NCBI GenBank assembly: GCA_045652405.1
Contig: JAZRUF010000005.1
Span: forward strand, 421 to 64,420
Origin: Eubacteriales bacterium
Lineage (GTDB): Bacteria > Bacillota > Clostridia > Oscillospirales > JAAYXM01
DNA: 64,000 nt
Direction: 5' to 3'
How positions within the stretch are numbered: position 1 is the first letter of the stretch; each line of letters opens with the position of its first letter. This document shows, piece after piece, positions 1 to 64,000 of the stretch. Under the pieces are notes generated by a model. It did not search any database, was not told the origin of the DNA, and saw nothing but the letters and a program-made list of their open reading frames with translations. Made by a program: the position numbers and the translations under genes.

Positions 1-246
1 CGCAAACAGCGCCAGTCCACACATGATGCCGCCGAAAATCGTTCCGCGCACATCCTTGTTTTCATCATTTCTCGAAAAAAAACAAGCAAACGAAATCAAA
101 ACCACTCCGCCTATAATATATCGGACCGCACCAAAAGAAAACGGACCTACATACGCCATTCCTTCGCTCTGCGCAACAAAAGCCGAGCCCCATATAATCG
201 CAGCAACAATAAGCAAGAGATTTCCCCTGAGGGTTTTATGCTGCAT
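1..246 (-). CDS. DMT (EamA-like) family transporter, N-terminal part; gene continues past window start
   Basis: Not in the ORF track because it has no stop in the window. My minus-strand translation from the ATG at 246 reads MQHKTLRGNLLLIVAAIIWGSAFVAQSEGMAYVGPFSFGAVRYIIGGVVLISFACFF... The IIWGSxFVA motif and consecutive hydrophobic helices are typical of the EamA domain. It starts 2 nt after the stop of the upstream Asp23-like gene. The plus-strand ORF 23..280 is its shadow. Confidence 0.65.
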   Translation of the reverse strand, partial: MQHKTLRGNLLLIVAAIIWGSAFVAQSEGMAYVGPFSFGAVRYIIGGVVLISFACFFSRNDENKDVRGTIFGGIMCGLALFA

Positions 247-248
247 TT

Positions 249-647
249 TTATTTTTCCTCAGCTCCCTCAGTTTTCTTAACCACTTTTTCAAACTGCACT
301 CCTGAAACATGCACGTTTACGGCAGTAACCGTAAGCCCCGCCATTGATTCAATAGCAGACGCAACACCCTCTTGCACATATTTTGCAACCGTCGGAACAA
401 CACTTCCGTACTTTACATTAACGTAAATATCTACAGCGATATTCTCTTCATCTATCTGAAGCTTAACACCCTTTGAAACCGATTTTTTACCCAGAAACTC
501 AGCTATATCAACGCTGCCGTTTCCCAAAGAAGCTACTCCTTCGACCTCAGTTGCAGCCACCGCCGCAATAGATGCTATTACTTCTTCAGATATATTGATA
601 TTGCCGTTTTCCTCTTTTTGAGTTAAATATTCCTTATTATCTGCCAT
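249..647 (-). CDS. Asp23/Gls24 family envelope stress (alkaline shock) protein
   Basis: The pattern ISEEVIASIAAVAATEVEGV...IAVDIYVNVKYG...V..VQ..V..AIE.M.GL.V..VNV.V.GV is the Asp23 family signature. The ATG at 647 sits 9 nt from a GGAGA RBS. The track start at 656 is a GTG abutting the RBS. Confidence 0.85.
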   Translation of the reverse strand: MADNKEYLTQKEENGNINISEEVIASIAAVAATEVEGVASLGNGSVDIAEFLGKKSVSKGVKLQIDEENIAVDIYVNVKYGSVVPTVAKYVQEGVASAIESMAGLTVTAVNVHVSGVQFEKVVKKTEGAEEK

Positions 648-671
648 TTTATGCACTCTCCTTCATACAAT

Positions 672-720
672 TTAAAAAGCAAAATACCGGAGTGATTAAT
701 CAAAATATACACTCCGGTAT
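672..720 (-). terminator. Rho-independent terminator after spoIIIAH
   Basis: 11-bp stem, ataccggagtg (684-694) pairing with cactccggtat (710-720). On the minus-strand RNA it is followed by UUUGCUUUUU. Confidence 0.7.
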
Positions 721-737
721 CTATTATACCCTAAATT

Positions 738-1337
738 TCATTTTATCTCAACTATTTTTATCTGACTTGGTTTGACTTTTGCTTCACTTATTACAATATC
801 CTTGATTTTTGTAGTATCGCTTGCCGTAAGTCCACCCTCTGGTGCCTTTACTATGATGTTTACAGCCTCATCATTTATAAGAGCAACGCAATCCTTAAAT
901 CCCTTTGCTTTTATAAGCGATTCTACCCGCGCTTCAGTAACCGCACCTGTCGCCAAACTCTCCATATTCGATGCCGCCTTGTCTCTTTCCTGCTGGGATA
1001 TGTTCTCCTTTTCGGAATTTTCTTTAAGTATTGTCAGAGCACTGTCTCTCGCCTTTTGTTTTTCAAGCCGCGCATTGGTAAAATAATCGTCCGCAACCGT
1101 CTCTTCGCTTTTCTCCTCTTCATTTTCATCTACATCCATCTTCTCCCCTTCACTGCCCTCTTTTTTTTCCTTTTCACCATTTGCAAGCGTAACCTCCCCT
1201 AAAGTTTTTCCGGTTTCTGTATCCGCCGCAATATTCTGCGTGTAACTCCAATTAAGATAAACAGCCACACAAATAAAAAGCACTATCATCGCAGTAACCG
1301 CATTTTTTCTTTTCATAATCGCATCGCATCCTCTCAT
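738..1337 (-). CDS. spoIIIAH: Stage III sporulation protein AH
   Basis: Last gene of the spoIIIA cluster. It has an N-terminal TM (AVTAMIVLFICVAVYLNWSY), an acidic low-complexity linker and a C-terminal YscJ/FliF-like region (VESLIKAKGFKDCVALINDEAVNIIVK). The start may instead be the ATG at 1316 (MKRKNAV). Confidence 0.8.
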   Translation of the reverse strand: MRGCDAIMKRKNAVTAMIVLFICVAVYLNWSYTQNIAADTETGKTLGEVTLANGEKEKKEGSEGEKMDVDENEEEKSEETVADDYFTNARLEKQKARDSALTILKENSEKENISQQERDKAASNMESLATGAVTEARVESLIKAKGFKDCVALINDEAVNIIVKAPEGGLTASDTTKIKDIVISEAKVKPSQIKIVEIK

Positions 1338-1874
1338 CTAATTTTTCATTTTAATAACTGTAATTCTATCAGACGTAATCCCGGTAAGAGAAGAAATAAC
1401 ATCGGTTATGTACATCCTCACCTTAGGATTGTCCGCTCCGTCACAAACAACCGCTGCACCCAAAAATTCCGGATAAATGGTTTTTACAACAACAGGTGCC
1501 TCACCCCCATTCCCATCCGACAAAATGCTCGGCCTTCTGTCACTGTCGCGGTTTACATCCTTAGTATCTCCGTCATCCTTTTGCTCACGTGTATTGAGCT
1601 TTGTCTCCTCTGCATAAACATACTCCATCCCGGTTTTCATCGTCAATGCAACATCAACTCTTCCCACCCCCGCTCCGCTTTCCAAAATTTCTTCTATGCG
1701 CCTCTCAAGCCCTTCTGCATCAAAACTTTGCGGCTTAGTGTCCGGTATATTTTCCTTTTTCTCACCACCGCTCGGAAGCATAAGTATCACTATCCCTGCA
1801 ATGATAATAACAATTAAATATCTGTTTGCAGAAAAAAGCTTCTGAAGTTTTGCAAAAACACTTCTTATATCCAA
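1338..1874 (-). CDS. spoIIIAG: Stage III sporulation protein AG
   Basis: Assigned by operon position. It has an N-terminal TM, then LERRIEEILESGAGVGRVDVALTM and a C-terminal PEFLGAAVVCDGADNP motif, both typical of SpoIIIAG. Confidence 0.8.
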   Translation of the reverse strand: MDIRSVFAKLQKLFSANRYLIVIIIAGIVILMLPSGGEKKENIPDTKPQSFDAEGLERRIEEILESGAGVGRVDVALTMKTGMEYVYAEETKLNTREQKDDGDTKDVNRDSDRRPSILSDGNGGEAPVVVKTIYPEFLGAAVVCDGADNPKVRMYITDVISSLTGITSDRITVIKMKN

Positions 1875-1877
1875 GGT

Positions 1878-2378
1878 TTATAAACCTCCTTTTTGTTCAA
1901 ATGCAACTCTGTCCTCGGCAATGTCACATTCACGCTTTACCGTTTTTTTTATTTCCTTACGCTCAGCTTCAGAAACCTTTCTATCCGTTATAATTCTAAC
2001 CTCCTCAGGATATAAATACCCGTCCTTCCTTTTTACAACCTCAACCGCTATCCCTTCGCAATCCAAGCCAAAATCAAGCAGTCGTTGAGATATATATGAG
2101 GATATTTCCTTTTCTATGATTTCTTTCTGAATATTTTCATTTTCCTCCTGTAAATGGCGGCTTTGTCTCTCAAACTCCAGCTCATAACCGCGGTCATTTT
2201 TCATAATATCCGATACGCTCAGTGACTTAAAAGGCGAAATAACCGCCATTATAAGCACCAAAGCCCCAGCAAGCTGTACACATCGCCCCGCAGAATTTTG
2301 CGGTACAATTGCTTTTATGACAGAAACAATTATTGCCACTGCGCATATTCCGCCAACCCAGTCTTTTACAAGCTCCAT
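1878..2378 (-). CDS. spoIIIAF: Stage III sporulation protein AF
   Basis: Assigned by operon position. Two N-terminal TM helices (WVGGICAVAIIVSVIKAIVP, LAGALVLIMAVISPF) are followed by a charged cytoplasmic domain, as in SpoIIIAF. Confidence 0.75.
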   Translation of the reverse strand: MELVKDWVGGICAVAIIVSVIKAIVPQNSAGRCVQLAGALVLIMAVISPFKSLSVSDIMKNDRGYELEFERQSRHLQEENENIQKEIIEKEISSYISQRLLDFGLDCEGIAVEVVKRKDGYLYPEEVRIITDRKVSEAERKEIKKTVKRECDIAEDRVAFEQKGGL

Positions 2379-2390
2379 TTTACTACTCCT

Positions 2391-3497
2391 CTATATTACA
2401 CCTACCGCATACATACTGCTTAAAATTGACAAAAACATCAGCAGCGCGCAAGATGCAGACATCCCCAATACTATTCCAAAACTTCCTCCTATCCTTTCCA
2501 CCAAATGTGTCAGTCGGCTTTCCGTCATCGGTGCAATAACCGTCGCGGACAATTTAAAGAGGAAGTAATTTACGCCTAGCGTAAGAAAAGGTGTTAAACA
2601 TATAGATAAAATTGTCAGCATCCCGAACACACCAATGGCGTTTTTCATAATCGTTGCTCCTGCAATAACCGTTCCCGCCGCATCAGCTATTATGCCGCCG
2701 ACAACTGGAACCGCACCGCTTATCGCAAACTTTGCAGTTTTAACACCTATTCCGTCACCCGCACCGGCAAGAATTCCAGATACACTCAAGTATGCAACAA
2801 ATGCGGTCAGCGCAATTTTAAGCCCGCTCGAAACCAACCACTTAATAAAATCTGATATTTTACCCAGTGCACTGTTTTCAATTGCCGCATCCGCGCATGC
2901 CACAATGATATAGGCATAAACCAAAGGAAAAAACAAATTTTTAACAGCACTCACAAGTAAATCCGCAAAAAAGACCGTAGCAGTATACCTCGCCGTAGCA
3001 GCTAACGGTGTACCCGCAGCCGTAGCCGCCGCGCATAATGATGGAAGAAGAGTTTTGGAAAAAGCGTTTATCTCCTCTACCGCAGTCTGTCCCATACCGA
3101 TAATCGTGTTGAAACTTCCGGTACATGCCGCAGTAATCGCAAGTGCTCCTGCAGTAACAACAAATTCAGGAAGCCTGCCGTTTTGTCCGCTCGCATATAA
3201 CGGTATAACAATTCCGCACAGTGCAGCAATTACTAAAATCGCCGCCGCACTCTTGAGCCCACGGCGAAACACATTTTCAAACTCTCCGAAAAGACGGCCT
3301 TTAAGCTTTTTAAGTCCCCCATCAAGCGATAGGTTCTCTTCCACAGAAAAACCATCCTGAGCAGATTCAGGTACACTTTCCTCAAGCGCCCGAATATTTA
3401 GTGCATCGTATTGCCTATCAAAAAACGAATCATCCGCCGCATATGAACTTGCGCTAAAAAATATCGTGAAAGCAACTACTGCCAAAACAAACTTCAT
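2391..3497 (-). CDS. spoIIIAE: Stage III sporulation protein AE
   Basis: 368-aa polytopic membrane protein with a signal-like N-terminus. Its size and position match SpoIIIAE. Confidence 0.85.
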   Translation of the reverse strand: MKFVLAVVAFTIFFSASSYAADDSFFDRQYDALNIRALEESVPESAQDGFSVEENLSLDGGLKKLKGRLFGEFENVFRRGLKSAAAILVIAALCGIVIPLYASGQNGRLPEFVVTAGALAITAACTGSFNTIIGMGQTAVEEINAFSKTLLPSLCAAATAAGTPLAATARYTATVFFADLLVSAVKNLFFPLVYAYIIVACADAAIENSALGKISDFIKWLVSSGLKIALTAFVAYLSVSGILAGAGDGIGVKTAKFAISGAVPVVGGIIADAAGTVIAGATIMKNAIGVFGMLTILSICLTPFLTLGVNYFLFKLSATVIAPMTESRLTHLVERIGGSFGIVLGMSASCALLMFLSILSSMYAVGVI

Positions 3498-3513
3498 TAT
3501 TTTTCATTCCCAT

Positions 3514-3897
3514 CTAAATAGATGCGACCAATTCCATCACGCTCATGAGAAGCGGAAGCGAAATCACCACCGCTACCACGCATCCTGCAAACTCCACACA
3601 GGATGCTAATGCCGCACTGCCCGCGTCTCTACACACATCCGCAGAAATTTTGCTTACAACCGAAACCGCAACCGTTTTTATAAGTGGTGAAAAAACCGGT
3701 TTTATAACCCTTGTATATCCAGCCATATCATCTATAAATGATGTTATATTATTTACCGCGCCTATCACCGACCACATTATCACAGCTCCCGCGCAAATTA
3801 GCAAAACAACCGCTATTTCCGGCGCACTCTTTTTTATTGACAAAGCGGCTATCGCAGAAAGCACCGCCAATCCCGCACATTTAATTAAAACATCCAT
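3514..3897 (-). CDS. spoIIIAD: Stage III sporulation protein AD
   Basis: Small four-TM protein. I place the start at ATG 3897 (MDVLIKCAGLAVL), 4 nt after the spoIIIAC stop. The track start at 3942 would overlap spoIIIAC by 41 nt. Confidence 0.8.
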   Translation of the reverse strand: MDVLIKCAGLAVLSAIAALSIKKSAPEIAVVLLICAGAVIMWSVIGAVNNITSFIDDMAGYTRVIKPVFSPLIKTVAVSVVSKISADVCRDAGSAALASCVEFAGCVVAVVISLPLLMSVMELVASI

Positions 3898-3901
3898 TTT
3901 T

Positions 3902-4096
3902 CTAAAATCCAAATGTACTCTTAACCAAATCAAATAATGCACTTATTTCACGTATAATTATCATTAAAACCACAATTAGTCCGGCAAGAGTTGTCATCAT
4001 AGCCTGCTCTTCTCTGCCTGACCGTATCAAAAGTTGATTGAGTACGGATACCAAAATCCCTATCGCCGCTACTTTGAAAATTAAATCGACTTGCAT
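3902..4096 (-). CDS. spoIIIAC: Stage III sporulation protein AC
   Basis: 64-aa two-TM protein, IFKVAAIGILVSVLNQLL..GREEQA....LAGLIVVL, closely resembling Bacillus SpoIIIAC. Confidence 0.85.
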   Translation of the reverse strand: MQVDLIFKVAAIGILVSVLNQLLIRSGREEQAMMTTLAGLIVVLMIIIREISALFDLVKSTFGF

Positions 4097-4134
4097 ATTC
4101 TCTCACCTATCCGGCATTGCCACAGAAGTATGTC

Positions 4135-4650
4135 TTAAATAAATACAATCACCAACGCTATCCCGCAAGCAACACCTAAACTTCCATATAACTTTCCTAA
4201 TCTTCCTTTTTCACTCTCCGCAGCTTTAGCACGTCCCTCCAGCACCTTTCTCAAATGCTCAATCCTCGCCGCCTGTTCATTGGCATCATACCTTCCAAGC
4301 GTATTTCCCAAATCAAGCAAAACTTGCTTTTCCTGACCGGTAAGCTCCATATAATCCGCACGACCGAGTGCACTGCTCCACGCACTGTAAAAGCTTATAT
4401 CTGCCTGTTTATTGCATATTTCCATACATTCATCAAAGAACGTTTTTATAGGCTCTTTAACGCTTTTTTTGCATTTTATCATAAGCTCATTTACAGGTGT
4501 CAATAAAAATTTAATTTCAGAATGCATCATATCCAATACACTCATCCACGCATTGAGCACATTTATCCTTAACGTCAGTCGATTTGCCGCAGATATTCCT
4601 ATAGCCGCACTTCCGCTGCAAATCATGATTGCGCCAATCATTTTAAGCAT
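4135..4650 (-). CDS. spoIIIAB: Stage III sporulation protein AB
   Basis: 171 aa with N- and C-terminal TM helices flanking a helical GspF-like domain. Assigned also by operon position. Confidence 0.8.
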   Translation of the reverse strand: MLKMIGAIMICSGSAAIGISAANRLTLRINVLNAWMSVLDMMHSEIKFLLTPVNELMIKCKKSVKEPIKTFFDECMEICNKQADISFYSAWSSALGRADYMELTGQEKQVLLDLGNTLGRYDANEQAARIEHLRKVLEGRAKAAESEKGRLGKLYGSLGVACGIALVIVFI

Positions 4651-4675
4651 TTACTTTTCATCTCCTGGAATTTTC

Positions 4676-5596
4676 TTATCTCAACCGCTCTATACGATAT
4701 GTATGTTCACGCCCATTTCTTTCAAGCACAACAGCATATTTAAATATCTCCTGCTCCATAAGGCTTCTATATAAATTCCTTTTAAAAAGAGACTCTACAT
4801 CTTCGCCGTGCGCTGTAGCCAATAAGCCTACACCGCAGTTTGATGCATACTCAATCGCATGCACATCCTCCTGCGCGGTTATCTCATCAACCGCGAGTAT
4901 TTGTGGTGACATTGATCTCAGCATAAGCATCATTGCCCCCGCCTTGTTTACCCCTTCCATAACATCTGTCTGTTTTCCCACGTCAAACTGAGGAACACCT
5001 CTGTACTTAGCCGCAATTTCACCGCGTTCATCAGCCACTGCAATTCTGAAGTTAACACTGAGAATACGTATTAAATCCCTGAGCATCGTGGTCTTTCCAT
5101 ACCCCGGTGGCGATACGATAAGCGTATTTTGAAACACACCACCAATAACCAAATCAGGTGCCAATTTTTCAGCTATCCCCGGAAACTCCTTGGCAATTCT
5201 CACCGATACCGAGGATATATCTTTTATAAAAGTAAGTTCTTTATTCTTTAAAACCCCGGTTCCGCAAAGACCTATTCTGTGTCCCCCGGAAACGGTTATA
5301 AACCCGTTTTTTATACTATCTGCCGCTGAATGTACCGAGCCACCGGTCGCAAGCTCTAACACCGCATTTAATTCTTCATGACGCACAGGGCTTTCACTTG
5401 CAATCTCCACCTCTCCCGAAGGAAGAAGCACCGTCATCCGCTGTCCCGACCTCAGCCTGAATTCCTCCGCCTGCTCTTTAAGGTTTCCGTCTATCTGCAT
5501 TACCTGACCACGAAAGCGCGGGGGTAAAAACTGAACCGCCTGTCCAAACCGTTTTTGTAAATCATTTTTCTTTCTCATAATTGTTTCCTCCATCAT
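4676..5596 (-). CDS. spoIIIAA: Stage III sporulation protein AA (secretion-type AAA ATPase)
   Basis: Walker A SPPGYGKTT and Walker B-like ILAVDEI. First gene of the eight-gene spoIIIA cluster. The exact start is uncertain. Confidence 0.85.
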   Translation of the reverse strand: MMEETIMRKKNDLQKRFGQAVQFLPPRFRGQVMQIDGNLKEQAEEFRLRSGQRMTVLLPSGEVEIASESPVRHEELNAVLELATGGSVHSAADSIKNGFITVSGGHRIGLCGTGVLKNKELTFIKDISSVSVRIAKEFPGIAEKLAPDLVIGGVFQNTLIVSPPGYGKTTMLRDLIRILSVNFRIAVADERGEIAAKYRGVPQFDVGKQTDVMEGVNKAGAMMLMLRSMSPQILAVDEITAQEDVHAIEYASNCGVGLLATAHGEDVESLFKRNLYRSLMEQEIFKYAVVLERNGREHTYRIERLR

Positions 5597-5689
5597 TTGT
5601 GTTGCTACATCTTATGAGAGAGCATATCCTTTTAGAACAAAAACTATCATATGATGTCCGGAATGTGGTTGCTCACGCGTTTTTTTACT

Positions 5690-5729
5690 CAACAAAAAAT
5701 CGGCCGCGATTTAAAAATCACAGCCGATT
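5690..5729 (-). terminator. Rho-independent terminator after the YcxB-like gene
   Basis: Stem 5698-5708 pairs with 5719-5729. The two C-A mismatches on the plus strand become G-U wobbles on the minus-strand RNA. A U-run follows. Confidence 0.55.
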
Positions 5730-5734
5730 TTTCA

Positions 5735-6241
5735 CTATCCTCTTTTGAATTTTATTCTACCCGGGTGTATCTTGTCCACGACCCACTCAACAAACAGCTT
5801 TTCATGGTCTTTTGACTCAAAACTCCGCTTAGGAAAATAAAAAGCTTTATTGCGCGTAAGAAACATAAAATAACAATCCTTAACTTCTACGACTTTATAT
5901 ACATCGTCCCATTCAAGCTTCAACTCACCGCTTTGTGCCTGTTGAATTATTCCTTCGTCATTTAACGTAAGTGTCAGCAAATCCGATACGTTTGACATAG
6001 CGTATATTCTTGATGCACGCCAGTTTATGTATAACCGTATAGCAAAATACACAATCACGCATCCCGCAACCGCAACTGTCGCAAGAAGCGGCACAGACCA
6101 CGCAAGCAAGCGCATAAACACAAAGCAAACAAAAAAACCTCCTGCCAAAGAACCGATAAGGGTAGAAGCTTTTGTTTGAAGCTTGCATAGGCTTTTATAA
6201 TCGTGAAGTGTCAAATCAGTCTTAAAAACCATGGTTTCCAT
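5735..6241 (-). CDS. YcxB-like membrane protein (two TM plus PH-like C-terminal domain)
   Basis: Two TM helices (LIGSLAGGFFVCFVFMRLLAW, LLATVAVAGCVIVYFAI) are followed by VVEVKDCYFMFLTRNKAFYFPKRSF, typical of the YcxB family. Its ATG immediately follows the gatB stop (TAAATG). Confidence 0.55.
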   Translation of the reverse strand: METMVFKTDLTLHDYKSLCKLQTKASTLIGSLAGGFFVCFVFMRLLAWSVPLLATVAVAGCVIVYFAIRLYINWRASRIYAMSNVSDLLTLTLNDEGIIQQAQSGELKLEWDDVYKVVEVKDCYFMFLTRNKAFYFPKRSFESKDHEKLFVEWVVDKIHPGRIKFKRG

Positions 6242-7678
6242 TTAATTAACCCGCCTTTCCAAATTTTCTTTTATACTCTCGCAAAGCATGTGCGGGTTTG
6301 CACGGCCACCGCTTTTGCGCATACACTGACCGGTCAGGAACCCAAACGCATTCTTTTTACCCGCCATATAATCGCTTACAGCTTGAGGATTCTCCTCAAT
6401 AACCTGCGCTACAAGTTTATCTATCTGCGCCCTATCGCTTAGCTGGCAAAGTCCAAGCTTTTCAATAGCCTCCCCCGCACTTCCGCCGTTTTCAAATAAA
6501 TATACCACCGCGCGTTTTCCGGCAGATACGCTTATTTCGGAAGTCTCAATAGCTTTTACAACCTCAGCAAAGCTCTCCACCGTCAATCCCGACTCTGCTA
6601 TCTCTATTTTACTTTCATTGACGCAGCTTTGCACCTGACTAATGATTAAATTAGCGGTAGTTTCCTCGGAAGCTCCAAACTCAATGCACTTATCGAAAAA
6701 TCTCGCAGTTTTTGGGTTTGCACTTATCTGCGCCGCAGTAGCTTCCGGCACGTTCATTTCATTTATATATCTCATCCGCTTTGCTATTTCAAACTCCGGC
6801 AGCAATGCTTTGATTTGCTTTTTCTCTTCATTTGATATTTCAATAACCGGAATATCCGGCTCAGGGAAATACCTGTAATCCGCTGAATTTTCCTTGCTTC
6901 GCAGAAGAAAGCTTTCCCGCTTCTCATCATCCCATCTGCGAGTCTGCTGCTCTACCTTTCCGCCGGCTTTTAAAATTTCTGTCTGTCTCTTTATCTCATA
7001 CCTTATCGCGCGCTCAGCACCAGAAAAGGTATTTACATTTTTCATCTCCACCCGCGGCATCAGCTCATTGCATCCATCTTCTCGAAGTGATACGTTGACA
7101 TCGCATCTCAGAGAACCCTCCTGCATACGGCAATCGGATATACCTAAATACATAAGCATTGTTTTAAGTGCATCCAAAAACGCACGCGCCTGCTCGGGTG
7201 AGTGAAAAATCGGTTGTGTAACTATTTCTATTAGCGGCACACCACAGCGGTTATAGTCAATCAGCGTCTCACCACTCGGTAAGTGTATAAGCTTTCCGGC
7301 ATCTTCTTCAATATGTATCTGTCGTATAGCGGCGCGTTTTACCTCACCTTCAAAAAAATACTCAAACTCACCGTCGGTACAGAGAGGAAGCGCAAACTGC
7401 GAAATCTGATATCCCTTAGGCAAATCCGGGTAAAAATAGTTTTTACGGCTCTGTACGGTTTTGCTTGCAATTTTCGCATTCATCGCTGCACCCGCAAGCA
7501 TAGCAAACTCTACAGCCTTTTTATTTAGGCTGGGCAGCGCACCCGGCATACCTGTACAAACCGGACAGCAACGCGAATTAGGCTCCCCACCAAACTCATT
7601 GCGGCACGTGCAGTACATCTTGGTCTCCGTGTCAAGCTCAGCATGAACCTCAAGGCCTATCACCGGTTGAAAACTCAC
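6242..7678 (-). CDS. gatB: Asp-tRNA(Asn)/Glu-tRNA(Gln) amidotransferase subunit B
   Basis: N-terminus PVIGLEVHAELDTETKMYC with a full-length GatB-like sequence. It overlaps the gatA stop by 4 nt. Confidence 0.95.
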   Translation of the reverse strand: MSFQPVIGLEVHAELDTETKMYCTCRNEFGGEPNSRCCPVCTGMPGALPSLNKKAVEFAMLAGAAMNAKIASKTVQSRKNYFYPDLPKGYQISQFALPLCTDGEFEYFFEGEVKRAAIRQIHIEEDAGKLIHLPSGETLIDYNRCGVPLIEIVTQPIFHSPEQARAFLDALKTMLMYLGISDCRMQEGSLRCDVNVSLREDGCNELMPRVEMKNVNTFSGAERAIRYEIKRQTEILKAGGKVEQQTRRWDDEKRESFLLRSKENSADYRYFPEPDIPVIEISNEEKKQIKALLPEFEIAKRMRYINEMNVPEATAAQISANPKTARFFDKCIEFGASEETTANLIISQVQSCVNESKIEIAESGLTVESFAEVVKAIETSEISVSAGKRAVVYLFENGGSAGEAIEKLGLCQLSDRAQIDKLVAQVIEENPQAVSDYMAGKKNAFGFLTGQCMRKSGGRANPHMLCESIKENLERRVN

Positions 7679-9030
7679 AGCACATCACCGCCTTTAATCT
7701 GACTTTCAAGAAAGCGCGCAAGACTTATAAGTTTAGAGTCCATGCCGTGTCGCGCCATAATCTGCACGCCTATCGGAAGCCCTTCACAGTTATACCCTAT
7801 TGGTATCGAAATTGCCGGGCATCCGGTCAGGTTTGCAATTACCGTATAATAATCGCTTTCATACATCGATGCCGGTTTTTTAGTAAGCTCACCTAATTTA
7901 GGTGCAGCAGTCTTGCATACCGGCGAAATAAAGAAGTCGCACTCATCTTTAAACATTTCATCGAAGTCACGTCTTAGCTTTTCGCGTGCAAGCTCTGCCT
8001 TTTGGTAGTACTGCAAATAATATCCCTCAGAGAGTGCAAACGTTCCAAGCAAAATGCGGCGTTTGACCTCGTCACCAAATCCGCGACTGCGCGCTGATTT
8101 TATCATTTCACCAATGTTCTTGCAACCTTCTATCTTAAGGCCGTATTTAATTCCGTCAAACCTGGCTAAGTTGGACGAAGCCTCTGCGGACGAGAGAATA
8201 TAATACATAGGCAATAAATGCTCAGTCATCGGAACATCGACACTAACCGGCTTTGCCCCGCCATTTTCAAGCGCATTTATTGCACGCTTAACCCCCGCTT
8301 GAACCGCGCTGTCTGCCGCCCCATTATAAGCGTCGCATACCCCTATTTTTATATCGCTTATCGAAAGCTTTTCATCTTCAAAAATATGTATTTCGCGCGA
8401 GGTCTGATCCCGGTCATCCTTCCCATATATAACTTGTGCGATCCTCGCGGTTGTTTCTGCATCCTTAGCCAAAATTCCTATCTGGTCCATGGACGAGGCA
8501 AACGCAATAAGCCCGAATCTGGAAACCGCACCGTAGCTTGGCTTAAGACCTATCACGCCACAATAAGCCGCAGGCTGACGCACCGAACCGCCCGTATCAC
8601 TGCCGAGTGCCGCAGGAACAATCCCTGCCGCTACAGCCGACGCAGAGCCGCTGGATGAGCCACCCGCCGCATATCCGTCCTTACAAGGGTTTACAACATG
8701 CCCAAAAGCCGAGTTCTCGCCGGTAGACCCCATGCCGAATTCATCCATATTGGTTTTGCCTATAATAACCGCTCCGGCTTTTTGCAAAAGCTCCACTGCA
8801 TGAGCATCGTAATCAGGGTTAAACCCACTGAGGATGCGTGACGCACAAGTAGTTTTCATTTGAGCTGTACAGATATTATCCTTTACAGCTATCGGCATAC
8901 CACTAAGTGGCAACCCCTCGACTATATTAATTTCTCTTGCCACTTCATTTACGCTTAAAAACGCATTCAGCCGTTTATTCTCGCGCTCTATTTTATCAAG
9001 AGCCTCGCATACCGAGTAATCTTTTTTCAC
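7675..9030 (-). CDS. gatA: Asp-tRNA(Asn)/Glu-tRNA(Gln) amidotransferase subunit A
   Basis: Amidase signature GGSSSGSASAVAAG and the KDNI..... TTCASRIL motif. It lies between gatC and gatB. Confidence 0.95.
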   Translation of the reverse strand: MKKDYSVCEALDKIERENKRLNAFLSVNEVAREINIVEGLPLSGMPIAVKDNICTAQMKTTCASRILSGFNPDYDAHAVELLQKAGAVIIGKTNMDEFGMGSTGENSAFGHVVNPCKDGYAAGGSSSGSASAVAAGIVPAALGSDTGGSVRQPAAYCGVIGLKPSYGAVSRFGLIAFASSMDQIGILAKDAETTARIAQVIYGKDDRDQTSREIHIFEDEKLSISDIKIGVCDAYNGAADSAVQAGVKRAINALENGGAKPVSVDVPMTEHLLPMYYILSSAEASSNLARFDGIKYGLKIEGCKNIGEMIKSARSRGFGDEVKRRILLGTFALSEGYYLQYYQKAELAREKLRRDFDEMFKDECDFFISPVCKTAAPKLGELTKKPASMYESDYYTVIANLTGCPAISIPIGYNCEGLPIGVQIMARHGMDSKLISLARFLESQIKGGDVL

Positions 9031-9033
9031 AGC

Positions 9034-9285
9034 CTACACCCCTTTTATACGAGGCACGCATATCCCCTCAGCAAAGGCAGGTACTTTACTCGGCCTATCA
9101 CTTCTTACTTCATCTTCTCTCAGATTTCCGAGCGTCACTTTAAAGCTGACATCCAACTCTTCCACCTGAAGTTTTGACAGGCTGTCCGCCATAGAAATCA
9201 TATCACGTATATCCGCTTCAAGCTTCAGGGCATCGTCAAGCTCAAGGTATGCAAGTTCTGCCGAGTGCTTTAATACTTCCTTCAT
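9034..9285 (-). CDS. gatC: Asp-tRNA(Asn)/Glu-tRNA(Gln) amidotransferase subunit C
   Basis: 83-aa protein directly upstream of gatA. Size, position and its acidic helical character fit GatC. Confidence 0.75.
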   Translation of the reverse strand: MKEVLKHSAELAYLELDDALKLEADIRDMISMADSLSKLQVEELDVSFKVTLGNLREDEVRSDRPSKVPAFAEGICVPRIKGV

Positions 9286-9290
9286 GGAAA

Positions 9291-11339
<2,049 letters not shown>

Positions 11340-11383
11340 TTAAATCCATTCATAAAAGTGTTTAACTAATTTTTTCACAATAT

Positions 11384-11412
11384 GCATATTATTTGCATAA
11401 ACTTATAATAAT
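11384..11412 (+). promoter_or_regulatory. Candidate sporulation (sigma-E-like) promoter for yunB
   Basis: GCATATT, a 14-nt spacer, then ATAATAAT loosely resembles the mother-cell sigma-E consensus (-35 ..CATATT, -10 CATACA.T). The -10 match is weak. Confidence 0.25.
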
Positions 11413-11459
11413 GACTGCAAAGGGTATTGCGCCCAATTTGTGCTGAGAAGGTGGTAGCT

Positions 11460-12173
11460 ATGCACAGCCATATTCGCAAAAAAATTTTAAAAACGCGACC
11501 TAAAGCCCGGAGTAGGCAAAGTACCTCTCGCCCGCTTATAAAGCTTGCAATGCTTTTTATCATCATAATAATTGCTTTGCTGTACATATTCCACGCTCGC
11601 TTTAAGCCCGCAATACGCATATATGCAGAACATCAGGCCCAAAATGCAGTACACCAAATAATAAATTCACAGTTAGAAAAAGCTCTGAGCTCCGGAGGTA
11701 TATCATATCAAAGCTTTGTAAACTTAGAAAAAGACAGTAACGGTCGTATATGCGCTATAACAACTGATATGTCTGCTATGAACACATTTAAAGCACAAGT
11801 TACGGATGCCATTTTAAAAGAAAATGCAGATATGCCGCCATTTGAGTTAAAAATCCCGGCAGGTGTCCTTCTCGGAAACGAATATTTTGCCGGGCACGGC
11901 CCCAATATTCCTATAAAAATACTGCCGTTTTCCTCAATAAAAACCTCATACTCAAACTCATTTACCTCTGCGGGAATAAACCAGACCAGGCATCAAATAA
12001 TGATGAATTTCACAGCATCAGTAAATATGCTTTTTCCGGGTTTTAGCGAAAACATGACCGTCACGACGGATATATGCGTGGCAGAAACCGTAATCGTCGG
12101 TGCTACTCCTCAGTTTTTCGCCGGATTGCAGGATAGAACAACTTTTGCAGATTACAGCTCAATATCTGATTAA
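11460..12173 (+). CDS. yunB: Sporulation protein YunB
   Basis: N-terminal basic region plus TM, then IINSQLEKAL....ISYQSFVNLEKDSNGRI.AITTDM..MN.FK and C-terminal TTDICVAETVIVG, matching the YunB family. The ATG at 11460 follows a GAAGGTGG RBS. Confidence 0.7.
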   Translation: MHSHIRKKILKTRPKARSRQSTSRPLIKLAMLFIIIIIALLYIFHARFKPAIRIYAEHQAQNAVHQIINSQLEKALSSGGISYQSFVNLEKDSNGRICAITTDMSAMNTFKAQVTDAILKENADMPPFELKIPAGVLLGNEYFAGHGPNIPIKILPFSSIKTSYSNSFTSAGINQTRHQIMMNFTASVNMLFPGFSENMTVTTDICVAETVIVGATPQFFAGLQDRTTFADYSSISD

Positions 12174-12212
12174 AAAAGAGAAGATACCTTTGTTTTGTAT
12201 CTCCTCTTTTTT
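12173..12212. terminator. Bidirectional hairpin terminator between convergent yunB and the SLH-peptidase gene
   Basis: aaaaagagaagatac (12173-12187) pairs with gtatctcctcttttt (12197-12211) with one mismatch. A and T runs flank both sides. Confidence 0.7.
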
Positions 12213-12224
12213 CACTGCAGCTTA

Positions 12225-14540
12225 TTAAGACCGTTTAAATAATTCCTCAATTATTCCTGCAACTGACTCCATTGTTCCTTCAGAAAACGGATTCTTAAGT
12301 TCTGCACCTAAGGTAAGTGCTGCCAGACCGAAGCGAACATATTTTGATTCTAAAATGTTCATATACTTCTCAAATGCCAGGTCAAAATTCGTCTTTGAGA
12401 TTTCCCAAATCTGAAGCGAAACCGCACTGGAAAGAGCGTATTCTATCATATAAAACGGAACTTCATAGACATGTGTTGCGTTGCTCCAGACCAACCCCTT
12501 AAGATAAGCTTGGTGCGCGCTCGAAGAATATTTTCCAAAATACTCCTCATCTATTTTTCTGTATAGCTTATTTCGCGCTTCGGGAGACATATTGGGGTTC
12601 TTATAAACCTCTGTCTGAAATTCATCGAGCATGCAACTGTCAATTATCTGGGCAAGGAAATTATAAATCACATATTTTTCCGCATTCTTTGCATTGCCTC
12701 CAAAAAACTCATCATACCTCTTTGCAAGCAAAAGCTCCATCGCGGTTGATGCGGTTTCCGCTACATCCAGCGGGATGTTATCCGTCGGGTTCTTTCCGTA
12801 CCAACGGAAATTCTGGAACACGTGACCGAATTCATGCGAAAACGTGCTTAAACCCTCATATCCGCCCTCACCTTTTATATACATGAACGGCATTTCATAT
12901 TGGTTAAAATACACGGTAAATGCCCCGGGCGATTTATTTTCTCTGTTATCTGAATCTATCATATCGTATTTTACGATATAATCAATTGCCTGTCGCGTCT
13001 GCGGGGACAAGTCTCTCATGACTTCTTTTATTATTTCTATATAATTGGTATTGTCACCAAGAAACGACATATCCGGAAATTCATATTCATTTTCCTCAAT
13101 ATCCGGATAAATCATAGCATACTGAGCGTGGCGAATATCATTGTAGAGCGGCACTAAGTATTTTTTTACGTCATCACGAAATGCACGGATGTTATCTTCG
13201 TAATATCCATATGCCGCATCATAGTAGTTAGCGCAATTATAATATTTGGCTATTTCAGTACGCACTTTAACAAGCTTATCGAAAATACTGTTAAAGACGC
13301 TTTCTTTCTCTACGTAGTAATCAAGCCCCAACTGTCTGAGTTCAGCCTTCTCCGAATACATAGCCTGGTAAAGAGAGTATTTACTACCTTCAAATGAAAT
13401 AGACGGCGAATTATACAAATCGCTAAACTCACTTACATACTCGGTTTCTCGGTTGAACAAGTCTAAAATTTTCTGCTCCATAGGTGCTGACGGCGGGAGT
13501 AAATTTTCAAATTTAATCCCGATTTTTTCGCAGACCGCGTCTCTGTCCGGTGCGGATTTAAGGGCATTATACTGAGCGATATATATTTCCGTCAGTGCTT
13601 TTTGCGCCTGTGGGATTTTTGCATACTCAGCCTTGTACTCAGCACTTGTTACATCGCGCTTTACATTTATGCTTGCCATGGTTACAGCCGTGTTTATTCC
13701 CAACTGAAGCTTTGTAAGCTCACTGAAAATTTCTGCTTTGCGTTTTGTATCTGCACTATTGAATTCTGAAATCAGAGCATCCTTTTGTGCAATAAGGTCG
13801 GTTTTGGCAAGCGAAGGATATGAAATATCCGAAAACTTTACACCTTTGCGGTTCGGTGCAATCTCAAGTGCAGTTGACGATGCTGCCGCCATTATCTCGA
13901 AATACGCCCAATGTGATGCCTTCAGGTCAGAAAATTTCTGTTTTTCTACCTGAATTTTAACATCCATTCCCACTGCTTTATTTATCATTTTCACGGCTTC
14001 AGCGCGTGTTAGATACGAGTTTGGTCGGAAAGTGCCGTCCCCATATCCGCCGATAAACTTCTTTTCCGAAAGAGCAGCTATACTGCCCTCAGCCCAGTGT
14101 CCGCTGATATCCTTGAAAGCCTTGGTCTTTTTCCCTGCAACATTTATTTTCATTGCACGTGCAACTATGGTTGCAAACTCAGCTCGTGTAAGACCCCTGT
14201 TCGGTTTAAAAACATTTCCTGCATATCCGTTTATTATCCCGGCATCACTTAGCGTGGAAATCGCACTGTATCCCCAAAAGCTCTGCGGAACATCGGAAAA
14301 GCTTTTCCCGCTCTGCCCTTTTAATTGCAAATCAAGAACGTAGTAGAGCATCTTCGCACCCTGGGCACGTGTGAGTACACTGTCCGGGCGAACCGTTCCG
14401 TCCTCGAATCCGTTTATATATCTAAAATAATTTCTGTCACTGTCCTGCCTGAAGCCGACACCTGCCGCATTTGCGCCAAGTGACATCAGCATGGAAAGAA
14501 TCACCGCAACAGCAGTTATCCTCTTTAAATTTCCTCTCAT
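12225..14540 (-). CDS. Secreted SLH-domain-anchored M3B (PepF-like) oligoendopeptidase
   Basis: Signal peptide (ITAVAVILSMLMSLGANA). Three to four SLH repeats follow (F.DV....W....I......GII.GY..G.F.PN..LTRAE). The C-terminal catalytic region carries HEFGH (12822-12836) and a downstream DVAETAST glutamate ligand, as in the M3B PepF family. A GGAG RBS precedes the ATG. Confidence 0.75.
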   Translation of the reverse strand: MRGNLKRITAVAVILSMLMSLGANAAGVGFRQDSDRNYFRYINGFEDGTVRPDSVLTRAQGAKMLYYVLDLQLKGQSGKSFSDVPQSFWGYSAISTLSDAGIINGYAGNVFKPNRGLTRAEFATIVARAMKINVAGKKTKAFKDISGHWAEGSIAALSEKKFIGGYGDGTFRPNSYLTRAEAVKMINKAVGMDVKIQVEKQKFSDLKASHWAYFEIMAAASSTALEIAPNRKGVKFSDISYPSLAKTDLIAQKDALISEFNSADTKRKAEIFSELTKLQLGINTAVTMASINVKRDVTSAEYKAEYAKIPQAQKALTEIYIAQYNALKSAPDRDAVCEKIGIKFENLLPPSAPMEQKILDLFNRETEYVSEFSDLYNSPSISFEGSKYSLYQAMYSEKAELRQLGLDYYVEKESVFNSIFDKLVKVRTEIAKYYNCANYYDAAYGYYEDNIRAFRDDVKKYLVPLYNDIRHAQYAMIYPDIEENEYEFPDMSFLGDNTNYIEIIKEVMRDLSPQTRQAIDYIVKYDMIDSDNRENKSPGAFTVYFNQYEMPFMYIKGEGGYEGLSTFSHEFGHVFQNFRWYGKNPTDNIPLDVAETASTAMELLLAKRYDEFFGGNAKNAEKYVIYNFLAQIIDSCMLDEFQTEVYKNPNMSPEARNKLYRKIDEEYFGKYSSSAHQAYLKGLVWSNATHVYEVPFYMIEYALSSAVSLQIWEISKTNFDLAFEKYMNILESKYVRFGLAALTLGAELKNPFSEGTMESVAGIIEELFKRS

Positions 14541-14559
14541 TTTCCACTCCTTATGGCTA

Positions 14560-15807
14560 TTACTTTCTAATATTTTTTCTATTCATCTTTTTTACATCTA
14601 CCGGCAAAAGCGGATTAGTTTGTGATGCATATGCATACGTTTCAGTTGCCATTTCCTTTTTACGCAAGCGGTTCTCACTTGCCTCTTTAATTATTGCATA
14701 TATAACCGCGAAGAGCGGCACTCCGATTATCATGCCTACAAATCCCATAAGTCCGCCAAACACAGTCACCGCAAAGATTACCCAAAACGCAGAGAGACCT
14801 GTTGATTCGCCGAGTATTTTCGGTCCGATGATATTACCGTCTATCTGCTGGAGTACGATTATAAATATTGTAAACCACAGTGACTTTACAGGGTCAACAA
14901 ACAGCAGAAGGAAGATTGACGGTATTGCACCGATAAACGGTCCGAAATATGGGATAACATTTGTCACACATACGAGCACGCTTATAAGAAGTGCAAATGG
15001 CATGTTGAGTATTGTCATTCCAATATAGCATATAACGCCTATGATGAGCGAGTCGATTATCTTTCCGATTATAAATCCGCTGAACACAAAATTTGCAGTA
15101 TTTGCAAGTCCCAGCATACGTTCAACCGCGCTGTTGGGCAAAAACGCATACAACAGCTTTTTAAGCTGGGCGAAAAATGTTTCCTTTGATATCCAAACAT
15201 ATACCGCAATAACAAAGCCTATAAAGACATTGACTATTGTAGAGGTTATTGAAATTGTTGTACTTATGGTCGTATTTATAATTCCGCTGAACGAATCGGA
15301 AAGCATCCCCATAAATCCACGAATGAGGTCTTCAATATAGCTCATCATATTTTCAATTATTGGAAGGAATGTGTCACTGTTTTTAAAGTTTGAAATAAAG
15401 CTTACTATTATATCACGAACATTCGCAGCATACACGGTTATCTGAGATATGATATTGGCAACGCTTAGAGCAAGCTGAGGAATAATAAGGCCGATTAAAA
15501 AGCCGATTAAAAGTAAGCTCACAATCAATGTGCAGCACACACCCGCATATCTGCAAGCCTTACGTGACATTCGTTTACGGCTTATCCACGGAAAAAATTT
15601 TTTCTCAAACCAATTTAGGATAGGATTGAATATATACGCAAAGGAAAAGCCGTAAACAAACGGTACAAGCAGATTAAAAACAACCTGCAGTATATCCCTG
15701 AAATATGAAAAATTATTAAGCACCTGATACAGTAATACGCCTATCACCAAAACAATGAGAGTATATGCAGCTATAGTTGTATACTTTTTATTCCATTCTA
15801 TTTTCAT
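14560..15807 (-). CDS. AI-2E family transporter (PerM/YhhT-like permease)
   Basis: 415-aa polytopic protein with the C-terminal motif NVIPYFGPFIGAIP....L and QQ.DGN.I.PKILG, typical of the AI-2E family. Confidence 0.8.
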   Translation of the reverse strand: MKIEWNKKYTTIAAYTLIVLVIGVLLYQVLNNFSYFRDILQVVFNLLVPFVYGFSFAYIFNPILNWFEKKFFPWISRKRMSRKACRYAGVCCTLIVSLLLIGFLIGLIIPQLALSVANIISQITVYAANVRDIIVSFISNFKNSDTFLPIIENMMSYIEDLIRGFMGMLSDSFSGIINTTISTTISITSTIVNVFIGFVIAVYVWISKETFFAQLKKLLYAFLPNSAVERMLGLANTANFVFSGFIIGKIIDSLIIGVICYIGMTILNMPFALLISVLVCVTNVIPYFGPFIGAIPSIFLLLFVDPVKSLWFTIFIIVLQQIDGNIIGPKILGESTGLSAFWVIFAVTVFGGLMGFVGMIIGVPLFAVIYAIIKEASENRLRKKEMATETYAYASQTNPLLPVDVKKMNRKNIRK

Positions 15808-15992
15808 TATCTATGTCCTTTCTCAAGCCGTGGTTTAAGCAAATGTCGTTATTATCTATAATACATCAATTTCACTTTGATTTCAATAAAATCATGAAAT
15901 TAGTTATTTTAATGAAAAAATTTACAGCAGAAGATTTCTTTATGTAATGCTCGACAAAATTTGACTTGCCCCCTTTTTTTATTTTTTATTTG

Positions 15993-16001
15993 TGATATAA
16001 T
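15993..16001 (+). promoter_or_regulatory. Extended -10 element (TGaTATAAT) upstream of the EIIC_2-family gene
   Basis: TG at 15993-15994 and TATAAT at 15996-16001, 34 nt upstream of the TTG start. The -35 is poor. Confidence 0.35.
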
Positions 16002-16034
16002 TATGTGCAATAACAATGGTTTGGAGGTATTATT

Positions 16035-17075
16035 TTGAAAAAGGTAAAAGGATTTTTAGCTCGTAAAAACATTGTATTCTCTGTTAAGCGTTATTTTATT
16101 GATGCGCTAAGTTCAATGGCAATTGGTCTGTTTTCCACTTTGATTATTGGTCTTATAATCCAGACACTAGGCGACCAGATTGCAAAATTTGCAGGTGATA
16201 ATATAGTTTCTGCGATGCTCGTAGAACTCGGCAACACTGCAAAAGGTCTTATGGGTGCAGGAATAGGTGTAGCCGTTTCTTACAGTTTGGGTGCACCTCC
16301 GCTTGTAATGTTCTCCGGGGCAATAACAGGTATGCTCGGTGCGCAGTTCGGCGGCCCGGCAGGCGCGTTTGTTGCAGCAGCTATCGGATGTGAGTTTGGT
16401 AAAGCTGTATCAAAAGAAACCAAGGTTGACATCATCGTAACTCCCGCAGTTGTTTTGATAGTTGGTATGCTTGTTTCAAAAACACTTGGACCGTGTGTGG
16501 ATTGGCTCATGAAGGGTCTTGGTCAAATCATCATGCAGGCAACCGAGCTTCAGCCTTTCTTTATGGGTATCATCGTGTCTGTTATTATGGGTGTGGTTCT
16601 CACCGCTCCTATCTCCAGCGCAGCACTTGCAATAATGCTCAATTTAAGCGGTCTGGCAGCAGGTGCAGCAACCGTCGGTTGCTCGGCTCAGATGATAGGT
16701 TTTGCAGTAATAAGCTGGCGTGAGAACAAGCTCGGCGGTTTTATCGCTCAAGGTATCGGAACTTCTATGCTTCAGGTTCCCAACATTGTAAAAAACTTCT
16801 GGATTCTACTGCCGCCTACGTTGGCATCCGCAGTTTTGGGTCCTGTCTCCACACTGGTGTTTAAAATGACGAACAACCCGGCGGGCGCAGGCATGGGCAC
16901 AAGCGGTCTTGTAGGCCAGATAAATACATTTGTAGACATGGGCTTTAACGTACCGACTCTCCTCACAGTTCTTCTCCTGCATTTTATTTTACCCGCTATT
17001 CTCTCATACCTCTTCTATTTGCCACTTAAGAAAATTGGCAAGATAAAAGATGGTGACATGAAGTTAGATTTGTAA
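16035..17075 (+). CDS. PTS_EIIC_2 / PfoR-like (COG3641-type) membrane protein
   Basis: TTG start 7 nt after GGAGG. The N-terminus ....FLARKNIVFSVKRYFIDALSSMAIGLFSTLIIGLIIQTLG and a Gly/Ala-rich polytopic body resemble the PfoR/EIIC_2 family. No EIIA, EIIB or HPr gene is adjacent. Confidence 0.6.
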   Translation: MKKVKGFLARKNIVFSVKRYFIDALSSMAIGLFSTLIIGLIIQTLGDQIAKFAGDNIVSAMLVELGNTAKGLMGAGIGVAVSYSLGAPPLVMFSGAITGMLGAQFGGPAGAFVAAAIGCEFGKAVSKETKVDIIVTPAVVLIVGMLVSKTLGPCVDWLMKGLGQIIMQATELQPFFMGIIVSVIMGVVLTAPISSAALAIMLNLSGLAAGAATVGCSAQMIGFAVISWRENKLGGFIAQGIGTSMLQVPNIVKNFWILLPPTLASAVLGPVSTLVFKMTNNPAGAGMGTSGLVGQINTFVDMGFNVPTLLTVLLLHFILPAILSYLFYLPLKKIGKIKDGDMKLDL

Positions 17076-17085
17076 TTATTGTTTT

Positions 17086-17130
17086 ATGCCACTCAGTCAA
17101 ACTTTTAGACTGGGCGGCATTTTTGTTGTT
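17086..17130 (+). terminator. Rho-independent terminator after the EIIC_2-family gene
   Basis: 13-bp stem, 17086-17098 pairing with 17108-17120 (one mismatch, one G-U), followed by TTTTGTTGTT. Confidence 0.7.
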
Positions 17131-17195
17131 GGTAGACTATATATTTCATATTAAGTAAAAATTCATTTCGAATTCAAAAAATATTCACATAAATC

Positions 17196-17204
17196 TGCTA
17201 TAAT
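17196..17204 (+). promoter_or_regulatory. Extended -10 element (TGcTATAAT) upstream of the efflux operon
   Basis: TG at 17196-17197 and TATAAT at 17199-17204, 32 nt upstream of the adaptor ATG. There is no good -35. Confidence 0.35.
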
Positions 17205-17235
17205 ATGATAGAAAAATCAAACTGGAGGTTGTTAT

Positions 17236-19071
17236 ATGGAAAATGTACCTGTTGCAGCATTAAAAAGAAAGAAAAAGAAGATTAAATTGATTGTTTTTAT
17301 TCTCCTTGTTTTAGCGGCAATAATTGCGTCAGTATTATTTATGAAAAGGATATTTTCAAGCGAAGATACGAAGCTTATTATCACCCCCTACTCAGTAGAG
17401 CGTGGGGATATAACCACTGTCATAAGCAGCACCGGCACAATAGAGCCTATTGAGCAGTATGATATATCCTCAATTGCACGTGGCGACGTAGTCGCAGATT
17501 ACATAACCGTTGGTCAGCAGGTCAACGAAGGAGACCTGTTATATGAGGTAGACTCTACTGAGGCTCAAAATGATATTGAGAAAGCACGAATTTCTCTTCA
17601 GAAGCAGCAACTTTCATACCAGCAAACGGTTGAGAGTATCGAAAATTTAACTGTTACCGCGCCGATAAACGGTACCATAACAAATATGTACGTATCTAAC
17701 GGTGACAATGTTCAGACAAACGGTAAAATCTGCGACATTGTAAATTCAGTTACAATGTCTATAACACTCCCTTTCCTCATCGAGGATGCGCAAAGCCTAT
17801 ATTCCGGCCAGACGGCTTACATAACTTTGGATACAACTGACGAAACAATTGAGGGCTCTGTAAAGCGAATCGCTACCGGCTCATATTCCACATCTACCGG
17901 CGCTATCGTAGCGGATGTGGAAATCATCTTCCACAACCCGGGCGCGGTTAAAGACGGCGATGTGGCAACAGTCGTTGCCGGCGGCTTTGCTTGTAACCAA
18001 GCCGGAACAATAAAATACGGTGACCAAATAACTGTCGTCGCAAAAACCTCCGGTGAGGTCAGCAACCTGACATTAGGCGCAGGTGACGCGGTGGACGCAA
18101 ATGAGGTTATTTTAAAGCTAATAAATACCTCATCAAACACAAATGCACGTTCAAGCGAGCTTTCCATACGCGATGCGGAATTGGCACTTGATAACAAAAT
18201 AGAAGCTCTTGATGAATATATGATAACCTCTCCCATCACCGGAACTGTCATAGACAAAACCGCAAAACTCGGAGATGCCCTTGACGGAAACAAGAGCGCA
18301 ATGGCTATCGTCGCTGATATGTCAAAGGTAACTTTTACAATGAGCATTGATGAGCTTGATATCAAAAATATATCCGTAGGTCAGGAAGTAATTGTAACCG
18401 CAGATGCACTTCCCGACCAAAGTTTCACCGGTTATGTTAGCAATGTTAGCATTATCGGAACGACCGGCAGCGGTGTTACAACTTATCCGGTAGATGTAAT
18501 CATTGAGGAATATGAAGGGCTTCTCCCCGGCATGAATGTAAATGCGGATATTATTTCCGAACAGGCAACCGACGTATTAAAAATCCCGGTCAATGCAGTT
18601 TCGCGCGGTAATTTGGTACTGGTTACCGAAGAGTATGCAAAAAACATTGGCGCAGTGAAGATGGAAATACCAAGGCGCGACAACAAAAAGTCCGATAAAG
18701 ATAAATCAAGCGACACGCCTGAGCGTCCGTCAGATGATATACCTGAGTCCCCGAACGCACATAATACAGACACTGTTCAAATTATAGAAATGCCGAACAC
18801 TCCGGATGGACACGTATGGATTCGCGTAAGTATAGGAAAATCCAATGAGGATTACGTGGAGGTAACCTCTGGACTCACTGAGGATGCCGAGGTATTCGTA
18901 ATCTCCACCAAGCAGGCAAAAGAAGCTTCCTCAAATACTGGAGGCGGTATGGCTGCAATCGCGAATGCTCACTCCTCCGGCATGGGCAACATGCGTCCCG
19001 GTGGTATGGGAGGCATAGGCGGTATGCCTTCAGGAGGCATGGGCGGTATATCCGGAGGCGGTATGAGATGA
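17236..19071 (+). CDS. HlyD/MacA/YknX-type membrane fusion (periplasmic adaptor) protein with Gly/Met-rich C-terminal tail
   Basis: GGAGG RBS. N-terminal TM, biotinyl-lipoyl-like hairpin flanks (PIEQYDISS.ARGDV......GQ.V..GDLL and VTAPINGTIT......GD.V) and a coiled-coil segment. The C-terminal beta-barrel region is followed by a charged linker and a GGM-rich tail. Confidence 0.8.
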   Translation: MENVPVAALKRKKKKIKLIVFILLVLAAIIASVLFMKRIFSSEDTKLIITPYSVERGDITTVISSTGTIEPIEQYDISSIARGDVVADYITVGQQVNEGDLLYEVDSTEAQNDIEKARISLQKQQLSYQQTVESIENLTVTAPINGTITNMYVSNGDNVQTNGKICDIVNSVTMSITLPFLIEDAQSLYSGQTAYITLDTTDETIEGSVKRIATGSYSTSTGAIVADVEIIFHNPGAVKDGDVATVVAGGFACNQAGTIKYGDQITVVAKTSGEVSNLTLGAGDAVDANEVILKLINTSSNTNARSSELSIRDAELALDNKIEALDEYMITSPITGTVIDKTAKLGDALDGNKSAMAIVADMSKVTFTMSIDELDIKNISVGQEVIVTADALPDQSFTGYVSNVSIIGTTGSGVTTYPVDVIIEEYEGLLPGMNVNADIISEQATDVLKIPVNAVSRGNLVLVTEEYAKNIGAVKMEIPRRDNKKSDKDKSSDTPERPSDDIPESPNAHNTDTVQIIEMPNTPDGHVWIRVSIGKSNEDYVEVTSGLTEDAEVFVISTKQAKEASSNTGGGMAAIANAHSSGMGNMRPGGMGGIGGMPSGGMGGISGGGMR

Positions 19072-19769
19072 TAGAATTCCGAGACATATATAAAATTTAC
19101 AACGAAGGCGAAGGCGAAAATGAAGTCCGTGCGGTAGACGGCGTATCGTTTACCATAGAAAAGGGCGAATTTGTCGCAATAGTCGGAAAGTCCGGCTCGG
19201 GAAAGTCCACATGCATGAATATAATAGGTGCGCTTGACGTGCCTACCTACGGTACATATCTTTTAAACGGCGAAAACGTTGGCGAGCTTTCAGACAACCA
19301 GCTTGCGGAAATTCGCAACAAAATGCTCGGCTTTATTTTCCAGCAATACAACCTTATTCCCAAATTAAACGTATTGGAAAATGTGGAGCTTCCGCTGATA
19401 TATTCAGGTCTCGCCGCAGACGAGAGAATAAAGCGCGCGTTGGAGTCCCTTGAACGCGTTGGACTTAAAGACCGTGCACATCACATGCCGAGCCAGCTTT
19501 CAGGCGGTCAGCAGCAGCGCGTTTCAATCGCGCGTGCACTTGCGGGCAATCCGTCCGTAATCCTTGCAGACGAGCCTACCGGCGCTTTAGATTCCAAGAC
19601 CGGGCGCGATGTACTCAACTTCTTAAAAGAACTGAATAACCAAGGCAACACAATTGTTCTTATAACGCACGATAACGGCATCGCATCGGAAGCCAAACGC
19701 ATTATTCGCATTCAGGACGGAAAGGTCGTCTATGACGGGCCTGCTGAGCAGGCGGGGTTACACATATGA
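19068..19769 (+). CDS. MacB/YknY-type ABC transporter ATP-binding protein
   Basis: Walker A GKSGSGKST, signature LSGGQQQRVSIARAL, Walker B ILADEPT. Its ATG overlaps the adaptor stop (ATGA). Confidence 0.9.
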   Translation: MIEFRDIYKIYNEGEGENEVRAVDGVSFTIEKGEFVAIVGKSGSGKSTCMNIIGALDVPTYGTYLLNGENVGELSDNQLAEIRNKMLGFIFQQYNLIPKLNVLENVELPLIYSGLAADERIKRALESLERVGLKDRAHHMPSQLSGGQQQRVSIARALAGNPSVILADEPTGALDSKTGRDVLNFLKELNNQGNTIVLITHDNGIASEAKRIIRIQDGKVVYDGPAEQAGLHI

Positions 19770-20941
19770 AATTCACTCAAGCATTCCGCCTTGCTTTAAA
19801 GAGCATGTCTGCAAGCAAAATGAGAGCCTTTCTTACGATGCTTGGCATAATAATAGGTGTTGCCGCGGTAATTATGCTTACAAGCATAGTGGGCGGTTTC
19901 TCAAACACTATGACTGATTCATTCGAGTCACTTGGAACAAATCTTATAACTGTTACCCTCAGAGGACGCGCAGGTAATATTCCGATAGACCCTGACGATG
20001 TATTTGATTTCTGCTCCGAAAACAGAGACCTTATAAGCTATGTTTCACCGTCGGTAACCTCAAGTGTTCTTGCCAAATACGGCTCAACGAATCTTACCAC
20101 GACCGCATACGGCGTAAGCGAAGATTACCAGCAAATAAAAAGCTATGAGCTTTCAAGTGGCAGATTTATAAGCTATATGGACACGGTTTCCAGGAGCAAG
20201 GTGTGTGTTATCGGCTCATATATTGCAAATGAATTATTTGCGGGAGCATCACCCATAGGAAAGGACATAAAAGTAAACGGCGAGGGGCATACAATTGTCG
20301 GCGTGCTTTCTGAAAAGCAAGGCAGTTCCGAGGGCTCAGGGGATGACATGATAATAATTCCCTACACTTCTGCCACGCGCCTTACGCGCAACGGAATAAT
20401 TACAAGCTACTCAATAAACGCGCGTGATAAAAGTAACGTCGCAGCTACGCTCGCCGCTATAGAAGATTATCTGTTTTCTGTATTTGAGGACGAGGATGTA
20501 TATTCGGTGTTCAGCATGGATGAAGCACTTGATAAAATAAATGAGCTGACCGGCATGCTCACTATGGTGCTCGTAGGTATTGCCGCCATTTCCCTGCTCG
20601 TCGGCGGTATCGGCATTATGAACATCATGCTCGTTTCAGTAACCGAGCGCACACGTGAAATCGGTATACGCAAGGCACTTGGTGGCAAGCGCCGCGATAT
20701 TCTACTGCAGTTTATAATCGAAGCCGCCACTACAAGCGGTCTCGGTGGTGTTATGGGGATAATCTTTGGCTGTGTATGCGCTTTCTTTTTAGCAAAGTTA
20801 ATAGGCATAAGTGCGGCTTTCTCTCCCGGTTCAATCGGGGTTGCATTTTCAGTATCCGTAATTATAGGAATAACGTTCGGCTACTTCCCCGCAGCTAAAG
20901 CAGCAAAACTAAATCCAATCGAAGCCCTGCGCTACGACTAA
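19766..20941 (+). CDS. MacB/YknZ-type ABC transporter permease (MacB_PCD plus FtsX domain)
   Basis: TM1, then a large extracytoplasmic domain, then three C-terminal TM helices with ..ERTREIGIRKALG and a terminal AKLNPIEALRYD. It overlaps the ATPase stop by 4 nt. Confidence 0.85.
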   Translation: MKFTQAFRLALKSMSASKMRAFLTMLGIIIGVAAVIMLTSIVGGFSNTMTDSFESLGTNLITVTLRGRAGNIPIDPDDVFDFCSENRDLISYVSPSVTSSVLAKYGSTNLTTTAYGVSEDYQQIKSYELSSGRFISYMDTVSRSKVCVIGSYIANELFAGASPIGKDIKVNGEGHTIVGVLSEKQGSSEGSGDDMIIIPYTSATRLTRNGIITSYSINARDKSNVAATLAAIEDYLFSVFEDEDVYSVFSMDEALDKINELTGMLTMVLVGIAAISLLVGGIGIMNIMLVSVTERTREIGIRKALGGKRRDILLQFIIEAATTSGLGGVMGIIFGCVCAFFLAKLIGISAAFSPGSIGVAFSVSVIIGITFGYFPAAKAAKLNPIEALRYD

Positions 20942-20982
20942 TTAAATTTGCACCGGTAATATAACAGAAAGGGTTGATTAAA

Positions 20983-22875
20983 GTGAAAAAGAGAATTTTT
21001 TCATTGTTTCTTGCAGTTGCAATGATGCTCTCAATTGCGCCGACTTCATCTGCTGCACTTGCACCGGACCATGATGAGATTTTTAAAATTCTGAATGTTT
21101 TAGGTTGGATGACTCCCAATGCACAGGGTAATTTCTACGGTTCTACAGATGTAACACGTGCAGCTCTTGCAAAAATCATTATTACAAGCTCATCCACATA
21201 TCGTGCAACGGTTTCCACTACTCAAAAAACTTCTCCTTTTAAGGATGTTAAATACACATTCTGGGGCGCTCCGTACATAAGCGCTGTCGCTCAAGCCGGA
21301 CTCATGTACGGCTACTCGGACGGCAGCTTTCGCCCAAACAAAGGTGTTCTTTACGAAGAAGCCGTGACCGCTATTCTCCGCGTATTGGGATATGGTGACA
21401 GTGACTACATTGGAAGCTACCCTACCGGTCAGCTTGCCTTTGCAAACGACTTAGAGCTTACAGATGGGATAAGCGCAACGCGCGGACAAATCATATCACG
21501 TTATGATATGTCACGCCTTTTGTATAATGCACTGTCTGTTCCCGCAAAGACGAGTGGCGGTAAAATTTACGCAGAGACCTTAGGTTATAGCCGCTCAACT
21601 GAAATGCTAAGACTTAATGACTTTGTTAAGGACACGGTAAACGGACCTGTCACCTACTTAAATACCTCGATTGAAAGCCTTACAGGTCTTTCTAATCCGA
21701 CTGTGTATATAAACGGAAGCAACAGTACATTAAGCGCAATCAAAGCATACGACGTTATTTATTACAGCAAACAGAGTAATACAATCTGGGTATACACGCA
21801 AAAGGCTACCGGCATACTTGAAGCAATTACACCGAATAAGGAATCCCCCTCTTCCGTAATAATCGGCGGTAAGACATATTCACTTGATTATTCAAAAGCC
21901 AGAACCGCATTCGGGTTGGACGGCTTAGAAACCGGAACGCTTGTAACCGCGCTTTTGGATAAGGACGGAAAGATTTACGACGCTTATGAGGCAGATAAGC
22001 TCTACTCTACTCAACTTGGTATAGTAACTAAGGCGGATACAAAGCAAGTAACACTAAGTGGTGGAATAGTAGAAACGCGTTATTACATAACAGTTCTTCT
22101 GATAAATGGAAATGAGGTTGAAATTGAGCGCGACACAAACTCATCCTCTATGCTCGGAAAGGCGGTTGAAATAAACTACCGCGACGGCAGTGTCACCCCA
22201 CACAATTATTCATCCTTGTCAGCACTTTCCTCCATATCCGGAACAATTAATTCAGAAACTCTCCTTTGGGGCACAAAAACAATACTTTCAAAAGATATAA
22301 AGATACTTGAGATTGACGAATACGGAAACTATACTACGCTAACCTTAAACCGACTTAACGGTGTGTATTTGAAAGGCTCACAAGTCGCCCTATATTCAAA
22401 AAACTCTACCGGAGCCATTGACGGTCTTATCCTTAAAAACGTATGCGGAGACACAGCCGAATTCGGTCACGTTACATCTTCAAACGTTGTAAGCAGCGGC
22501 GGCATGCCGGTAGGGATAAATTATACGTACACGCTCACAACCGGTTCAGGCTCTGGCACGATAGCAGAAATGCTCCCAAGCGCAGATAAAGGTCCTGCCG
22601 CATTCTATTTTAAAAATGGGCAATTGCAGGAAATCCGAAATTTAACACGTATATCCGGTAGGATAAATACATTAAATTACTCATATCTCGAAACCTCCAC
22701 CGGCGCAAAACACCGCATCTCCCCCTCAGTTATCGTTTATAAAGTTGTTTCAGGGACAAGGACACTCACAACAATAGACGAAGCAGTATCCGGAAACTGG
22801 AGTTTAGCCGCATACTATGATGAAGTTCAAAATGACGGCGGTATGGTACGAATGATTTACATTGAGTCAAAATAA
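20983..22875 (+). CDS. SLH-domain cell-wall-anchored protein with unassigned about 430-aa C-terminal region
   Basis: Signal peptide (IFSLFLAVAMMLSIAPTSSA) and SLH repeats (FKDV...FWGAPYISAVAQAGLMYGYSDGSFRPN..VLYEEAVTAILRVLGY). The remainder has no motif I recognise. The GTG at 20983 is 9 nt after GAAAGGG. The track start, TTG at 20974, abuts the RBS. Confidence 0.7.
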   Translation: MKKRIFSLFLAVAMMLSIAPTSSAALAPDHDEIFKILNVLGWMTPNAQGNFYGSTDVTRAALAKIIITSSSTYRATVSTTQKTSPFKDVKYTFWGAPYISAVAQAGLMYGYSDGSFRPNKGVLYEEAVTAILRVLGYGDSDYIGSYPTGQLAFANDLELTDGISATRGQIISRYDMSRLLYNALSVPAKTSGGKIYAETLGYSRSTEMLRLNDFVKDTVNGPVTYLNTSIESLTGLSNPTVYINGSNSTLSAIKAYDVIYYSKQSNTIWVYTQKATGILEAITPNKESPSSVIIGGKTYSLDYSKARTAFGLDGLETGTLVTALLDKDGKIYDAYEADKLYSTQLGIVTKADTKQVTLSGGIVETRYYITVLLINGNEVEIERDTNSSSMLGKAVEINYRDGSVTPHNYSSLSALSSISGTINSETLLWGTKTILSKDIKILEIDEYGNYTTLTLNRLNGVYLKGSQVALYSKNSTGAIDGLILKNVCGDTAEFGHVTSSNVVSSGGMPVGINYTYTLTTGSGSGTIAEMLPSADKGPAAFYFKNGQLQEIRNLTRISGRINTLNYSYLETSTGAKHRISPSVIVYKVVSGTRTLTTIDEAVSGNWSLAAYYDEVQNDGGMVRMIYIESK

Positions 22876-22883
22876 AATACAAT

Positions 22884-22928
22884 AAAGAAATGACCTGCGC
22901 GGATAATTTTCGCACAGGTCATTTCTTT
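22884..22928. terminator. Long bidirectional hairpin terminator between the SLH gene and rpoC
   Basis: 18-bp stem, aaagaaatgacctgcgcg (22884-22901) pairing with cgcacaggtcatttcttt (22911-22928) with one wobble. It starts 9 nt after the SLH stop and ends 1 nt before the rpoC stop codon. Confidence 0.8.
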
Positions 22929-22929
22929 A

Positions 22930-25900
22930 TTATTCAGCTATTACGTCGGCTTCAGAAACCGGTGATACGGTTTCTTCATAGTCACGATAACGCTCCATAC
23001 CCGAACCTGCCGGGATAAGCTTACCAATGATTACATTTTCTTTCAAGCCGAGCAGCGGGTCAATCTTGCCCTTAATCGCTGCATCCGTGAGAACGCGTGT
23101 GGTCTCCTGGAAGGATGCTGCAGACAAGAAAGAATCCGTTGCAAGAGATGCCTTTGTAATACCAAGGAGAATCGGGATGAAGGTCGCTTCGCGCAGGTTT
23201 TCCTCCCCTGCTTCAATGCGTGCTTTGATTTTGTCATTAGCTTCTTCAAACTCAAAGACATCAATCATTGCACCAGTGAGAAGGTCAGTATCACCCGGAT
23301 CATCTACGCGCAGCTTGCGCATCATCTGACGTACAATAACCTCGATATGGCGGTCGTTGATATCAACGCCCTGCTGACGGTAAACACGCTGTACTTCCTG
23401 AATCAGGTAGTTCTGAACCGCAGAGACACCGCGAATACGCAGTACGTCATGCGGGTTGAGTGCACCTTCGGTAAGCTCGCTGCCCGCCTCTACCAAATCG
23501 CCCTCGCGTACTTTGAGTACAGCGCCGAACGGAATCGGGTAATTGCGAACATCGCCTTCCTTTTCATTGGTAACAATAATGGTACGCGGTGCATTCTTCT
23601 TAATCTCATCAAAGCTTACTACGCCGGAGATTTCGCTGAGTATAGAAACCTTCTTCGGCTTTCTGCCCTCGAAGAGTTCTTCAACACGCGGAAGGCCCTG
23701 AGTAATATCGCCACCTGCGACACCACCTGTATGGAAGGTACGCATGGTAAGCTGTGTACCGGGCTCACCGATTGACTGAGCTGCAATAATACCTACAGAC
23801 TCGCCGATATTTACCGTGTCGCTCGTAGCAAGGTTTGCACCGTAGCAGTGTGAACATACGCCGTAGCGCGAGCGGCACTTGAGAACGCTTCTGATTTTTG
23901 CGCGTGTGATACCCGCGGCAAGGATGCGCTTAACGTCTGCATCCTCCATCATGCGGTCAGTATCCATTACAAGGTTTCCGTCAGCATCGTAAAGCGGCTC
24001 TGCCAGGTAACGGCCATTCAAACGATCGCTAAACGGCTCAATGGTCTGGTTTCCGTCTTTAATCTCGTATACTTCGATACCATCATGCGTTCCGCAGTCA
24101 ATATCACGGATGATGACATCCTGTGAAACGTCAACCAGACGACGTGTAAGGTAACCCGAGTCCGCAGTACGCAGCGCGGTATCAGCAAGACCTTTACGCG
24201 CACCACGAGAAGAAATGAAGTACTCAAGTACGGACAGACCTTCGCGGAAGTTAGCCTTAATCGGGATTTCGATGGTCTTACCGGAGGTGTTCGCCATAAG
24301 GCCACGCATACCTGCGAGCTGACGAATCTGGTTCATGGAACCACGAGCACCGGAATGAGCCATCATGAATATCGGATTGTACTTGTCAAGAGCTTTCTCA
24401 AGAGCATTGGTAACGTCTTTTGTGGTCTTGGTCCACTCTTCAACGACTAAGCGATAACGCTCGTCATCGGTAATAAATCCGCGTTTGAACTGCTTTTCAA
24501 TATCGGTAATGCGCTTCTCAGTAGCTGAAATATACTCGTATTTCTCCTTCGGAATAACCATGTCAGAAACAGAGATGGTTATAGCGCCCTGAGTGGAGTA
24601 CTTAAAGCCAAGTGCCTTAAGCTTATCAAGAAGCTCTGCAGTTCTTGTAAAGCCATGCTTGTTGATTGACTTTTCAATAATTTTTCCGAGTTCTTTCTTT
24701 GTAACAAGGAAAGAAACCTCAAGGTCAAATGCATGTTCAGGGTCGTTGCGGTCAACAAATCCCAAATCCTGCGGAATAGGCTCATTGAATATGAGTCGTC
24801 CTGCAGTACAGTTGATGATTCCGGACTTCATAACGCCGTCAATCTCACGTGTAACGCGCATTTTTATCGGAGAATGAATTCCGATAATCTTATCGTTAAG
24901 TGCGAGAAGAACCTCATCATAATCACGGAATACCTTTCCGGTTCCTGCCTCTTCACGCTCAATAGTCAGGTAGTATGAACCCAAAACCATGTCCTGAGAC
25001 GGAACAGTTACAGGATGACCGTCCTGCGGTTTAAGCAGGTTGTTAGCCGAGAGCATAAGGAATCTTGCTTCAGCCTGAGCCTCGGCAGAGAGCGGTACGT
25101 GAACTGCCATCTGGTCGCCGTCAAAGTCAGCGTTATATGCAGTACATACCAGCGGATGGAGCTTTAGGGCTCTTCCTTCTACCAGCACCGGCTCAAATGC
25201 CTGAATACCCAAGCGGTGAAGTGTCGGAGCACGGTTTAAGAGAACCGGATGCTCTTTAATAACAGTTTCCAGAGCATCCCAAACTTCCGGCTTCTGGCGC
25301 TCAACCATTTTCTTCGCGCTCTTTATATTATTAGCGTGGTTGGATTCAACCAACTTTTTCATTACAAAGGGTTTAAAGAGCTCAATCGCCATTTCCTTCG
25401 GCAGACCGCACTGATAAATCTTAAGCTCAGGACCAACAACGATAACCGAACGTCCTGAATAGTCAACACGCTTACCCAAGAGGTTCTGGCGGAAACGGCC
25501 CTGTTTACCCTTAAGTAAATCAGAAAGTGACTTAAGCGCACGGTTGTTAGGCCCGGTTACCGGACGACCGCGACGGCCGTTATCTATAAGTGCGTCAACC
25601 GCTTCCTGAAGCATACGCTTTTCATTGCGCACTATAATATCAGGTGCATTGAGTGCCAACAGACGTTTGAGACGGTTGTTACGGTTGATAACGCGGCGAT
25701 AGAGGTCGTTAAGGTCACTTGTCGCGAAACGGCCACCGTCAAGTTGAACCATAGGACGCAGTTCAGGCGGAATAACCGGAACCTGAGTCATAATCATCCA
25801 CTCAGGACGGTTTCCTGATGCGCGGAACGACTCAACTACTTCTAAGCGCTTAATAATGCGCAGTTTTTTCTGACCTGATGCATCGCGCAGCTCATTGCGA

Positions 25901-26469
25901 AGCTCTTCGCTCAGCTTATCAAGGTCTAACTCTTTGAGGAGTTCATATATTGCTTCAGCACCCATGCCTGCGCGGAAATCATCCTCATACTTGAGAACCT
26001 GGTCGCGGTATTCTTTCTCGGTCAAAATCTGCTTCTTGGTAAGCGGAGTATTGCCCGGATCGATTACGATATAGGATGCAAAATACAAAACTTTTTCAAG
26101 CATTCTCGGTGACATATCAAGTATCAGGCCCATACGTGAAGGAATTCCCTTGAAATACCAGATATGCGATACCGGAGTTGCAAGGGTTATATGTCCCATG
26201 CGCTCACGGCGAACTTTTGCTTTGGTTACTTCAACACCGCAGCGGTCGCACACTTTGCCCTTGTAGCGAATCTTCTTATACTTTCCGCAATGGCATTCCC
26301 AATCCTTCATTGGACCAAAGATACGCTCGCAGAACAGTCCGTCCTTTTCGGGCTTTAATGTGCGGTAGTTAATAGTCTCCGGCTTGAGAACTTCGCCGTG
26401 TGACCATTCAAGAATCATATCCGGCGATGCCAAACCGATTTTTATTGCTTCAAAGGTCGTATAACTCAT
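22930..26469 (-). CDS. rpoC: DNA-directed RNA polymerase subunit beta-prime
   Basis: Zinc-binding [23 protein letters not shown], the catalytic NADFDGDQM motif and full-length colinearity with bacterial RpoC. Confidence 0.98.
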
Positions 26470-26498
26470 AAAAATCTGCCCTTTCCTTCCATTTTAGT

Positions 26499-29400
26499 TT
26501 ACAATGTGTCTGCAAACAAATCCGCGTCATCCACAAATTCCGCGTCGTCTAAAGACTCTTCGTCCAGAGCATCATCGATAAGATCCAAATCCATGTCATC
26601 TGCCTCATCGTCGATCGGCTCGCCGTTTTCATCCTCAACGGTGTATCCGGCGCTGTCGAGATCTGTGTCCATTACATAGCTTTCATCATCGTGATGGAAC
26701 TTGGCAAATGTATCGTCATCATCGTCGTCCTTAAGCTCAATTTCCTCCATGTCCTTATTGAGAACACGTACATCCAGGCACAGAGACTGAAGCTCTTTAA
26801 CCAGAACCTTAAATGATTCCGGAACACCCGGTTGCGGAACATTGTGGCCTTTAACAATTGCCTCATAGGTCTTAACACGTCCCACGATATCGTCAGACTT
26901 AACTGTAAGAATTTCCTGAAGCGTATAAGCTGCGCCGTACGCTTCAAGTGCCCAAACTTCCATCTCACCGAAGCGCTGACCGCCAAACTGAGCTTTACCG
27001 CCCAACGGCTGCTGCGTTACAAGTGAGTATGGACCGGTTGAACGTGCGTGAATCTTATCATCGACCAAGTGGTGAAGCTTTAAGAAGTAAACATATCCGA
27101 CCGTAACCGGATTGTCAAACGGAAGACCGGTACGTCCGTCATAGAGAACGCTCTTACCATCCGGGCTCAAGCCCGCCTTAACGAGTGTTTTTTCAATATC
27201 TTCCTCGTTTGCGCCGTCAAATACCGGTGTAGCAACCTTCCAGCCGAGGGTCTTTGCAGCGTAACCCAAGTGAACCTCAAGAACCTGACCGATATTCATA
27301 CGTGACGGAACACCCAACGGGTTAAGAACTATATCCAGCGGAGTGCCATCCGGCAAAAACGGCATATCCTCCTGCGGCAGAATGCGTGAAACAACACCCT
27401 TGTTACCGTGGCGACCTGCCATCTTATCACCAATGGAAATCTTTCTCTTACGTGCAATGTAGCAGCGAACTACCATATTTACACCCGGGCTGAGCTCATC
27501 ACCGTTTGCGCGGGTAAACACCTTAACATCGACAATAATACCGCTCTCTCCGTGCGGTACGCGCAGAGAAGTATCGCGAACCTCACGTGCTTTTTCACCG
27601 AATATAGCACGCAATAAGCGCTCTTCCGCGGTAAGCTCGGTTTCGCCCTTCGGAGTTACCTTACCGACGAGTATATCGCCGGAGCGAACCTCAGCACCGA
27701 TACGTATAATTCCGCGCTCATCCAAATCGCGCAGAGCATCTTCGCCGACGTTGGGGATGTCACGCGTAATCTCTTCACAGCCGAGCTTGGTATCACGTGC
27801 TTCGGTTTCGTATTCTTCAATATGGATGGATGAATAAACATCATCACGGACAAGGCGCTCATTGAGAAGAACCGCGTCCTCGTAGTTATATCCTTCCCAG
27901 TTCATATAACCGACAAGAACATTTCGTCCGAGAGAGATTTCACCCTCGCATGTAGACGGACCGTCAGCAATAACGTCGCCGTCTTTTACCCTGTCGCCAG
28001 CCAAAACGATCGGGCGCTGATTGATACAAGTGCCCTGGTTAGAGCGCAGGAACTTCGTCAGATGATAACGGCGAGTCTCACCGTCATCATGCTTTATAAC
28101 AATTTCGTTTGCGGATACCGCGGTAACCAGACCGTCTCCCTCAGCGAGCACGCATACACCTGAGTCAACCGCGATTTTATGCTCCATACCGGTTGCAACA
28201 ACAGGAGCCTCCGGTACAAGAAGCGGAACAGCCTGGCGCTGCATGTTCGAGCCCATCAGCGCGCGGTTTGCGTCGTCGTTTTCAAGGAACGGAATCATAG
28301 ATGTAGCGATTGAGAACATCATACGCGGAGATACGTCAATATAATCAACGCGGTTGCGGTCAACCTCAATAATCTCTTCGCGCATACGGCATGTTACACG
28401 CTCAGCCTTGATGCGGCCTTCTTCGTCAAGCGGCTCATTAGCCTGAGCAACAATAAACTCATCCTCAACGTCAGCCGTCATATAACGAACCTCGTCAGTA
28501 ACCTTGCCGGTTTCCTTATCAATACGGCGATAAGGTGCCTCGATAAATCCATACTCGTTAATTCTTGCGAATGTAGACAAGTATGAAATCAAGCCGATGT
28601 TCGGACCTTCAGGTGTCTCAATCGGGCACATACGACCATAGTGGCTATAGTGAACGTCACGAACCTCAAAGCTTGCGCGCTCACGTGACAGACCACCCGG
28701 ACCAAGTGCTGACATGCGGCGCTTGTGGGTAATCTCTGCCAGCGGGTTGGTCTGATCCATAAACTGGCTGAGCGGTGAAGATCCAAAGAATTCCTTAATC
28801 GCCGCGGTTACCGGGCGAATGTTTATAAGTGACTGCGGGGTGACAACATCCAAATCCTGAATGGTCATGCGCTCACGAATTACGCGCTCCATACGTGCAA
28901 AGCCGATACGGAACTGATTCTGGAGAAGCTCACCTACTGAACGCAGACGGCGGTTTCCGAGATGGTCAATATCATCCGTTGTTCCAACACCGTTTGCAAG
29001 GCAGTTGAGGTAGTTAATAGATGAGAAAATATCATCAATAATGATGTGCTTCGGAATAAGATCATCAATGCGCTCCATAATCTTTTCCTTAAGCTCATCG
29101 CCTGAGAATTCAGCCATGATTTCCTGAAGAACTGAGAACCGAACTTTTTCTTTAATTCCAAGCTCAGCTTCCGGGTCGAAGGAAACAAAATCCTTCATAT
29201 TAACCATGCCATTGCCGAAGACCTTTACCGCCTTGTCGTTTACGTTGAGGACTACCTCGTTTACGCCGCGGGATGCAAGCTCCTGCGCACGTTCACGAGT
29301 GAGAGTCTCACCCTCGTCAGCAATAATTTCGCCGGTAGTGGGGTCAACAACCGGAAGCATAAGGGTCTTCCCTGCAATACGAGTTGCAATGTTAAGCTTC

Positions 29401-30227
29401 TTATTATATTTATAGCGACCTACACTTGACAGGTCATATCTGCGTGCATCAAAGAAAAGGTTGTTAATGAGTGTCTTAGCACCATCGATTGTAGGCGGTT
29501 CACCCGGACGCAGGCGCTTATAGATTTCTATAAGTGCTTCGTCAACAGTTTTGGAAGTATCCTTTTCAAGAGTTGCAACAATGCGCTCATCATCTCCGAA
29601 CAGCTCACGAATCTGCTCGTCGGTTGCAACACCGAGCGCACGAATGAACGACGTAACCGGAAGCTTGCGGTTTTTATCAATTCTTATATAGAAGATGTCA
29701 TTTAAGTCAGTTTCATACTCAAGCCACGCTCCGCGATAAGGAATAACGGTAGAGCTGTAGATTGCAAAATCCGACTTGTCCATCTTAGCTTCAAAATAAA
29801 TTCCGGGAGAGCGGACGATCTGTGAAACAATGACGCGTTCAGCACCGTTGATTACAAAGGTGCCTGTGCGTGTCATTATCGGGAAATCTCCCATGAAGAT
29901 TTCCTGCTCTTTAATCTCCTCGGTCTCTTTGTTACGTAAACGCACCTTTACCTTGAGCGGAGCTGCATAAGTTGCATCGCGCTCTTTGCATTCCTCTACG
30001 GAATACTTGGGCGTATTCTCCAAAGTGTAGTCAACAAAGCTGAGCTCTAAATTACCAGAGTAATCGGTAATAGCATCAACATCGGTGAACACTTCTTTGA
30101 GTCCTGTCTCCAAAAACCACTTGTATGAATTCTTCTGAATTTCAATGAGGTTTGGCATTTCCAGGATTTCGCGAATACGCGCATAGCTTTTTCGCACGGT
30201 TCTGCCGTATTGGACGTCGTTGAACAT
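26499..30227 (-). CDS. rpoB: DNA-directed RNA polymerase subunit beta, with acidic C-terminal extension
   Basis: N-terminus [31 protein letters not shown] matches the Firmicute RpoB N-terminus. The body shows conserved RpoB blocks such as [11 protein letters not shown] place the start at ATG 30227, 11 nt after GGGAG. The track start at 30239 is a GTG overlapping the RBS. Confidence 0.97.
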
Positions 30228-30412
30228 AAAATTCATCACTCCCGTTTATGTTGTTTGTCATCGACATTTTACGTAAGTTATGTTTACTTCTCCAAGCCAT
30301 GGCACACGCGGCTCGGTTGGATATTTCGACTCCCCCCCGCTTGTAATCACCAATAACTGGTGTTATACTATGAAAGAAGAATAGTCTACTTTTCCATTAT
30401 TATTGAGCTTAT

Positions 30413-30442
30413 ATTTTATCATTTTTAAACCACATATGTCAA
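30413..30442 (-). promoter_or_regulatory. Sigma-A-type promoter for rpoBC
   Basis: Minus strand: TTGACA (30442-30437), an 18-nt spacer containing TG, then TAAAAT (30418-30413). This gives TTGACA-N18-TAAAAT with an extended -10 TGa and implies a 5-prime leader of about 175 nt. Confidence 0.55.
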
Positions 30443-30502
30443 CATATATGCAAATTTTCAGCACCTTGCACTATTGCAAGGGCATTTTTTTATCTTTTTT
30501 GT

Positions 30503-30546
30503 GAAAACAAAACACCGAATCGCGTCATATTTTGCGATTCGGTGTT
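30503..30546 (-). terminator. Rho-independent terminator after the amidohydrolase gene, insulating rpoB
   Basis: 13-bp stem, aacaccgaatcgc (30511-30523) pairing with gcgattcggtgtt (30534-30546). The minus-strand RNA continues UUGUUUUC. Confidence 0.75.
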
Positions 30547-30552
30547 TTTTAT

Positions 30553-31341
30553 TTACCATTTTATACCCAAAAGCTCAGTTGCATTGCGATAAAGAATCTT
30601 CTCTCTTTCACTGTCTGACAGTTTAAGCTGTAAAAATGACTGCAATTCTCTTTCGGGATTTCCAAGAGGATAATCAGAACCGAAGAGAACCCTATCCACA
30701 CCATACTGTGAGATATAATACATGGTTTCTTCTCGGCTTTGAAACATCATACTGCTGGATACATCCACGTAGCAATCCGTGTCCTTTAAATTTTCAAGAG
30801 CCTCCTCAAAAAGAGACCATCCGCCAAAATGCGCAGCAATTACCGTAAGCCTTGGGAACATTTCAAGTATACGCTTAATCTTCCTCGGATGCGAATAATC
30901 GTATCGCGGGTCACCGCTGTGGAAAATCACCGGTATATCCCCCTGTATCATGTCGTACATCGGAAACAGTCGCTCATCGTCTATAGAGAATCCCTGCGTG
31001 TCCGGATGCATCTTTATACCGCGCAGTCCCAAAGCTTTTATATTATCCACCTCATCGCATATACCTTCCATCCCTGCGTGAACGGTTCCGAAGCCATAGT
31101 ACTCCTCATGCGCTGCAACCTCAGATGAAACAAACAAATTTATGTTCTTTACCTGGTCTGGCCTAATTGCAACCGGGAGTATCAAAAACTTTTCAATCCC
31201 TGCTCGCTTTCCCACTTCAAGCAGTTCCTTTGAAGTACCAATCAAATCCGACGGCATATTATAAAACTCCCGAACACTCACCGCGGCTTTTTCAGCTATA
31301 CGCTCCGGATAAATATGTGTATGAAAATCAAATACTTTCAT
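30553..31341 (-). CDS. Amidohydrolase_2 (TIM-barrel metal-dependent hydrolase) family protein
   Basis: MKVFDFHTHIYP (HxH metal motif), later ...HPD.Q and GSDYP. The ATG at 31341 is 7 nt after AGGGGA. Confidence 0.7.
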   Translation of the reverse strand: MKVFDFHTHIYPERIAEKAAVSVREFYNMPSDLIGTSKELLEVGKRAGIEKFLILPVAIRPDQVKNINLFVSSEVAAHEEYYGFGTVHAGMEGICDEVDNIKALGLRGIKMHPDTQGFSIDDERLFPMYDMIQGDIPVIFHSGDPRYDYSHPRKIKRILEMFPRLTVIAAHFGGWSLFEEALENLKDTDCYVDVSSSMMFQSREETMYYISQYGVDRVLFGSDYPLGNPERELQSFLQLKLSDSEREKILYRNATELLGIKW

Positions 31342-31408
31342 TAGTATATCCCCTGTCATTGTAAATGGGAGCCGCATGCGCGACTCCCCCCAAAGCTTTT
31401 CTTTATTA

Positions 31409-31438
31409 AGTATAACACAATATTTGCAAATATGTCAA
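31409..31438 (-). promoter_or_regulatory. Sigma-A-type promoter for the amidohydrolase gene
   Basis: Minus strand: TTGACA (31438-31433), an 18-nt spacer, TATACT (31414-31409), with a TGt extended -10. Confidence 0.55.
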
Positions 31439-31458
31439 TTCTTCTGCACATCAACACT

Positions 31459-31995
31459 TCAAGCCTTCACTTGCTTTTTAGCATCGTTTCTGCACCTTAG
31501 AAAATATATTCCCACCGATGCCATATTGAAAACCTCACAGAGGATACCACCGAGTGTAAAGTTAACTACATTGTAAATAAGCCATGACGGTGATGCGAAT
31601 GCAACCTGGAAATATCTTATATGTTTTGCATTTCCCTTATACATGAATACCGTCATAAAAATCAATCCCAAAAATGTCAGGGATGACAAAAAAATCTGCA
31701 ACCAGTCTCCCGCAAGAAGACTTACCGAATAGGCAAAGCACAGGGTAAAGAGTGCATTTATAACAAATACCTTCCATAGCTTTTTGCCATTTTTTGAAAG
31801 CAACGTTCCACGCACCAAACTTGTTAAGTTAAACAGTGCTCCCGGAATTGCCCCAATGAGAAAATAGTTCATCGAAAACAACAGTCCACTCAAAGCCTGC
31901 ATTAAAAAAAGATACTTGTTCTTTTTGCACTGAAACGAGAGTACAGCAACCGTGCACGCAATTATTCCTATAGTCTGAGCAATTATTTCTTTCAT
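31459..31995 (-). CDS. YgjV family inner-membrane protein
   Basis: 178 aa with five to six TM helices. The N-terminus IAQTIGIIACTVAVLSFQCKKNKYLFLMQALSGLLFSMNYFLIGA is typical of the Imp-YgjV family. Confidence 0.65.
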   Translation of the reverse strand: MKEIIAQTIGIIACTVAVLSFQCKKNKYLFLMQALSGLLFSMNYFLIGAIPGALFNLTSLVRGTLLSKNGKKLWKVFVINALFTLCFAYSVSLLAGDWLQIFLSSLTFLGLIFMTVFMYKGNAKHIRYFQVAFASPSWLIYNVVNFTLGGILCEVFNMASVGIYFLRCRNDAKKQVKA

Positions 31996-32028
31996 CTTAT
32001 ATTCCTTAATAAATATTCCATAACATTT

Positions 32029-32062
32029 TCAAAGGAACTCATTTGAACTAATGAGTTCCTTT
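32029..32062 (-). terminator. Perfect 13-bp hairpin downstream of upp (possible terminator, no U-tract)
   Basis: caaaggaactcat (32029-32041) pairs with atgagttcctttg (32050-32062). Neither strand has an adjoining U-run, so terminator function is uncertain. Confidence 0.35.
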
Positions 32063-32074
32063 GAATTATCCACT

Positions 32075-32710
32075 TTATTTTGTTCCGAAAATGCGACCGC
32101 CAACATCACCAAAGCCCGGAGTGATGAACGCGTCATCAGTAAGTCCGTCATCCACGCTTGCGCAGAATATTTCAACGTCCGGATGAGTCTGCTGCACCTT
32201 CTCAATACCCTGCGGCGATGCAATTATAGTCATGAGCTTTACGGTCTTTTTAGTGTAATTCTTCACGACATCAATCGCTGCACATGCAGAGCCGCCGGTG
32301 GCAAGTGCCGGTTCAAGAACAAGCACGTCACGCTCGTCAATATCCTCAGGCATCTTGCAATAGTATTCAACCGGTGCGAGAGTGGTCGGGTCTCTGTAAA
32401 GTCCAATATGGCCTACTTTTACAGTTGGCATGAGCTCAATCATTCCGTCAACCATTCCCAAGCCTGCACGAAGGATAGGTACAATCGCAAGCTTTTTACC
32501 GGATATAACCTTAGTTTTTGCAACCGCTACCGGAGTTTCAATTTCAACCTCTTTAAGCGGAAGGTCACGTGTAGCCTCATAGCACATGAGCATAGCAATC
32601 TCAGAAATCACCTCTCGGAATTCCTTTACTCCGGTGGTTTTATCCCTGATAATCGAAAGCTTGTGCTGAATAAGCGGATGCTCCATTATAACTGTCTTTT
32701 TCATTTTCAT
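32075..32710 (-). CDS. upp: Uracil phosphoribosyltransferase
   Basis: [19 protein letters not shown] and the PRPP loop [13 protein letters not shown] are Upp hallmarks. Confidence 0.95.
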
Positions 32711-32721
32711 ATCCTCCTTAA

Positions 32722-33183
32722 TTAGTCTTCAAGTGCTCCGGGTCCGTCTTTTTCAATCTTCATTATCATATCTACGCGGTTTGCATGTCTTCCACCCTCT
32801 GCAGGTGTTGAAATAAACAGGTCACACAACTCCGTTGCAAGCCCTGAGCCGATAACGCGTGCACCCAGGCAAAGAACATTTGCATCATTGTGCAAACGAG
32901 TGTATTTGGCGCTAAAATGCTCGCTGACAACCGCCGCACGTATTCCTTTCACCTTGTTTGCCGCCATAGACATTCCTATACCGGTTCCGCAAACCAGAAT
33001 TCCGAACTTGCACTCACCGTTTGCAACATTCTCAGAAACCTTTGCAGCAAACTTTGGATAATCACAACGTTCTTCATTATAAGCTCCGCAATCAACAACC
33101 TCATGACCGTTTTCAATAAGATGAGCTTTAAGCTCTTCTTTCATGCAGAATCCTGCACTGTCTGCACCTATTGCAATTTTCAT
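32722..33183 (-). CDS. rpiB: Ribose-5-phosphate isomerase B
   Basis: [11 protein letters not shown]...[22 protein letters not shown] matches the RpiB/LacAB family. Confidence 0.9.
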
Positions 33184-33200
33184 AACACAAATAACCTCAC

Positions 33201-33896
33201 TTAATCTTTATTTTTCATTTTCGCAAGGCGCTCACGTTCCGCCTGCGGAAGTCTCAAATAATATATTTCAAGTTTCTCCGGCGGTACACCTTCCATGTTC
33301 CGCGCGGCACGTGCAACACCGCATGCGCGTGGAAAACGCTGTGCACTATCCGGCAAAGCCGCGACTATCCCGAGCTTTTTGCACTCATTATAGCACATCT
33401 CAGCTCCGTCTCCAAGCAGAAGTATCCGCTCTTCTTCACTCTCAAGCTCTTCTAAAAGAGCAGATAGCGCAATCGCACGGTCCTTGCAAATGCGTGTTAT
33501 CACTCCGTCTTTACACCTAAAAACAGCATTGTACACCTGCCCTGCTCGCGCGTCCATAACCGGGCAAATAACACCCTCAAAAAAGCTTGCCTGATATGCC
33601 ATAGCCTCAAGCGTTGAAACACCGCATACCGGTATTCTGGTAGCCCACGAGAGACCTTTCGCCACAGATATACCAATTCTCAATCCGGTAAACGAGCCCG
33701 GCCCTGCCGCGACCGCTATCTTATCTATACCATCAAGCTTTTCGCCGCAAGTTTTAAGCATATTTTCAAGCATCGGCATAACCGTCTTTGAATGGGTAAG
33801 CCCATTATTTTGAAAAGCTTCTGCTACAAGTTTTCCGTCGCACTCAACGCACACGGACGCTGCAATAGCAGATGACTCAATCGCTAAAATCTTCAT
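33201..33896 (-). CDS. tsaB: tRNA t6A37 biosynthesis protein TsaB
   Basis: MKILAIESS........ then IAVAAGPGSFTGLRIG...AKGL, typical TsaB (YeaZ). It overlaps tsaE by 20 nt. Confidence 0.85.
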   Translation of the reverse strand: MKILAIESSAIAASVCVECDGKLVAEAFQNNGLTHSKTVMPMLENMLKTCGEKLDGIDKIAVAAGPGSFTGLRIGISVAKGLSWATRIPVCGVSTLEAMAYQASFFEGVICPVMDARAGQVYNAVFRCKDGVITRICKDRAIALSALLEELESEEERILLLGDGAEMCYNECKKLGIVAALPDSAQRFPRACGVARAARNMEGVPPEKLEIYYLRLPQAERERLAKMKNKD

Positions 33897-34326
33897 CTGT
33901 CATACACCCACGTGTTTCTATTGTTATTTCGCGCCATTCTGCATCTTCGCAGTTTAAGCAAATAGATATTTTCACATCCCAAGAAAAAGTTTCCTCCGCG
34001 CGTTCGAACCATTCTATAACGCAAACGCCGCCGCGCGTCAGGTACTCCTCAAAGCCTATGTCATACAATTCTTCGCCGTCTGACAGGCGGTATAAATCAA
34101 AGTGGAAAAGAGGTGTCTTTGCAGGGTATTCATTTACAATAGCGTAGGTAGGGCTTGTAACTCTGCCTTTAAATCCCATTCCGCGTGCTATGCCTCGCAT
34201 CATCGCGGTCTTCCCCGCTCCCATACCTCCGTACATAGCGACAACGCATCCCGCTCTAAGGCGCGCTCCCAACCGCTCGCCTAACGCTTCCGTTTCCGCT
34301 TCAGAACATGATATAAACTTAAGCAT
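33877..34326 (-). CDS. tsaE: tRNA t6A37 biosynthesis ATPase TsaE
   Basis: P-loop GGMGAGKT, SPTYAIVNEY and HFDLYRL motifs. Its ATG shares one nucleotide with the fhs stop. Confidence 0.85.
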   Translation of the reverse strand: MLKFISCSEAETEALGERLGARLRAGCVVAMYGGMGAGKTAMMRGIARGMGFKGRVTSPTYAIVNEYPAKTPLFHFDLYRLSDGEELYDIGFEEYLTRGGVCVIEWFERAEETFSWDVKISICLNCEDAEWREITIETRGCMTDEDFSD

Positions 34327-35996
34327 CAGAACAGACCGCTGATTTCACCGGTTGTATTTATATCAATCCGCTCAGCAGCCGGAGTTTTGGGGAGCCCCGG
34401 CATGGTCATAATATCGCCTGCAAGCGCGACGACAAATCCCGCACCCGCACTCAATCTTATCTGACGGATGTTTATCACAAAATCCGTAGGCCGTCCGAGG
34501 AGCTTTGCATCATCTGAGAGCGAGTACTGCGTTTTTGCAATACATACCGGGAAATGAGCATAGCCCATACTTTCGATATTTGCTATCATACGCTCGGCAG
34601 CCGGAGAATATGATACACCCTTTGCGCCGTATATCTTCCCGGCTATAACCGCAATTTTAGATTTTATGGAGAGTGAGCTGTCATAGAGCGGCGCAAAATC
34701 TGCCTGAGCCGAATCCGCAACCTCAATAACCTTTTGGGCAAGCTCAATGCCGCCTTCTCCACCCTTTGCAAACACTTCGCTGAGTGCATATTCAGCGCCC
34801 AGCTCTTTGCAGGTATTTTCAATAAACTCAAGCTCTGCCGCGGTATCATCGGCAAATCTGTTTATCGCGACCACCACCGGCACATTATACTGTTTTAAAT
34901 TCTCAATATGCGCGCGCAGATTGGAAATGCCTGATTTAAGCGCATCCAAATTCTCAATTGCAAGTTCTGCCTTCGGCACGCCGCCGTTATATTTAAGAGC
35001 ACGCACAGTCGCAACAAGGACGACACAATCAGGCTTAAGTCCCGCTTTGCGGCATTTGATGTCAAAAAACTTCTCAGCACCTAAGTCGGCACCGAATCCT
35101 GCTTCTGTGATAGTATAATCTGAAAGCTTGAGTGCAAGCTTAGTAGCTCTTACTGAGTTACAGCCATGTGCGATATTTGCAAACGGACCGCCGTGCATTA
35201 TGCAGGGAGTCCCCTCAAGAGTCTGCACCAAGTTGGGTAAAACCGCCTCTTTCATAAGAGCCGCCATCGCGCCTTGTGCATTAATATCCTTTGCAAAAAC
35301 CGGATTGTTATCGTAAGTATAGCCGACAAGGATTTCGCCAAAACGGCGCTTTAAGTCCTCCAAATCCTTTGCCAAGCATAAAATCGCCATAACTTCGCTG
35401 GCAACGGTTATCATAAATCCGTCCTCACGCACAACTCCGTTTGCTTTTCCGCCAAGTCCGACAATTACATTTCTAAGCGCGCGGTCATTCATATCAAGCA
35501 CGCGGCGTATTTCAATCCTGCGCGGGTCAATACCCAATTCGTTCCCCTGCTGGATATGGTTATCCACCATAGCGCAGAGCAGATTGTTCGCACTGGTTAT
35601 AGCGTGCATATCCCCGGTAAAGTGAAGGTTAATATCCTCCATCGGAACAACCTGTGCATATCCGCCACCTGCCGCTCCACCTTTTACTCCAAACACCGGT
35701 CCCAATGACGGTTCACGCAATGCAATAATAGCATTCTTGCCGATACGTCCCATAGCTTGGCCCAGACCTACGGTAGTTGTTGTTTTCCCCTCACCCGCAG
35801 GCGTAGGATTAATAGCCGTAACCAAGATAAGCTTGCCGTCCGGATTCTTTTCCACACGGCTTATAAGCTCTTCACTCATCTTCGCTTTATATTTTCCGTA
35901 AGGCACGAGCTCGTCGGCATCAACGCCAATTTTCTTAGCTATATCAGTTATAGGAAGCATTTTTGCACCCTGAGCTATTTCAATATCAGAAAGCAT
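34326..35996 (-). CDS. fhs: Formate-tetrahydrofolate ligase
   Basis: [17 protein letters not shown] and the P-loop [15 protein letters not shown], with full-length colinearity. The ATG at 35996 is 6-7 nt after GGAGG. The track start is a 7-codon extension. Confidence 0.95.
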
Positions 35997-36034
35997 CTCT
36001 TTTCCTCCTGCCCACATTTTTCATACTTTAGTTA

Positions 36035-36063
36035 ATTATAGCAGAACGCTTATATTTTGTCGA
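36035..36063 (-). promoter_or_regulatory. Sigma-A-type promoter for the fhs-tsaE-tsaB-rpiB-upp run
   Basis: Minus strand: TCGACA (36063-36058), a 17-nt spacer ending in TGc, TATAAT (36040-36035). Confidence 0.55.
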
Positions 36064-36122
36064 TAGTTGTTAAAATAAAAGTGCATACAAATTAATTCTT
36101 ATAAATTACTTTCTTACCAAAT

Positions 36123-36164
36123 AAAAAACATGTTAAACCTATTGCTTACTTTAACATGTTTTTT
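36123..36164 (-). terminator. Rho-independent terminator after ung
   Basis: 15-bp stem, aaaaaacatgttaaa (36123-36137) pairing with tttaacatgtttttt (36150-36164), with U-runs available on either strand. Confidence 0.75.
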
Positions 36165-36171
36165 CTATCTT

Positions 36172-36837
36172 TTAAATCGACCAGTCTATCGGGTCATAAC
36201 CTGATAAAATAAGCTCCTGATTAGCTTTTATAAAGTGCCCGCAGCCGAAAAATCCGCGGCTTGCCGAAAGCGGGCTCGGGTGCGGAGCTTTAAAAATAAT
36301 ATGCTTTGGATTGGTTATAAGCTCTTCCTTTTCCCCTGCATTCTTGCCCCAAAGGAGAAATACTATCGGCTCATCACGTTCGTTTAAAAGCTCTATAACA
36401 CGGTCGGTAAACCTCTCCCAGCCTTGTCCTCTGTGAGAATTAGCCTGTCCCGCACGCACGGTAAGCACAGCATTTAAAAGCAGTACCCCTTGCTTTGCCC
36501 ACGGAATCAGGCACCCAGTGTTCGGAATCGGAGTCCCCAATTCTCTGTTAATTTCCTTAAACATATTTATAAGTGAGGGTGGCGCTTCTATACCCGGCTG
36601 AACCGAGAACGCCATTCCATGCGCCTGATTTGGTCCGTGATATGGGTCTTGCCCTAAGATAACCACTTTCACATCGCGGTAAGCCGTGTATTTAAGTGCA
36701 TTAAAAATATCCCCCGCAGGCGGATATACCGTCGTGCTCGAATACTCTCTTTTAAGGAATTCACGCAGTTTTAAATAATAATCCTTTTCAAATTCATCTT
36801 TTAAAAGCTCATCCCAGTCATTCCCGAACGATACCAT
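36172..36837 (-). CDS. ung: Uracil-DNA glycosylase
   Basis: Catalytic [17 protein letters not shown] and the C-terminal HPSPLSA leucine-loop motif. [21 protein letters not shown] aligns with the Bacillus Ung N-terminus, so I place the start at ATG 36837. Confidence 0.93.
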
Positions 36838-36912
36838 TCTCTCGCCCCTTTTTTTAAAGTAGGGCATGAACCCTTTTAGAGTTCATGCCCCATAATACAT
36901 ATCAAATGTTTT

Positions 36913-38895
36913 TTACTTTACCAAAGCCTTTGCGCGTGCAACTACATTCTCGACGGTAAAGCCGTACTTCTCAAACAGCTTTGCAGCAGGTGCGGATGCG
37001 CCGAAGTTGTCAATGGACATAACATCTCCGTCCATACCCACATAGCGGTGCCAGCCGAAGGAAGTAGCAGCTTCAACTGCAAGGCGAGTGCGGCAGTCTG
37101 CCGGAAGAACACTCTCTTTATATGCTTTATCCTGCATTTCAAAGAGTGCCATGGACGGCATACTTACAACGCGTGCATCAATGCCCGCAGCCTTAAGCTC
37201 TGCATGAGCCTTGTAAACAAGCTCAACCTCAGAACCGGATGCCATGAGAATAATATCCGGGTTAGCCTTTTCGGAATCAACAAGGATATATCCACCCTTG
37301 AGAGCTGCCTTGCCGGTCTCAGCATACTGCGGTAGATTCTGACGAGTAAGAGCAAGTGCAACCGGATGCTCCTTATTAGTAACAGCGTAGTACCAACCCG
37401 CTGCGGTTTCCTTACCGTCAGCCGGGCGGAAGTCGATAAATCCGGGGATGGAACGCATAGCAGCCAACTGCTCAATCGGCTGATGTGTAGGTCCGTCTTC
37501 ACCTACGCCTATGCTGTCATGAGTGAAAATGTATGCAACCGGAAGTCCCATAAGGGCAGCCAGACGCATAGCCGGTTTCAGGTAATCAGAGAATACGAAG
37601 AAAGTAGCGCAGTATGGGATAACACCACCGTGTGCAGCCATAGCATTGCATATAGCGCCCATAGCGTGCTCACGTACGCCAAAGTGCAGATTGCTTCCTG
37701 CATAATCAGTCTTTGAGAAATCACCCATGCCGTTCATGTAGCTCTTATTTGACGGTGCAAGGTCAGCAGAGCCGCCGAACAGATTCGGAATAATATTTGC
37801 AAGACGATTAAGAACCTCACCTGAGGTTGCACGAGTAGCCATCGGCTTATCGTCAAAGCTCCAGAAATCGTCAGAATCGAGCGCTGCCATATCAACATCG
37901 CCTGACATCCACTTCTTCCACTCTGCAGCAAGCTCAGGCTCTGCCTTTTCATAAGCGGCAAACTTTTCAAGCCATGCATTCTCATTCTCATTAAGGCCGT
38001 CAACAACGTCCTTCATATGTGCACGCACATCGTCGCATACAACAAAGCTCTCAGCCGGCATACCCAAAGTCTCTTTAAGAGCCTTGAGGTTATCCTCACC
38101 CAACGGCTCGCCGTGAACCTTTGCAGTACCAGCATTAGGTGAACCGTAACCGATAACTGTTGTAATCTTAATAAGGGTCGGCTTGGAAGACTCAGCTTTT
38201 GCCACATCAATCGCCGCACAGATAGCATCAATGTCGTTTCCGTCCTCTACGCAGATTGTCTGCCAGCCGTATGACTCATAACGCTTGCAAACATCCTCGC
38301 AGAATGCAATATCAGTATTTCCCTCAATCGTGATAGAATTAGAATCGTATATAACAATAAGTTTTCCGAGACCCAGGGTTCCCGCAAGAGACGCTGCCTC
38401 ACCGGAGATACCTTCCATCATGCAGCCATCACCACAGAGAGCATATGTATAATGGTCTACAATGTCATATCCAGGGCGGTTGAATTTAGCCGCCAGATGA
38501 GCTTCTGCCATTGCAAAGCCAACCGCGTTTGCGATACCCTGACCGAGCGGTCCAGTGGTAATTTCAATGCCGGTAGTGTGGCGATACTCAGGATGGCCAG
38601 GAGTCAGGCTATCCTGCTGACGGAAGTTCTTTAAATCCTCAATAGTCAGACCGTAGTCAAACAGATGCAGCAAGCTGTACATCAAAGATGAGCCGTGACC
38701 TGCAGAAAGGATAAAACGGTCTCTGTCTGCCCAAGCGGGGTTTTTAGGACTGTGCTTAAGCTGTTTTGCCCAAATAGCATATGCCATCGGAGCTACGCCG
38801 AGCGGCAGACCCGGGTGACCGGACTTTGCCTGCTGTACCATATCCGCAGACAGCGTGCGGATGGTATTGATTGTCTTTTGTTCAATAGCGTTCAT
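36913..38895 (-). CDS. tkt: Transketolase
   Basis: N-terminal [18 protein letters not shown], the TPP-binding GDGCMMEG motif and a 660-aa full-length match. Confidence 0.95.
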
Positions 38896-38934
38896 TTTTC
38901 CACCTCGATAAAAAATTTAATTTTCCTTTGAAAT

Positions 38935-38963
38935 ATTATACACCACATTTTGAGATTTGTACA
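38935..38963 (-). promoter_or_regulatory. Candidate sigma-A promoter for tkt
   Basis: Minus strand: TGTACA (38963-38958), a 17-nt spacer, TATAAT (38940-38935). Confidence 0.4.
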
Positions 38964-39031
38964 TTCTTTTTTTGTTAAAATTTTGGCAAAACCAAAATAT
39001 TATTTTAATGCGTAAAATAACTTAAGTATCT

Positions 39032-39059
39032 TTTGCATTTTCTTTATATGTGTTATACT
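39032..39059 (+). promoter_or_regulatory. Candidate sigma-A promoter for the YibE/F gene block
   Basis: TTTGCA (39032-39037), a 16-nt spacer ending in TGt, TATACT (39054-39059). Confidence 0.4.
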
Positions 39060-39096
39060 ATATTAATATAATCAAAATATCGATGGAGGTCGGGAC

Positions 39097-40365
39097 ATGG
39101 AAAGGCTAAAGAATATGTTTGGCAAAAAGCATCTAAATAGCACCGTATATATATTGACAATTGTATTTTCCATCCTTTTTATCGTAATCGGTAACCGAAT
39201 TGCCTGCAGCGGTTCATGGTTTACCGAGCCGCAGGACAAGGACCTTCCTGAGAGCGTTCGTGCCCGCGTAGTCCAAATATCAGAGCGTAGCAGCGACTCT
39301 TACAGTATGGATGGTGTCACAACTGTTGACAGTGTCAGCATCACATTCACAGCAAAAGTTCTCTCAGGTGAGGACAAGGGTGAAATCTACACTGCAAATC
39401 AAACAAACGACTCTTTTATGGCAAGCACTGCAAAGGAAGTTGAAGTCGGAGACAAAATAGTTTTATACTACGACGAAAGCAGTACCGGGGACATTCCGTG
39501 GACCTTTGGCGAATACATACGCACCGACGCATTAATGCTCCTCGGAATTCTCTTTTTCCTATTCCTGCTTCTGTTCGGACGCAAAAAGGGATTCAACACA
39601 ATAATCGCACTTGTTTTCACCGTACTTGCGGTATTTATAGTTTTCATTCCCTCAATTCTTTCAGGCTATAACATTTATCTTTGGTCATCAATAGTCGCAA
39701 TTTTCATGATAGTTATGACTCTCCTCATAGTAAACGGACCGGACAGAAAGACTCTAGTATCCATGATAGGCTGTGCAAGTGGTGTTCTTTTAGCCGCACT
39801 CTTGACTGTAGCTATGGATAAAATTCTAAAACTCACCGGCATGATGGACGAAAACACAGTTTATCTTACGTTTCTTGACACTGCGTCCCCGATAAATCTG
39901 AAAGCAATAATTTTTGCAGCTATTATCTTGGGTGCGTTAGGTGCTATAATGGACGTTGCAATGTCCTTAGCTTCATCGCTTTATGAGCTCAGGCAAAAAG
40001 CTGAGGCTCCGTCATTCAAACTCCTTATGCATTCAGGAATGGAAATCGGAAAAGATATGATGGGAACAATGTCAAACACACTTGTTCTTGCCTACATAGG
40101 CAGTTCCCTCTCGGTTGTTCTTCTACTGATTGCGTACAACAATAACCTTATTGAGCTTCTCAACAAGGAAATGATAGTCGTCGAAATACTGCAAACCCTG
40201 GTCGGAAGCATTGCAATTTTATTTACTATCCCATTTACTTCTTTTATTGCATCGTTTGTATATATGCTGCCGTCACGAAATCACGAGGAGATATTTCACG
40301 AAGAACTAACTCAGGATGCTTTACAAGACATATCCAAAGAGAGGAGTTGGGATTATGATATGTGA
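39097..40365 (+). CDS. YibE/F family membrane protein
   Basis: N-terminal TM, an extracytoplasmic beta-rich domain, then about seven TM helices containing GA.MDVAMS, typical of the YibE/F family. Confidence 0.65.
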   Translation: MERLKNMFGKKHLNSTVYILTIVFSILFIVIGNRIACSGSWFTEPQDKDLPESVRARVVQISERSSDSYSMDGVTTVDSVSITFTAKVLSGEDKGEIYTANQTNDSFMASTAKEVEVGDKIVLYYDESSTGDIPWTFGEYIRTDALMLLGILFFLFLLLFGRKKGFNTIIALVFTVLAVFIVFIPSILSGYNIYLWSSIVAIFMIVMTLLIVNGPDRKTLVSMIGCASGVLLAALLTVAMDKILKLTGMMDENTVYLTFLDTASPINLKAIIFAAIILGALGAIMDVAMSLASSLYELRQKAEAPSFKLLMHSGMEIGKDMMGTMSNTLVLAYIGSSLSVVLLLIAYNNNLIELLNKEMIVVEILQTLVGSIAILFTIPFTSFIASFVYMLPSRNHEEIFHEELTQDALQDISKERSWDYDM

Positions 40366-41161
40366 TACACATACTCACTCGATGTACTCCTTTGATGGGC
40401 ATGACAGCATAGAAACCCTATGCCGCGCTGCTATATCAAACGGCGTAGATATTCTAACCGTAACCGACCATTCAGAAGCACTTTCCGGAGTTCCTCTCAA
40501 CTCTGAAGAACAGGAAAGATGCTCAAACTCAGTCAAATTCGCAGAGGATGCCGCTCATATGTTTTCTCCAAAACTAACTGTTCTGCGCGGATGCGAGCTG
40601 GGTCAGCCACACATGAATCCGGAATACTCAAACGCTATACTTTCAAGCTTTGATTTTGACTATGTTATTGGCTCGATGCATTTTTTCCCGGGTAACATTG
40701 ACTTGTACGATGTCACTTACACGCGCGAAAACTACAGAGAATACATGAATATGTATTTTGAAGAAACTCTTAAAATGCTCGACTTTGACGGTTATCAGAC
40801 TTTAGGGCATATAGACTATATCACTCGCCTTTTGCACCATTGTTTTGACGGCACTCCAAACTATTTGGAATACCGTTTAGATGTTGAAAAAATCTTAAAA
40901 CGTGTGGTGGAAAAAGGTCTTGCTTTAGAAGTAAACACCTCAAGTCTGAGGAAAAAAGGTGCACTTTCCATTGAAAAATGGATACTTGAGACGTTTATGA
41001 GTTTTGGCGGTGAACACGTAACCATAGGAAGTGACGCTCACCTGGCTTCAGACGTAGGAAGTGGCTTTAAAGAAGCATTTGACCTTATTGGAAAATGTGG
41101 ATTTACGCATTACACTTATTTTGCAAATAAGGAACCCATATCGGTTCCTATACCCCGATAA
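40355..41161 (+). CDS. PHP-family histidinol-phosphatase-like hydrolase
   Basis: MICDTHTHSMYSFDG (the HxH of the PHP domain), ...TDH.. and C-terminal GSDAH. The ATG at 40355 is 8 nt after GAGGAG and overlaps the YibE/F stop by 11 nt. Confidence 0.75.
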   Translation: MICDTHTHSMYSFDGHDSIETLCRAAISNGVDILTVTDHSEALSGVPLNSEEQERCSNSVKFAEDAAHMFSPKLTVLRGCELGQPHMNPEYSNAILSSFDFDYVIGSMHFFPGNIDLYDVTYTRENYREYMNMYFEETLKMLDFDGYQTLGHIDYITRLLHHCFDGTPNYLEYRLDVEKILKRVVEKGLALEVNTSSLRKKGALSIEKWILETFMSFGGEHVTIGSDAHLASDVGSGFKEAFDLIGKCGFTHYTYFANKEPISVPIPR

Positions 41162-41175
41162 AGGAGTTTTTTAAT

Positions 41176-41658
41176 ATGAAAAAGGAAATACTTGAACTTT
41201 TAGAAAAGGACTGCACACTTACGGCCGAGCAAATAGCCAGCATGGTAAACGCAGACGAAGAAGAAGTACGCCACCTTATCCGTGAATTTGAGGAAAACGG
41301 TGTCATCCTCGGATACCGCGCTATAATAGACTGGGATAAAACCGAATGCGAAGCTGCCACAGCTCTTATAGAAATCAAGGTAACACCTCAGCGCGGTCAG
41401 GGCTTTGAGCGCGTCGCTGAGCGCATTTGTCAATACTCGGAGGTCGAAAGCGTTTATCTGATGTCCGGTGGTTTTGACCTTACTGCGATAATAAAAGGAA
41501 AAACGCTAAAGCAGGTGGCACTGTTTGTCGCCGAAAAGTTAGCTCCGCTGGATGCGGTCAACGCAACCTCAACTCATTTCGTTTTAAATAAATTCAAGGA
41601 TGCAGGTGTTCTGTTTTCAAAGGATCACGCTCCTCAGGAACGCATTCAAATTCTCTAA
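41176..41658 (+). CDS. Lrp/AsnC family transcriptional regulator
   Basis: N-terminal HTH (ILELLEKDCTLTAEQIASMV) and a C-terminal RAM domain (A.ALIEIKV....... V.SVYLMSGGFDL). Confidence 0.85.
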   Translation: MKKEILELLEKDCTLTAEQIASMVNADEEEVRHLIREFEENGVILGYRAIIDWDKTECEAATALIEIKVTPQRGQGFERVAERICQYSEVESVYLMSGGFDLTAIIKGKTLKQVALFVAEKLAPLDAVNATSTHFVLNKFKDAGVLFSKDHAPQERIQIL

Positions 41659-41670
41659 AAGAAAGGCAGC

Positions 41671-42861
41671 GTGATAGAAATGATTAATTACGACGAAAAA
41701 TTATCCTCACGGTTAAAAAACATAAAGCCCTCCGGTATACGCAAATTCTTCGATTTGGTCGAGGACACCGAGGGTGTAATCTCTCTCGGCATAGGCGAGC
41801 CTGATTTCGTAACCCCATGGCATATACGCGATGCCGGCGGATACTCTCTTGAAAAAGGATATACCTACTATACCCCCAACGCAGGACTTACCGAACTTCG
41901 CAGTGAAATCTCAAAGTACTTAAATCGCCGATTTGGGCTTACCTATTCCCCGAAAGATGAAATTCTGGTAACCGTCGGTGGAAGCGAAGCGATAGACCTG
42001 ACGGTGCGCGCGCTTATTGAACCCGGTGACGAGGTACTTATTCCCGAGCCATCCTTTGTATGCTATGACCCAATCACCGTCTTAGCTGGCGGTACCCCGG
42101 TCCCTATCCCCACATATAAGGAGGATAAATTCCGCCTTACGGCAGAGAATTTGGAAGCGGCAATCACTCCAAAATCCAAACTCCTGGTTTTACCTTATCC
42201 GTGCAATCCGACAGGTGCAATAATGCCGCGCGAACAGCTCGAGGCGATTGCCGAGGTTGTTATAAAGCATGATTTAATTGTCTTATCAGATGAAATTTAT
42301 GCCGAGCTTACATATGATGCCCATCATGTCTCCCCCGCATCAATTCCCGGGATGCGTGAACGCACGGTTGTTGTAAACGGCTTTTCAAAGGCCTATGCAA
42401 TGACCGGCTGGCGTTTGGGATATGCCTGTGCGCCGAAAGAGCTCATGGGAATAATGGTTAAAATTCACCAGTACGCGATTATGTCTGCTCCCACTACCGC
42501 TCAGTTTGCAGCGATTGAGGCAATGAAAAACGGAGATAATGACATACGTGAAATGCGTGAGGAATATGATCGCCGCCGCAGATTCGTGTGTGACCGCTTA
42601 AACAGCTTGGGTCTTACCTGCTTTGAACCGCAAGGCGCTTTCTATATTTTCCCATCCATTGAAAAAACCGGGCTCTCGTCCGAAGAATTTTGCGAGCGAC
42701 TTATAAACACACGCAAGGTTGCAGTAATCCCAGGAAACGCTTTCGGTGAATGCGGCGAGGGTTTTGTACGCTGTTGTTATGCCTGCTCCATGCGCGACCT
42801 TGCTGAAGCATTGGCGCGAATTGAACACTTCCTTGAAGATTTAGGAATACATCGCACATAA
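41671..42861 (+). CDS. Class I/II PLP-dependent aminotransferase (aspartate/alanine aminotransferase-like)
   Basis: The SGIRKFFDL motif, a NPTG turn and the PLP-lysine motif FSKAYAMTGWRLGY. Start uncertain (GTG 41671 or ATG 41680). Confidence 0.85.
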   Translation: MIEMINYDEKLSSRLKNIKPSGIRKFFDLVEDTEGVISLGIGEPDFVTPWHIRDAGGYSLEKGYTYYTPNAGLTELRSEISKYLNRRFGLTYSPKDEILVTVGGSEAIDLTVRALIEPGDEVLIPEPSFVCYDPITVLAGGTPVPIPTYKEDKFRLTAENLEAAITPKSKLLVLPYPCNPTGAIMPREQLEAIAEVVIKHDLIVLSDEIYAELTYDAHHVSPASIPGMRERTVVVNGFSKAYAMTGWRLGYACAPKELMGIMVKIHQYAIMSAPTTAQFAAIEAMKNGDNDIREMREEYDRRRRFVCDRLNSLGLTCFEPQGAFYIFPSIEKTGLSSEEFCERLINTRKVAVIPGNAFGECGEGFVRCCYACSMRDLAEALARIEHFLEDLGIHRT

Positions 42862-42879
42862 AATTTTGAGGTTTTACAA

Positions 42880-43746
42880 ATGAAACATTGTTTTAAGAAA
42901 GCATACGCAAAAATCAACTTAACATTGGATGTACTTGGCACGCGCGATGATGGATACCACGAGCTTTGCATGGTAATGCAGCAGGTTTCTCTTTGCGATA
43001 CCGTCGCCGTGCGCATCGGCTGCCCATGGGAAGGTATACAGGTTATATCAAACTTAGGCTACCTGCCATGTGATGATCGAAATATAGCTTATAAAGCCGC
43101 CAAACTGTTTTTAGACGAAACCGGTCTTTCTTCATCTGTCGGCGGCATAAACATCGCCATGGAAAAGCGAATCCCGGTCTCAGCAGGGCTTGCCGGCGGA
43201 AGTTCTGACGGCGCTGCCGTACTTTCCGCACTAAATGAGTTGTGCGAGACCAACTTGAGCTTGGATGAGCTGTGTAAAATAGGTGTCAAGATAGGCGCCG
43301 ATGTTCCATACTGCTTATGCGGCAATACTATGCTCGCATGCGGTGTTGGCGAAAAGCTATCCCCCCTTCCGCGTCTGCCTGAATGTTATATAGTTCTCTG
43401 CAAGCCGGGTTACGGAATGTCTACCCCAAAAGTATTCTCCGAGCTTGATGAGACCGAAATTCCTCGCCATCCGGACACAGAAGCCATGTTAAATGCTTTA
43501 AGCAAGGGGAATCTCAAAAATATTGCATCGCAGATGTACAACGTGCTCGAGCCTGTAGTCTCGGCATCAAAATCCGATATATCAGAAATTGAAAGGACTA
43601 TGATTGCCGCTGGTGCTCTCGGCTCTATAATGAGCGGTAGCGGAAGCACAGTATTTGGAATCTTTGATAGTCCGGCTTTCGCTAAACGCGCATACTCTAC
43701 TTTACGCAAGCACTATAAAGATACATTTTTTGCAAAATCCCTTTAA
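42880..43746 (+). CDS. ispE: 4-diphosphocytidyl-2-C-methyl-D-erythritol kinase
   Basis: AYAKINLTLDVLG.R.DGYHEL and the GHMP kinase motif PVSAGLAGGSSDGAA. Confidence 0.9.
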   Translation: MKHCFKKAYAKINLTLDVLGTRDDGYHELCMVMQQVSLCDTVAVRIGCPWEGIQVISNLGYLPCDDRNIAYKAAKLFLDETGLSSSVGGINIAMEKRIPVSAGLAGGSSDGAAVLSALNELCETNLSLDELCKIGVKIGADVPYCLCGNTMLACGVGEKLSPLPRLPECYIVLCKPGYGMSTPKVFSELDETEIPRHPDTEAMLNALSKGNLKNIASQMYNVLEPVVSASKSDISEIERTMIAAGALGSIMSGSGSTVFGIFDSPAFAKRAYSTLRKHYKDTFFAKSL

Positions 43747-43758
43747 ACAACACATATC

Positions 43759-43787
43759 TTGACAACCGAGGTCAAATTGAGTAGAAT
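43759..43787 (+). promoter_or_regulatory. Sigma-A-type promoter for the Mrp/NBP35 gene
   Basis: TTGACA (43759-43764), a 17-nt spacer, TAGAAT (43782-43787), about 60 nt upstream of the ATG. Confidence 0.6.
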
Positions 43788-43846
43788 AGATATGTTTTGT
43801 TAGTTAAGAATAACATTATACAAATATACAAAGGAGCTGTATTGTA

Positions 43847-44683
43847 ATGTCAGAAAACCAATCTTGTAGCCATGATTGCGGATCATGCTCTGCTAACTGT
43901 TCATCACGTGAGCAGTCCCCTACTGATTTTCGTGAAGCACCCCACGAATTGAGTAACATCCGCCGCGTTATAGGCGTAGTAAGCGGTAAGGGCGGCGTGG
44001 GTAAATCCCTTGTAACTTCCCTGCTCGCGGTTCTTTTAAACCGCCGTGGTAAGAAAACCGCTATTTTGGACGCGGATATAACCGGTCCCTCAATCCCTCA
44101 GATTTTCGGTCTTCACGACCGCGCTGTTGCTTCGGGAAACGCAATTTTGCCGGTGACCACAAAAACCGGAATTGATGTTATGTCCGTAAACCTATTGCTC
44201 GAGGACGAAAAACAGCCGGTTGTTTGGCGCGGTCCGGTTATTGCAGGAACAGTAAAACAGTTCTGGACAGATGTCATTTGGAAAGACGTTGACTATATGT
44301 TCGTCGATATGCCTCCCGGCACCGGCGATGTTCCTCTCACTGTATTCCAATCCCTGCCGGTTGACGGAATAGTTGTAGTCGCATCTCCGCAGGAACTTGT
44401 CAGCATGATAGTTTCCAAAGCAGTTAACATGGCAAAGATGATGAACATTCCGATTTTAGGTCTTGTCGAGAACATGAGCTATCTTGAGTGCCCAGATTGC
44501 TCGAAGAAAATAAGCATTTTTGGCGAAAGCCACATAGATGAAATCAGCCGTGAGTTCGGGCTTCCCGTACTCGCAAAAATTCCAATTGACCCGCAGCTTG
44601 CAAGCCTTTGCGACAAGGGTTCACTTGAGCTCTTTGACGCTGAATGGATGAACGAAGCGGCTGACAAAATTGAAAACTTATAA
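43847..44683 (+). CDS. Mrp/NBP35/ApbC family Fe-S cluster carrier ATPase with Cys-rich N-terminal extension
   Basis: Deviant Walker A SGKGGVGKS, DMPPGTGD and a C-terminal CPDC pair. The N-terminal extension is CSHDCGSCSANC. Confidence 0.85.
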   Translation: MSENQSCSHDCGSCSANCSSREQSPTDFREAPHELSNIRRVIGVVSGKGGVGKSLVTSLLAVLLNRRGKKTAILDADITGPSIPQIFGLHDRAVASGNAILPVTTKTGIDVMSVNLLLEDEKQPVVWRGPVIAGTVKQFWTDVIWKDVDYMFVDMPPGTGDVPLTVFQSLPVDGIVVVASPQELVSMIVSKAVNMAKMMNIPILGLVENMSYLECPDCSKKISIFGESHIDEISREFGLPVLAKIPIDPQLASLCDKGSLELFDAEWMNEAADKIENL

Positions 44684-44693
44684 TTTACACACA

Positions 44694-44731
44694 AAAAGTC
44701 TGTTCCTCATATGGAACAGACTTTTTATTTT
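44694..44731 (+). terminator. Rho-independent terminator after the Mrp gene
   Basis: 13-bp perfect stem, aaaagtctgttcc (44694-44706) pairing with ggaacagactttt (44713-44725), followed by TATTTT. Confidence 0.8.
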
Positions 44732-44949
44732 GTCACAAATGCGAGCGAAAGTGTTATTGATAAATAAATATTTGAAATGTCAAGCGCAATCTTAATACTC
44801 CCAAACTTCTTTCCTAACTTATCTGCAACCGCCTTTACACACTTTAAATATTATTTATAATTTCTATTCACAAGTTATACCCTATGTACATAAAATGAAT
44901 TGGAGTAATAATATGACTCTTATATTAAGCAATGGAGGTTTGTGCATAA

Positions 44950-45330
44950 ATGAGACACTATAACTGTGCTAATTTTGCAGGTAGCGGATTTGAAAATCCC
45001 AACTGCCCCCATCCACCGGTTCAGTATTGCTGCACGGGACCAATAGGTCCGCGCGGTCCGCAAGGCCCGCAAGGTCCCCAAGGTGAACCCGGCCCCGTAG
45101 GCCCGATGGGTGCTCAAGGTCCTATCGGCGCAACCGGCATTGACGGCGCTACCGGTCCTACCGGCGCTACTGGCCCTACTGGTGCTACTGGTGCTACTGG
45201 TGCCGATGCTGCCATAACTCCCGCAGCCGCCGTGGCAGATTTGCCTGCAACCGCAACATTGGAAGATGTGATAACAACCGTGAACTCTCTTCTCGCATCT
45301 CTCCGCGCAGCAGGCTTTTTAAACGCATAA
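44950..45330 (+). CDS. Small collagen-like (GXY repeat) protein, monocistronic
   Basis: 126 aa. The 29-aa N-terminus has four Cys. An uninterrupted run of 19 Gly-X-Y triplets follows ([57 protein letters not shown]). The 40-aa Ala/Leu-rich C-terminus is ...[29 protein letters not shown] lies 11 nt upstream and terminators flank both sides. Confidence 0.75.
45037..45207 (+). repeat. Triplet-codon (GXY) tandem repeat region with near-identical 9-nt units at its 3-prime end
   Basis: Every third codon is GGN. 45160-45205 holds reiterated ggYgcYacYgg / ggtgctact units ([19 protein letters not shown]). Confidence 0.8.
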
Positions 45331-45340
45331 ATTACAAAAA

Positions 45341-45374
45341 CCGGGAAGGCGGAATATACCGTCCTCCCGGTTTT
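45341..45374. terminator. Hairpin terminator between the convergent collagen-like and aminopeptidase genes
   Basis: ccgggaagg (45341-45349) pairs with cctcccgg (45363-45370) with one bulge. AAAAA lies upstream and TTTT downstream. Confidence 0.65.
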
Positions 45375-45389
45375 CATCGCTTGTTCTGA

Positions 45390-46805
45390 CTACTGCACTT
45401 TCTCATTAAAGAATGCACTGACCGCCTTTTTTGTCATATATACATCCAGTTTTGAAACCACTTCAAACGGCGCATGCATACTCAGCACCGGAACTCCTGC
45501 GTCAATCGTATCAATGTTTCTCTCAGCCATATACATTGCAACGGTTCCTCCACCGCCTTGATCGACTTTGCCAAGCGCACCCATCTGCCATAACGCACCC
45601 GCATCGTCAAATATTCTGCGCATACGAGCTACAAGCTCTGCAGAAGCATCGCTTGCTCCACTCTTCCCTCGTGAACCCGTATACTTGCAAAGTGCGATAC
45701 CGTAATTGAGCTTTGCCGCATTTCTAATGTCCAAAACTTCCGGGAAGTTCGGGTCAAAACCAACCGTAACATCAGCGGACAGACAACAAGACTTCTCATA
45801 GCATTCGCGAAGTGGCACGCCAAACGCCGCACATAAATCCTCCATAAAAGCATCAAAGTATTTACTCTTCATGCCGCTTACGCCTTCCGAGCCGATTTCC
45901 TCTTTGTCTGCGAGAACGCAAACGGCAGTCCGCTCGGGAGCATCAAGCTCCAAAAGCGCACAAAGTGCCGGGTATGCGCACACCCTGTCATCATGTCCGT
46001 ACGCACCTATCATTGAGCGGTCAAACCCTAAATCCCTCGCCTTGAATGCAGGAACAATTGATAACTCAGCGGATAAGAAATCCTCTTCAACAATCCCATA
46101 TTTTTCATTGAGAATCCTAAGCAGATTAAGCTTGACTGCGTCCGACTCACCTTCTGCTCCGCTTATCGGTTCACTTCCAACAAGCAAATTCAAATTCTCA
46201 CCGGTAAATCCCTCTGATAATTTCTTTGACATTTGATCCTTGCCCAAATGCGGAAGCAGATCTGTTATTGTGAAAATCGGGTCATCCTCTTTATCTCCAA
46301 CGGATACAGAAACCGTTTTACCACTCTTAAGCGCTATGACACCTCGAAGCTCAAGCGGAATTGCCGGCCACTGGTATTTCTTTATACCGCCGTAATAATG
46401 GGTTTTAAACATAGCAAACTCATTGTCCTGATACAGAGGATTTTGCTTTAAGTCAATCCGCGGCGCATCAATATGTGCCGCCGCTATATTTGCACCCGAG
46501 CTTACGTCCTTTGAACCTATAACTGCCAGTATAATGCTTTTGCCACGGTTATTTATATAAATTTTATCACCGCGCTTTAGTGCTTCGCCTCTTTTATACT
46601 CACGAAATCCTGCAGCTTTCGCTTCACAAATCGCTTGATTTACGCATTCACGCTCGGTTTTCCCTATATTCAAAAACGCCTTATACTCTTCACAAAACGA
46701 ATTCATTTCCGCACGCTCAGCATCATTAATAACATCGTATCCGTTCTTGGGTTTACTGCTGAGTTTATTGCGGATTTCTTCAATTTTTGTATTCTTCTCA
46801 CTCAT
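45390..46805 (-). CDS. M18 family aminopeptidase
   Basis: 471 aa with AAAHIDAPRIDLK, GAYGHDDRVC, EEIGSEG and LSMHAP, the metal-ligand blocks of M18 (aspartyl aminopeptidase-like) enzymes. Confidence 0.8.
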   Translation of the reverse strand: MSEKNTKIEEIRNKLSSKPKNGYDVINDAERAEMNSFCEEYKAFLNIGKTERECVNQAICEAKAAGFREYKRGEALKRGDKIYINNRGKSIILAVIGSKDVSSGANIAAAHIDAPRIDLKQNPLYQDNEFAMFKTHYYGGIKKYQWPAIPLELRGVIALKSGKTVSVSVGDKEDDPIFTITDLLPHLGKDQMSKKLSEGFTGENLNLLVGSEPISGAEGESDAVKLNLLRILNEKYGIVEEDFLSAELSIVPAFKARDLGFDRSMIGAYGHDDRVCAYPALCALLELDAPERTAVCVLADKEEIGSEGVSGMKSKYFDAFMEDLCAAFGVPLRECYEKSCCLSADVTVGFDPNFPEVLDIRNAAKLNYGIALCKYTGSRGKSGASDASAELVARMRRIFDDAGALWQMGALGKVDQGGGGTVAMYMAERNIDTIDAGVPVLSMHAPFEVVSKLDVYMTKKAVSAFFNEKVQ

Positions 46806-47406
46806 TAGGCAATTTCATTCCTTCCATAATCTGTTGATATAAAAATTCGGCATGTTCATCCGCGCTGATTTCTCCGCCAGTGTCTATAATATAATCGCAC
46901 CTTTCGCGGTAAAAAGACTCATCAGGCTGAGCATCAATTCTAAGAGCCGCTCTTGCCTCATCCAAATTATCGCGCTCCATTATGCGCTTTATTCTTAGAT
47001 TTCGCGGTGCAATAACACCGACTGTCACATCGCATATGCTGTCAACCCGGCTTTCAAAAAGTGCCGCAGCATCTATAACTGTTATCTCAGAATTCCCGCG
47101 ATAGCTGTCACCTATACGTCTTTCAATTTCTCTTACAACGTAACGGTGAGTAATATTATTTAAATCCTTCAGTGCCTCGGGATCAGAAAAAACCGTCTTC
47201 GCAAGCTTTCTCCTGTCTATCTTGTTTGATTCATCACGAGCGTGCGGAAACCTTTCTATTATTTCCTTTCGCATCACGACGCAACTTTCCAATAGCTCAT
47301 GGTAAACCGCATCAGCATCAATACTGTTACCGGCTATACGCCCAAGAGCTTGCGACACAGTGGTCTTTCCGCTACCACTACCGCCTGTAACGCCGACTAT
47401 AAGCAT
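46798..47406 (-). CDS. coaE: Dephospho-CoA kinase
   Basis: MLIVGVTGGSGSGKTT P-loop at the N-terminus. The ATG at 47406 is 7 nt after GGGAGA. The track start is a TTG extension. Confidence 0.85.
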   Translation of the reverse strand: MLIVGVTGGSGSGKTTVSQALGRIAGNSIDADAVYHELLESCVVMRKEIIERFPHARDESNKIDRRKLAKTVFSDPEALKDLNNITHRYVVREIERRIGDSYRGNSEITVIDAAALFESRVDSICDVTVGVIAPRNLRIKRIMERDNLDEARAALRIDAQPDESFYRERCDYIIDTGGEISADEHAEFLYQQIMEGMKLPNE

Positions 47407-47429
47407 TATCTTTTCTCCCTTCAAACGGA

Positions 47430-48476
47430 TTAAAGCTCAACTTTTTCAAAACCTGCAGCTTTCTCTAAGCGATTGACTATTGCCTGCTCTAATCCGTCCC
47501 CATTTTCCGGAACACGGGCATATATTATATCAATGTCACGACCGTCCAATCTGCGCAGTGCATCAAAAAGGCCGCGTGCCAAATCTTCCGGATTATCACT
47601 CGAAGCATAAACCTCAATCTCTACGCCTTCTGGAAGCCTTTTCTTGCTTTCCTCGCCGTAACACAAGAAAGAAATCTTTTTATCCTTTGATTGCTTTAGA
47701 AGGTAATCGTAAACCTTTTCTTCAGCGCCCTTTAAAATAACGACCGGAGCGCTCGGTGCATAATGGCGGTACTTCATTCCGGGCGCACGCACCTTTTCAC
47801 CTTCTCCCACGTTCTGAGTGAGAGCGCGGTCCTCGTTTAACTCACCGAGAACTTCCCTAAGCTGAGCCGCGGTAATTCCGCCGGGCCTTAATAAAGTGGG
47901 CGGATTGGTCGTCAAATCAACGACGGTTGACTCAACACCGACACTGCACGCTCCGCCGTCAACAATAGCCGGAATTTTACCGTTTAAATCATCAATAACA
48001 TGCTGAACGCACGTGGGGCTGGGCTTTCCGGAAGTATTGGCAGACGGCGCTGCCAGCGGAACACCGGCTGCGCGTATTATTGCCCTTGCAAATCTGCCGC
48101 GCGGGCAGCGTATTCCAACCGTATCCAAACCCGCAGTAACCGTTTCGGAAACCGTATCATTTTTCTTCATTATCATCGTAAGAGGTCCCGGCCAAAATGC
48201 GTTTGCCAGCTTATATGCGCTCTCGGGAACTGAATCACACAGCTTTTCCATGTCATAGACCTCGGAAATATGAACGATAAGCGGATTATCCTGCGGTCTT
48301 CCCTTTGCCTTAAAAATTTCGCTGACAGCTTTTTCATCAAGAGCATTTGCCGCAAGTCCGTACACGGTCTCTGTTGGTATCGCAACCACATTTCCCTCGC
48401 GCAAAAGCTTTCCTGCCTTATTTATTTTATCAATATCTTCAACAATACTTGAAACAGTTAAAATTTCAGTTTGCAT
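47430..48476 (-). CDS. tsaC: L-threonylcarbamoyladenylate synthase (Sua5/YwlC type, with C-terminal Sua5 domain)
   Basis: G.VVAIPTETVYGLAANAL, KGRP.DNPLIVH and SAN.SG.PSPT motifs. The 348-aa length implies the two-domain Sua5 form. Confidence 0.9.
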   Translation of the reverse strand: MQTEILTVSSIVEDIDKINKAGKLLREGNVVAIPTETVYGLAANALDEKAVSEIFKAKGRPQDNPLIVHISEVYDMEKLCDSVPESAYKLANAFWPGPLTMIMKKNDTVSETVTAGLDTVGIRCPRGRFARAIIRAAGVPLAAPSANTSGKPSPTCVQHVIDDLNGKIPAIVDGGACSVGVESTVVDLTTNPPTLLRPGGITAAQLREVLGELNEDRALTQNVGEGEKVRAPGMKYRHYAPSAPVVILKGAEEKVYDYLLKQSKDKKISFLCYGEESKKRLPEGVEIEVYASSDNPEDLARGLFDALRRLDGRDIDIIYARVPENGDGLEQAIVNRLEKAAGFEKVEL

Positions 48477-48543
48477 TTTCGCATCTCCATTTCCGAAATT
48501 TTATGCACGCAGAACATCAGTGCAGATTTAATGCAGAGCTTTT

Positions 48544-49617
48544 TTATTCTTGCTCACTAGCACGAAGCTTTTCCGCTTGGTCTGCAGTCACTATCGCATC
48601 TATCATTTCATCCATATCGCCGTTTAAGAAATTCTCAAGCTTGTAGAGAGTAAGCCCTATGCGATGGTCGGTAACTCTTCCCTGTGGGTAATTATACGTA
48701 CGTATTCTTTCGCTTCTATCGCCGGTTCCGACCTGGCTCTTACGCTCAGCAGCAATCTCATTTGCCTGCTGGGCACGCTGTATCTCGTAAATCTTGGAGC
48801 GTAAAATTTTAAACGCACGCTCGCGGTTTTTGTGCTGGCTGCGCTCGTCCTGGCATTCTACGACTATTCCCGTAGGTCTGTGCGTAAGACGAATCGCAGA
48901 CTCGGTCTTATTTACGTGCTGACCACCTGCACCCGATGCACGGAATGTGTCTACATCAACATCGGACGGATTTAAATCAACCTCAACCTCTTCCGCTTCA
49001 GGAAGCACCGCAACCGTAACGGTAGAGGTGTGTATACGTCCGGAGGACTCGGTATCCGGTACACGCTGAACTCTGTGCACACCACTTTCAAATTTAAAGC
49101 GCGAATACGCACCGGAACCGGTTATTTCAAAGCTTATTTCCTTAATTCCGCCCAGCTCAGTTTCATTTATGTTTACTATTTCATGTTGCCAACGGCGTGA
49201 CTCCGCATACATTGTATACATGCGATAAAGATTTGCCGCAAAGAGCGCGGCTTCCTCTCCACCCGCACCACCGCGGATTTCGACAATTACGTTCTTCTCA
49301 TCGTTAGGGTCTGTGGGCAGAAGCAGAATCCTGAGTTCCTGCTCGAGGCGCTCCATATCCTCCTTTGCGCCCTGTAGCTCTTCCTGCGCAAGCTCTTTAA
49401 GCTCGGCATCCGTTTGCCCGCTGAGCAGCTCCTGAGCATCTGCAGAATTCTTTTCCGCTCTCTTATAATCCCTGTACGCCTCAACAATGGGAGTAAGTTC
49501 CTTTTGCTCTTTTAAAAGCTTTGCCGCAGCAGCAGGATCGTCATAAAGCGACGGCTGCGCAAGCTGCTCTTCAATTGAATTAAATTTTTCTTCAATAAAC
49601 GCCAATTTTTCCAGCAT
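48544..49617 (-). CDS. prfA: Peptide chain release factor 1
   Basis: GGQHVNKT (GGQ motif) and [17 protein letters not shown] carrying the RF1-type PxT tripeptide. The reading frame is uninterrupted. Confidence 0.95.
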
Positions 49618-49660
49618 AATATTACTATTCCCCTTATTTTAATAACTGTATATTATTTCT

Positions 49661-50320
49661 CTAATACAAAACCGCACGGCACGGCGCACAGCTTGTTTTC
49701 TCAACCTTAATCGGAAGGGCTGAAAGCTTCATTTTACGCTCCTCAGCTTTCTCCAGATTAACACACGGTGCAAGCATCAAAATATCCGCATCGTAAAACT
49801 CCGGGAAAAAGCCTTGCAAATTGTCCAAGTTCTCCCACCGCGGAGTATCACTTCCCAATATACCGGGTTTCTTTCCAATCAGCCAGCGCATCGCATCCAA
49901 CGTAAAATACGGTGACTCTGAAAGGTAAAACGGCTCACGCCAATACCTTCCCCAATTGCAACCTATGAGCAGTGCATCACCGGGCTTAATAAGCTCTGCC
50001 TGACTGCATGCTTTGAGCTTATCTGCAGTTATAGGCTGCCGCCCTTTCCCCGCTTCAAAGCCAGGTAGTTTAAGTACCACCGCATCAACGTCGTGTATCC
50101 TTTCAATCGGAACATCTATAAGAGGATATGATTTATCTCCCAGAAAGTGTGCAGGCGTTTCAAGATAAGTTCCGGTCTGAGAATGAAGACCGTCAAATAT
50201 CTCGCAATAGACCTTATTTTCCACCCAGGGAACCTCAGGAAGCGGCTTGATATTTATGTTCGGAAACGGCGGTTCATAGTCCCACATACCGTCATATATA
50301 ACTCCGGTAATATCAATCAC
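49661..50320 (-). CDS. Cyclase-family (kynurenine formamidase/isatin hydrolase fold) protein with divergent metal motif
   Basis: Overall pattern and size fit the cyclase family. The signature region reads HSQTGTYLETPAHF (50147-50185), where the family motif is HxGTHxDxPxH. Confidence 0.55.
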   Translation of the reverse strand: MIDITGVIYDGMWDYEPPFPNINIKPLPEVPWVENKVYCEIFDGLHSQTGTYLETPAHFLGDKSYPLIDVPIERIHDVDAVVLKLPGFEAGKGRQPITADKLKACSQAELIKPGDALLIGCNWGRYWREPFYLSESPYFTLDAMRWLIGKKPGILGSDTPRWENLDNLQGFFPEFYDADILMLAPCVNLEKAEERKMKLSALPIKVEKTSCAPCRAVLY

Positions 50321-50339
50321 GTATGTTCACGTCCCTAAT

Positions 50340-51047
50340 TTACATTTTAGTAAGCGTTTCGAGAAATGCTTCAACTATTTTTTTAACCGAAACATTTTCA
50401 AGATACGGCTCGAACGAAAAATATCCTTCATAGCTTCTTGCAAGAAGAATTGATGCGCATTCTTTTACCTCGCTGTTTCCAAGTTCCGGCATCGTATATC
50501 CGCCGTTGTACAGCCTGTCATTTACCCTTAGAAGGATAATGTCATCCTTAAATTTATTCTTATACAAAACCTGCAAAAACGGATTTTTGTTTTCTTTTAC
50601 AAACTCGGACGGATTATATATTATCCGCGTGACATCGCATCTGATTTTTTCGTAAAAATCCATTGTAAAATTCGGATACTGTGCCTTGGGTTCAAACGCA
50701 ATCTTAACCCCTACAGCCTGCGCAATTTTAAAAATTTCGCCAAGGCTTTTAACCGTTTTATCCGAGTATTCGCCCAACGCACATGCGCAGATTTTAACCG
50801 CCTCAACACCGATTGCACGTGCATTCTGCAGTGCACGTACATATGAATCATAGCAATCAACAGGCATGTTCACGGTATATACGACCGCTCTTTTCATATT
50901 ATATATAAGCCAGTCACGGCTATCCTGAATGCATTTTCCGTCCATCTCGGATATAGGCTGACCGAAAAATCCGTCTTTGACCTCTATATTTGATATTCCG
51001 CAGGCATCCGTGTTTTTATCACAAAGTTTAATACTAAATTTATACAT
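50340..51047 (-). CDS. Hypothetical protein, possibly xylose-isomerase-like TIM barrel
   Basis: 235 aa with an alternating beta/alpha pattern and segments such as ARAIGVEAVKI and VKIAFEP reminiscent of the AP_endonuc_2/sugar phosphate isomerase fold. Recognition is weak. Confidence 0.3.
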   Translation of the reverse strand: MYKFSIKLCDKNTDACGISNIEVKDGFFGQPISEMDGKCIQDSRDWLIYNMKRAVVYTVNMPVDCYDSYVRALQNARAIGVEAVKICACALGEYSDKTVKSLGEIFKIAQAVGVKIAFEPKAQYPNFTMDFYEKIRCDVTRIIYNPSEFVKENKNPFLQVLYKNKFKDDIILLRVNDRLYNGGYTMPELGNSEVKECASILLARSYEGYFSFEPYLENVSVKKIVEAFLETLTKM

Positions 51048-51061
51048 AAAACACTTCCCCC

Positions 51062-51847
51062 TTATCCTCTCTGCTGCTCAAGCAGTCTGTGCGCGTTAGC
51101 GCAGTATTCGCAAGCCGGATTGTCACACATGAAATACAGCGGCTCATCGGCTATTTTTTTAATAAGTAAGCCAAACATTTTCTTAACTGATATAACCTTA
51201 ACCACGGCATTTCCTATATATCCGTCCGTCAACGCACCCGCTCTGCGCAGTATAGGAGTTGACCTGAGGAAATCACGATGTCCTGGCGGGAACTTTTCAA
51301 GAGTTATTTCTTTTCCCTTATATCCCTTCATGTACGTGGGTGCCGGCACAACTGTTTTCTCAAGATAGCATGAGTCCATAATATCCTCAATCGCATGCAG
51401 AGTTGTATTTCTGTTCATGTCTACACCAAGCAGCAGGATTTTGGCATCCATGTCACGCAGTTTTATATATGGGCTTCCTAACCCGCACGCATTCAAATAC
51501 TTTTCATGGCCACGCACCAGATATTCGGCCTTGGCACCTATTGCCGCTATTGAGTGTATCGGTGACAGGCTTCTGTTTGCCTCCGGCCTTTTTCTGAAAG
51601 CTTCGGATATTGCGCCTACTCCGCTAGGCGTTTTTTCTGCACAAAACGGATGTTCAAACGAGAGCGTGGAAACCGCAACTGTTCCGTTTTCACCAACCGC
51701 CTCCAAGAGCGCATCAATAACCGTATTCGCACCACCCTCAACATTTCCCATGCTCGAAAGCGAACTATGCACAAACAAGGTATCTCCCGGGACAATTCCC
51801 ATAAGCTTTAAGCTAAAAACTATCTGCTCCTTGCCGATTACCCTCAT
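51062..51847 (-). CDS. AAC(3)-family (Antibiotic_NAT) N-acetyltransferase
   Basis: LGIVPGDTLFVHSSLSSMGNVEGGANTVIDALLEAVGENGTVAV closely matches the conserved N-terminal block of aminoglycoside 3-N-acetyltransferase/YokD-like proteins. The C-terminus adds CDNPACEYC. Confidence 0.75.
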   Translation of the reverse strand: MRVIGKEQIVFSLKLMGIVPGDTLFVHSSLSSMGNVEGGANTVIDALLEAVGENGTVAVSTLSFEHPFCAEKTPSGVGAISEAFRKRPEANRSLSPIHSIAAIGAKAEYLVRGHEKYLNACGLGSPYIKLRDMDAKILLLGVDMNRNTTLHAIEDIMDSCYLEKTVVPAPTYMKGYKGKEITLEKFPPGHRDFLRSTPILRRAGALTDGYIGNAVVKVISVKKMFGLLIKKIADEPLYFMCDNPACEYCANAHRLLEQQRG

Positions 51848-51933
51848 GCCTTACCCTCCTGCTTCCAAATACTTCTTTATTAACTATATTATATAAACAT
51901 TCAAGTAAAATTACAATGGCATATTCAATTTTT

Positions 51934-52767
51934 TCACATGCCCAAAAGCACATATTTTTCTATCGCCCGCGCGACACCGTCCTCGTCATTTGACGCGGTG
52001 AAGTATTTCGCCGCAGCCTTTGCCTCATCAGTCGCATTCTCCATTGCAACTGAATAACCTGCCCACTCGAGCATCTCAACATCATTTCCCGCATCACCGA
52101 TTGCCATAACTTCTTCCTGTTTTATATTTAAAGCTTCGCAAAGCTTACGAAGACCTACTCCCTTGTTTGTCTCAGATGAGTTTATCTCAAAATTCCCGGG
52201 CATTGAACATGTTATTTTAAGCTCGGGATTTGATGAAAATTTTTCATACATCCTGTCATACTTACCCTCAGGTACGCAAAGCACGTGAAATTTCTCTATA
52301 CTGTTTCCTGATAAACGCTCAAACAATCCATCGACAGGCGTTATATACTGGCGCAAATCCAAAGCAAAATCCTCGGGAGCCAGCGGACTATTAAAGTTTT
52401 TTAGTCTGTCGCTTTCAATAAGGCTCTGCCCTTTAAAGTAAACCTCAAACTGCGCATCCTCATAAATAAGTTCCTTATATATCGGAGCCCATATCTCCTC
52501 TTTTATTCCGTCAGAAAAAATAATATCTTTGCTTTTTAAATCCATAGCAGTAGCACCATTTGCCATAATCGCATGGGTAGCGCAGGTAACCTGCTTTAAT
52601 ATCCCGGTGAGCACCGCGTATGTTCGTCCGGTTGAAATAACCACATTTACCCCTAAAGCGGCTGCAGCTTCAAGTGCCCTAATGTTTTCGTGGGACACCG
52701 TGCTGTGATCAGGCATAAGCAATGTGCCGTCTAAATCCAGTGCTATGAGCTTAATTTTTCCCATCAA
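51934..52767 (-). CDS. Cof-type HAD-IIB family hydrolase
   Basis: Motif I LIALDLDGTLL, motif II STGR and motif IV GDAGNDVEM. Confidence 0.85.
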   Translation of the reverse strand: MMGKIKLIALDLDGTLLMPDHSTVSHENIRALEAAAALGVNVVISTGRTYAVLTGILKQVTCATHAIMANGATAMDLKSKDIIFSDGIKEEIWAPIYKELIYEDAQFEVYFKGQSLIESDRLKNFNSPLAPEDFALDLRQYITPVDGLFERLSGNSIEKFHVLCVPEGKYDRMYEKFSSNPELKITCSMPGNFEINSSETNKGVGLRKLCEALNIKQEEVMAIGDAGNDVEMLEWAGYSVAMENATDEAKAAAKYFTASNDEDGVARAIEKYVLLGM

Positions 52768-53378
52768 TCATTTTCCTCCGTATCATCCTTTGCAAACAGA
52801 CATCCGCAATAGTCCTGCCTATACAGGTCATACATCTGTGAAAGTGCAATCGACCTCTTATACCCCTCTTTTTTCTTAAAATCACTGTAAAGGTATTTCA
52901 CTTTATGCTTTTCCTCTAACTCTCTGCCGATTTGATTTATATATTCGGCATTTTTATGCGGACTTACAGACAGCGTAGTTGCAAAATACTCGCATCCCAA
53001 TTCAAGTGCTTTCAAAGCCGTACTCTCCATACGCATGCGTATGCATTCCCTGCACCTTATACCGCCCTCAGGGGCATTCTCCATGCCGTGCACTACGCGT
53101 CTGAACTCATCATTATCATACTCACCGCTTATAAGTTTAATACCTTCTGCAAAACTTGCCTGTAAAAGAAGACGCTTTTGTTCCTCAAGCCGTTTTACAT
53201 ACTCATCCTCAGGCTCAATATTCGGATTGTAATAATAAATTATGAGCTCAAAATTCTTCATCAAACGCTCAATGACCGCACTGCTACACGGTGCACAGCA
53301 GCTGTGAAGCATAAGCTTGGGTCGGCAGTCAAGCCCCTTTATTATTTTTTCCATCTCAATCTGATAGTTAATTTTCAT
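52764..53378 (-). CDS. queH: Epoxyqueuosine reductase QueH (DUF208)
   Basis: LMLHSCCAPCSS, NPNI.P..EY and the C-terminal YRQDYCGC motif. The ATG at 53378 is 5 nt after GGTGG. The track extension overlaps the upstream terminator. Confidence 0.85.
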   Translation of the reverse strand: MKINYQIEMEKIIKGLDCRPKLMLHSCCAPCSSAVIERLMKNFELIIYYYNPNIEPEDEYVKRLEEQKRLLLQASFAEGIKLISGEYDNDEFRRVVHGMENAPEGGIRCRECIRMRMESTALKALELGCEYFATTLSVSPHKNAEYINQIGRELEEKHKVKYLYSDFKKKEGYKRSIALSQMYDLYRQDYCGCLFAKDDTEEND

Positions 53379-53394
53379 TTTTACCACCAAACAA

Positions 53395-53436
53395 CTCAAA
53401 AAGGCGCGCTGTAAATCACTTCGCAACAGCGCGCCT
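53395..53436 (-). terminator. Rho-independent terminator after the ynbB-like gene
   Basis: GC-rich 10-bp stem, aggcgcgctg (53402-53411) pairing with cagcgcgcct (53427-53436). The minus-strand RNA continues UUUUUGAG. Confidence 0.75.
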
Positions 53437-53444
53437 CTATTTAT

Positions 53445-54680
53445 TTACAGCATTTCCTCAATTGCCCGCAGTACACCGGCTTTTCCACTCTCATAAGTAA
53501 GTCCGCCCTGCAGATATACCATATACGGCTCACGCATCGGAGCATCGGCAGAAAGCTCAATGGATGCCCCCTGAACAAACGCGCCCGCCGCCATAATAAC
53601 ATCGCAGTCATATCCGGGCATCGCCCAAGGCTCCGGAGTTACAAACGAGTCAACCGGGGCACCTGCCTGGATTCCCTTGCAGAAAGCACATACGCGTTCA
53701 GGTGCTCCAAGCTCTATCGTCTGTATAATATCATGGCGTATATCGTCTGCAAGCGGTGATACTTTAAAGCCCAGCTCACCAAGAGCTGCCGCACAAAAAG
53801 CTGCGGTTTTAAGTGCCTGTGCCACAACATGCGGCGCAAAAAAGAACCCCTGATACAATGCACGGTTTGCACCGATTGTACTGCCGCATTCACGTCCTAT
53901 TCCGGGTGACGTAAGTCTCGCCGCAGCAGCCTCAACGCACTCATGCCTTCCGGCAATATATCCGCCCGTAGGCGCAAGACCGCCACCGGGATTTTTTATA
54001 AGTGAACCCGCAATAAGGTCAGCCCCTACCTGAGTGGGTTCAATCTCTTCTACAAATTCTCCGTAGCAGTTATCCACAATAACCCAGACCTCGGGTCTTA
54101 TGCTTTTTATTTTTTCAATCATCTTCCCTATCTGCTCAACAGACAGCGCAGCACGCGTTGAATATCCGCGTGAGCGTTGGATGAGAACCGCTTTAATACT
54201 TTTATCTTCAAGCGCCTTTTCAATGCCCGAAATTTCCGGGTCAAACGGCAACTCACTATACCCAATACCATACTCTTTGAGAGAACCCGAGCAGTTGCCG
54301 GAAATTCCTATAACGCTCTGCAGAGTGTCATACGGTGCACCGGTAACCGAAAGCAAAGTATCCCCCGGGCGCAATGCCCCAAAAAGAGCACATGCAATGG
54401 TATGCGTACCGTTTACAAACTGTATGCGCACAAGTGCATCCTCAGCACCAAACACATCCGCATAAATTTTATCCAGAGTATCTCTTCCCTGGTCATCGTA
54501 TCCATAACCGTTAGTTCCTGCAAACATAGCCTCAGATACACGCGCACGCCGGAACGCTTCAAGTACCTTTACCGAGTTCTTATGCGCTACCTCATCTATA
54601 CGCGCGAAGCTCCGGCTACACGCAGCTTCCGCGCGTGCAGCCAGAGCTAAAATGTCATAATTACTATGCATTTTCCGCAT
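53445..54680 (-). CDS. YnbB/aluminium-resistance family PLP-dependent enzyme (Cys/Met metabolism fold)
   Basis: KVLEAFRRARVSE..F.GTNGYGYDDQGRDTLDKIYADVFGAEDALVR is the conserved N-terminal block of the Met_gamma_lyase/YnbB family. The start is ATG 54680 or 54671, both just after GAGGAGGA. The 49-codon track extension lies inside the upstream gene. Confidence 0.75.
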   Translation of the reverse strand: MRKMHSNYDILALAARAEAACSRSFARIDEVAHKNSVKVLEAFRRARVSEAMFAGTNGYGYDDQGRDTLDKIYADVFGAEDALVRIQFVNGTHTIACALFGALRPGDTLLSVTGAPYDTLQSVIGISGNCSGSLKEYGIGYSELPFDPEISGIEKALEDKSIKAVLIQRSRGYSTRAALSVEQIGKMIEKIKSIRPEVWVIVDNCYGEFVEEIEPTQVGADLIAGSLIKNPGGGLAPTGGYIAGRHECVEAAAARLTSPGIGRECGSTIGANRALYQGFFFAPHVVAQALKTAAFCAAALGELGFKVSPLADDIRHDIIQTIELGAPERVCAFCKGIQAGAPVDSFVTPEPWAMPGYDCDVIMAAGAFVQGASIELSADAPMREPYMVYLQGGLTYESGKAGVLRAIEEML

Positions 54681-55389
54681 TGTCCTCCTCACCCGTCTGC
54701 TCACGGATAATACCCATCGGTGTCTGCTGAGCACTCTGTCCCAACGGATTGTCCTTAAGCATACGTGCGATTTTTTCTCTGTCCATGTCATCATGTGAAA
54801 TACCGAGGATTTTACCCGCAAGGTCATTTACGTCAACAATTGCAACGCGCTGACCGACACGTTCTGAAACTTCACGCGCAACTTTGTCCGGATTCTCAGG
54901 TCCGAGGACTACGCATTTATTATACGGCGGGAGTGTATACGGAGTAGGTCCGTCAATAGATTCCGCGCGGTATCCTGCAACCTTGTAGAACCATCCGCGG
55001 CGGTGGAAAAGCTTGCCTATTGCACTTACGAAAGCAGCAAAAAGCATACGTGCGGTTCCGCACTCGCGCAACGCCATCTCCATTGTCTCCGGGATTCCTA
55101 ACCCGATACCGTAAGGTGATTTATAAACAAACTTGCACAAAAGCTTTGCCAGCGGACGCGGATTAATTTCACTAAGCGGTACTGCGCGTCTTTGAGAGCA
55201 CGCGACGCACTTTTCTGATATAAACAAAATATCTCCGTCCTGCAAATGCTCTTTTGCATACTTCTCCGCTACATCCGGAATCTTATCTTCAGCGGTTACA
55301 ACATGCGTCTTTATAGGCATACGCAAATAGTTTTTGCCATCCACCTCAATTATAAGGTTCTTTCCTTCGTTCGACTGCAACTCCGACAT
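54664..55389 (-). CDS. CofE-like (F420-0:gamma-glutamyl ligase fold, PF01996-type) protein
   Basis: GDILFISEKCVACSQRRAVPLSEINP, IDGPT....LPP..P, VAIVDVND and LGQSAQQTPMGIIR are colinear with archaeal CofE blocks. The ATG at 55389 is 8 nt after GGGGG. Confidence 0.6.
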   Translation of the reverse strand: MSELQSNEGKNLIIEVDGKNYLRMPIKTHVVTAEDKIPDVAEKYAKEHLQDGDILFISEKCVACSQRRAVPLSEINPRPLAKLLCKFVYKSPYGIGLGIPETMEMALRECGTARMLFAAFVSAIGKLFHRRGWFYKVAGYRAESIDGPTPYTLPPYNKCVVLGPENPDKVAREVSERVGQRVAIVDVNDLAGKILGISHDDMDREKIARMLKDNPLGQSAQQTPMGIIREQTGEEDNAENA

Positions 55390-55439
55390 TGTTTTGACCC
55401 CCAATAATAAAATCTTCTTAAAGTGATTATTTTAAACGC

Positions 55440-56018
55440 TTATTGTTCTTTGGCATTCTCGCCCATTGTAAATGCCTTTTTGTTAAGCTCCAAGAACTTA
55501 GCCGGCACGGTTTCAATAAGAGCCTGCTGCCAAGCCTCATCGGAGAAACCTATAATTTTAGACGCAGCACCCATGAGAACAACGTTTGCTGCCTTAACGT
55601 TTCCTGCCTCAACTGCAATCGAGAGTGCATCAACCGCAACCGACTTCGCACCCGTCTTTGCTATTTTTTCCGCAATGCCTTCGGGATATTTAACCGCACC
55701 GGTAATTACCGGCATCGGCATTATCTCCTGCGTTGAATATACGACCGCTCCGCCGGGCTTTAAGTAATGCACCCAACGCAGCGCCTCAAGCTGCTCAAAT
55801 GCAATAATAAGGTCCGCCTCGCCAACCGGGATAATCGGAGATGCAATAGACTCACCTGCGCGCACATAAGTTATAACGCTTCCGCCGCGCTGTGACATAC
55901 CGTGCACTTCGCTTACTTTTACCTCCATACCCTGGTTGCGGTACAGTGTACCCAAAATACGGCTTGCCAGCAAAGAGCCCTGACCGCCGACACCTACAAT
56001 CAAAATATTATGGCTCAT
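55440..56018 (-). CDS. iorB: Indolepyruvate:ferredoxin oxidoreductase subunit beta
   Basis: NILIVGVGGQGSLLASRILG, of the pyruvate/ketoisovalerate oxidoreductase gamma-type family, directly downstream of iorA. Confidence 0.85.
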   Translation of the reverse strand: MSHNILIVGVGGQGSLLASRILGTLYRNQGMEVKVSEVHGMSQRGGSVITYVRAGESIASPIIPVGEADLIIAFEQLEALRWVHYLKPGGAVVYSTQEIMPMPVITGAVKYPEGIAEKIAKTGAKSVAVDALSIAVEAGNVKAANVVLMGAASKIIGFSDEAWQQALIETVPAKFLELNKKAFTMGENAKEQ

Positions 56019-56047
56019 TAGTAACGCCTCACTTCATCTTAATCTAT

Positions 56048-57778
56048 TTATTGTTTTTCCAAACAATTTTTCGGGCACAAATCTGCGCACAACCCACAGC
56101 CGACGCACAGCGATGCATCAACAACCGCCTTACCGTCAACCATAGCAATTGCTGGGCAGCCTATGCGCTGGCACGCTTTGCAGCCTATGCAAGCATCTGC
56201 ATTTACAACATACGGTGCCTCACGTTTTACATACTTAAGCAGTGCACACGGACGGCGCGCGATAACAACCGACGGCTCCTCTGCGCTCAGCTCTTCTTTT
56301 ATCACCGCTTCACATTCCTTCATGTTGTACGGGTCAACCACACGCACACGCGCTACGCCGACAGCGCGGCATACCGCTTCAATATCAAGCTTCGGTGCCG
56401 GTTTATTTTTAAGAGTAAGTCCGGTAGCCGGATTCTGCTGATGTCCTGTCATTCCGGTTATTGAGTTATCAAGGATAATAACCGTTGACGGGCTCTGATT
56501 GTAAACAATATTGATAAGTCCGGTAATACCTGAATGCATAAACGTAGAGTCACCGATTACAGCTACGCTCTTCTTTGCAAAATCAGCATCATTTACCATG
56601 TTCATACCGTGCAGACCACTCACGGAAGCGCCCATGCACAATGTAACGTCCACAGCTTCAAGCGGTGGCTGAGCACCCAGCGTATAGCATCCGATGTCTC
56701 CCGAAACCACCAGCTTAAGCTTATGTAACACATAGAACAGACCTCTGTGCGGGCAACCCGGGCAAAGAACCGGAGGACGCACAGGGGTATTCTCCTCATT
56801 GCCCTTAGGCATTGCAGTACCGAGTATTTTATTTCTGAGAAGTTCAGGGCTGTACTCACCAATTTTTCCGAACATCTCTTTTCCAAGCACCTCTATGCCA
56901 TGCTTTTTGCAATGAGTTTCAAATATATCATCAAGCTCCTCTATGACGTAAAGCTTGTCCACCTTACTTGCAAACTCCTCAATAAGCTTTACCGGAAGAG
57001 GATAAACCATTCCAAGTTTTAAATAAGATGCTTTATTTCCAAAAGCCTCCTTTGCATACTGATATGCAATACCGGAAGCAATAATTCCGATTGATGTATC
57101 GTTAATCTCCACCTTGTTAAGTTCAAAGGTCTCTGCAAGTGCGCGAAGCTTAAGCTCTCGTTCCTCAACAACCACGTGGCGAAGCTTTGCCTTTGCAGGC
57201 ATCATAACATACTTGGATATATTTTTCTCATAAGGCTTGAGCTCAACCTCACGTCTTGCTTCAAGTGATACCTCACTCTGTGAGTGTGACACGCGCGTGG
57301 ACAGGCGCAGATATACCGGTGTATCATATTCCTCCGAAATCTCATATGCAATTTTTGCAAAATCCTTGCACTCCTGAGAGTCCGCCGGCTCAAGCATCGG
57401 CATTTTGGATGCGCGTGCATAATGACGGCTGTCCTGCTCATTCTGTGAGGAATGCATTCCCATATCATCGGCAACTGCAATAACCACACCGCCGTTTACT
57501 CCTGTATAACTTGCCGTAAATAGCGGGTCTGCTGCCACATTAAGACCTACATGCTTCATAGCAGCAAATGAACGTCCTCCGCCAATGGACGCGCCGATAG
57601 CCGCCTCAACAGCCACCTTCTCATTAGGTGCCCACTCCGCATACATTTCCTCATAATCCGCCGCGCACTCGGTAATCTCCGTACTCGGGGTTCCCGGATA
57701 GCTGGAAATAAAGCGGCATCCGGCTTCATATAAACCTCTGGCAACCGCGGCATTGCCAAGCATCATTTTCTTTTCCAT
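56048..57778 (-). CDS. iorA: Indolepyruvate:ferredoxin oxidoreductase subunit alpha
   Basis: MEKKMMLGNAAVARGLYEAG N-terminus, a TPP-binding GDSTFMHSG motif and two C-terminal ferredoxin motifs (CIGCKACQRIGCP, CVGCGLCADLCP). The start is chosen at ATG 57778 by N-terminal similarity. Confidence 0.88.
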   Translation of the reverse strand: MEKKMMLGNAAVARGLYEAGCRFISSYPGTPSTEITECAADYEEMYAEWAPNEKVAVEAAIGASIGGGRSFAAMKHVGLNVAADPLFTASYTGVNGGVVIAVADDMGMHSSQNEQDSRHYARASKMPMLEPADSQECKDFAKIAYEISEEYDTPVYLRLSTRVSHSQSEVSLEARREVELKPYEKNISKYVMMPAKAKLRHVVVEERELKLRALAETFELNKVEINDTSIGIIASGIAYQYAKEAFGNKASYLKLGMVYPLPVKLIEEFASKVDKLYVIEELDDIFETHCKKHGIEVLGKEMFGKIGEYSPELLRNKILGTAMPKGNEENTPVRPPVLCPGCPHRGLFYVLHKLKLVVSGDIGCYTLGAQPPLEAVDVTLCMGASVSGLHGMNMVNDADFAKKSVAVIGDSTFMHSGITGLINIVYNQSPSTVIILDNSITGMTGHQQNPATGLTLKNKPAPKLDIEAVCRAVGVARVRVVDPYNMKECEAVIKEELSAEEPSVVIARRPCALLKYVKREAPYVVNADACIGCKACQRIGCPAIAMVDGKAVVDASLCVGCGLCADLCPKNCLEKQ

Positions 57779-57977
57779 CTCAGCTTTATTGCTCCTTTCG
57801 CTCCATATAAAATCAATAGCGCGCGCCATCTGCCTTTATTTAAGACTGACAGCGCCGCATTGGAAGCTTTGTATTAAAACACATATTGCTACATCTAATA
57901 TATTAACCCATTTCTTCTGATTTGTAAATGTTTTTTCTATATATTTCCGCAAAAAACGTCCTTTTAAAACACACAAA

Positions 57978-58544
57978 CTAAAATGAATATTTTTCAAAGC
58001 TCACGGTCTCTTCAAGACTGCGGCGGCTCTTTTCGCGTGGCTCATCCTTTTCAGGGTATCCGACCGCCAAAATAAGCCTTACCTTGAGCCCCTCGGGTAT
58101 CCCAAGAATCTCTTTAACCTTTTCCTCTTTAAACCAGCCCATAATGCATGTACCCAACCCCTGCTCGGTTGCCGCCAAACAGAAATTCTCAACCGAAAGG
58201 CCCAAGTCCATCTGTGCATATTTCTGCTCATTAACTTTATCACGAAGCTTTGCTGAAAGCTGTACCGCGCTCTCAATAACCGCAACAAACACCGGCACTT
58301 TTTTTGCAAAACGATTTATCGGTAGTATACCGTCATATACACACCCGACCATCTTTTCTACCTTCTCCGCATCCGTCACCGCGACATACCTCCACGGCTG
58401 ACTGTTACAGGCGGAAGGTGCCATGCGCGCAGCCTCGAAGCATCTGAGCAGTTTATCTTTTTCCACCGTCTTATCAAGATAAGCGCGGCAGCTTTCTCTT
58501 CTCCTTGCAAGCTCTAAAAAGTCCATCTTCTCTTCCTCCGTCAA
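57978..58544 (-). CDS. Nitroreductase family protein
   Basis: RRESCRAY......L..C.EAARMAPSACNSQPWRYV is the classic nitroreductase N-terminal motif. Confidence 0.8.
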   Translation of the reverse strand: MTEEEKMDFLELARRRESCRAYLDKTVEKDKLLRCFEAARMAPSACNSQPWRYVAVTDAEKVEKMVGCVYDGILPINRFAKKVPVFVAVIESAVQLSAKLRDKVNEQKYAQMDLGLSVENFCLAATEQGLGTCIMGWFKEEKVKEILGIPEGLKVRLILAVGYPEKDEPREKSRRSLEETVSFEKYSF

Positions 58545-58555
58545 ATATAATTAAT

Positions 58556-58600
58556 GTCAAAAAGGCCGGAGTCTAAAAATAAAACTCCAACCTTTTTATA
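58556..58600 (-). terminator. Rho-independent terminator after mreB
   Basis: Stem 58560-58572 pairs with 58584-58596. The two plus-strand C-A mismatches are G-U wobbles on the minus-strand RNA. A U-run follows. Confidence 0.65.
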
Positions 58601-58608
58601 CTCATATT

Positions 58609-59643
58609 TTATGAAAACATCTGTTTTCTGCGGGATAAGTTCATCGTACCGTCCTGCATGGATGATAAATCGTCCAAAAGCTTTCCGGTACCGTAAGCTA
58701 CGCAGGAAACCGCCTCGTCCGCAACGCGCGTATCAATGCCGGTCTTTGACTGAATAAGCTGGTCAAATCCCCATACCAGTGAACCGCCGCCGGTCATAAC
58801 TATGCCGTTTGTGGAAATATCGCCCACAAGCTCCGGCGGAGTGCGCTCAAGCACCGAATGAATAGCCTCAACAACGCGGGTAGCCGGCTCGTCAAGTGCT
58901 TCAAGTATCTCACTTGAGGTAACCGTAAATATACGCGGAAGACCCGTCATAAGGCAGCGGCCCTTAATCTCCATTGAAATTTCCTCAGGGCGCGGATAAA
59001 CGCATCCGATATTTATCTTAAGCTCTTCTGCTGTACGCTCGCCAATCAAAACATTGTGCTTGCGGCGTATGTATTTGACGATATACTCATCAAACTGATC
59101 GCCTGCAATTTTAATAGAGGTGGACTCAACAATGCTTGAGAGTGAAATAACCGCAATATCCGCAGTACCGCCGCCGATATCGATTACCATGTTACCCTCT
59201 GCCTTGTCAATATCCAAGCCTGCTCCTATTGCCGCCGCAATCGGCTCTTCAATAAGATATACACTGCGCGCACCGGACTGACGGCCTGCATCAATTACCG
59301 CACGCTCCTCAACCTCAGTAATACCACTGGGAACGCAGATTACAAGACGCGGCTTCATAAGGCTAAAGCCACCCATTACGCGCTTGATAAACTCTTTTAT
59401 CATCTTCTGCGTCATTTCATAGTCGGAAATAACGCCGCCGCGCAGCGGACGGATCGCAATTATATTACCCGGTGTACGTCCAAGCATTTTCTGCGCGTCC
59501 ATACCTACCTTAATTACCTTTTCGGTAGTCTTATCGACTGCTACAACCGACGGCTCACGCAAAACTATTCCCTTTCCCTTTACAAACACCAGTATTGACG
59601 CTGTTCCGAGATCTATTCCTATATCTCTGCTCAAGCTAAACAT
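58609..59643 (-). CDS. mreB: Rod shape-determining protein MreB (actin homologue)
   Basis: DIGIDLGTASILVFVKGKGIVLREPSVVA, DIGGGTADIAV and MTGGGS are the actin-fold phosphate and adenosine motifs. Confidence 0.93.
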   Translation of the reverse strand: MFSLSRDIGIDLGTASILVFVKGKGIVLREPSVVAVDKTTEKVIKVGMDAQKMLGRTPGNIIAIRPLRGGVISDYEMTQKMIKEFIKRVMGGFSLMKPRLVICVPSGITEVEERAVIDAGRQSGARSVYLIEEPIAAAIGAGLDIDKAEGNMVIDIGGGTADIAVISLSSIVESTSIKIAGDQFDEYIVKYIRRKHNVLIGERTAEELKINIGCVYPRPEEISMEIKGRCLMTGLPRIFTVTSSEILEALDEPATRVVEAIHSVLERTPPELVGDISTNGIVMTGGGSLVWGFDQLIQSKTGIDTRVADEAVSCVAYGTGKLLDDLSSMQDGTMNLSRRKQMFS

Positions 59644-59702
59644 CTCTTCACCTCATATATTTATAAATGTCAGAATTTTCATAATTCCATTTTCACTCTT
59701 TT

Positions 59703-59730
59703 ATTATACCCTATATTTATAATTTTTCAA
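59703..59730 (-). promoter_or_regulatory. Sigma-A-type promoter for mreB
   Basis: Minus strand: TTGAAA (59730-59725), a 16-nt spacer, TATAAT (59708-59703), about 55 nt upstream of the ATG. Confidence 0.55.
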
Positions 59731-59742
59731 TTGTTTTTTTAA

Positions 59743-60390
59743 TTAAAGTCTGGTTTTTGCCAAAGTAATTCCATAAACCTTGGCAGCACCCGCAGTTTTA
59801 AGTATGCGAGCACATTCAGAAATCGTAGAACCCGTAGTTGAAATGTCATCCACAAGCAGTATGCTCCTGCCAATTACGCTTACGTCTTTAACCTCAAACG
59901 CGCCTATAATATTGGCTATGCGCTGCTCCCTAGTGGTTTGACGCGACTGGGGCTTGGCCTCAAGCCTCTTCTTTATAAGCTTTTGCGCCGGCATGTCCAA
60001 AAGCTTGCCCAACTCCTCCGCAAGCACCTGCGCCTGGTCATATCCACGCTTTCGCAGACGAAGCTTGCTCGTCGGCACCCATGTTATACAATCATACTTG
60101 CCAGAAAGATTTTCTTCTATACAGGGTTTTAAAATTTTTGCAAATTCAAGCGCACTGCACTTTATTCCGCCGAACTTGTACCTCAAAACCGCACTTCTGA
60201 CATATCCCTCGTAATACAGGGGTGCATACAGCTCATCTATAAAAGGAACCCCTTCTTTTATATGAGGATTTTTTCTTCTCGGCAACCTCTTTTCGCACTC
60301 TGCGCATACTCCGTCCTTCTCAAGAACCCTTCTGCAGAAAATACACTTTGGAGGAAACAAAAACGACAAAACACGTTCTTTAAACTTCAC
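59743..60390 (-). CDS. comF: ComF family protein (phosphoribosyltransferase domain with N-terminal zinc ribbon)
   Basis: N-terminal CIFC...CAEC zinc ribbon and a C-terminal PRPP loop ILLVDDISTTGST. Confidence 0.8.
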   Translation of the reverse strand: MKFKERVLSFLFPPKCIFCRRVLEKDGVCAECEKRLPRRKNPHIKEGVPFIDELYAPLYYEGYVRSAVLRYKFGGIKCSALEFAKILKPCIEENLSGKYDCITWVPTSKLRLRKRGYDQAQVLAEELGKLLDMPAQKLIKKRLEAKPQSRQTTREQRIANIIGAFEVKDVSVIGRSILLVDDISTTGSTISECARILKTAGAAKVYGITLAKTRL

Positions 60391-60420
60391 TTTATTCTCT
60401 CCTCTTTATATACATAAGAC

Positions 60421-62628
60421 CTATTGCCCGCCAATCAGCGCGCGCAGTCCGCTGTATCTGTTTCTTTGTTTGTTATTGTCAACCATCGCCTGCACGTTAT
60501 TTAAATCACCTACGATTATTAAAAGCTCCTTCGCGCGGGTTATAGCCGTGTAAAGCACGCTTCTGTGAAGTAGATATTTCGTACCTCCCAAAGCCGCAAA
60601 AACCACCGCTCGAAATTCGCTTCCCTGCGCTTTGTGCACGGTCATTGCATATGCAAGCTCAAGCTCATTTATCATAGTAAACGGATAGTATACCAACCTG
60701 TCATCAAACTCGACAGTGACCACCTCGCTCTGCAAATCAATGGCCTTTATTTCACCCACATCACCGTTAAAAACACCCATGCCGGACTCTCCGTCATATA
60801 TGCTGTGCCATGCTCGGTCATAGTTGTTTCTAACCTGCATGACGCGGTCGCCTACTCGAAACACCCGCTCACCTATACGTTTTTCCTTCTTATCCGGATG
60901 TGGTGGGTTTATCGCCTGCTGCAAGCGCCGGTTGAGCACTGCAGTTCCTACCTCGTATTTGCGGTTGGTGGTAAGCACCTGTATTTGGCTTGCAGGTATT
61001 TTCATATTCTCAGGAAGCCTTCTTGAAACCAAATCCACAACCGTATCTATGCACTCTGTATACACATTTTTCCGCAAAAAAAACAAGTCACTGTCCTTCT
61101 GCGTTAAATCCGGCATCTCTCCGCGGTTTATCTGATGTGCTCCAACAACTATGTTACTCTCTGCCGCTTGACGAAAAATCTCTTCTAGCCGCACGGTCGG
61201 AACCACGTCCGATGCAATCAGGTCCTTTAAAACATTTCCCGCACCCACACTCGGCAACTGATCCGCATCACCGACAAGCACAAGCCTGCAGCCTGGTCTT
61301 AGCGCATCCGTAACCGCACGCATAAGCATAAGGTCCACCATACTCATTTCGTCTATTATAAGAACATCGCAGTCGAGCGGTTCGCTGTGCGTTTTCCCAA
61401 ATACAGGGAACACATTCCCTTCGCTGTAGTTCATTTCAAGCATTCTGTGAATCGTCTTTGCCTCCGCGCTGCAAGCTTCGCTCATTCGCTTTGCCGCGCG
61501 TCCGGTCGGCGCGGCAAGCGCGCAATTTAACCCCAGCCTCTCAAAAACCGCAAGCATGCCGCGTATAACCGTGGTTTTACCGGTTCCCGGTCCACCTGTA
61601 AGTATCATAACCGGATTTTCTGCCGCCATAACTATCGCACGCCGCTGGTTTTCCGCATATTCAATTTTCTGCTCACGCGCAATCCTATTTATAAGCTTTT
61701 CACTGTCAACCCTTCCGCAAGCAGAAAAGTCAGACATCATATCTAAAAGCTTTTGAGCAACATATTCCTCAGCCTCATACAGATGCGCGAGATACACCGC
61801 ATCCACATCGCGTATCCGCCGAGTCTTTAACATACCGTCCTCGCACAGTGTACTCACCGCATTTTCTATCGGCAATATATCAAGCCCTATCATCTTTGCC
61901 GTTGCCTCAATCAACTTACCATACGGCAAAAAGCTGTGCCCAGCTTCTGAATTATAGCTTAGCGTGTATATAACCGCTGCCTCAACGCGCGACTGCGCCT
62001 CTGCGCTCACCCCAAGCTTCTCAGCCATCAAATCCGCCTTGTAAAAATCCACACCAAAAGTAAAATCCGTGAGGATATACGGATTTTGTTTTATAATACC
62101 TATCGCAGCACTGCCGTACATCCTGTAAAGCTTAACCGCAATCGCAGGCTCGACCTGATTTCCGACCAAATATTCCATAAGACGGCTGATTCCGTTTTGC
62201 ATTGCAAAATCCTCGGATATTTTCTTGGCTTTCTCCGGTGTTATACCGGATATTTCACAAAGCCGTTCCGGCTCCTGCTCCATAACATAAAAGCAGTTTT
62301 TACCGAATTTGGAAACCAGCTTCTCCGCGGTCTTCCTGCCCACACCTTTTACTGCACCTGAGGACAGATAATCCAATATCGCGCCCTCTTCCGCAGGCAA
62401 GCTGCGTTGAATCGTATCTATTTGAAATTGCTCACCGTAAGAGGCATGCTCAACCCATTTCCCCGCCGCCGATATAAACTCTCCAACGCCGATATGCGGG
62501 GCGCATCCGACCGCCGTAACCGTATCACCGCTTGATGAATTCACGCGAAGCACCGCATACCCGTTATCATCATTGCGGTAGATTACTGTATCAACAGTTC
62601 CCTCCAACGTTATTACTTCCTGCTTCAT
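60421..62628 (-). CDS. recD2: RecD2-type ATP-dependent DNA helicase (SF1B)
   Basis: N-terminal G.V..VIYRN.DNGYAVLRV, Walker A LTGGPGTGKTT, LIIDEMSMVD and a C-terminal TVHKAQGSEF. The ATG at 62628 is 5 nt after GGGGGA. Confidence 0.9.
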   Translation of the reverse strand: MKQEVITLEGTVDTVIYRNDDNGYAVLRVNSSSGDTVTAVGCAPHIGVGEFISAAGKWVEHASYGEQFQIDTIQRSLPAEEGAILDYLSSGAVKGVGRKTAEKLVSKFGKNCFYVMEQEPERLCEISGITPEKAKKISEDFAMQNGISRLMEYLVGNQVEPAIAVKLYRMYGSAAIGIIKQNPYILTDFTFGVDFYKADLMAEKLGVSAEAQSRVEAAVIYTLSYNSEAGHSFLPYGKLIEATAKMIGLDILPIENAVSTLCEDGMLKTRRIRDVDAVYLAHLYEAEEYVAQKLLDMMSDFSACGRVDSEKLINRIAREQKIEYAENQRRAIVMAAENPVMILTGGPGTGKTTVIRGMLAVFERLGLNCALAAPTGRAAKRMSEACSAEAKTIHRMLEMNYSEGNVFPVFGKTHSEPLDCDVLIIDEMSMVDLMLMRAVTDALRPGCRLVLVGDADQLPSVGAGNVLKDLIASDVVPTVRLEEIFRQAAESNIVVGAHQINRGEMPDLTQKDSDLFFLRKNVYTECIDTVVDLVSRRLPENMKIPASQIQVLTTNRKYEVGTAVLNRRLQQAINPPHPDKKEKRIGERVFRVGDRVMQVRNNYDRAWHSIYDGESGMGVFNGDVGEIKAIDLQSEVVTVEFDDRLVYYPFTMINELELAYAMTVHKAQGSEFRAVVFAALGGTKYLLHRSVLYTAITRAKELLIIVGDLNNVQAMVDNNKQRNRYSGLRALIGGQ

Positions 62629-62992
62629 CCATATCCCCCGCTGCATTTTCCGCCATCTGCTTTTTCAAATAATCACCAACATCTTCGCATGCAAGCACGC
62701 AAAGCTTAGCTCTTCCCCATGCTGCATGCAGAAGTTCATTGTGCATTTCCTCAGAAATATTGCCGCACAGAATTATCTCCCGCTCCTCCGGCAACATATC
62801 ACGTTGCCACAAAAGTGAATTAACAACCTTTTTCAAGTCCGTGTTTTCGTCCCGCGCAGCAACGACCGTGTAAGCGCATATTCCTTTACAGTCATCCGGC
62901 CGTATGAAAATTCCTATTATGAGCCAAACGAGTGTAGCAGCTCCAATCGCTGCAAATAAAGCAAAAATCCCCTCAAATACTATACTTGACAT
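62591..62992 (-). CDS. Hypothetical membrane-anchored protein (single N-terminal TM)
   Basis: 133-aa ORF with TM FEGIFALFAAIGAATLVWLIIGIFI and a soluble Cys-bearing domain. I recognise no family. Its 3-prime end overlaps recD2 by 38 nt. Confidence 0.45.
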   Translation of the reverse strand: MSSIVFEGIFALFAAIGAATLVWLIIGIFIRPDDCKGICAYTVVAARDENTDLKKVVNSLLWQRDMLPEEREIILCGNISEEMHNELLHAAWGRAKLCVLACEDVGDYLKKQMAENAAGDMDEAGSNNVGGNC

Positions 62993-63043
62993 ATGTAGTG
63001 CACCTCCGCACCATCATATGCAGATATGTAACAGGCGGTGAAT

Positions 63044-63535
63044 TTACCCGACAAATATCCCCGCTACACTGACCGCGCCATAGGATACCCCACAAACGAT
63101 AAGCCCTGCAATCAAAACACCTAAACCAATCGTCGGCAGAGCCTGACGCAACCTCATATTAAGAAGCCCGGCAAGCATAGCACCAGTCCATGCCCCGGTC
63201 CCCGGCAGTGGGATTGCAACTAAAATGCAAAGACCGATAAGCGAATATTTTCTGAGCATATACTCCTTCTTAAGAACATGATTTTCCACCCAGCAAATAG
63301 CTCTATACATTATCCGCTTTTCCTTAAACCAAGAAAAAAGCTTACGCACAAATAAAATCACAAACGGCACCGGAAGCATGTTGCCAATCGAGCACAAAAT
63401 CAAATTTTCAACAAACGGCATGTCATACGCTACACCTACCGGAATAGCGCCTCTAAGCTCAATAATAGGTACCATTGATAGGAAGAAAATCTGTACCGCC
63501 TTTCCAAGCGCAGTCGTAAAAAGTGCATCAAGCAT
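63044..63535 (-). CDS. Small multidrug export protein family (COG2426-type) membrane protein
   Basis: 163 aa. P.IELRGAIPVG, ...GN.LPVPF and LPGTGAWTGA are typical of the Sm_multidrug_ex family. Confidence 0.65.
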   Translation of the reverse strand: MLDALFTTALGKAVQIFFLSMVPIIELRGAIPVGVAYDMPFVENLILCSIGNMLPVPFVILFVRKLFSWFKEKRIMYRAICWVENHVLKKEYMLRKYSLIGLCILVAIPLPGTGAWTGAMLAGLLNMRLRQALPTIGLGVLIAGLIVCGVSYGAVSVAGIFVG

Positions 63536-63607
63536 AACCTATATCCTCACATTAATTATTTATAAATAATATTTTAACATATTTTGCGAAAAATCACAAG
63601 CGCAACT

Positions 63608-63641
63608 AAAGCCGGGGAGTTAAATAAAACTCCCCGGCTTT
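63608..63641 (-). terminator. Hairpin terminator after the ECF S-component gene
   Basis: 13-bp perfect stem, aaagccggggagt (63608-63620) pairing with actccccggcttt (63629-63641). The U residues lie mainly within or at the stem end, so the tail is weak. Confidence 0.55.
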
Positions 63642-63654
63642 AAATGCATATTTT

Positions 63655-64000
63655 TTAATCTACAAACTCAAGAATTATCTTATGTATCGCCTTATAGAGA
63701 ATAAATGTCACCACTGCATTTATACCCGCTTTGAGCGCATTAAACGGTATTATAATCGGAAGCAACATGCCCATTACATCTTTTGCCGATACCCCCATAT
63801 ACAACGGAGTAAGCAAAAGATTAAGCCCCGCCATAACCACAACCATGGTAATTGCACCCAAAACAAGAGAAATTATTGCTCCAAACATCGTGTGTTTTCT
63901 CATATATATGTTGCCGGCTACAAGAACAAAGCTTCCGGTGGAAACAATATGCATAACCGCACCAATCCACCCTGAAACCGAGCTTACGGTTATCGCCTGA
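63655..64000 (-). CDS. ECF transporter S component (substrate-specific membrane subunit), C-terminal part; gene continues past window end
   Basis: The frame stays open to the window edge (my translation upstream of the track Met reads QAITVSSVSGWIGAV). The hydrophobic C-terminus LLPIIIPFNALKAGINAVVTFILYKAI is typical of ECF S components (RibU/ThiT-like). Substrate unknown. Confidence 0.6.
   Translation of the reverse strand, partial: QAITVSSVSGWIGAVMHIVSTGSFVLVAGNIYMRKHTMFGAIISLVLGAITMVVVMAGLNLLLTPLYMGVSAKDVMGMLLPIIIPFNALKAGINAVVTFILYKAIHKIILEFVD

Follow-up and report, generated by a model that had tools for sequence, protein, structure and literature searches.

Downstream of a MacB-type pump in a spore-forming, monoderm gut Clostridium lies a gene for a secreted protein that carries S-layer homology (SLH) repeats. 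What is this protein to the pump? A sequence-only reading had proposed a wall-level partner or a substrate, exported or processed. What adaptors do in Gram-positives is itself acknowledged to be an open question, and the Bacillus adaptor YknX binds peptidoglycan (PMC5985334).

Within the window (the whole stretch of 64,000 nucleotides that was analysed), four open reading frames follow each other on the + strand at 17236-19071, 19068-19769, 19766-20941 and 20974 or 20983-22875. They encode, in this order, an HlyD-type adaptor, a MacB/LolD-like ATPase, a permease with MacB_PCD and FtsX domains and the SLH protein. The features of the locus are as follows.

17086..17126, + strand: intrinsic terminator that ends the PTS EIIC gene, 5' boundary of the unit (fold and sequence)
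17196..17204, + strand: candidate extended -10 promoter element TGcTATAAT, 32 nt 5' of the adaptor start codon (sequence reading)
17236..19071, + strand: membrane-anchored HlyD/MFP-type adaptor, 611 aa (Pfam, NCBIfam, self-alignment)
19068..19769, + strand: ABC ATPase, MacB-NBD/LolD-like, 233 aa (Pfam, NCBIfam)
19766..20941, + strand: type VII ABC (MacB-type) permease, 391 aa (Pfam, PDB sequence match)
20942..20982, + strand: permease-SLH spacer, 41 nt, with the ribosome-binding site (sequence, fold, promoter scan)
22881..22931, no strand assigned: strong terminator hairpin shared by the SLH gene with rpoC, which is convergent; it closes the unit on the 3' side (fold)

The first reading had taken these genes for a single transcription unit, and each observation behind that view held. 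The ATGA overlaps of 4 nt between adaptor and ATPase (19068) and between ATPase and permease (19766) are visible in the sequence itself. The SLH gene may start at 20974 or 20983, giving 633 or 630 aa; the GTG at 20983 is favoured because it matches the MKK... N-termini of the homologues and the 630-aa product on record. It is preceded at 9 nt by the ribosome-binding site AAAGGG (20968-20973) and leaves a gap of 41 nt after the permease. With a folding energy of just -3.7 kcal/mol (z = +1.9), this spacer region holds no hairpin, and the promoter scan found no promoter-like site in it on the + strand. Terminators bracket the unit. The upstream one consists of a stem (17086-17120) followed by UUUUU (-17.8 kcal/mol, z = -2.8). 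In the downstream one, an A-run and a U-run flank the stem (-31.5 kcal/mol, z = -11.8); it is presumably bidirectional, since the SLH gene and rpoC converge on it from either side. Both were seen by folding and missed by a simple terminator scan, probably because the former has a 9-nt loop and the latter an internal mismatch. The TGcTATAAT element is a candidate promoter of the unit, not called by the promoter scan as it is missing a good -35 element. From this layout, the four genes are predicted to form one transcription unit.

We considered the possibility that an unrelated wall protein merely shares the transcript of the pump, an idea that could draw on the abundance of SLH proteins in this genome and on the SLH-M3 peptidase gene 6 kb away. 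If so, the association should be lost in related genomes. Yet, the permease gene was found directly 5' of the SLH gene in 47 of 48 evaluable loci, and the four-gene unit recurs in about fifty related genomes. These 48 loci comprise 39 from GTDB (the evaluable ones among 41 species-representative loci found with the C-terminal module alone as query) and 9 more retrieved by protein identity. In GTDB, the permease was immediately 5' and on the same strand in 38 of the 39, and 33 loci contained the adaptor-ATPase-permease set, full or truncated by the contig; the sole exception (L022) still has the last 31 permease codons. All 9 identity-retrieved loci showed the same arrangement, with overlapping genes or gaps too short for a promoter. 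In most of the homologous loci, the spacer measures 11-30 nt or the genes overlap by 4-20 nt. The linkage is maintained down to 28% identity and across unrelated genomic contexts. It was also observed from the other side: three distant adaptors (38-42% identity), picked without reference to the SLH gene, were all followed by ATPase, permease and a member of the SLH family. The larger family members (831-1306 aa) likewise lie directly 3' of a MacB_PCD/FtsX permease.

The pump-SLH linkage is therefore near-universal and translationally coupled, which refutes the reading of the SLH gene as an independent one. No family member was seen without at least a pump-gene remnant. With no orphans seen and with conservation in both search directions, chance co-transcription is effectively refuted, and we give it almost no credence. 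The C-terminal module family comprises 1280 clusters at 50% identity, and every full-length member checked has an SLH anchor. When the ORFs of the loci were clustered, each of the four unit genes was recovered in 32-39 loci. Apart from them, only an antisense ORF lying within the permease gene was widespread (25 loci), and the most frequent real gene family after these was present in 13 loci. Hence the clustering revealed no further conserved neighbour (rpoC, EIIC, AI-2E and the SLH-M3 peptidase do not accompany the unit) and no conserved bacteriocin or regulator gene near it.

The components of the pump were assigned as the first reading had proposed, Pfam and NCBIfam being in agreement. The adaptor has an N-terminal TM helix (~aa 17-36), a duplicated core, a membrane-proximal domain and a Gly/Met-rich C-terminal tail, the latter kept in 32 of 32 homologues. 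It matches HlyD_3 and HlyD_D23 in two stretches each and TIGR01730 with a score of 133.5 (cutoff 94.9). The unit duplicated in tandem consists of a short hairpin, a lipoyl (BSH) half and a beta-barrel (residues 117-213 align with 307-405, E = 1e-6), and the closest solved relatives are MacA and Spr0693. The ATPase matches ABC_tran (E = 6e-35) and, best among NCBIfam models, the MacB NBD region (3.7e-82), DarD and LolD. The permease shows the periplasmic core domain MacB_PCD (5e-46), the C-terminal TM domain FtsX (3e-20) and PDB sequence matches to MacB (5gko, 5e-62) and Spr0695 (5xu1, 1.5e-38).

The SLH protein itself can be divided into four parts.

20983..21054, + strand: Sec-type signal peptide, MKKRIFSLFLAVAMMLSIAPTSSA (sequence, family alignment)
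21070..21597, + strand: triple SLH (S-layer homology) wall-anchoring domain, ~aa 30-205 (Pfam and Foldseek)
21637..22005, + strand: modules M1-M2, the 'stalk', ~aa 219-341 (AF2 secondary structure, HMM repeats)
22006..22875, + strand: modules M3-M6, the single-copy all-beta 'head', ~aa 342-630 (AF2 model)

The n-h-c pattern of the signal peptide is kept across the family alignment, cleavage is predicted before ALAP, and the sequence contains no lipobox cysteine; residues 1-26 of the full-length model have a pLDDT below 50. Pfam and NCBIfam recognised a single SLH repeat (Pfam, aa 85-127, 2e-11) and nothing beyond, in line with the claim of SLH repeats followed by about 430 aa devoid of a recognised domain. 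With Foldseek, the full-length model aligned over 161-172 columns to the ~165-residue SLH domains of SpaA (7sv5, 6cwc) and Sap (3pyw, 6bt4), all three repeats being covered (E down to 3e-7; TM-score 0.66-0.80, normalised to the target). SLH proteins abound in this genome, and the gene of a second one, an SLH-M3 peptidase, lies 6 kb from the SLH gene of the pump.

Might this protein be the client of the pump, with pump and adaptor moving, inserting or positioning it in the thick wall after its Sec export? This would resemble lipoprotein extraction by LolCDE or the export of Gram-negative S-layer proteins by ABC and MFP type I systems. Substrate genes often adjoin their dedicated exporters, and the substrates of some export systems also hold conserved operon positions, which tempers the linkage argument for a partner. 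With 65-140 kDa across the family, the protein is large enough to make the passage through peptidoglycan a real problem, and MacB-family machines do handle extracytoplasmic substrates, though the known ones of MacB do not exceed ~10 kDa (PMC5985334). Against such a role, it has a Sec signal of its own, with neither a lipobox nor a C-terminal T1SS-type signal, and the ABC component is of the MacB, not the HlyB, type. Furthermore, its gene is the last of a coupled operon, which implies low, stoichiometric expression, unlike that of S-layer proteins. We regard the client role as distinctly improbable. Of the two options first offered, the evidence favours the partner over the cargo and does not settle the matter.

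The SLH domain is followed by 412 all-beta residues, modelled as about six small beta modules (AF2 pLDDT 89, pTM 0.79). Recurring motifs had been taken as a sign of repeated beta modules; the modules are thus borne out by the model, whereas no significant sequence repeat was detected among those of this protein (hhalign probability <= 22%). The repetition is genuine in longer homologues, in which the first ~120 aa of the region, a conserved unit corresponding to the M1-M2 stalk, occur as 2-5 tandem copies (HMM positions 1-120: three extra copies in L045, four to five in L042). The M3-M6 head is always C-terminal, its best match ending at or near the C-terminus among the family members listed. 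This region gave no significant match in Pfam, NCBIfam or PDB sequence profiles, and its model gave only weak Foldseek matches in PDB and BFVD, to arrays of small beta-barrels. These searches, which could have revealed a well-known unrelated domain, suggest that the region is not an enzyme or other known domain, and the model indicates a fold so far undescribed. Among its invariant positions, G, Y, P, L, D and R predominate.

These data also bear on a comparison with FtsEX, which belongs to the same ABC superfamily and controls the wall hydrolases PcsB, CwlO, EnvC and RipC (PMC5985334). By this analogy, nothing would be transported; an ATP-driven change, relayed by the adaptor, would switch some wall activity of the SLH protein, for example remodelling or scaffolding. 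The wall location would fit. However, FtsEX systems have no MFP adaptor, and their effectors are coiled coils with hydrolase domains, whereas neither a coiled coil nor a catalytic domain or motif was seen in the SLH protein by Pfam, alignment, AF2 or Foldseek. The permease is also much nearer MacB (5e-62) than FtsX models. Both the switch and the example activities therefore seem rather improbable to us.

We then compared evolutionary rates. The distance matrices of all four proteins correlate (r = 0.89-0.97). After removal of the ATPase signal, the head and the adaptor core still correlated at 0.60, similar to adaptor and permease periplasmic domain (0.64), a known contact, and above head and permease TM region (0.24), though these partial correlations may come from fast rates common to extracytoplasmic parts alone. 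Co-divergence thus weakly points to a partnership of head and adaptor. No part of the system evolves faster than the head, with a p-distance of 0.62 (adaptor, 0.49), and within the SLH protein the M1-M2 stalk changes most slowly (0.48). A docking surface would explain the fast evolution of the head no better than would a module that faces outward and is exposed to the environment. Moreover, the stalk varies from 1 to 5 copies and the length of the adaptor does not follow (Spearman 0.12, n = 30), which disfavours a simple stack of fixed geometry.

Such findings would also suit a wall-anchored binding protein, perhaps a decoy or a receptor, whose ligands might be antimicrobial peptides, bacteriocins or others. 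We consider this role unlikely, as we do its corollary that the protein gives substrates to the pump or takes them outside a channel structure. The linkage evidence is identical for this role and for a partner, the fast head and variable stalk recall surface display proteins, the family alignment holds numerous conserved Tyr and Trp residues, and Gram-positive MacB-type pumps are typically peptide-resistance systems (PMC5985334). Yet, Pfam and Foldseek found no known binding domain, no bacteriocin or regulator gene is conserved near the unit, and the tight translational coupling suggests stoichiometric assembly.

We therefore tentatively retain, at somewhat less than an even chance, the view that the pump has in the SLH protein a dedicated partner on the side of the wall. 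The unit would encode an envelope machine of the MacB type (type VII ABC) that has four components and belongs to a monoderm Clostridium. ATP hydrolysis by the YknY-like ATPase would drive, through the 4-TM, YknZ-like permease, a movement outside the membrane (mechanotransmission). The MacB core domain of the permease would be extracytoplasmic, and the duplicated, short-hairpin adaptor, anchored in the membrane, would ring it and extend outward. Once exported via Sec, the SLH protein would bind a wall polymer, presumably the pyruvylated secondary cell-wall polymer, through its triple SLH domain, while stalk and head would serve as the wall-side partner, docking the adaptor assembly to the wall and completing or guarding the exit path. 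We infer that it touches adaptor or permease, and how its head is oriented. The substrates are probably membrane-active peptides or other amphiphiles, as the analogous systems YknXYZ, Spr0693-0695 and AS-48FGH suggest. The recurrence of the unit suggests that such Gram-positive pumps own a dedicated cell-wall partner.

The proposed comparison with MacAB and YknXYZ, YknW being unrelated, accords with the MacB review (PMC5985334). Like the SDP-resistance pump YknWXYZ of Bacillus, also a monoderm Firmicute, the present system combines a split MacB-type transporter (YknY ATPase and YknZ permease with MacB core domain), a membrane-anchored MFP adaptor (YknX) and a co-transcribed fourth accessory gene (PMC5985334). 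YknW, however, is a polytopic membrane protein encoded first, whereas the accessory protein here is a secreted, SLH-anchored beta protein of 630 aa encoded last; the adaptor is ~230 aa longer than YknX, internally duplicated, with only short hairpins and a Gly/Met tail. Spr0693-0694-0695 of Streptococcus pneumoniae (MacAB-like; 5xu0, 5xu1), for which an adaptor channel across a periplasm-like zone was proposed (PMC5985334), shares the three core parts in a Gram-positive (adaptor against 5xu0, 6e-9; permease against 5xu1, 1.5e-38). It has only these three, no wall-anchored partner, and a single, unduplicated adaptor core. FtsEX with PcsB, CwlO, EnvC or RipC similarly pairs a type VII ABC machine with a wall-associated protein outside the cytoplasm; its lack of an adaptor and its coiled-coil hydrolases or activators encoded elsewhere have no counterpart here. 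The SLH surface proteins (Sap, SpaA, cellulosome anchors, OmpM of diderm Firmicutes) share the N-terminal triple SLH fold preceded by a Sec signal, but the C-terminal module here is not an S-layer crystallisation domain, enzyme, cohesin or porin barrel, and the gene lies inside a pump operon instead of standing alone. Permease and ATPase are nearest MacB of the E. coli and A. baumannii MacAB-TolC systems (5gko, 5e-62; NCBIfam MacB regions). Self-alignment and sequence indicate that the adaptor has no counterpart of the long alpha-hairpin by which TolC is docked, and neither the operon nor its conserved flanks contain a TolC-like gene. Related taxa are monoderm, and the outer component is bound to the wall by SLH repeats, not a membrane barrel. 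The logic is nonetheless the same, in that a transporter and an adaptor are joined by a third component placed in the outer layer of the envelope, and the SLH protein would occupy a position comparable to that of TolC in diderms, not to that of YknW in Bacillus.

The adaptor, ATPase, permease and SLH-protein genes follow one another on the + strand, and both the adaptor/ATPase and the ATPase/permease junctions read in the sequence as ATGA start/stop overlaps. The unit and the features discussed with it are as follows.

11427-12173, + strand, sporulation gene yunB (Pfam Spore_YunB, 8e-30)
12225-14540, - strand, SLH-M3 peptidase gene, whose product has SLH repeats ahead of a peptidase M3 domain (oligoendopeptidase F-like, HEFGH)
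17086-17120, hairpin followed by a U-run (-17.8 kcal/mol, z = -2.8), bracketing the four-gene unit on its 5' side
17196-17204, extended -10 element TGcTATAAT, candidate promoter read from the sequence
17236-19071, + strand, adaptor ORF, 611 aa
19068-19769, + strand, ATPase ORF, 233 aa
19766-20941, + strand, permease ORF, 391 aa
20974/20983-22875, + strand, SLH-protein ORF, 633/630 aa
22881-22931, hairpin followed by a U-run (-31.5 kcal/mol, z = -11.8), between the SLH gene and the convergent rpoC

Of the two possible starts of the SLH gene, GTG 20983 is the most likely, because the homologues begin with MKK, the product is recorded with 630 aa in a public collection, and this start has an AAAGGG ribosome-binding site 9 nt ahead of it. 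With this start, the gap of 41 nt that the sequence-only reading had placed between permease and SLH gene is borne out. The gap is devoid of structure on folding (-3.7 kcal/mol, z = +1.9), and a scan of its + strand matched no promoter-like site. The element TGcTATAAT at 17196-17204 is a plausible promoter. A hairpin with a T-rich run is found inside the permease coding sequence (20824-20840, + strand), 100 nt ahead of the stop codon; it is weak as a terminator (-7.8 kcal/mol, z = -0.9) and probably due to chance, and the total of the terminator scan was itself at chance level (11 found versus 10 expected). The surrounding genes are housekeeping ones (ligA, gatAB, rpoBC, fhs, tkt), and the presence of yunB indicates that the host is an endospore-forming Firmicute. 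The SLH-M3 peptidase is a second SLH-anchored protein, encoded 6 kb upstream of the unit and syntenic in the closest relative only.

The association of the SLH gene with the pump was surveyed in one genome per GTDB species, using as a query only the C-terminal module, i.e. the residues that follow the SLH domain, and scoring the pump genes by tblastn with the proteins of the window. The survey yielded 41 loci from Oscillospiraceae, Eubacteriales, Congzhengia, Intestinibacillus and other Clostridia MAGs. The order adaptor-ATPase-permease-SLH was kept, on one strand, in 33 of them, upstream parts being truncated only by contig ends; 5 others had the permease (and ATPase) up to the contig end and 2 had no upstream DNA. 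The sole locus without an intact pump, L022, retains the last 31 permease codons (9121-9213, 90% identical) directly before its SLH gene. This remnant speaks against an independent SLH gene in L022, where the lack of an intact pump is due to a deletion or to chimeric assembly of the MAG. Most carriers are indeed MAGs, some of which have assembly or binning problems, as in L022 and in the further homologous locus L050, labelled Acidobacteria. The latter (GCA_035560415.1, Candidatus Acidoferrum sp.) is gene-for-gene syntenic with the Firmicute-type contig L049, both showing secA, the four-gene operon, dCMP deaminase, MarR and an ABC exporter; its acidobacterial label probably stems from wrong binning or taxonomy.

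Permease and SLH gene are mostly separated by 11-30 nt, or they overlap by 4-20 nt. Clustering of the ORFs around the loci showed that just the four genes are conserved, and disclosed no fifth conserved gene across the loci, be it a regulator, a bacteriocin, TolC or a YknW-like protein. Synteny of rpoC, EIIC, AI-2E and the SLH-M3 peptidase is limited to a 92%-identical relative, and in a 59% relative the four genes lie in an entirely different context. A MacB_PCD/FtsX permease also directly precedes the SLH gene in four larger members of the family. In a reciprocal test, three adaptors (38-42% identity) picked blind to SLH each had an ATPase, a permease and a family member downstream. Furthermore, the four proteins co-diverge, with r = 0.89-0.97. 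That gene order, strand and translational coupling are kept at identities as low as 28% and in unrelated contexts points to a dedicated functional partner, and removes the reading of the SLH gene as an independent gene.

The pump core agrees with the HlyD-type adaptor, MacB-type ATPase and FtsX-type permease recognized in the sequence-only reading, an architecture that proved correct by Pfam, NCBIfam and PDB sequence matches. The permease matches MacB_PCD (aa 22-234, 5e-46) and FtsX (aa 272-384, 3e-20) in Pfam, and has the large extracytoplasmic MacB core domain between TM1 and TM2 as well as the FtsX-type C-terminal TM bundle; it matches the MacB structure 5gko over its full length (5e-62) and the pneumococcal Spr0695 (1.5e-38). 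The ATPase, with Walker A (GKSGSGKST), signature (LSGGQQQR) and Walker B (ILADEPT) motifs intact in its translation, has the MacB NBD (3.7e-82), DarD and LolD as best NCBIfam matches. As judged from these scores, which lie under the equivalog cutoffs, it belongs to the MacB/LolD/FtsE group at the level of the family, not of orthology. These matches place the core in the class of MacB-type (type VII ABC) systems with an MFP, alongside YknXYZ and Spr0693-0695. We considered the possibility that the unit is an anti-phage defence system; PADLOC gave no hit for the adaptor and the SLH protein and just generic ABC and LolE_TM hits for the ATPase and permease, so that no specific match to a defence system was obtained and this reading was rejected.

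The adaptor is an HlyD/MFP protein (TIGR01730 RND_mfp, 133.5 versus a cutoff of 94.9; Pfam HlyD_3 and HlyD_D23), with an N-terminal hydrophobic TM helix, read from the sequence, that would anchor it in the membrane. It is unusually long, about 600 aa. Residues 117-213 (17584-17874) align with residues 307-405 (18154-18450; BLASTP E = 1e-6), an alignment that identifies a tandem duplication comprising a short hairpin, the lipoyl (BSH) half and the beta-barrel. The hairpins span only about 30 aa, and related adaptors have two or more BSH matches in Pfam. We speculate that a trimer of such duplicated chains could mimic the usual adaptor hexamer. The protein ends with 40-50 aa of Gly/Met/Pro/Ser low complexity (aa ~565-611; 18928-19068) made of GGMP/SGGM-type repeats. 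This Gly/Met tail occupies the same position, after the membrane-proximal domain, in the adaptors of the 41 loci, and its last residues are GGMR in almost every one of 32 homologues, with GGR, GGQ or similar in the others. It resembles the GGM tail of GroEL.

The SLH protein starts with a Sec-type signal peptide devoid of a lipobox, its N-terminal hydrophobic segment being single, followed by three tandem SLH repeats (residues ~30-205), which would make up the pseudo-trimeric SCWP-binding domain and one of which is detected by Pfam (2e-11). In Foldseek, the AF2 model aligned over 161-172 columns with the SLH domains (~165 residues) of P. alvei SpaA and B. anthracis Sap (E down to 3e-7, TM 0.66-0.80). 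As to the TRAE-type ligand-binding motifs, repeat 1 keeps TRA(A) with the invariant arginine R59, and repeats 2 and 3 are degenerate (LYEE, SRYD). When modelled separately (pLDDT 89, pTM 0.79), residues 219-630 are predicted to fold into about six small beta modules, accompanied by helices, in a defined packing. No relative was found for this region: the C-terminal 412 aa had no significant or consistent match in Pfam (the window protein alone, and all 12 alignment members at E ≤ 1) and none in NCBIfam, a sequence-profile search of the PDB gave nothing better than E = 0.09, and Foldseek found nothing in the PDB at E ≤ 1e-3 and two matches under 1e-3 in BFVD, both of low probability and with a TM of about 0.1. 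The only resemblances were weak ones to tandem OB/SH3-like barrel arrays, with sporadic weak matches to HIN, CSD, EF-P, S1, FlgD-Tudor and the MreC barrel, and DUF4384 below threshold. A match to a well-known unrelated domain, which the sequence-only reading had named as speaking against a partnership, was thus encountered in none of Pfam, NCBIfam, PDB or Foldseek. The residues invariant in this module are mostly Gly, Tyr, Pro, Leu, Asp and Arg, and no catalytic-looking constellation was seen among them. Internal sequence repeats among the six modules of the window protein were not supported by all-versus-all hhalign (best probability 22%). A tether of the OmpM/SLH-porin type was also rejected, since the model has no C-terminal TM beta-barrel and Foldseek found no porin or OMP match in the PDB.

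A profile search with the C-terminal module retrieved 1280 cluster representatives (clusters at 50% identity) at E ≤ 1e-3, of which 535 at E ≤ 1e-30. The family is therefore not rare, while being absent from Pfam and NCBIfam and having no solved relative. Its members are 600-1300 aa long and are carried by gut and rumen Clostridia (Oscillospiraceae, Congzhengia, Intestinibacillus and relatives). The module lies at the C-terminus in nearly all of the 150 matches listed, and SLH starts all seven full-length representatives checked with Pfam; three short, fragment-like sequences (403-510 aa) had no Pfam match. Long members carry M1-M2, the first ~120 aa of the module, as a tandem repeat, with 3 extra copies in one further homologous locus (L045, 1511-4663) and 4-5 in another (L042, 8001-11921), and the last ~290 aa (M3-M6) are single-copy. 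This indicates an architecture made of an SLH anchor, an extendable stalk and a head. Within the family, the protein evolves most slowly in its stalk and fastest in its head.

These features bear on what the SLH protein does, a choice among structural partner, capture module, client and regulated effector that we make by indirect arguments. We tentatively read it as a dedicated wall-side partner of the pump. The tight coupling of a wall-anchored protein to the pump argues for a structural role, as does an adaptor that is devoid of a TolC-docking hairpin and yet lengthened by duplication. Once the ATPase signal was removed, the covariation of the head with the adaptor about equalled that of the adaptor with the permease domain, which would weakly favour the same reading. 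Against a rigid docking, the head evolves fast and the copy number of the stalk varies without tracking adaptor length; adaptor length does not scale with SLH-protein length (Spearman 0.12, p = 0.52, n = 30). The main rival is that the SLH protein acts as a capture or sink module. It could also be a cargo or client of the pump, but it carries a Sec signal of its own and lacks both a lipobox and a T1SS signal, its gene is the last of a coupled operon, and SLH proteins of 65-140 kDa contrast with the known MacB substrates of ≤ 10 kDa.

A structural partner might go further and be the monoderm counterpart of the outer-membrane factor, i.e. a wall-embedded, SCWP-anchored exit or docking component that would contact the tip of the duplicated adaptor ring. 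Adaptor and SLH protein would then turn a MacB-type pump into an envelope-spanning assembly, from membrane to wall, in Gram-positive Clostridia. We consider it rather unlikely that the SLH protein completes the pump in this way. If it did, monoderm adaptors would gain a concrete structural purpose, and a new fold family would be assigned to that role. It has been asked since 2000 why bacteria that lack an outer membrane have MFP adaptors, and the role of Gram-positive adaptors is listed as unresolved in a review on MacB (PMC5985334). The present operon family offers a testable candidate for the adaptor's connection, in the form of a wall-anchored and always co-encoded protein. A physical partnership would revise the picture of Gram-positive efflux and peptide-resistance machines, assign a function to a new domain family and provide, with a surface-exposed, pump-specific protein, a handle on abundant uncultured gut anaerobes. 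As a capture module or client, the SLH protein would still add a new class of accessories to the type VII ABC systems.

Compared with known systems, the unit differs from MacAB-TolC, which relies on an outer-membrane factor and a long docking alpha-hairpin. The operon encodes neither, and no OMF-like (TolC family) gene is conserved in flanks of up to 10 kb. In YknWXYZ, the co-transcribed accessory is the polytopic membrane protein YknW, whereas the only accessory of the present unit is a secreted SLH protein. FtsEX systems have no MFP adaptor, and their effector combines a coiled coil with a peptidoglycan hydrolase or activator domain. That the SLH protein is an FtsEX-like regulated effector is at odds with the presence of an adaptor in the unit and with a protein that is all-beta after its SLH domain, with no coiled coil and no hydrolase match. 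Searches of full-text literature gave no description of an SLH-anchored protein as a conserved component of MacB-type pumps. The four-gene unit appears to be a MacB-type core to which an undescribed domain family of putative function is attached.

What the first reader, a model, noticed from the sequence alone, without database searches (positions are those of the whole stretch)
44913..45374. Orphan 126-aa collagen-like mini-protein with Cys-bearing N-terminus and short helical C-terminus
Seen: a monocistronic gene flanked by terminators (44694-44731 and 45341-45374) after a 266-nt AT-rich spacer. It encodes a 29-aa N-terminus with four Cys (C6, C19, C27, C28), 19 uninterrupted GXY triplets and a 40-aa Ala/Leu-rich tail ([23 protein letters not shown]) that looks amphipathic-helical. 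A sequence resembling the mother-cell sigma-K -10 (CATAaaaTG at 44889-44897, with AC 17 nt upstream) lies 53 nt before the ATG. Established: bacterial collagen-like proteins such as BclA in Bacillus/Clostridioides exosporium, Scl in streptococci and phage tail fibres use a non-collagen domain to nucleate trimerisation. BclA uses a ~130-aa C1q-like domain, which is absent here. Inference: in a spore former this could be a minimal spore-surface filament. The short C-terminal helix would act as the trimerisation nucleus and the N-terminal cysteines as cross-linking anchors. Alternatively it is a domesticated phage-fibre fragment.
Basis: partly seen in the sequence, partly recalled or inferred. 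Interest (0 to 1): 0.6.

Follow-up and report, generated by a model that had tools for sequence, protein, structure and literature searches.

The report
Mini collagen-like spore-surface fibre gene
This small gene is real and is not an orphan: it is one of the shortest members of a large, apparently undescribed family of collagen-like proteins in spore-forming gut Clostridia, and it most likely forms a short three-chain hair on the spore surface, held together at its far end by a module also found in phage head fibres.

Summary
The described anatomy is confirmed. The ORF is 44950-45330 (126 aa): a 29-aa N-terminus with C6/C19/C27/C28, 19 GXY triplets and a 40-aa tail. It is monocistronic between two stable hairpins.

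"Orphan" is wrong. More than 70 database proteins and 147 genome loci, almost all gut or rumen Clostridia MAGs, share the architecture of Cys-rich N-terminus, collagen run and the same C-terminal tail.

A profile of that tail matches solved phage fibre modules that form trimers: a phage tail fibre gp9, crAss001 gp21 and the C-terminus of phi29 gp8.5. The window's tail alone does not reach significance.

In 30 of 56 evaluable loci the family gene sits within 300 nt of a 350-360 aa GT2+TPR glycosyltransferase. This enzyme has the same size and architecture as C. difficile SgtA, which glycosylates BclA3. The window has no such gene.

A sigma-K-type promoter motif (AC-N15-18-CATAnnnT) precedes 24 of 42 independent family units, against about 4% of control genes. 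The window's copy is conserved in a sister strain. The window also carries spoIIIA, yunB and a ytvI-like gene, and the protein has no signal peptide.

Best reading: a minimal BclA-like spore-surface fibre in which the C1q head is replaced by a phage head-fibre module. Function is inferred, not shown.

The parts
44693..44726 (+). Intrinsic terminator of the upstream mrp/apbC-like gene (43847-44683)
   Evidence: Called by the scan (14-bp stem plus T run). dG -20.3 kcal/mol, z -6.7. Conserved in the sister strain.
44780..44840 (.). Remnant (about 82% identity) of a DUF6198 membrane-protein gene that is intact in the sister strain. This deletion scar forms part of the 266-nt spacer.
   Evidence: blastn of the window spacer against L010. 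The DUF6198 gene is at L010 6881-7534. Sequence read.
44834..44861 (+). Sigma-70-like promoter match TTTACA-16-TATAAT (11/12). Its -35 lies in the deletion scar and is not conserved in the sister strain.
   Evidence: Comparison with L010.
44868..44897 (+). Sigma-K-type mother-cell promoter candidate: tTCACa (AC at 44870-71), 17-nt spacer, CATAAAAT(G)
   Evidence: Conserved in the sister strain with an 18-nt spacer. The same motif is enriched upstream of family genes: 21/55 against 51/1205 controls, p=8e-14, and 24/42 non-redundant units. The C. difficile sigma-K consensus is -35 AC and -10 CATATAAT (PMC3789822).
44934..44938 (+). Ribosome-binding site GGAGG, 11 nt before the ATG
   Evidence: Read directly from the sequence.
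44950..45036 (+). N-terminal 29 aa: Cys-rich (C6, C19, C27, C28), no hydrophobic signal peptide, CC doublet directly before the collagen run. Putative anchor or disulfide connector.
   Evidence: AF2 pLDDT <50. 5 synonymous against 1 non-synonymous codon differences versus the sister strain. 101 of 122 family members have at least 2 Cys here. No sequence relatives.
45037..45207 (+). Collagen-like region: 19 GXY triplets, the last 9 mostly GXT (GAT/GPT)
   Evidence: Pfam PF01391, E=1.8e-10. Repeat number differs in the sister strain, where the assembly breaks inside the repeats.
45208..45330 (+). C-terminal 40-aa module (extended ITPAAAVAD segment plus helix 104-120) and stop codon. Homologous at profile level to the C-terminal unit of phage head fibres or tail fibres.
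   Evidence: Profile A1 against PDB: 23sh tail fiber gp9 2e-7, 7qof crAss001 gp21 5.5e-5, 3qc7/6qvk phi29 gp8.5 residues 243-280 3e-4. AF2 helix with pLDDT >90. The module lies within 1-3 residues of the C-terminus (up to 9 in three members) in bacterial and phage members.
45337..45374 (+). Terminator hairpin flanked by A4 and T4, between convergent genes (likely bidirectional)
   Evidence: dG -24 kcal/mol, z -4.4. Conserved in the sister strain. Not called by the consensus scan because it has only 4 T.

Best explanation
The gene encodes a minimal BclA-like spore-surface fibre of an uncultured spore-forming Oscillospiraceae bacterium.

Inferred mechanism:
- It is transcribed late in sporulation in the mother cell from a sigma-K-type promoter, and translated in the mother-cell cytoplasm (there is no signal peptide).
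- Three chains are registered by the C-terminal 40-aa module. This module is a single unit of the phi29 gp8.5 / crAss001 gp21 head-fibre domain, which is trimeric in phages.
- From that nucleus the 19 GXY triplets zip into a triple helix of roughly 17 nm.
- The Cys-rich N-terminus, with its CC doublet abutting the helix, staples the trimer and/or disulfide-links it to cysteine-rich coat or exosporium proteins. The phage-type module would then be the exposed distal tip.
- The GXT triplets are potential O-glycosylation sites for an SgtA-like GT2-TPR enzyme. That enzyme is encoded next to most relatives but not within this window.

Shown: the anatomy, family membership, profile homology of the tail, the family's neighbourhood, promoter-motif enrichment, sporulation genes in the window, and purifying selection on the N-terminus. 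Inferred: timing of expression, trimerisation, localisation, disulfides and glycosylation.
For: - Anatomy.
- Family: 72 of the 120 best hits carry the same tail, mostly with Cys-rich N-termini. A genome scan found 147 relatives, and the 80 loci kept are nearly all Clostridia MAGs.
- Tail: profile hits to trimeric phage fibre C-termini. gp8.5 is a homotrimer with a helix-turn-helix supercoil stem (PMC6542822). The gp21 trimer's C-terminal domain is homologous to gp8.5 226-280 (PMC10172136). AF2 gives a helix at 104-120 with pLDDT >90.
- Sigma-K motif: 21/55 family upstream regions against 4.2% of 1205 control upstream regions (p=8e-14). 12 of 17 GT-first operons carry it just upstream of the GT. 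24 of 42 non-redundant units carry it. The window's site is conserved in the sister strain. C. difficile bclA1-3 are sigma-K dependent (PMC3789822).
- GT2-TPR gene: within 300 nt in 30 of 56 evaluable loci. It is homologous to the protein O-GlcNAc transferase GmaR (8e-27) and to SunS. It has the same size and architecture as SgtA, which adds O-GlcNAc to Thr of BclA3 collagen repeats and lies next to bclA3 (PMC7157674).
- Spore former: spoIIIAA-AH, yunB and a ytvI-like gene in the window.
- No signal peptide anywhere in the family.
- Cys-rich N-termini also occur fused to true BclA_C domains, for example P0076, which also stands alone with a sigma-K-like motif.
- A CC motif in the N-terminus of the spore fibrillum protein L-BclA is proposed to dock by disulfide (PMC11362473, PMC12357932).
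- Real gene under selection: in the first 60 codons, 13 synonymous against 2 non-synonymous differences versus the sister strain.
Against: - There are no expression, proteomic or structural data for this gene or any family member.
- The window's own sigma-K-like site is not significant alone: 13 matches on the two strands of the window.
- A better sigma-70-like promoter lies 30 nt upstream, so vegetative expression cannot be excluded in this strain.
- No SgtA-like GT occurs within the 64-kb window, and 22 of 56 evaluable relatives also lack one nearby.
- Homology of the tail to solved structures holds only at profile level. The single sequence gives E=0.99 to gp21.
- 19 triplets is short for a stable bacterial triple helix without help from both ends.
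- Some family-bearing MAGs are labelled Christensenellaceae, whose cultured members are described as non-sporulating (my own knowledge; MAG labels are loose).
Confidence: 0.6

Rival explanations
1. It is on the spore surface but is not a nap hair. It would be the tip fibrillum of an endospore appendage (ENA-like pilus), docked by its N-terminal CC motif into a disulfide-linked fibre, as proposed for L-BclA on L-ENA.
For: A CC doublet (C27C28) and 4 Cys lie in a short unstructured N-terminus with no exosporium leader. L-BclA has an N-terminal CC motif and no leader (PMC11362473). A Cys-rich CC-motif collagen-like protein is the candidate S-ENA ruffle (PMC12357932). ENA families occur in Clostridia (PMC12357932).
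Against: No ena-type gene (DUF3992/DUF4183) was seen next to the gene in the window, the sister strain or the five annotated family loci. l-bclA is operonic with ena3A, whereas this gene is monocistronic. The rest of the genome could not be searched.
Confidence: 0.12
2. It is a vegetative-cell or otherwise non-spore structural protein, driven by the sigma-70-like promoter (for example a cell-surface or intracellular fibre unrelated to sporulation).
For: TTTACA-16-TATAAT, an 11/12 match, at 44834-44861. The neighbours are housekeeping genes.
Against: There is no signal peptide, LPXTG motif or SLH domain to reach the cell surface. The -35 of that promoter lies in a strain-specific deletion scar and is not conserved in the sister strain. 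The family-wide enrichment is for a sigma-K-type motif.
Confidence: 0.1
3. It is a domesticated or decaying phage-fibre fragment with no cellular function (a prophage remnant).
For: The C-terminal module is shared with phage proteins: crAss-like contigs, 20 viral contigs and phage structures in PDB. PHROG tail-fibre hits cover only the collagen part.
Against: No phage genes lie within about 20 kb. The same locus is occupied in a sister strain, with purifying selection on the N-terminus. The Cys-rich N-terminus never occurs in the viral hits. The family has conserved chromosomal partners and promoter motifs.
Confidence: 0.05
4. It is a glycocin-like or other ribosomally made, S-glycosylated Cys-rich peptide. 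The SunS-related GT2-TPR enzymes of the family would modify the N-terminal cysteines rather than collagen threonines.
For: The family's GT2-TPR enzymes hit the SunS S-glycosyltransferase family (NCBIfam 3e-14 to 3e-19, below cutoff; PDB 7msp 4e-12). The N-termini are Cys-rich.
Against: The best structural relative is the O-GlcNAc transferase GmaR (8e-27). No leader peptide, peptidase or exporter is conserved nearby. The collagen and trimer modules make no sense for a bacteriocin. The window has no GT at all.
Confidence: 0.03

Closest known systems
C. difficile BclA3 with its glycosyltransferase SgtA (exosporium hair glycoprotein)
   Same: Short unstructured N-terminal domain, GXT-rich collagen region of variable repeat number, no signal peptide, and sigma-K-type promoter. 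At family level, an adjacent 350-360 aa GT2+TPR enzyme like SgtA (358 aa, GT-A 1-260 plus 4 TPR) (PMC7157674, PMC3789822, PMC13188886).
   Different: No C1q/TNF-like BclA_C head. A 40-aa phage head-fibre module sits in its place. The protein is far smaller (126 aa). There is no GT gene in this window. Direct sequence homology of the family's GT to SgtA itself was not tested.
B. anthracis/B. cereus BclA (hair-like nap)
   Same: Architecture of N-terminal anchor, collagen stalk and C-terminal trimerising head. Made in the mother cell.
   Different: No exosporium leader motif of the LIGPTLPPIPP type and no BclA_C domain. Anchoring by cysteines is only inferred.
phi29 gp8.5 head fibre and crAss001 gp21 trimeric head fibre (C-terminal domain)
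   Same: The tail matches their C-terminal unit at profile level (gp8.5 243-280, gp21 55-89). Both are homotrimers (PMC6542822, PMC10172136). The module is at the extreme C-terminus.
   Different: A single unit rather than three stacked helix-turn-helix repeats. It is fused to collagen and a Cys-rich N-terminus instead of a capsid-binding base. The context is chromosomal and non-phage.
L-BclA, tip fibrillum of Bacillus L-ENA endospore appendages
   Same: Spore collagen-like protein without an exosporium leader, with an N-terminal double-cysteine motif proposed to dock by disulfide (PMC11362473).
   Different: L-BclA has a C1q head and is co-transcribed with ena3A. No ena gene was seen here.
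Streptococcal Scl1/Scl2 and Legionella Lcl collagen-like adhesins
   Same: Collagen-repeat similarity only (NCBIfam 33-41 bits).
   Different: No signal peptide, V domain or LPXTG anchor. Scores are far below the cutoffs of 325-500.
Cystine knot of vertebrate type III collagen (GPCCG) (own knowledge)
   Same: Two adjacent cysteines directly abutting a triple helix, able to link three chains covalently.
   Different: Here the doublet is at the N-terminal rather than the C-terminal end of the helix. This is an analogy only and was not tested.

Membership tests
BclA family (exosporium collagen-like glycoproteins) | Central GXY collagen-like region rich in GXT triplets | tested here: met
   19 GXY at 45037-45207, with 7 GXT among the last 9 triplets. 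PF01391, E=1.8e-10.
BclA family (exosporium collagen-like glycoproteins) | C-terminal C1q/TNF-like trimerisation domain (Pfam BclA_C, PF18573) | tested here: not met
   No Pfam hit other than Collagen, even at E<=10. The tail is only 40 aa.
BclA family (exosporium collagen-like glycoproteins) | N-terminal exosporium-targeting leader (B. cereus group motif) | tested here: not met
   Direct reading of M1-T29 shows no LIGPTLPP-like motif. C. difficile-type N-terminal domains have no defined motif to test against.
BclA family (exosporium collagen-like glycoproteins) | Mother-cell (sigma-K) expression | tested here: inconclusive
   An AC-N17-CATAAAAT motif is present, conserved in the sister strain and enriched family-wide. 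No transcript data exist, and a sigma-70-like site is also present.
BclA family (exosporium collagen-like glycoproteins) | Location on the spore surface | not testable with these tools
   Needs spore proteomics or immuno-EM.
Unnamed Clostridia family: Cys-rich N-terminus + collagen + head-fibre-type tail | Conserved C-terminal module (I/V)TPAAAVAD...N.LLA.LRAAG(L/F/V)(L/I) at the extreme C-terminus | tested here: met
   Alignments A1 and A3. N112, L115, R119 and G122 are invariant. The window tail is 41-76% identical to the other A1 tails.
Unnamed Clostridia family: Cys-rich N-terminus + collagen + head-fibre-type tail | Cys-rich, signal-peptide-less N-terminus with Cys close to the collagen start | tested here: met
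   The window has 4 Cys with CC at positions 27-28. 101 of 122 members have at least 2 Cys, and 77 of 122 have Cys within 10 aa of the first GXY.
Unnamed Clostridia family: Cys-rich N-terminus + collagen + head-fibre-type tail | Adjacent SgtA-like GT2+TPR glycosyltransferase | tested here: not met
   No tblastn hit (1e-3) in the 64-kb window. The feature holds in 30 of 56 evaluable relatives and is absent in 22 of 56, so it is frequent but not universal.
phi29 gp8.5 / crAss001 gp21 head-fibre C-terminal module | Sequence homology to the C-terminal helix-turn-helix unit | tested here: met
   At profile level only: E=2e-7 (23sh gp9), 5.5e-5 (7qof gp21), 3e-4 (3qc7/6qvk gp8.5). The single sequence is not significant, E=0.99.
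phi29 gp8.5 / crAss001 gp21 head-fibre C-terminal module | Homotrimeric assembly | not testable with these tools
   Only monomer AF2 was available. It gives a helix at 104-120 with pLDDT >90. Needs AF-multimer, SEC-MALS or a crystal structure.
phi29 gp8.5 / crAss001 gp21 head-fibre C-terminal module | Part of a virion, encoded among phage structural genes | tested here: not met
   The neighbours are mrp, ispE, an aminotransferase, an M18 aminopeptidase, coaE, sua5 and prfA.
ENA tip fibrillum (L-BclA-like) | N-terminal double-cysteine connector, no exosporium leader | tested here: met
   C27C28. The criterion comes from PMC11362473 and PMC12357932.
ENA tip fibrillum (L-BclA-like) | Genetic linkage to an ena fibre subunit gene (DUF3992/DUF4183) | tested here: inconclusive
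   None among the Pfam-annotated neighbours in L001-L004, L007, L009 and L010. Small ORFs of the window and the rest of the genome were not scanned.
Scl1/Scl2 LPXTG collagen-like adhesins | Signal peptide, variable domain and LPXTG anchor; score above the NCBIfam cutoff | tested here: not met
   37-41 bits against cutoffs of 325-400, covering collagen only. No LPXTG motif or signal peptide in the sequence.

The most novel reading that the evidence does not exclude
Gut Oscillospirales and related Clostridia may possess a previously undescribed class of spore-surface hairs. In this class the C1q head of BclA is replaced by a single phage head-fibre unit that has been exchanged with gut phages, including crAss-like viruses. 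The spore tip would then display the same adhesive or trimerising module as phage capsids. The 126-aa window protein would be a near-minimal natural example: a disulfide connector, a helix of about 17 nm, and a 40-aa trimer cap.
Probability: 0.4. Interest if true: 0.6.

Novelty: new variant of a known kind. Interest (0 to 1): 0.5.

Why it matters
Spores are how most anaerobic gut commensals pass between hosts, yet their surface proteins are essentially unknown outside C. difficile and the B. cereus group. This finding defines a sequence signature: a Cys-rich N-terminus, GXY repeats and an ...[12 protein letters not shown] tail, often with an SgtA-like GT and a sigma-K-type promoter. That signature picks out candidate spore-hair genes in well over a hundred uncultured Clostridia genomes.

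It also shows that a 40-aa module from phage head fibres is reused as the capping domain of bacterial collagens. This bears on how short triple helices are nucleated. It also offers a very small natural trimerisation tag for engineered bacterial collagens.

The repeat regions break short-read assemblies, so these genes are systematically missed or truncated in MAG annotation. This one is absent from the protein collection even though its neighbours are present.

Tried and rejected
- Exact-sequence look-ups of the window protein returned nothing, although neighbouring proteins of the same NCBI contig are on record.
- A word search with the N-terminal 42 aa found no candidate.
- Two metagenome DNA scans, one with the exact 32-mer and one with the degenerate N-terminal peptide pattern, found nothing.
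It was redone with 8 closer tails.
- Foldseek of the AF2 monomer against PDB was meaningless (E>7), as expected for an extended chain.
- A single-sequence PDB search of the tail was not significant. Its top hit was a weak match to DC-SIGNR neck repeats (E=0.039, no significant stretch), which I treat as chance.
- phmmer of the 40-aa tail against 1.84 billion representatives gave only 35 hits at E<=1e-3, limited by query length. The top hit, P0132, is a low-complexity artefact.
- PHROG and NCBIfam hits (tail fibres, Scl, Lcl) cover only the collagen repeats and say nothing about function.
- Sigma-E-type motifs (ATA-N15-18-CATA) were sought upstream of spoIIIAA, yunB and ytvI as a positive control. 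None were found, so the organism's own mother-cell promoter consensus remains uncalibrated.
- The Corallococcus and Streptomyces genome hits look, respectively, like a mis-binned Clostridia contig (its N-terminus resembles L079/L090) and a 50-aa stand-alone module.
Full report
**1. What is in the sequence**

The ORF runs 44950-45330 on the + strand and encodes 126 aa. The finding's start coordinate, 44913, is an out-of-frame ATG. An in-frame TAA at 44947-49 directly precedes the true ATG, so no N-terminal extension is possible. A GGAGG lies 11 nt upstream.

The protein reads as follows:
- [29 protein letters not shown], 29 aa, with Cys at 6, 19, 27 and 28.
- 19 uninterrupted GXY triplets at 45037-45207. 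The last nine are mostly GAT/GPT.
- [40 protein letters not shown], 40 aa.

Pfam sees only Collagen (PF01391, 1.8e-10) and no BclA_C domain. NCBIfam and PHROG hits (Scl, Lcl, tail fibres) cover the collagen part only and lie far below the curated cutoffs.

Both flanking hairpins are stable:
- 44693-44726: dG -20.3, z -6.7.
- 45337-45374: dG -24, z -4.4. This one has only four U and sits between convergent genes.

The spacer is 266 nt with 29.7% GC, against 45% for the window. A better sigma-70-type match, TTTACA-16-TATAAT (11/12), lies at 44834-44861. The − strand ORFs overlapping the repeats are shadows of the collagen frame.

**2. The gene is real and conserved in place**

The neighbouring proteins are on record from an NCBI contig of 64,597 bp, but this protein is not.

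A sister genome, GCA_045636205.1 (RpoB 99% identical), has the ortholog at the same position between mrp and the M18 aminopeptidase. There the assembly breaks inside the repeats: one contig ends after 98 N-terminal residues and another begins with the last 49.

Comparison with that ortholog:
- N-terminal 29 residues: one substitution.
- First 60 codons: 13 synonymous against 2 non-synonymous differences.
- Last 43 codons: 7 synonymous against 10 non-synonymous differences.

So the N-terminus is under purifying selection and the tail evolves fast outside its conserved core.

The sister strain has more triplets. The window's count of 19 may be genuine variation or an assembly collapse.

The sister strain also carries a DUF6198 gene between mrp and this gene. 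The window retains only a remnant of about 60 nt at about 44780-44840, so part of the "AT-rich spacer" is a deletion scar. The -35 of the sigma-70-like promoter lies in that scar and is not conserved. The 115 nt before the ATG, including the CATA motif, are 90.5% identical.

**3. It is not an orphan**

A search of 5.8 billion proteins gave 1610 hits. Of the 120 best, 72 end in the same tail, consensus (I/V)TPAAAVAD-x(6-12)-(V/I)xxxNxLLAxLRAAG(L/F/V)(L/I)xx. Most of these have Cys-rich N-termini.

A scan of one genome per species found 147 relatives. The 80 loci kept are almost all gut or rumen Clostridia MAGs: Oscillospiraceae, Lawsonibacter, Flavonifractor, Acutalibacteraceae, Christensenellaceae, Ruminococcus and Lachnospiraceae.

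Members range from 71 to 429 aa, with 6 to about 100 triplets. The window protein is among the shortest. One member, P0133, has no collagen at all.

Of 122 full-length proteins with the tail, 101 have at least 2 Cys in the N-terminus and 77 have a Cys within 10 residues of the first triplet. None has a hydrophobic signal sequence.

Only the window's N-terminal sequence is lineage-specific.

By RpoB the organism is an uncultured Oscillospiraceae/Ruminococcaceae-type bacterium, 77-79% identical to Flavonifractor and Papillibacter.

**4. The tail is a known phage fibre module**

A profile of 25 tails matched the following solved structures:

| Structure | E-value | Region matched |
|---|---|---|
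| Phage tail fibre gp9 (23sh) | 2e-7 | its last 33 residues |
| crAss001 head fibre chain (7qof_l, 97 aa) | 5.5e-5 | residues 55-89 |
| phi29 head fibre gp8.5 (3qc7, 6qvk) | 3e-4 | residues 243-280, the C-terminus |
| Decoration protein (9d82) | 9e-4 | |
| C-termini of three phage depolymerases | 3e-3 | |

The window's tail alone does not reach significance (E=0.99), so this homology rests on the family profile.

AF2 (monomer) gives a disordered N-terminus, an extended collagen part and a confident helix at 104-120. Fold search was uninformative.

In viral contigs the module caps small proteins (67-150 aa) with unrelated, Cys-poor N-termini. crAss-like contigs carry a 164-aa version next to fibre and ring genes.

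The phage-origin idea is right for this module only.

**5. Genomic company of the family**

The window's neighbours are housekeeping genes, not phage genes.

In relatives, a 348-360 aa GT2+TPR protein lies within 300 nt in 30 of 56 loci that have at least 1.5 kb on both sides. It is farther away in 4 and absent within 6 kb in 22. Among all 46 linked loci it is on the same strand in 40.

This enzyme matches the catalytic domain of GmaR, the Listeria flagellin O-GlcNAc transferase (8e-27), and SunS (4e-12).

C. difficile SgtA is 358 aa, with a GT-A domain at 1-260 plus four TPR. It lies immediately upstream of bclA3 and adds beta-O-GlcNAc to threonines of the BclA3 collagen repeats (PMC7157674). 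The family therefore reproduces the bclA3-sgtA arrangement.

The window has no such gene in 64 kb. In this it resembles about 40% of relatives, and also P0076, a Cys-rich collagen protein with a true BclA_C head that stands alone in a housekeeping context.

**6. Promoter evidence**

The pattern AC-N15-18-CATAnnnT(A/G) was counted in several sets:

| Set | With motif |
|---|---|
| 200-nt regions upstream of family genes | 21 of 55 |
| Control ORF upstream regions in the same loci | 51 of 1205 (Fisher p=8e-14) |
| Strict form AC-N16-17-CATAnnnTA, family | 9 of 55 |
| Strict form, controls | 17 of 1205 (p=5e-7) |
| Mononucleotide shuffles | 1.4 of 58 expected |

- Where the GT comes first, 12 of 17 operons have the motif 15-24 nt before the GT start.
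- After clustering similar upstream regions, 24 of 42 independent units carry it.
- The -35 is often CAC, as in the window (tTCACa).
- In C. difficile the sigma-K promoter is -35 AC with -10 CATATAAT, and bclA1-3 are sigma-K dependent (PMC3789822).

Caveats:
- The pattern's last position was relaxed after seeing the window.
- The window's single site is not significant alone (13 matches on the two strands of the window).
- I could not calibrate the organism's own mother-cell promoters.

**7. The host sporulates**

The window carries spoIIIAA, AB, AE, AF, AG and AH, plus yunB and a ytvI-like gene.

**8. Most likely mechanism (inference)**

- Sigma-K transcription occurs in the mother cell, and the protein is made in its cytoplasm.
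- The C-terminal module trimerises and the 19 triplets zip up into a helix of about 17 nm. This length follows the roughly 0.3 nm per residue calibration for spore collagens in PMC11362473.
- The CC doublet abutting the helix, plus C6 and C19, would form interchain disulfides and/or links to Cys-rich coat or exosporium proteins.
- The GXT triplets may be O-glycosylated if an SgtA-like enzyme exists elsewhere in the genome.
- A precedent for cysteine docking is L-BclA, the L-ENA tip fibrillum. It has an N-terminal CC motif and no exosporium leader (PMC11362473, PMC12357932). This also defines the main rival sub-model, a tip fibrillum on an appendage.

**9. Comparison and novelty**

It works like BclA/BclA3 but fails the defining C1q-head test. 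It also lacks the B. cereus leader motif, so it should not be filed as a BclA family member.

It contains a phage head-fibre C-terminal unit but is not a virion gene.

In the literature I could search I found no description of the Cys-rich/collagen/head-fibre-tail family or of its pairing with SgtA-like enzymes. That library is incomplete.

I rate it a new variant of a known kind, of moderate interest. It gives a usable signature for spore-surface genes in uncultured gut Clostridia and a very small natural collagen-capping module. Every functional step is still inferred.

Noticed in passing
window 738-5596 (-), 11427-12173 (+), 14560-15807 (-): spoIIIA operon (AA, AB, AE, AF, AG, AH identified), yunB and a ytvI-like gene. 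The organism is genetically a spore former.
   Followed up: partly
window 44780-44840; L010 6881-7534: The spacer upstream of the gene contains a remnant of about 60 nt of a DUF6198 membrane-protein gene. That gene is intact in the sister strain GCA_045636205.1, so this is a strain-specific deletion next to the promoter.
   Followed up: yes
L009 7475-7624, L010 7655-7948, and about 20 of L011-L090: Short-read assemblies break inside these collagen genes. The sister-strain ortholog is split over two contig ends and many MAG copies are truncated. The window's protein is missing from the protein collection although its neighbours are present.
   Followed up: partly
L005/L006 8001-8495 (crAss-like phage contigs): A 164-aa phage protein next to a tail-fibre gene and crAss Ring proteins ends in the same module as the window protein (ATITPAAAVENLAPEADAATIATRVNTLLANLRTAGLLAS). 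The module is therefore shared between crAss-like phages, whose cultured members infect Bacteroides, and Firmicutes chromosomes.
   Followed up: partly
L015, L025, L032, L033, L040, L044, L049 (family genes); P0009, P0023, P0047, P0161; phage L106/L107: Longer family members carry one to three copies of a domain of about 40 aa, T(I/V)TVGxTxTG(E/D)PGTxASVTxxGxxxxAxLxFxIPxG, inserted between collagen runs. The same domain occurs in phage proteins. Its identity was not determined.
   Followed up: no
P0133 (77 aa, metagenome): A member with a Cys-rich N-terminus fused directly to the C-terminal module, with no collagen triplets at all. It is either an extreme natural deletion or an assembly collapse.
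   Followed up: no
window 45208-45327 vs L009 7475-7624: The C-terminal module differs at 10 non-synonymous and 7 synonymous codons of 43 between sister strains. The first 60 codons differ at 2 non-synonymous and 13 synonymous codons. The tip evolves fast around a conserved [13 protein letters not shown] core.
   Followed up: partly
L002 8586-9497 and L003 3983-4897: In two loci the family gene is followed by homologous multi-pass membrane proteins of about 303 aa with no Pfam hit (55% identical to each other). A weaker relative occurs in L016. Function unknown.
   Followed up: no
window 20974-22875 (+): A 633-aa protein with an S-layer homology (SLH) domain. A second SLH-like/NEAT-like hit occurs in the M3 peptidase-like ORF at 12225-14540.
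   Followed up: no
window 63012-63039 (-): Another good sigma-K-type motif match (ACCGCCTGTTACATATCTGCATATGATG) lies in an intergenic region about 370 nt upstream of the 741-aa ORF 60421-62646. It was not examined.
   Followed up: no
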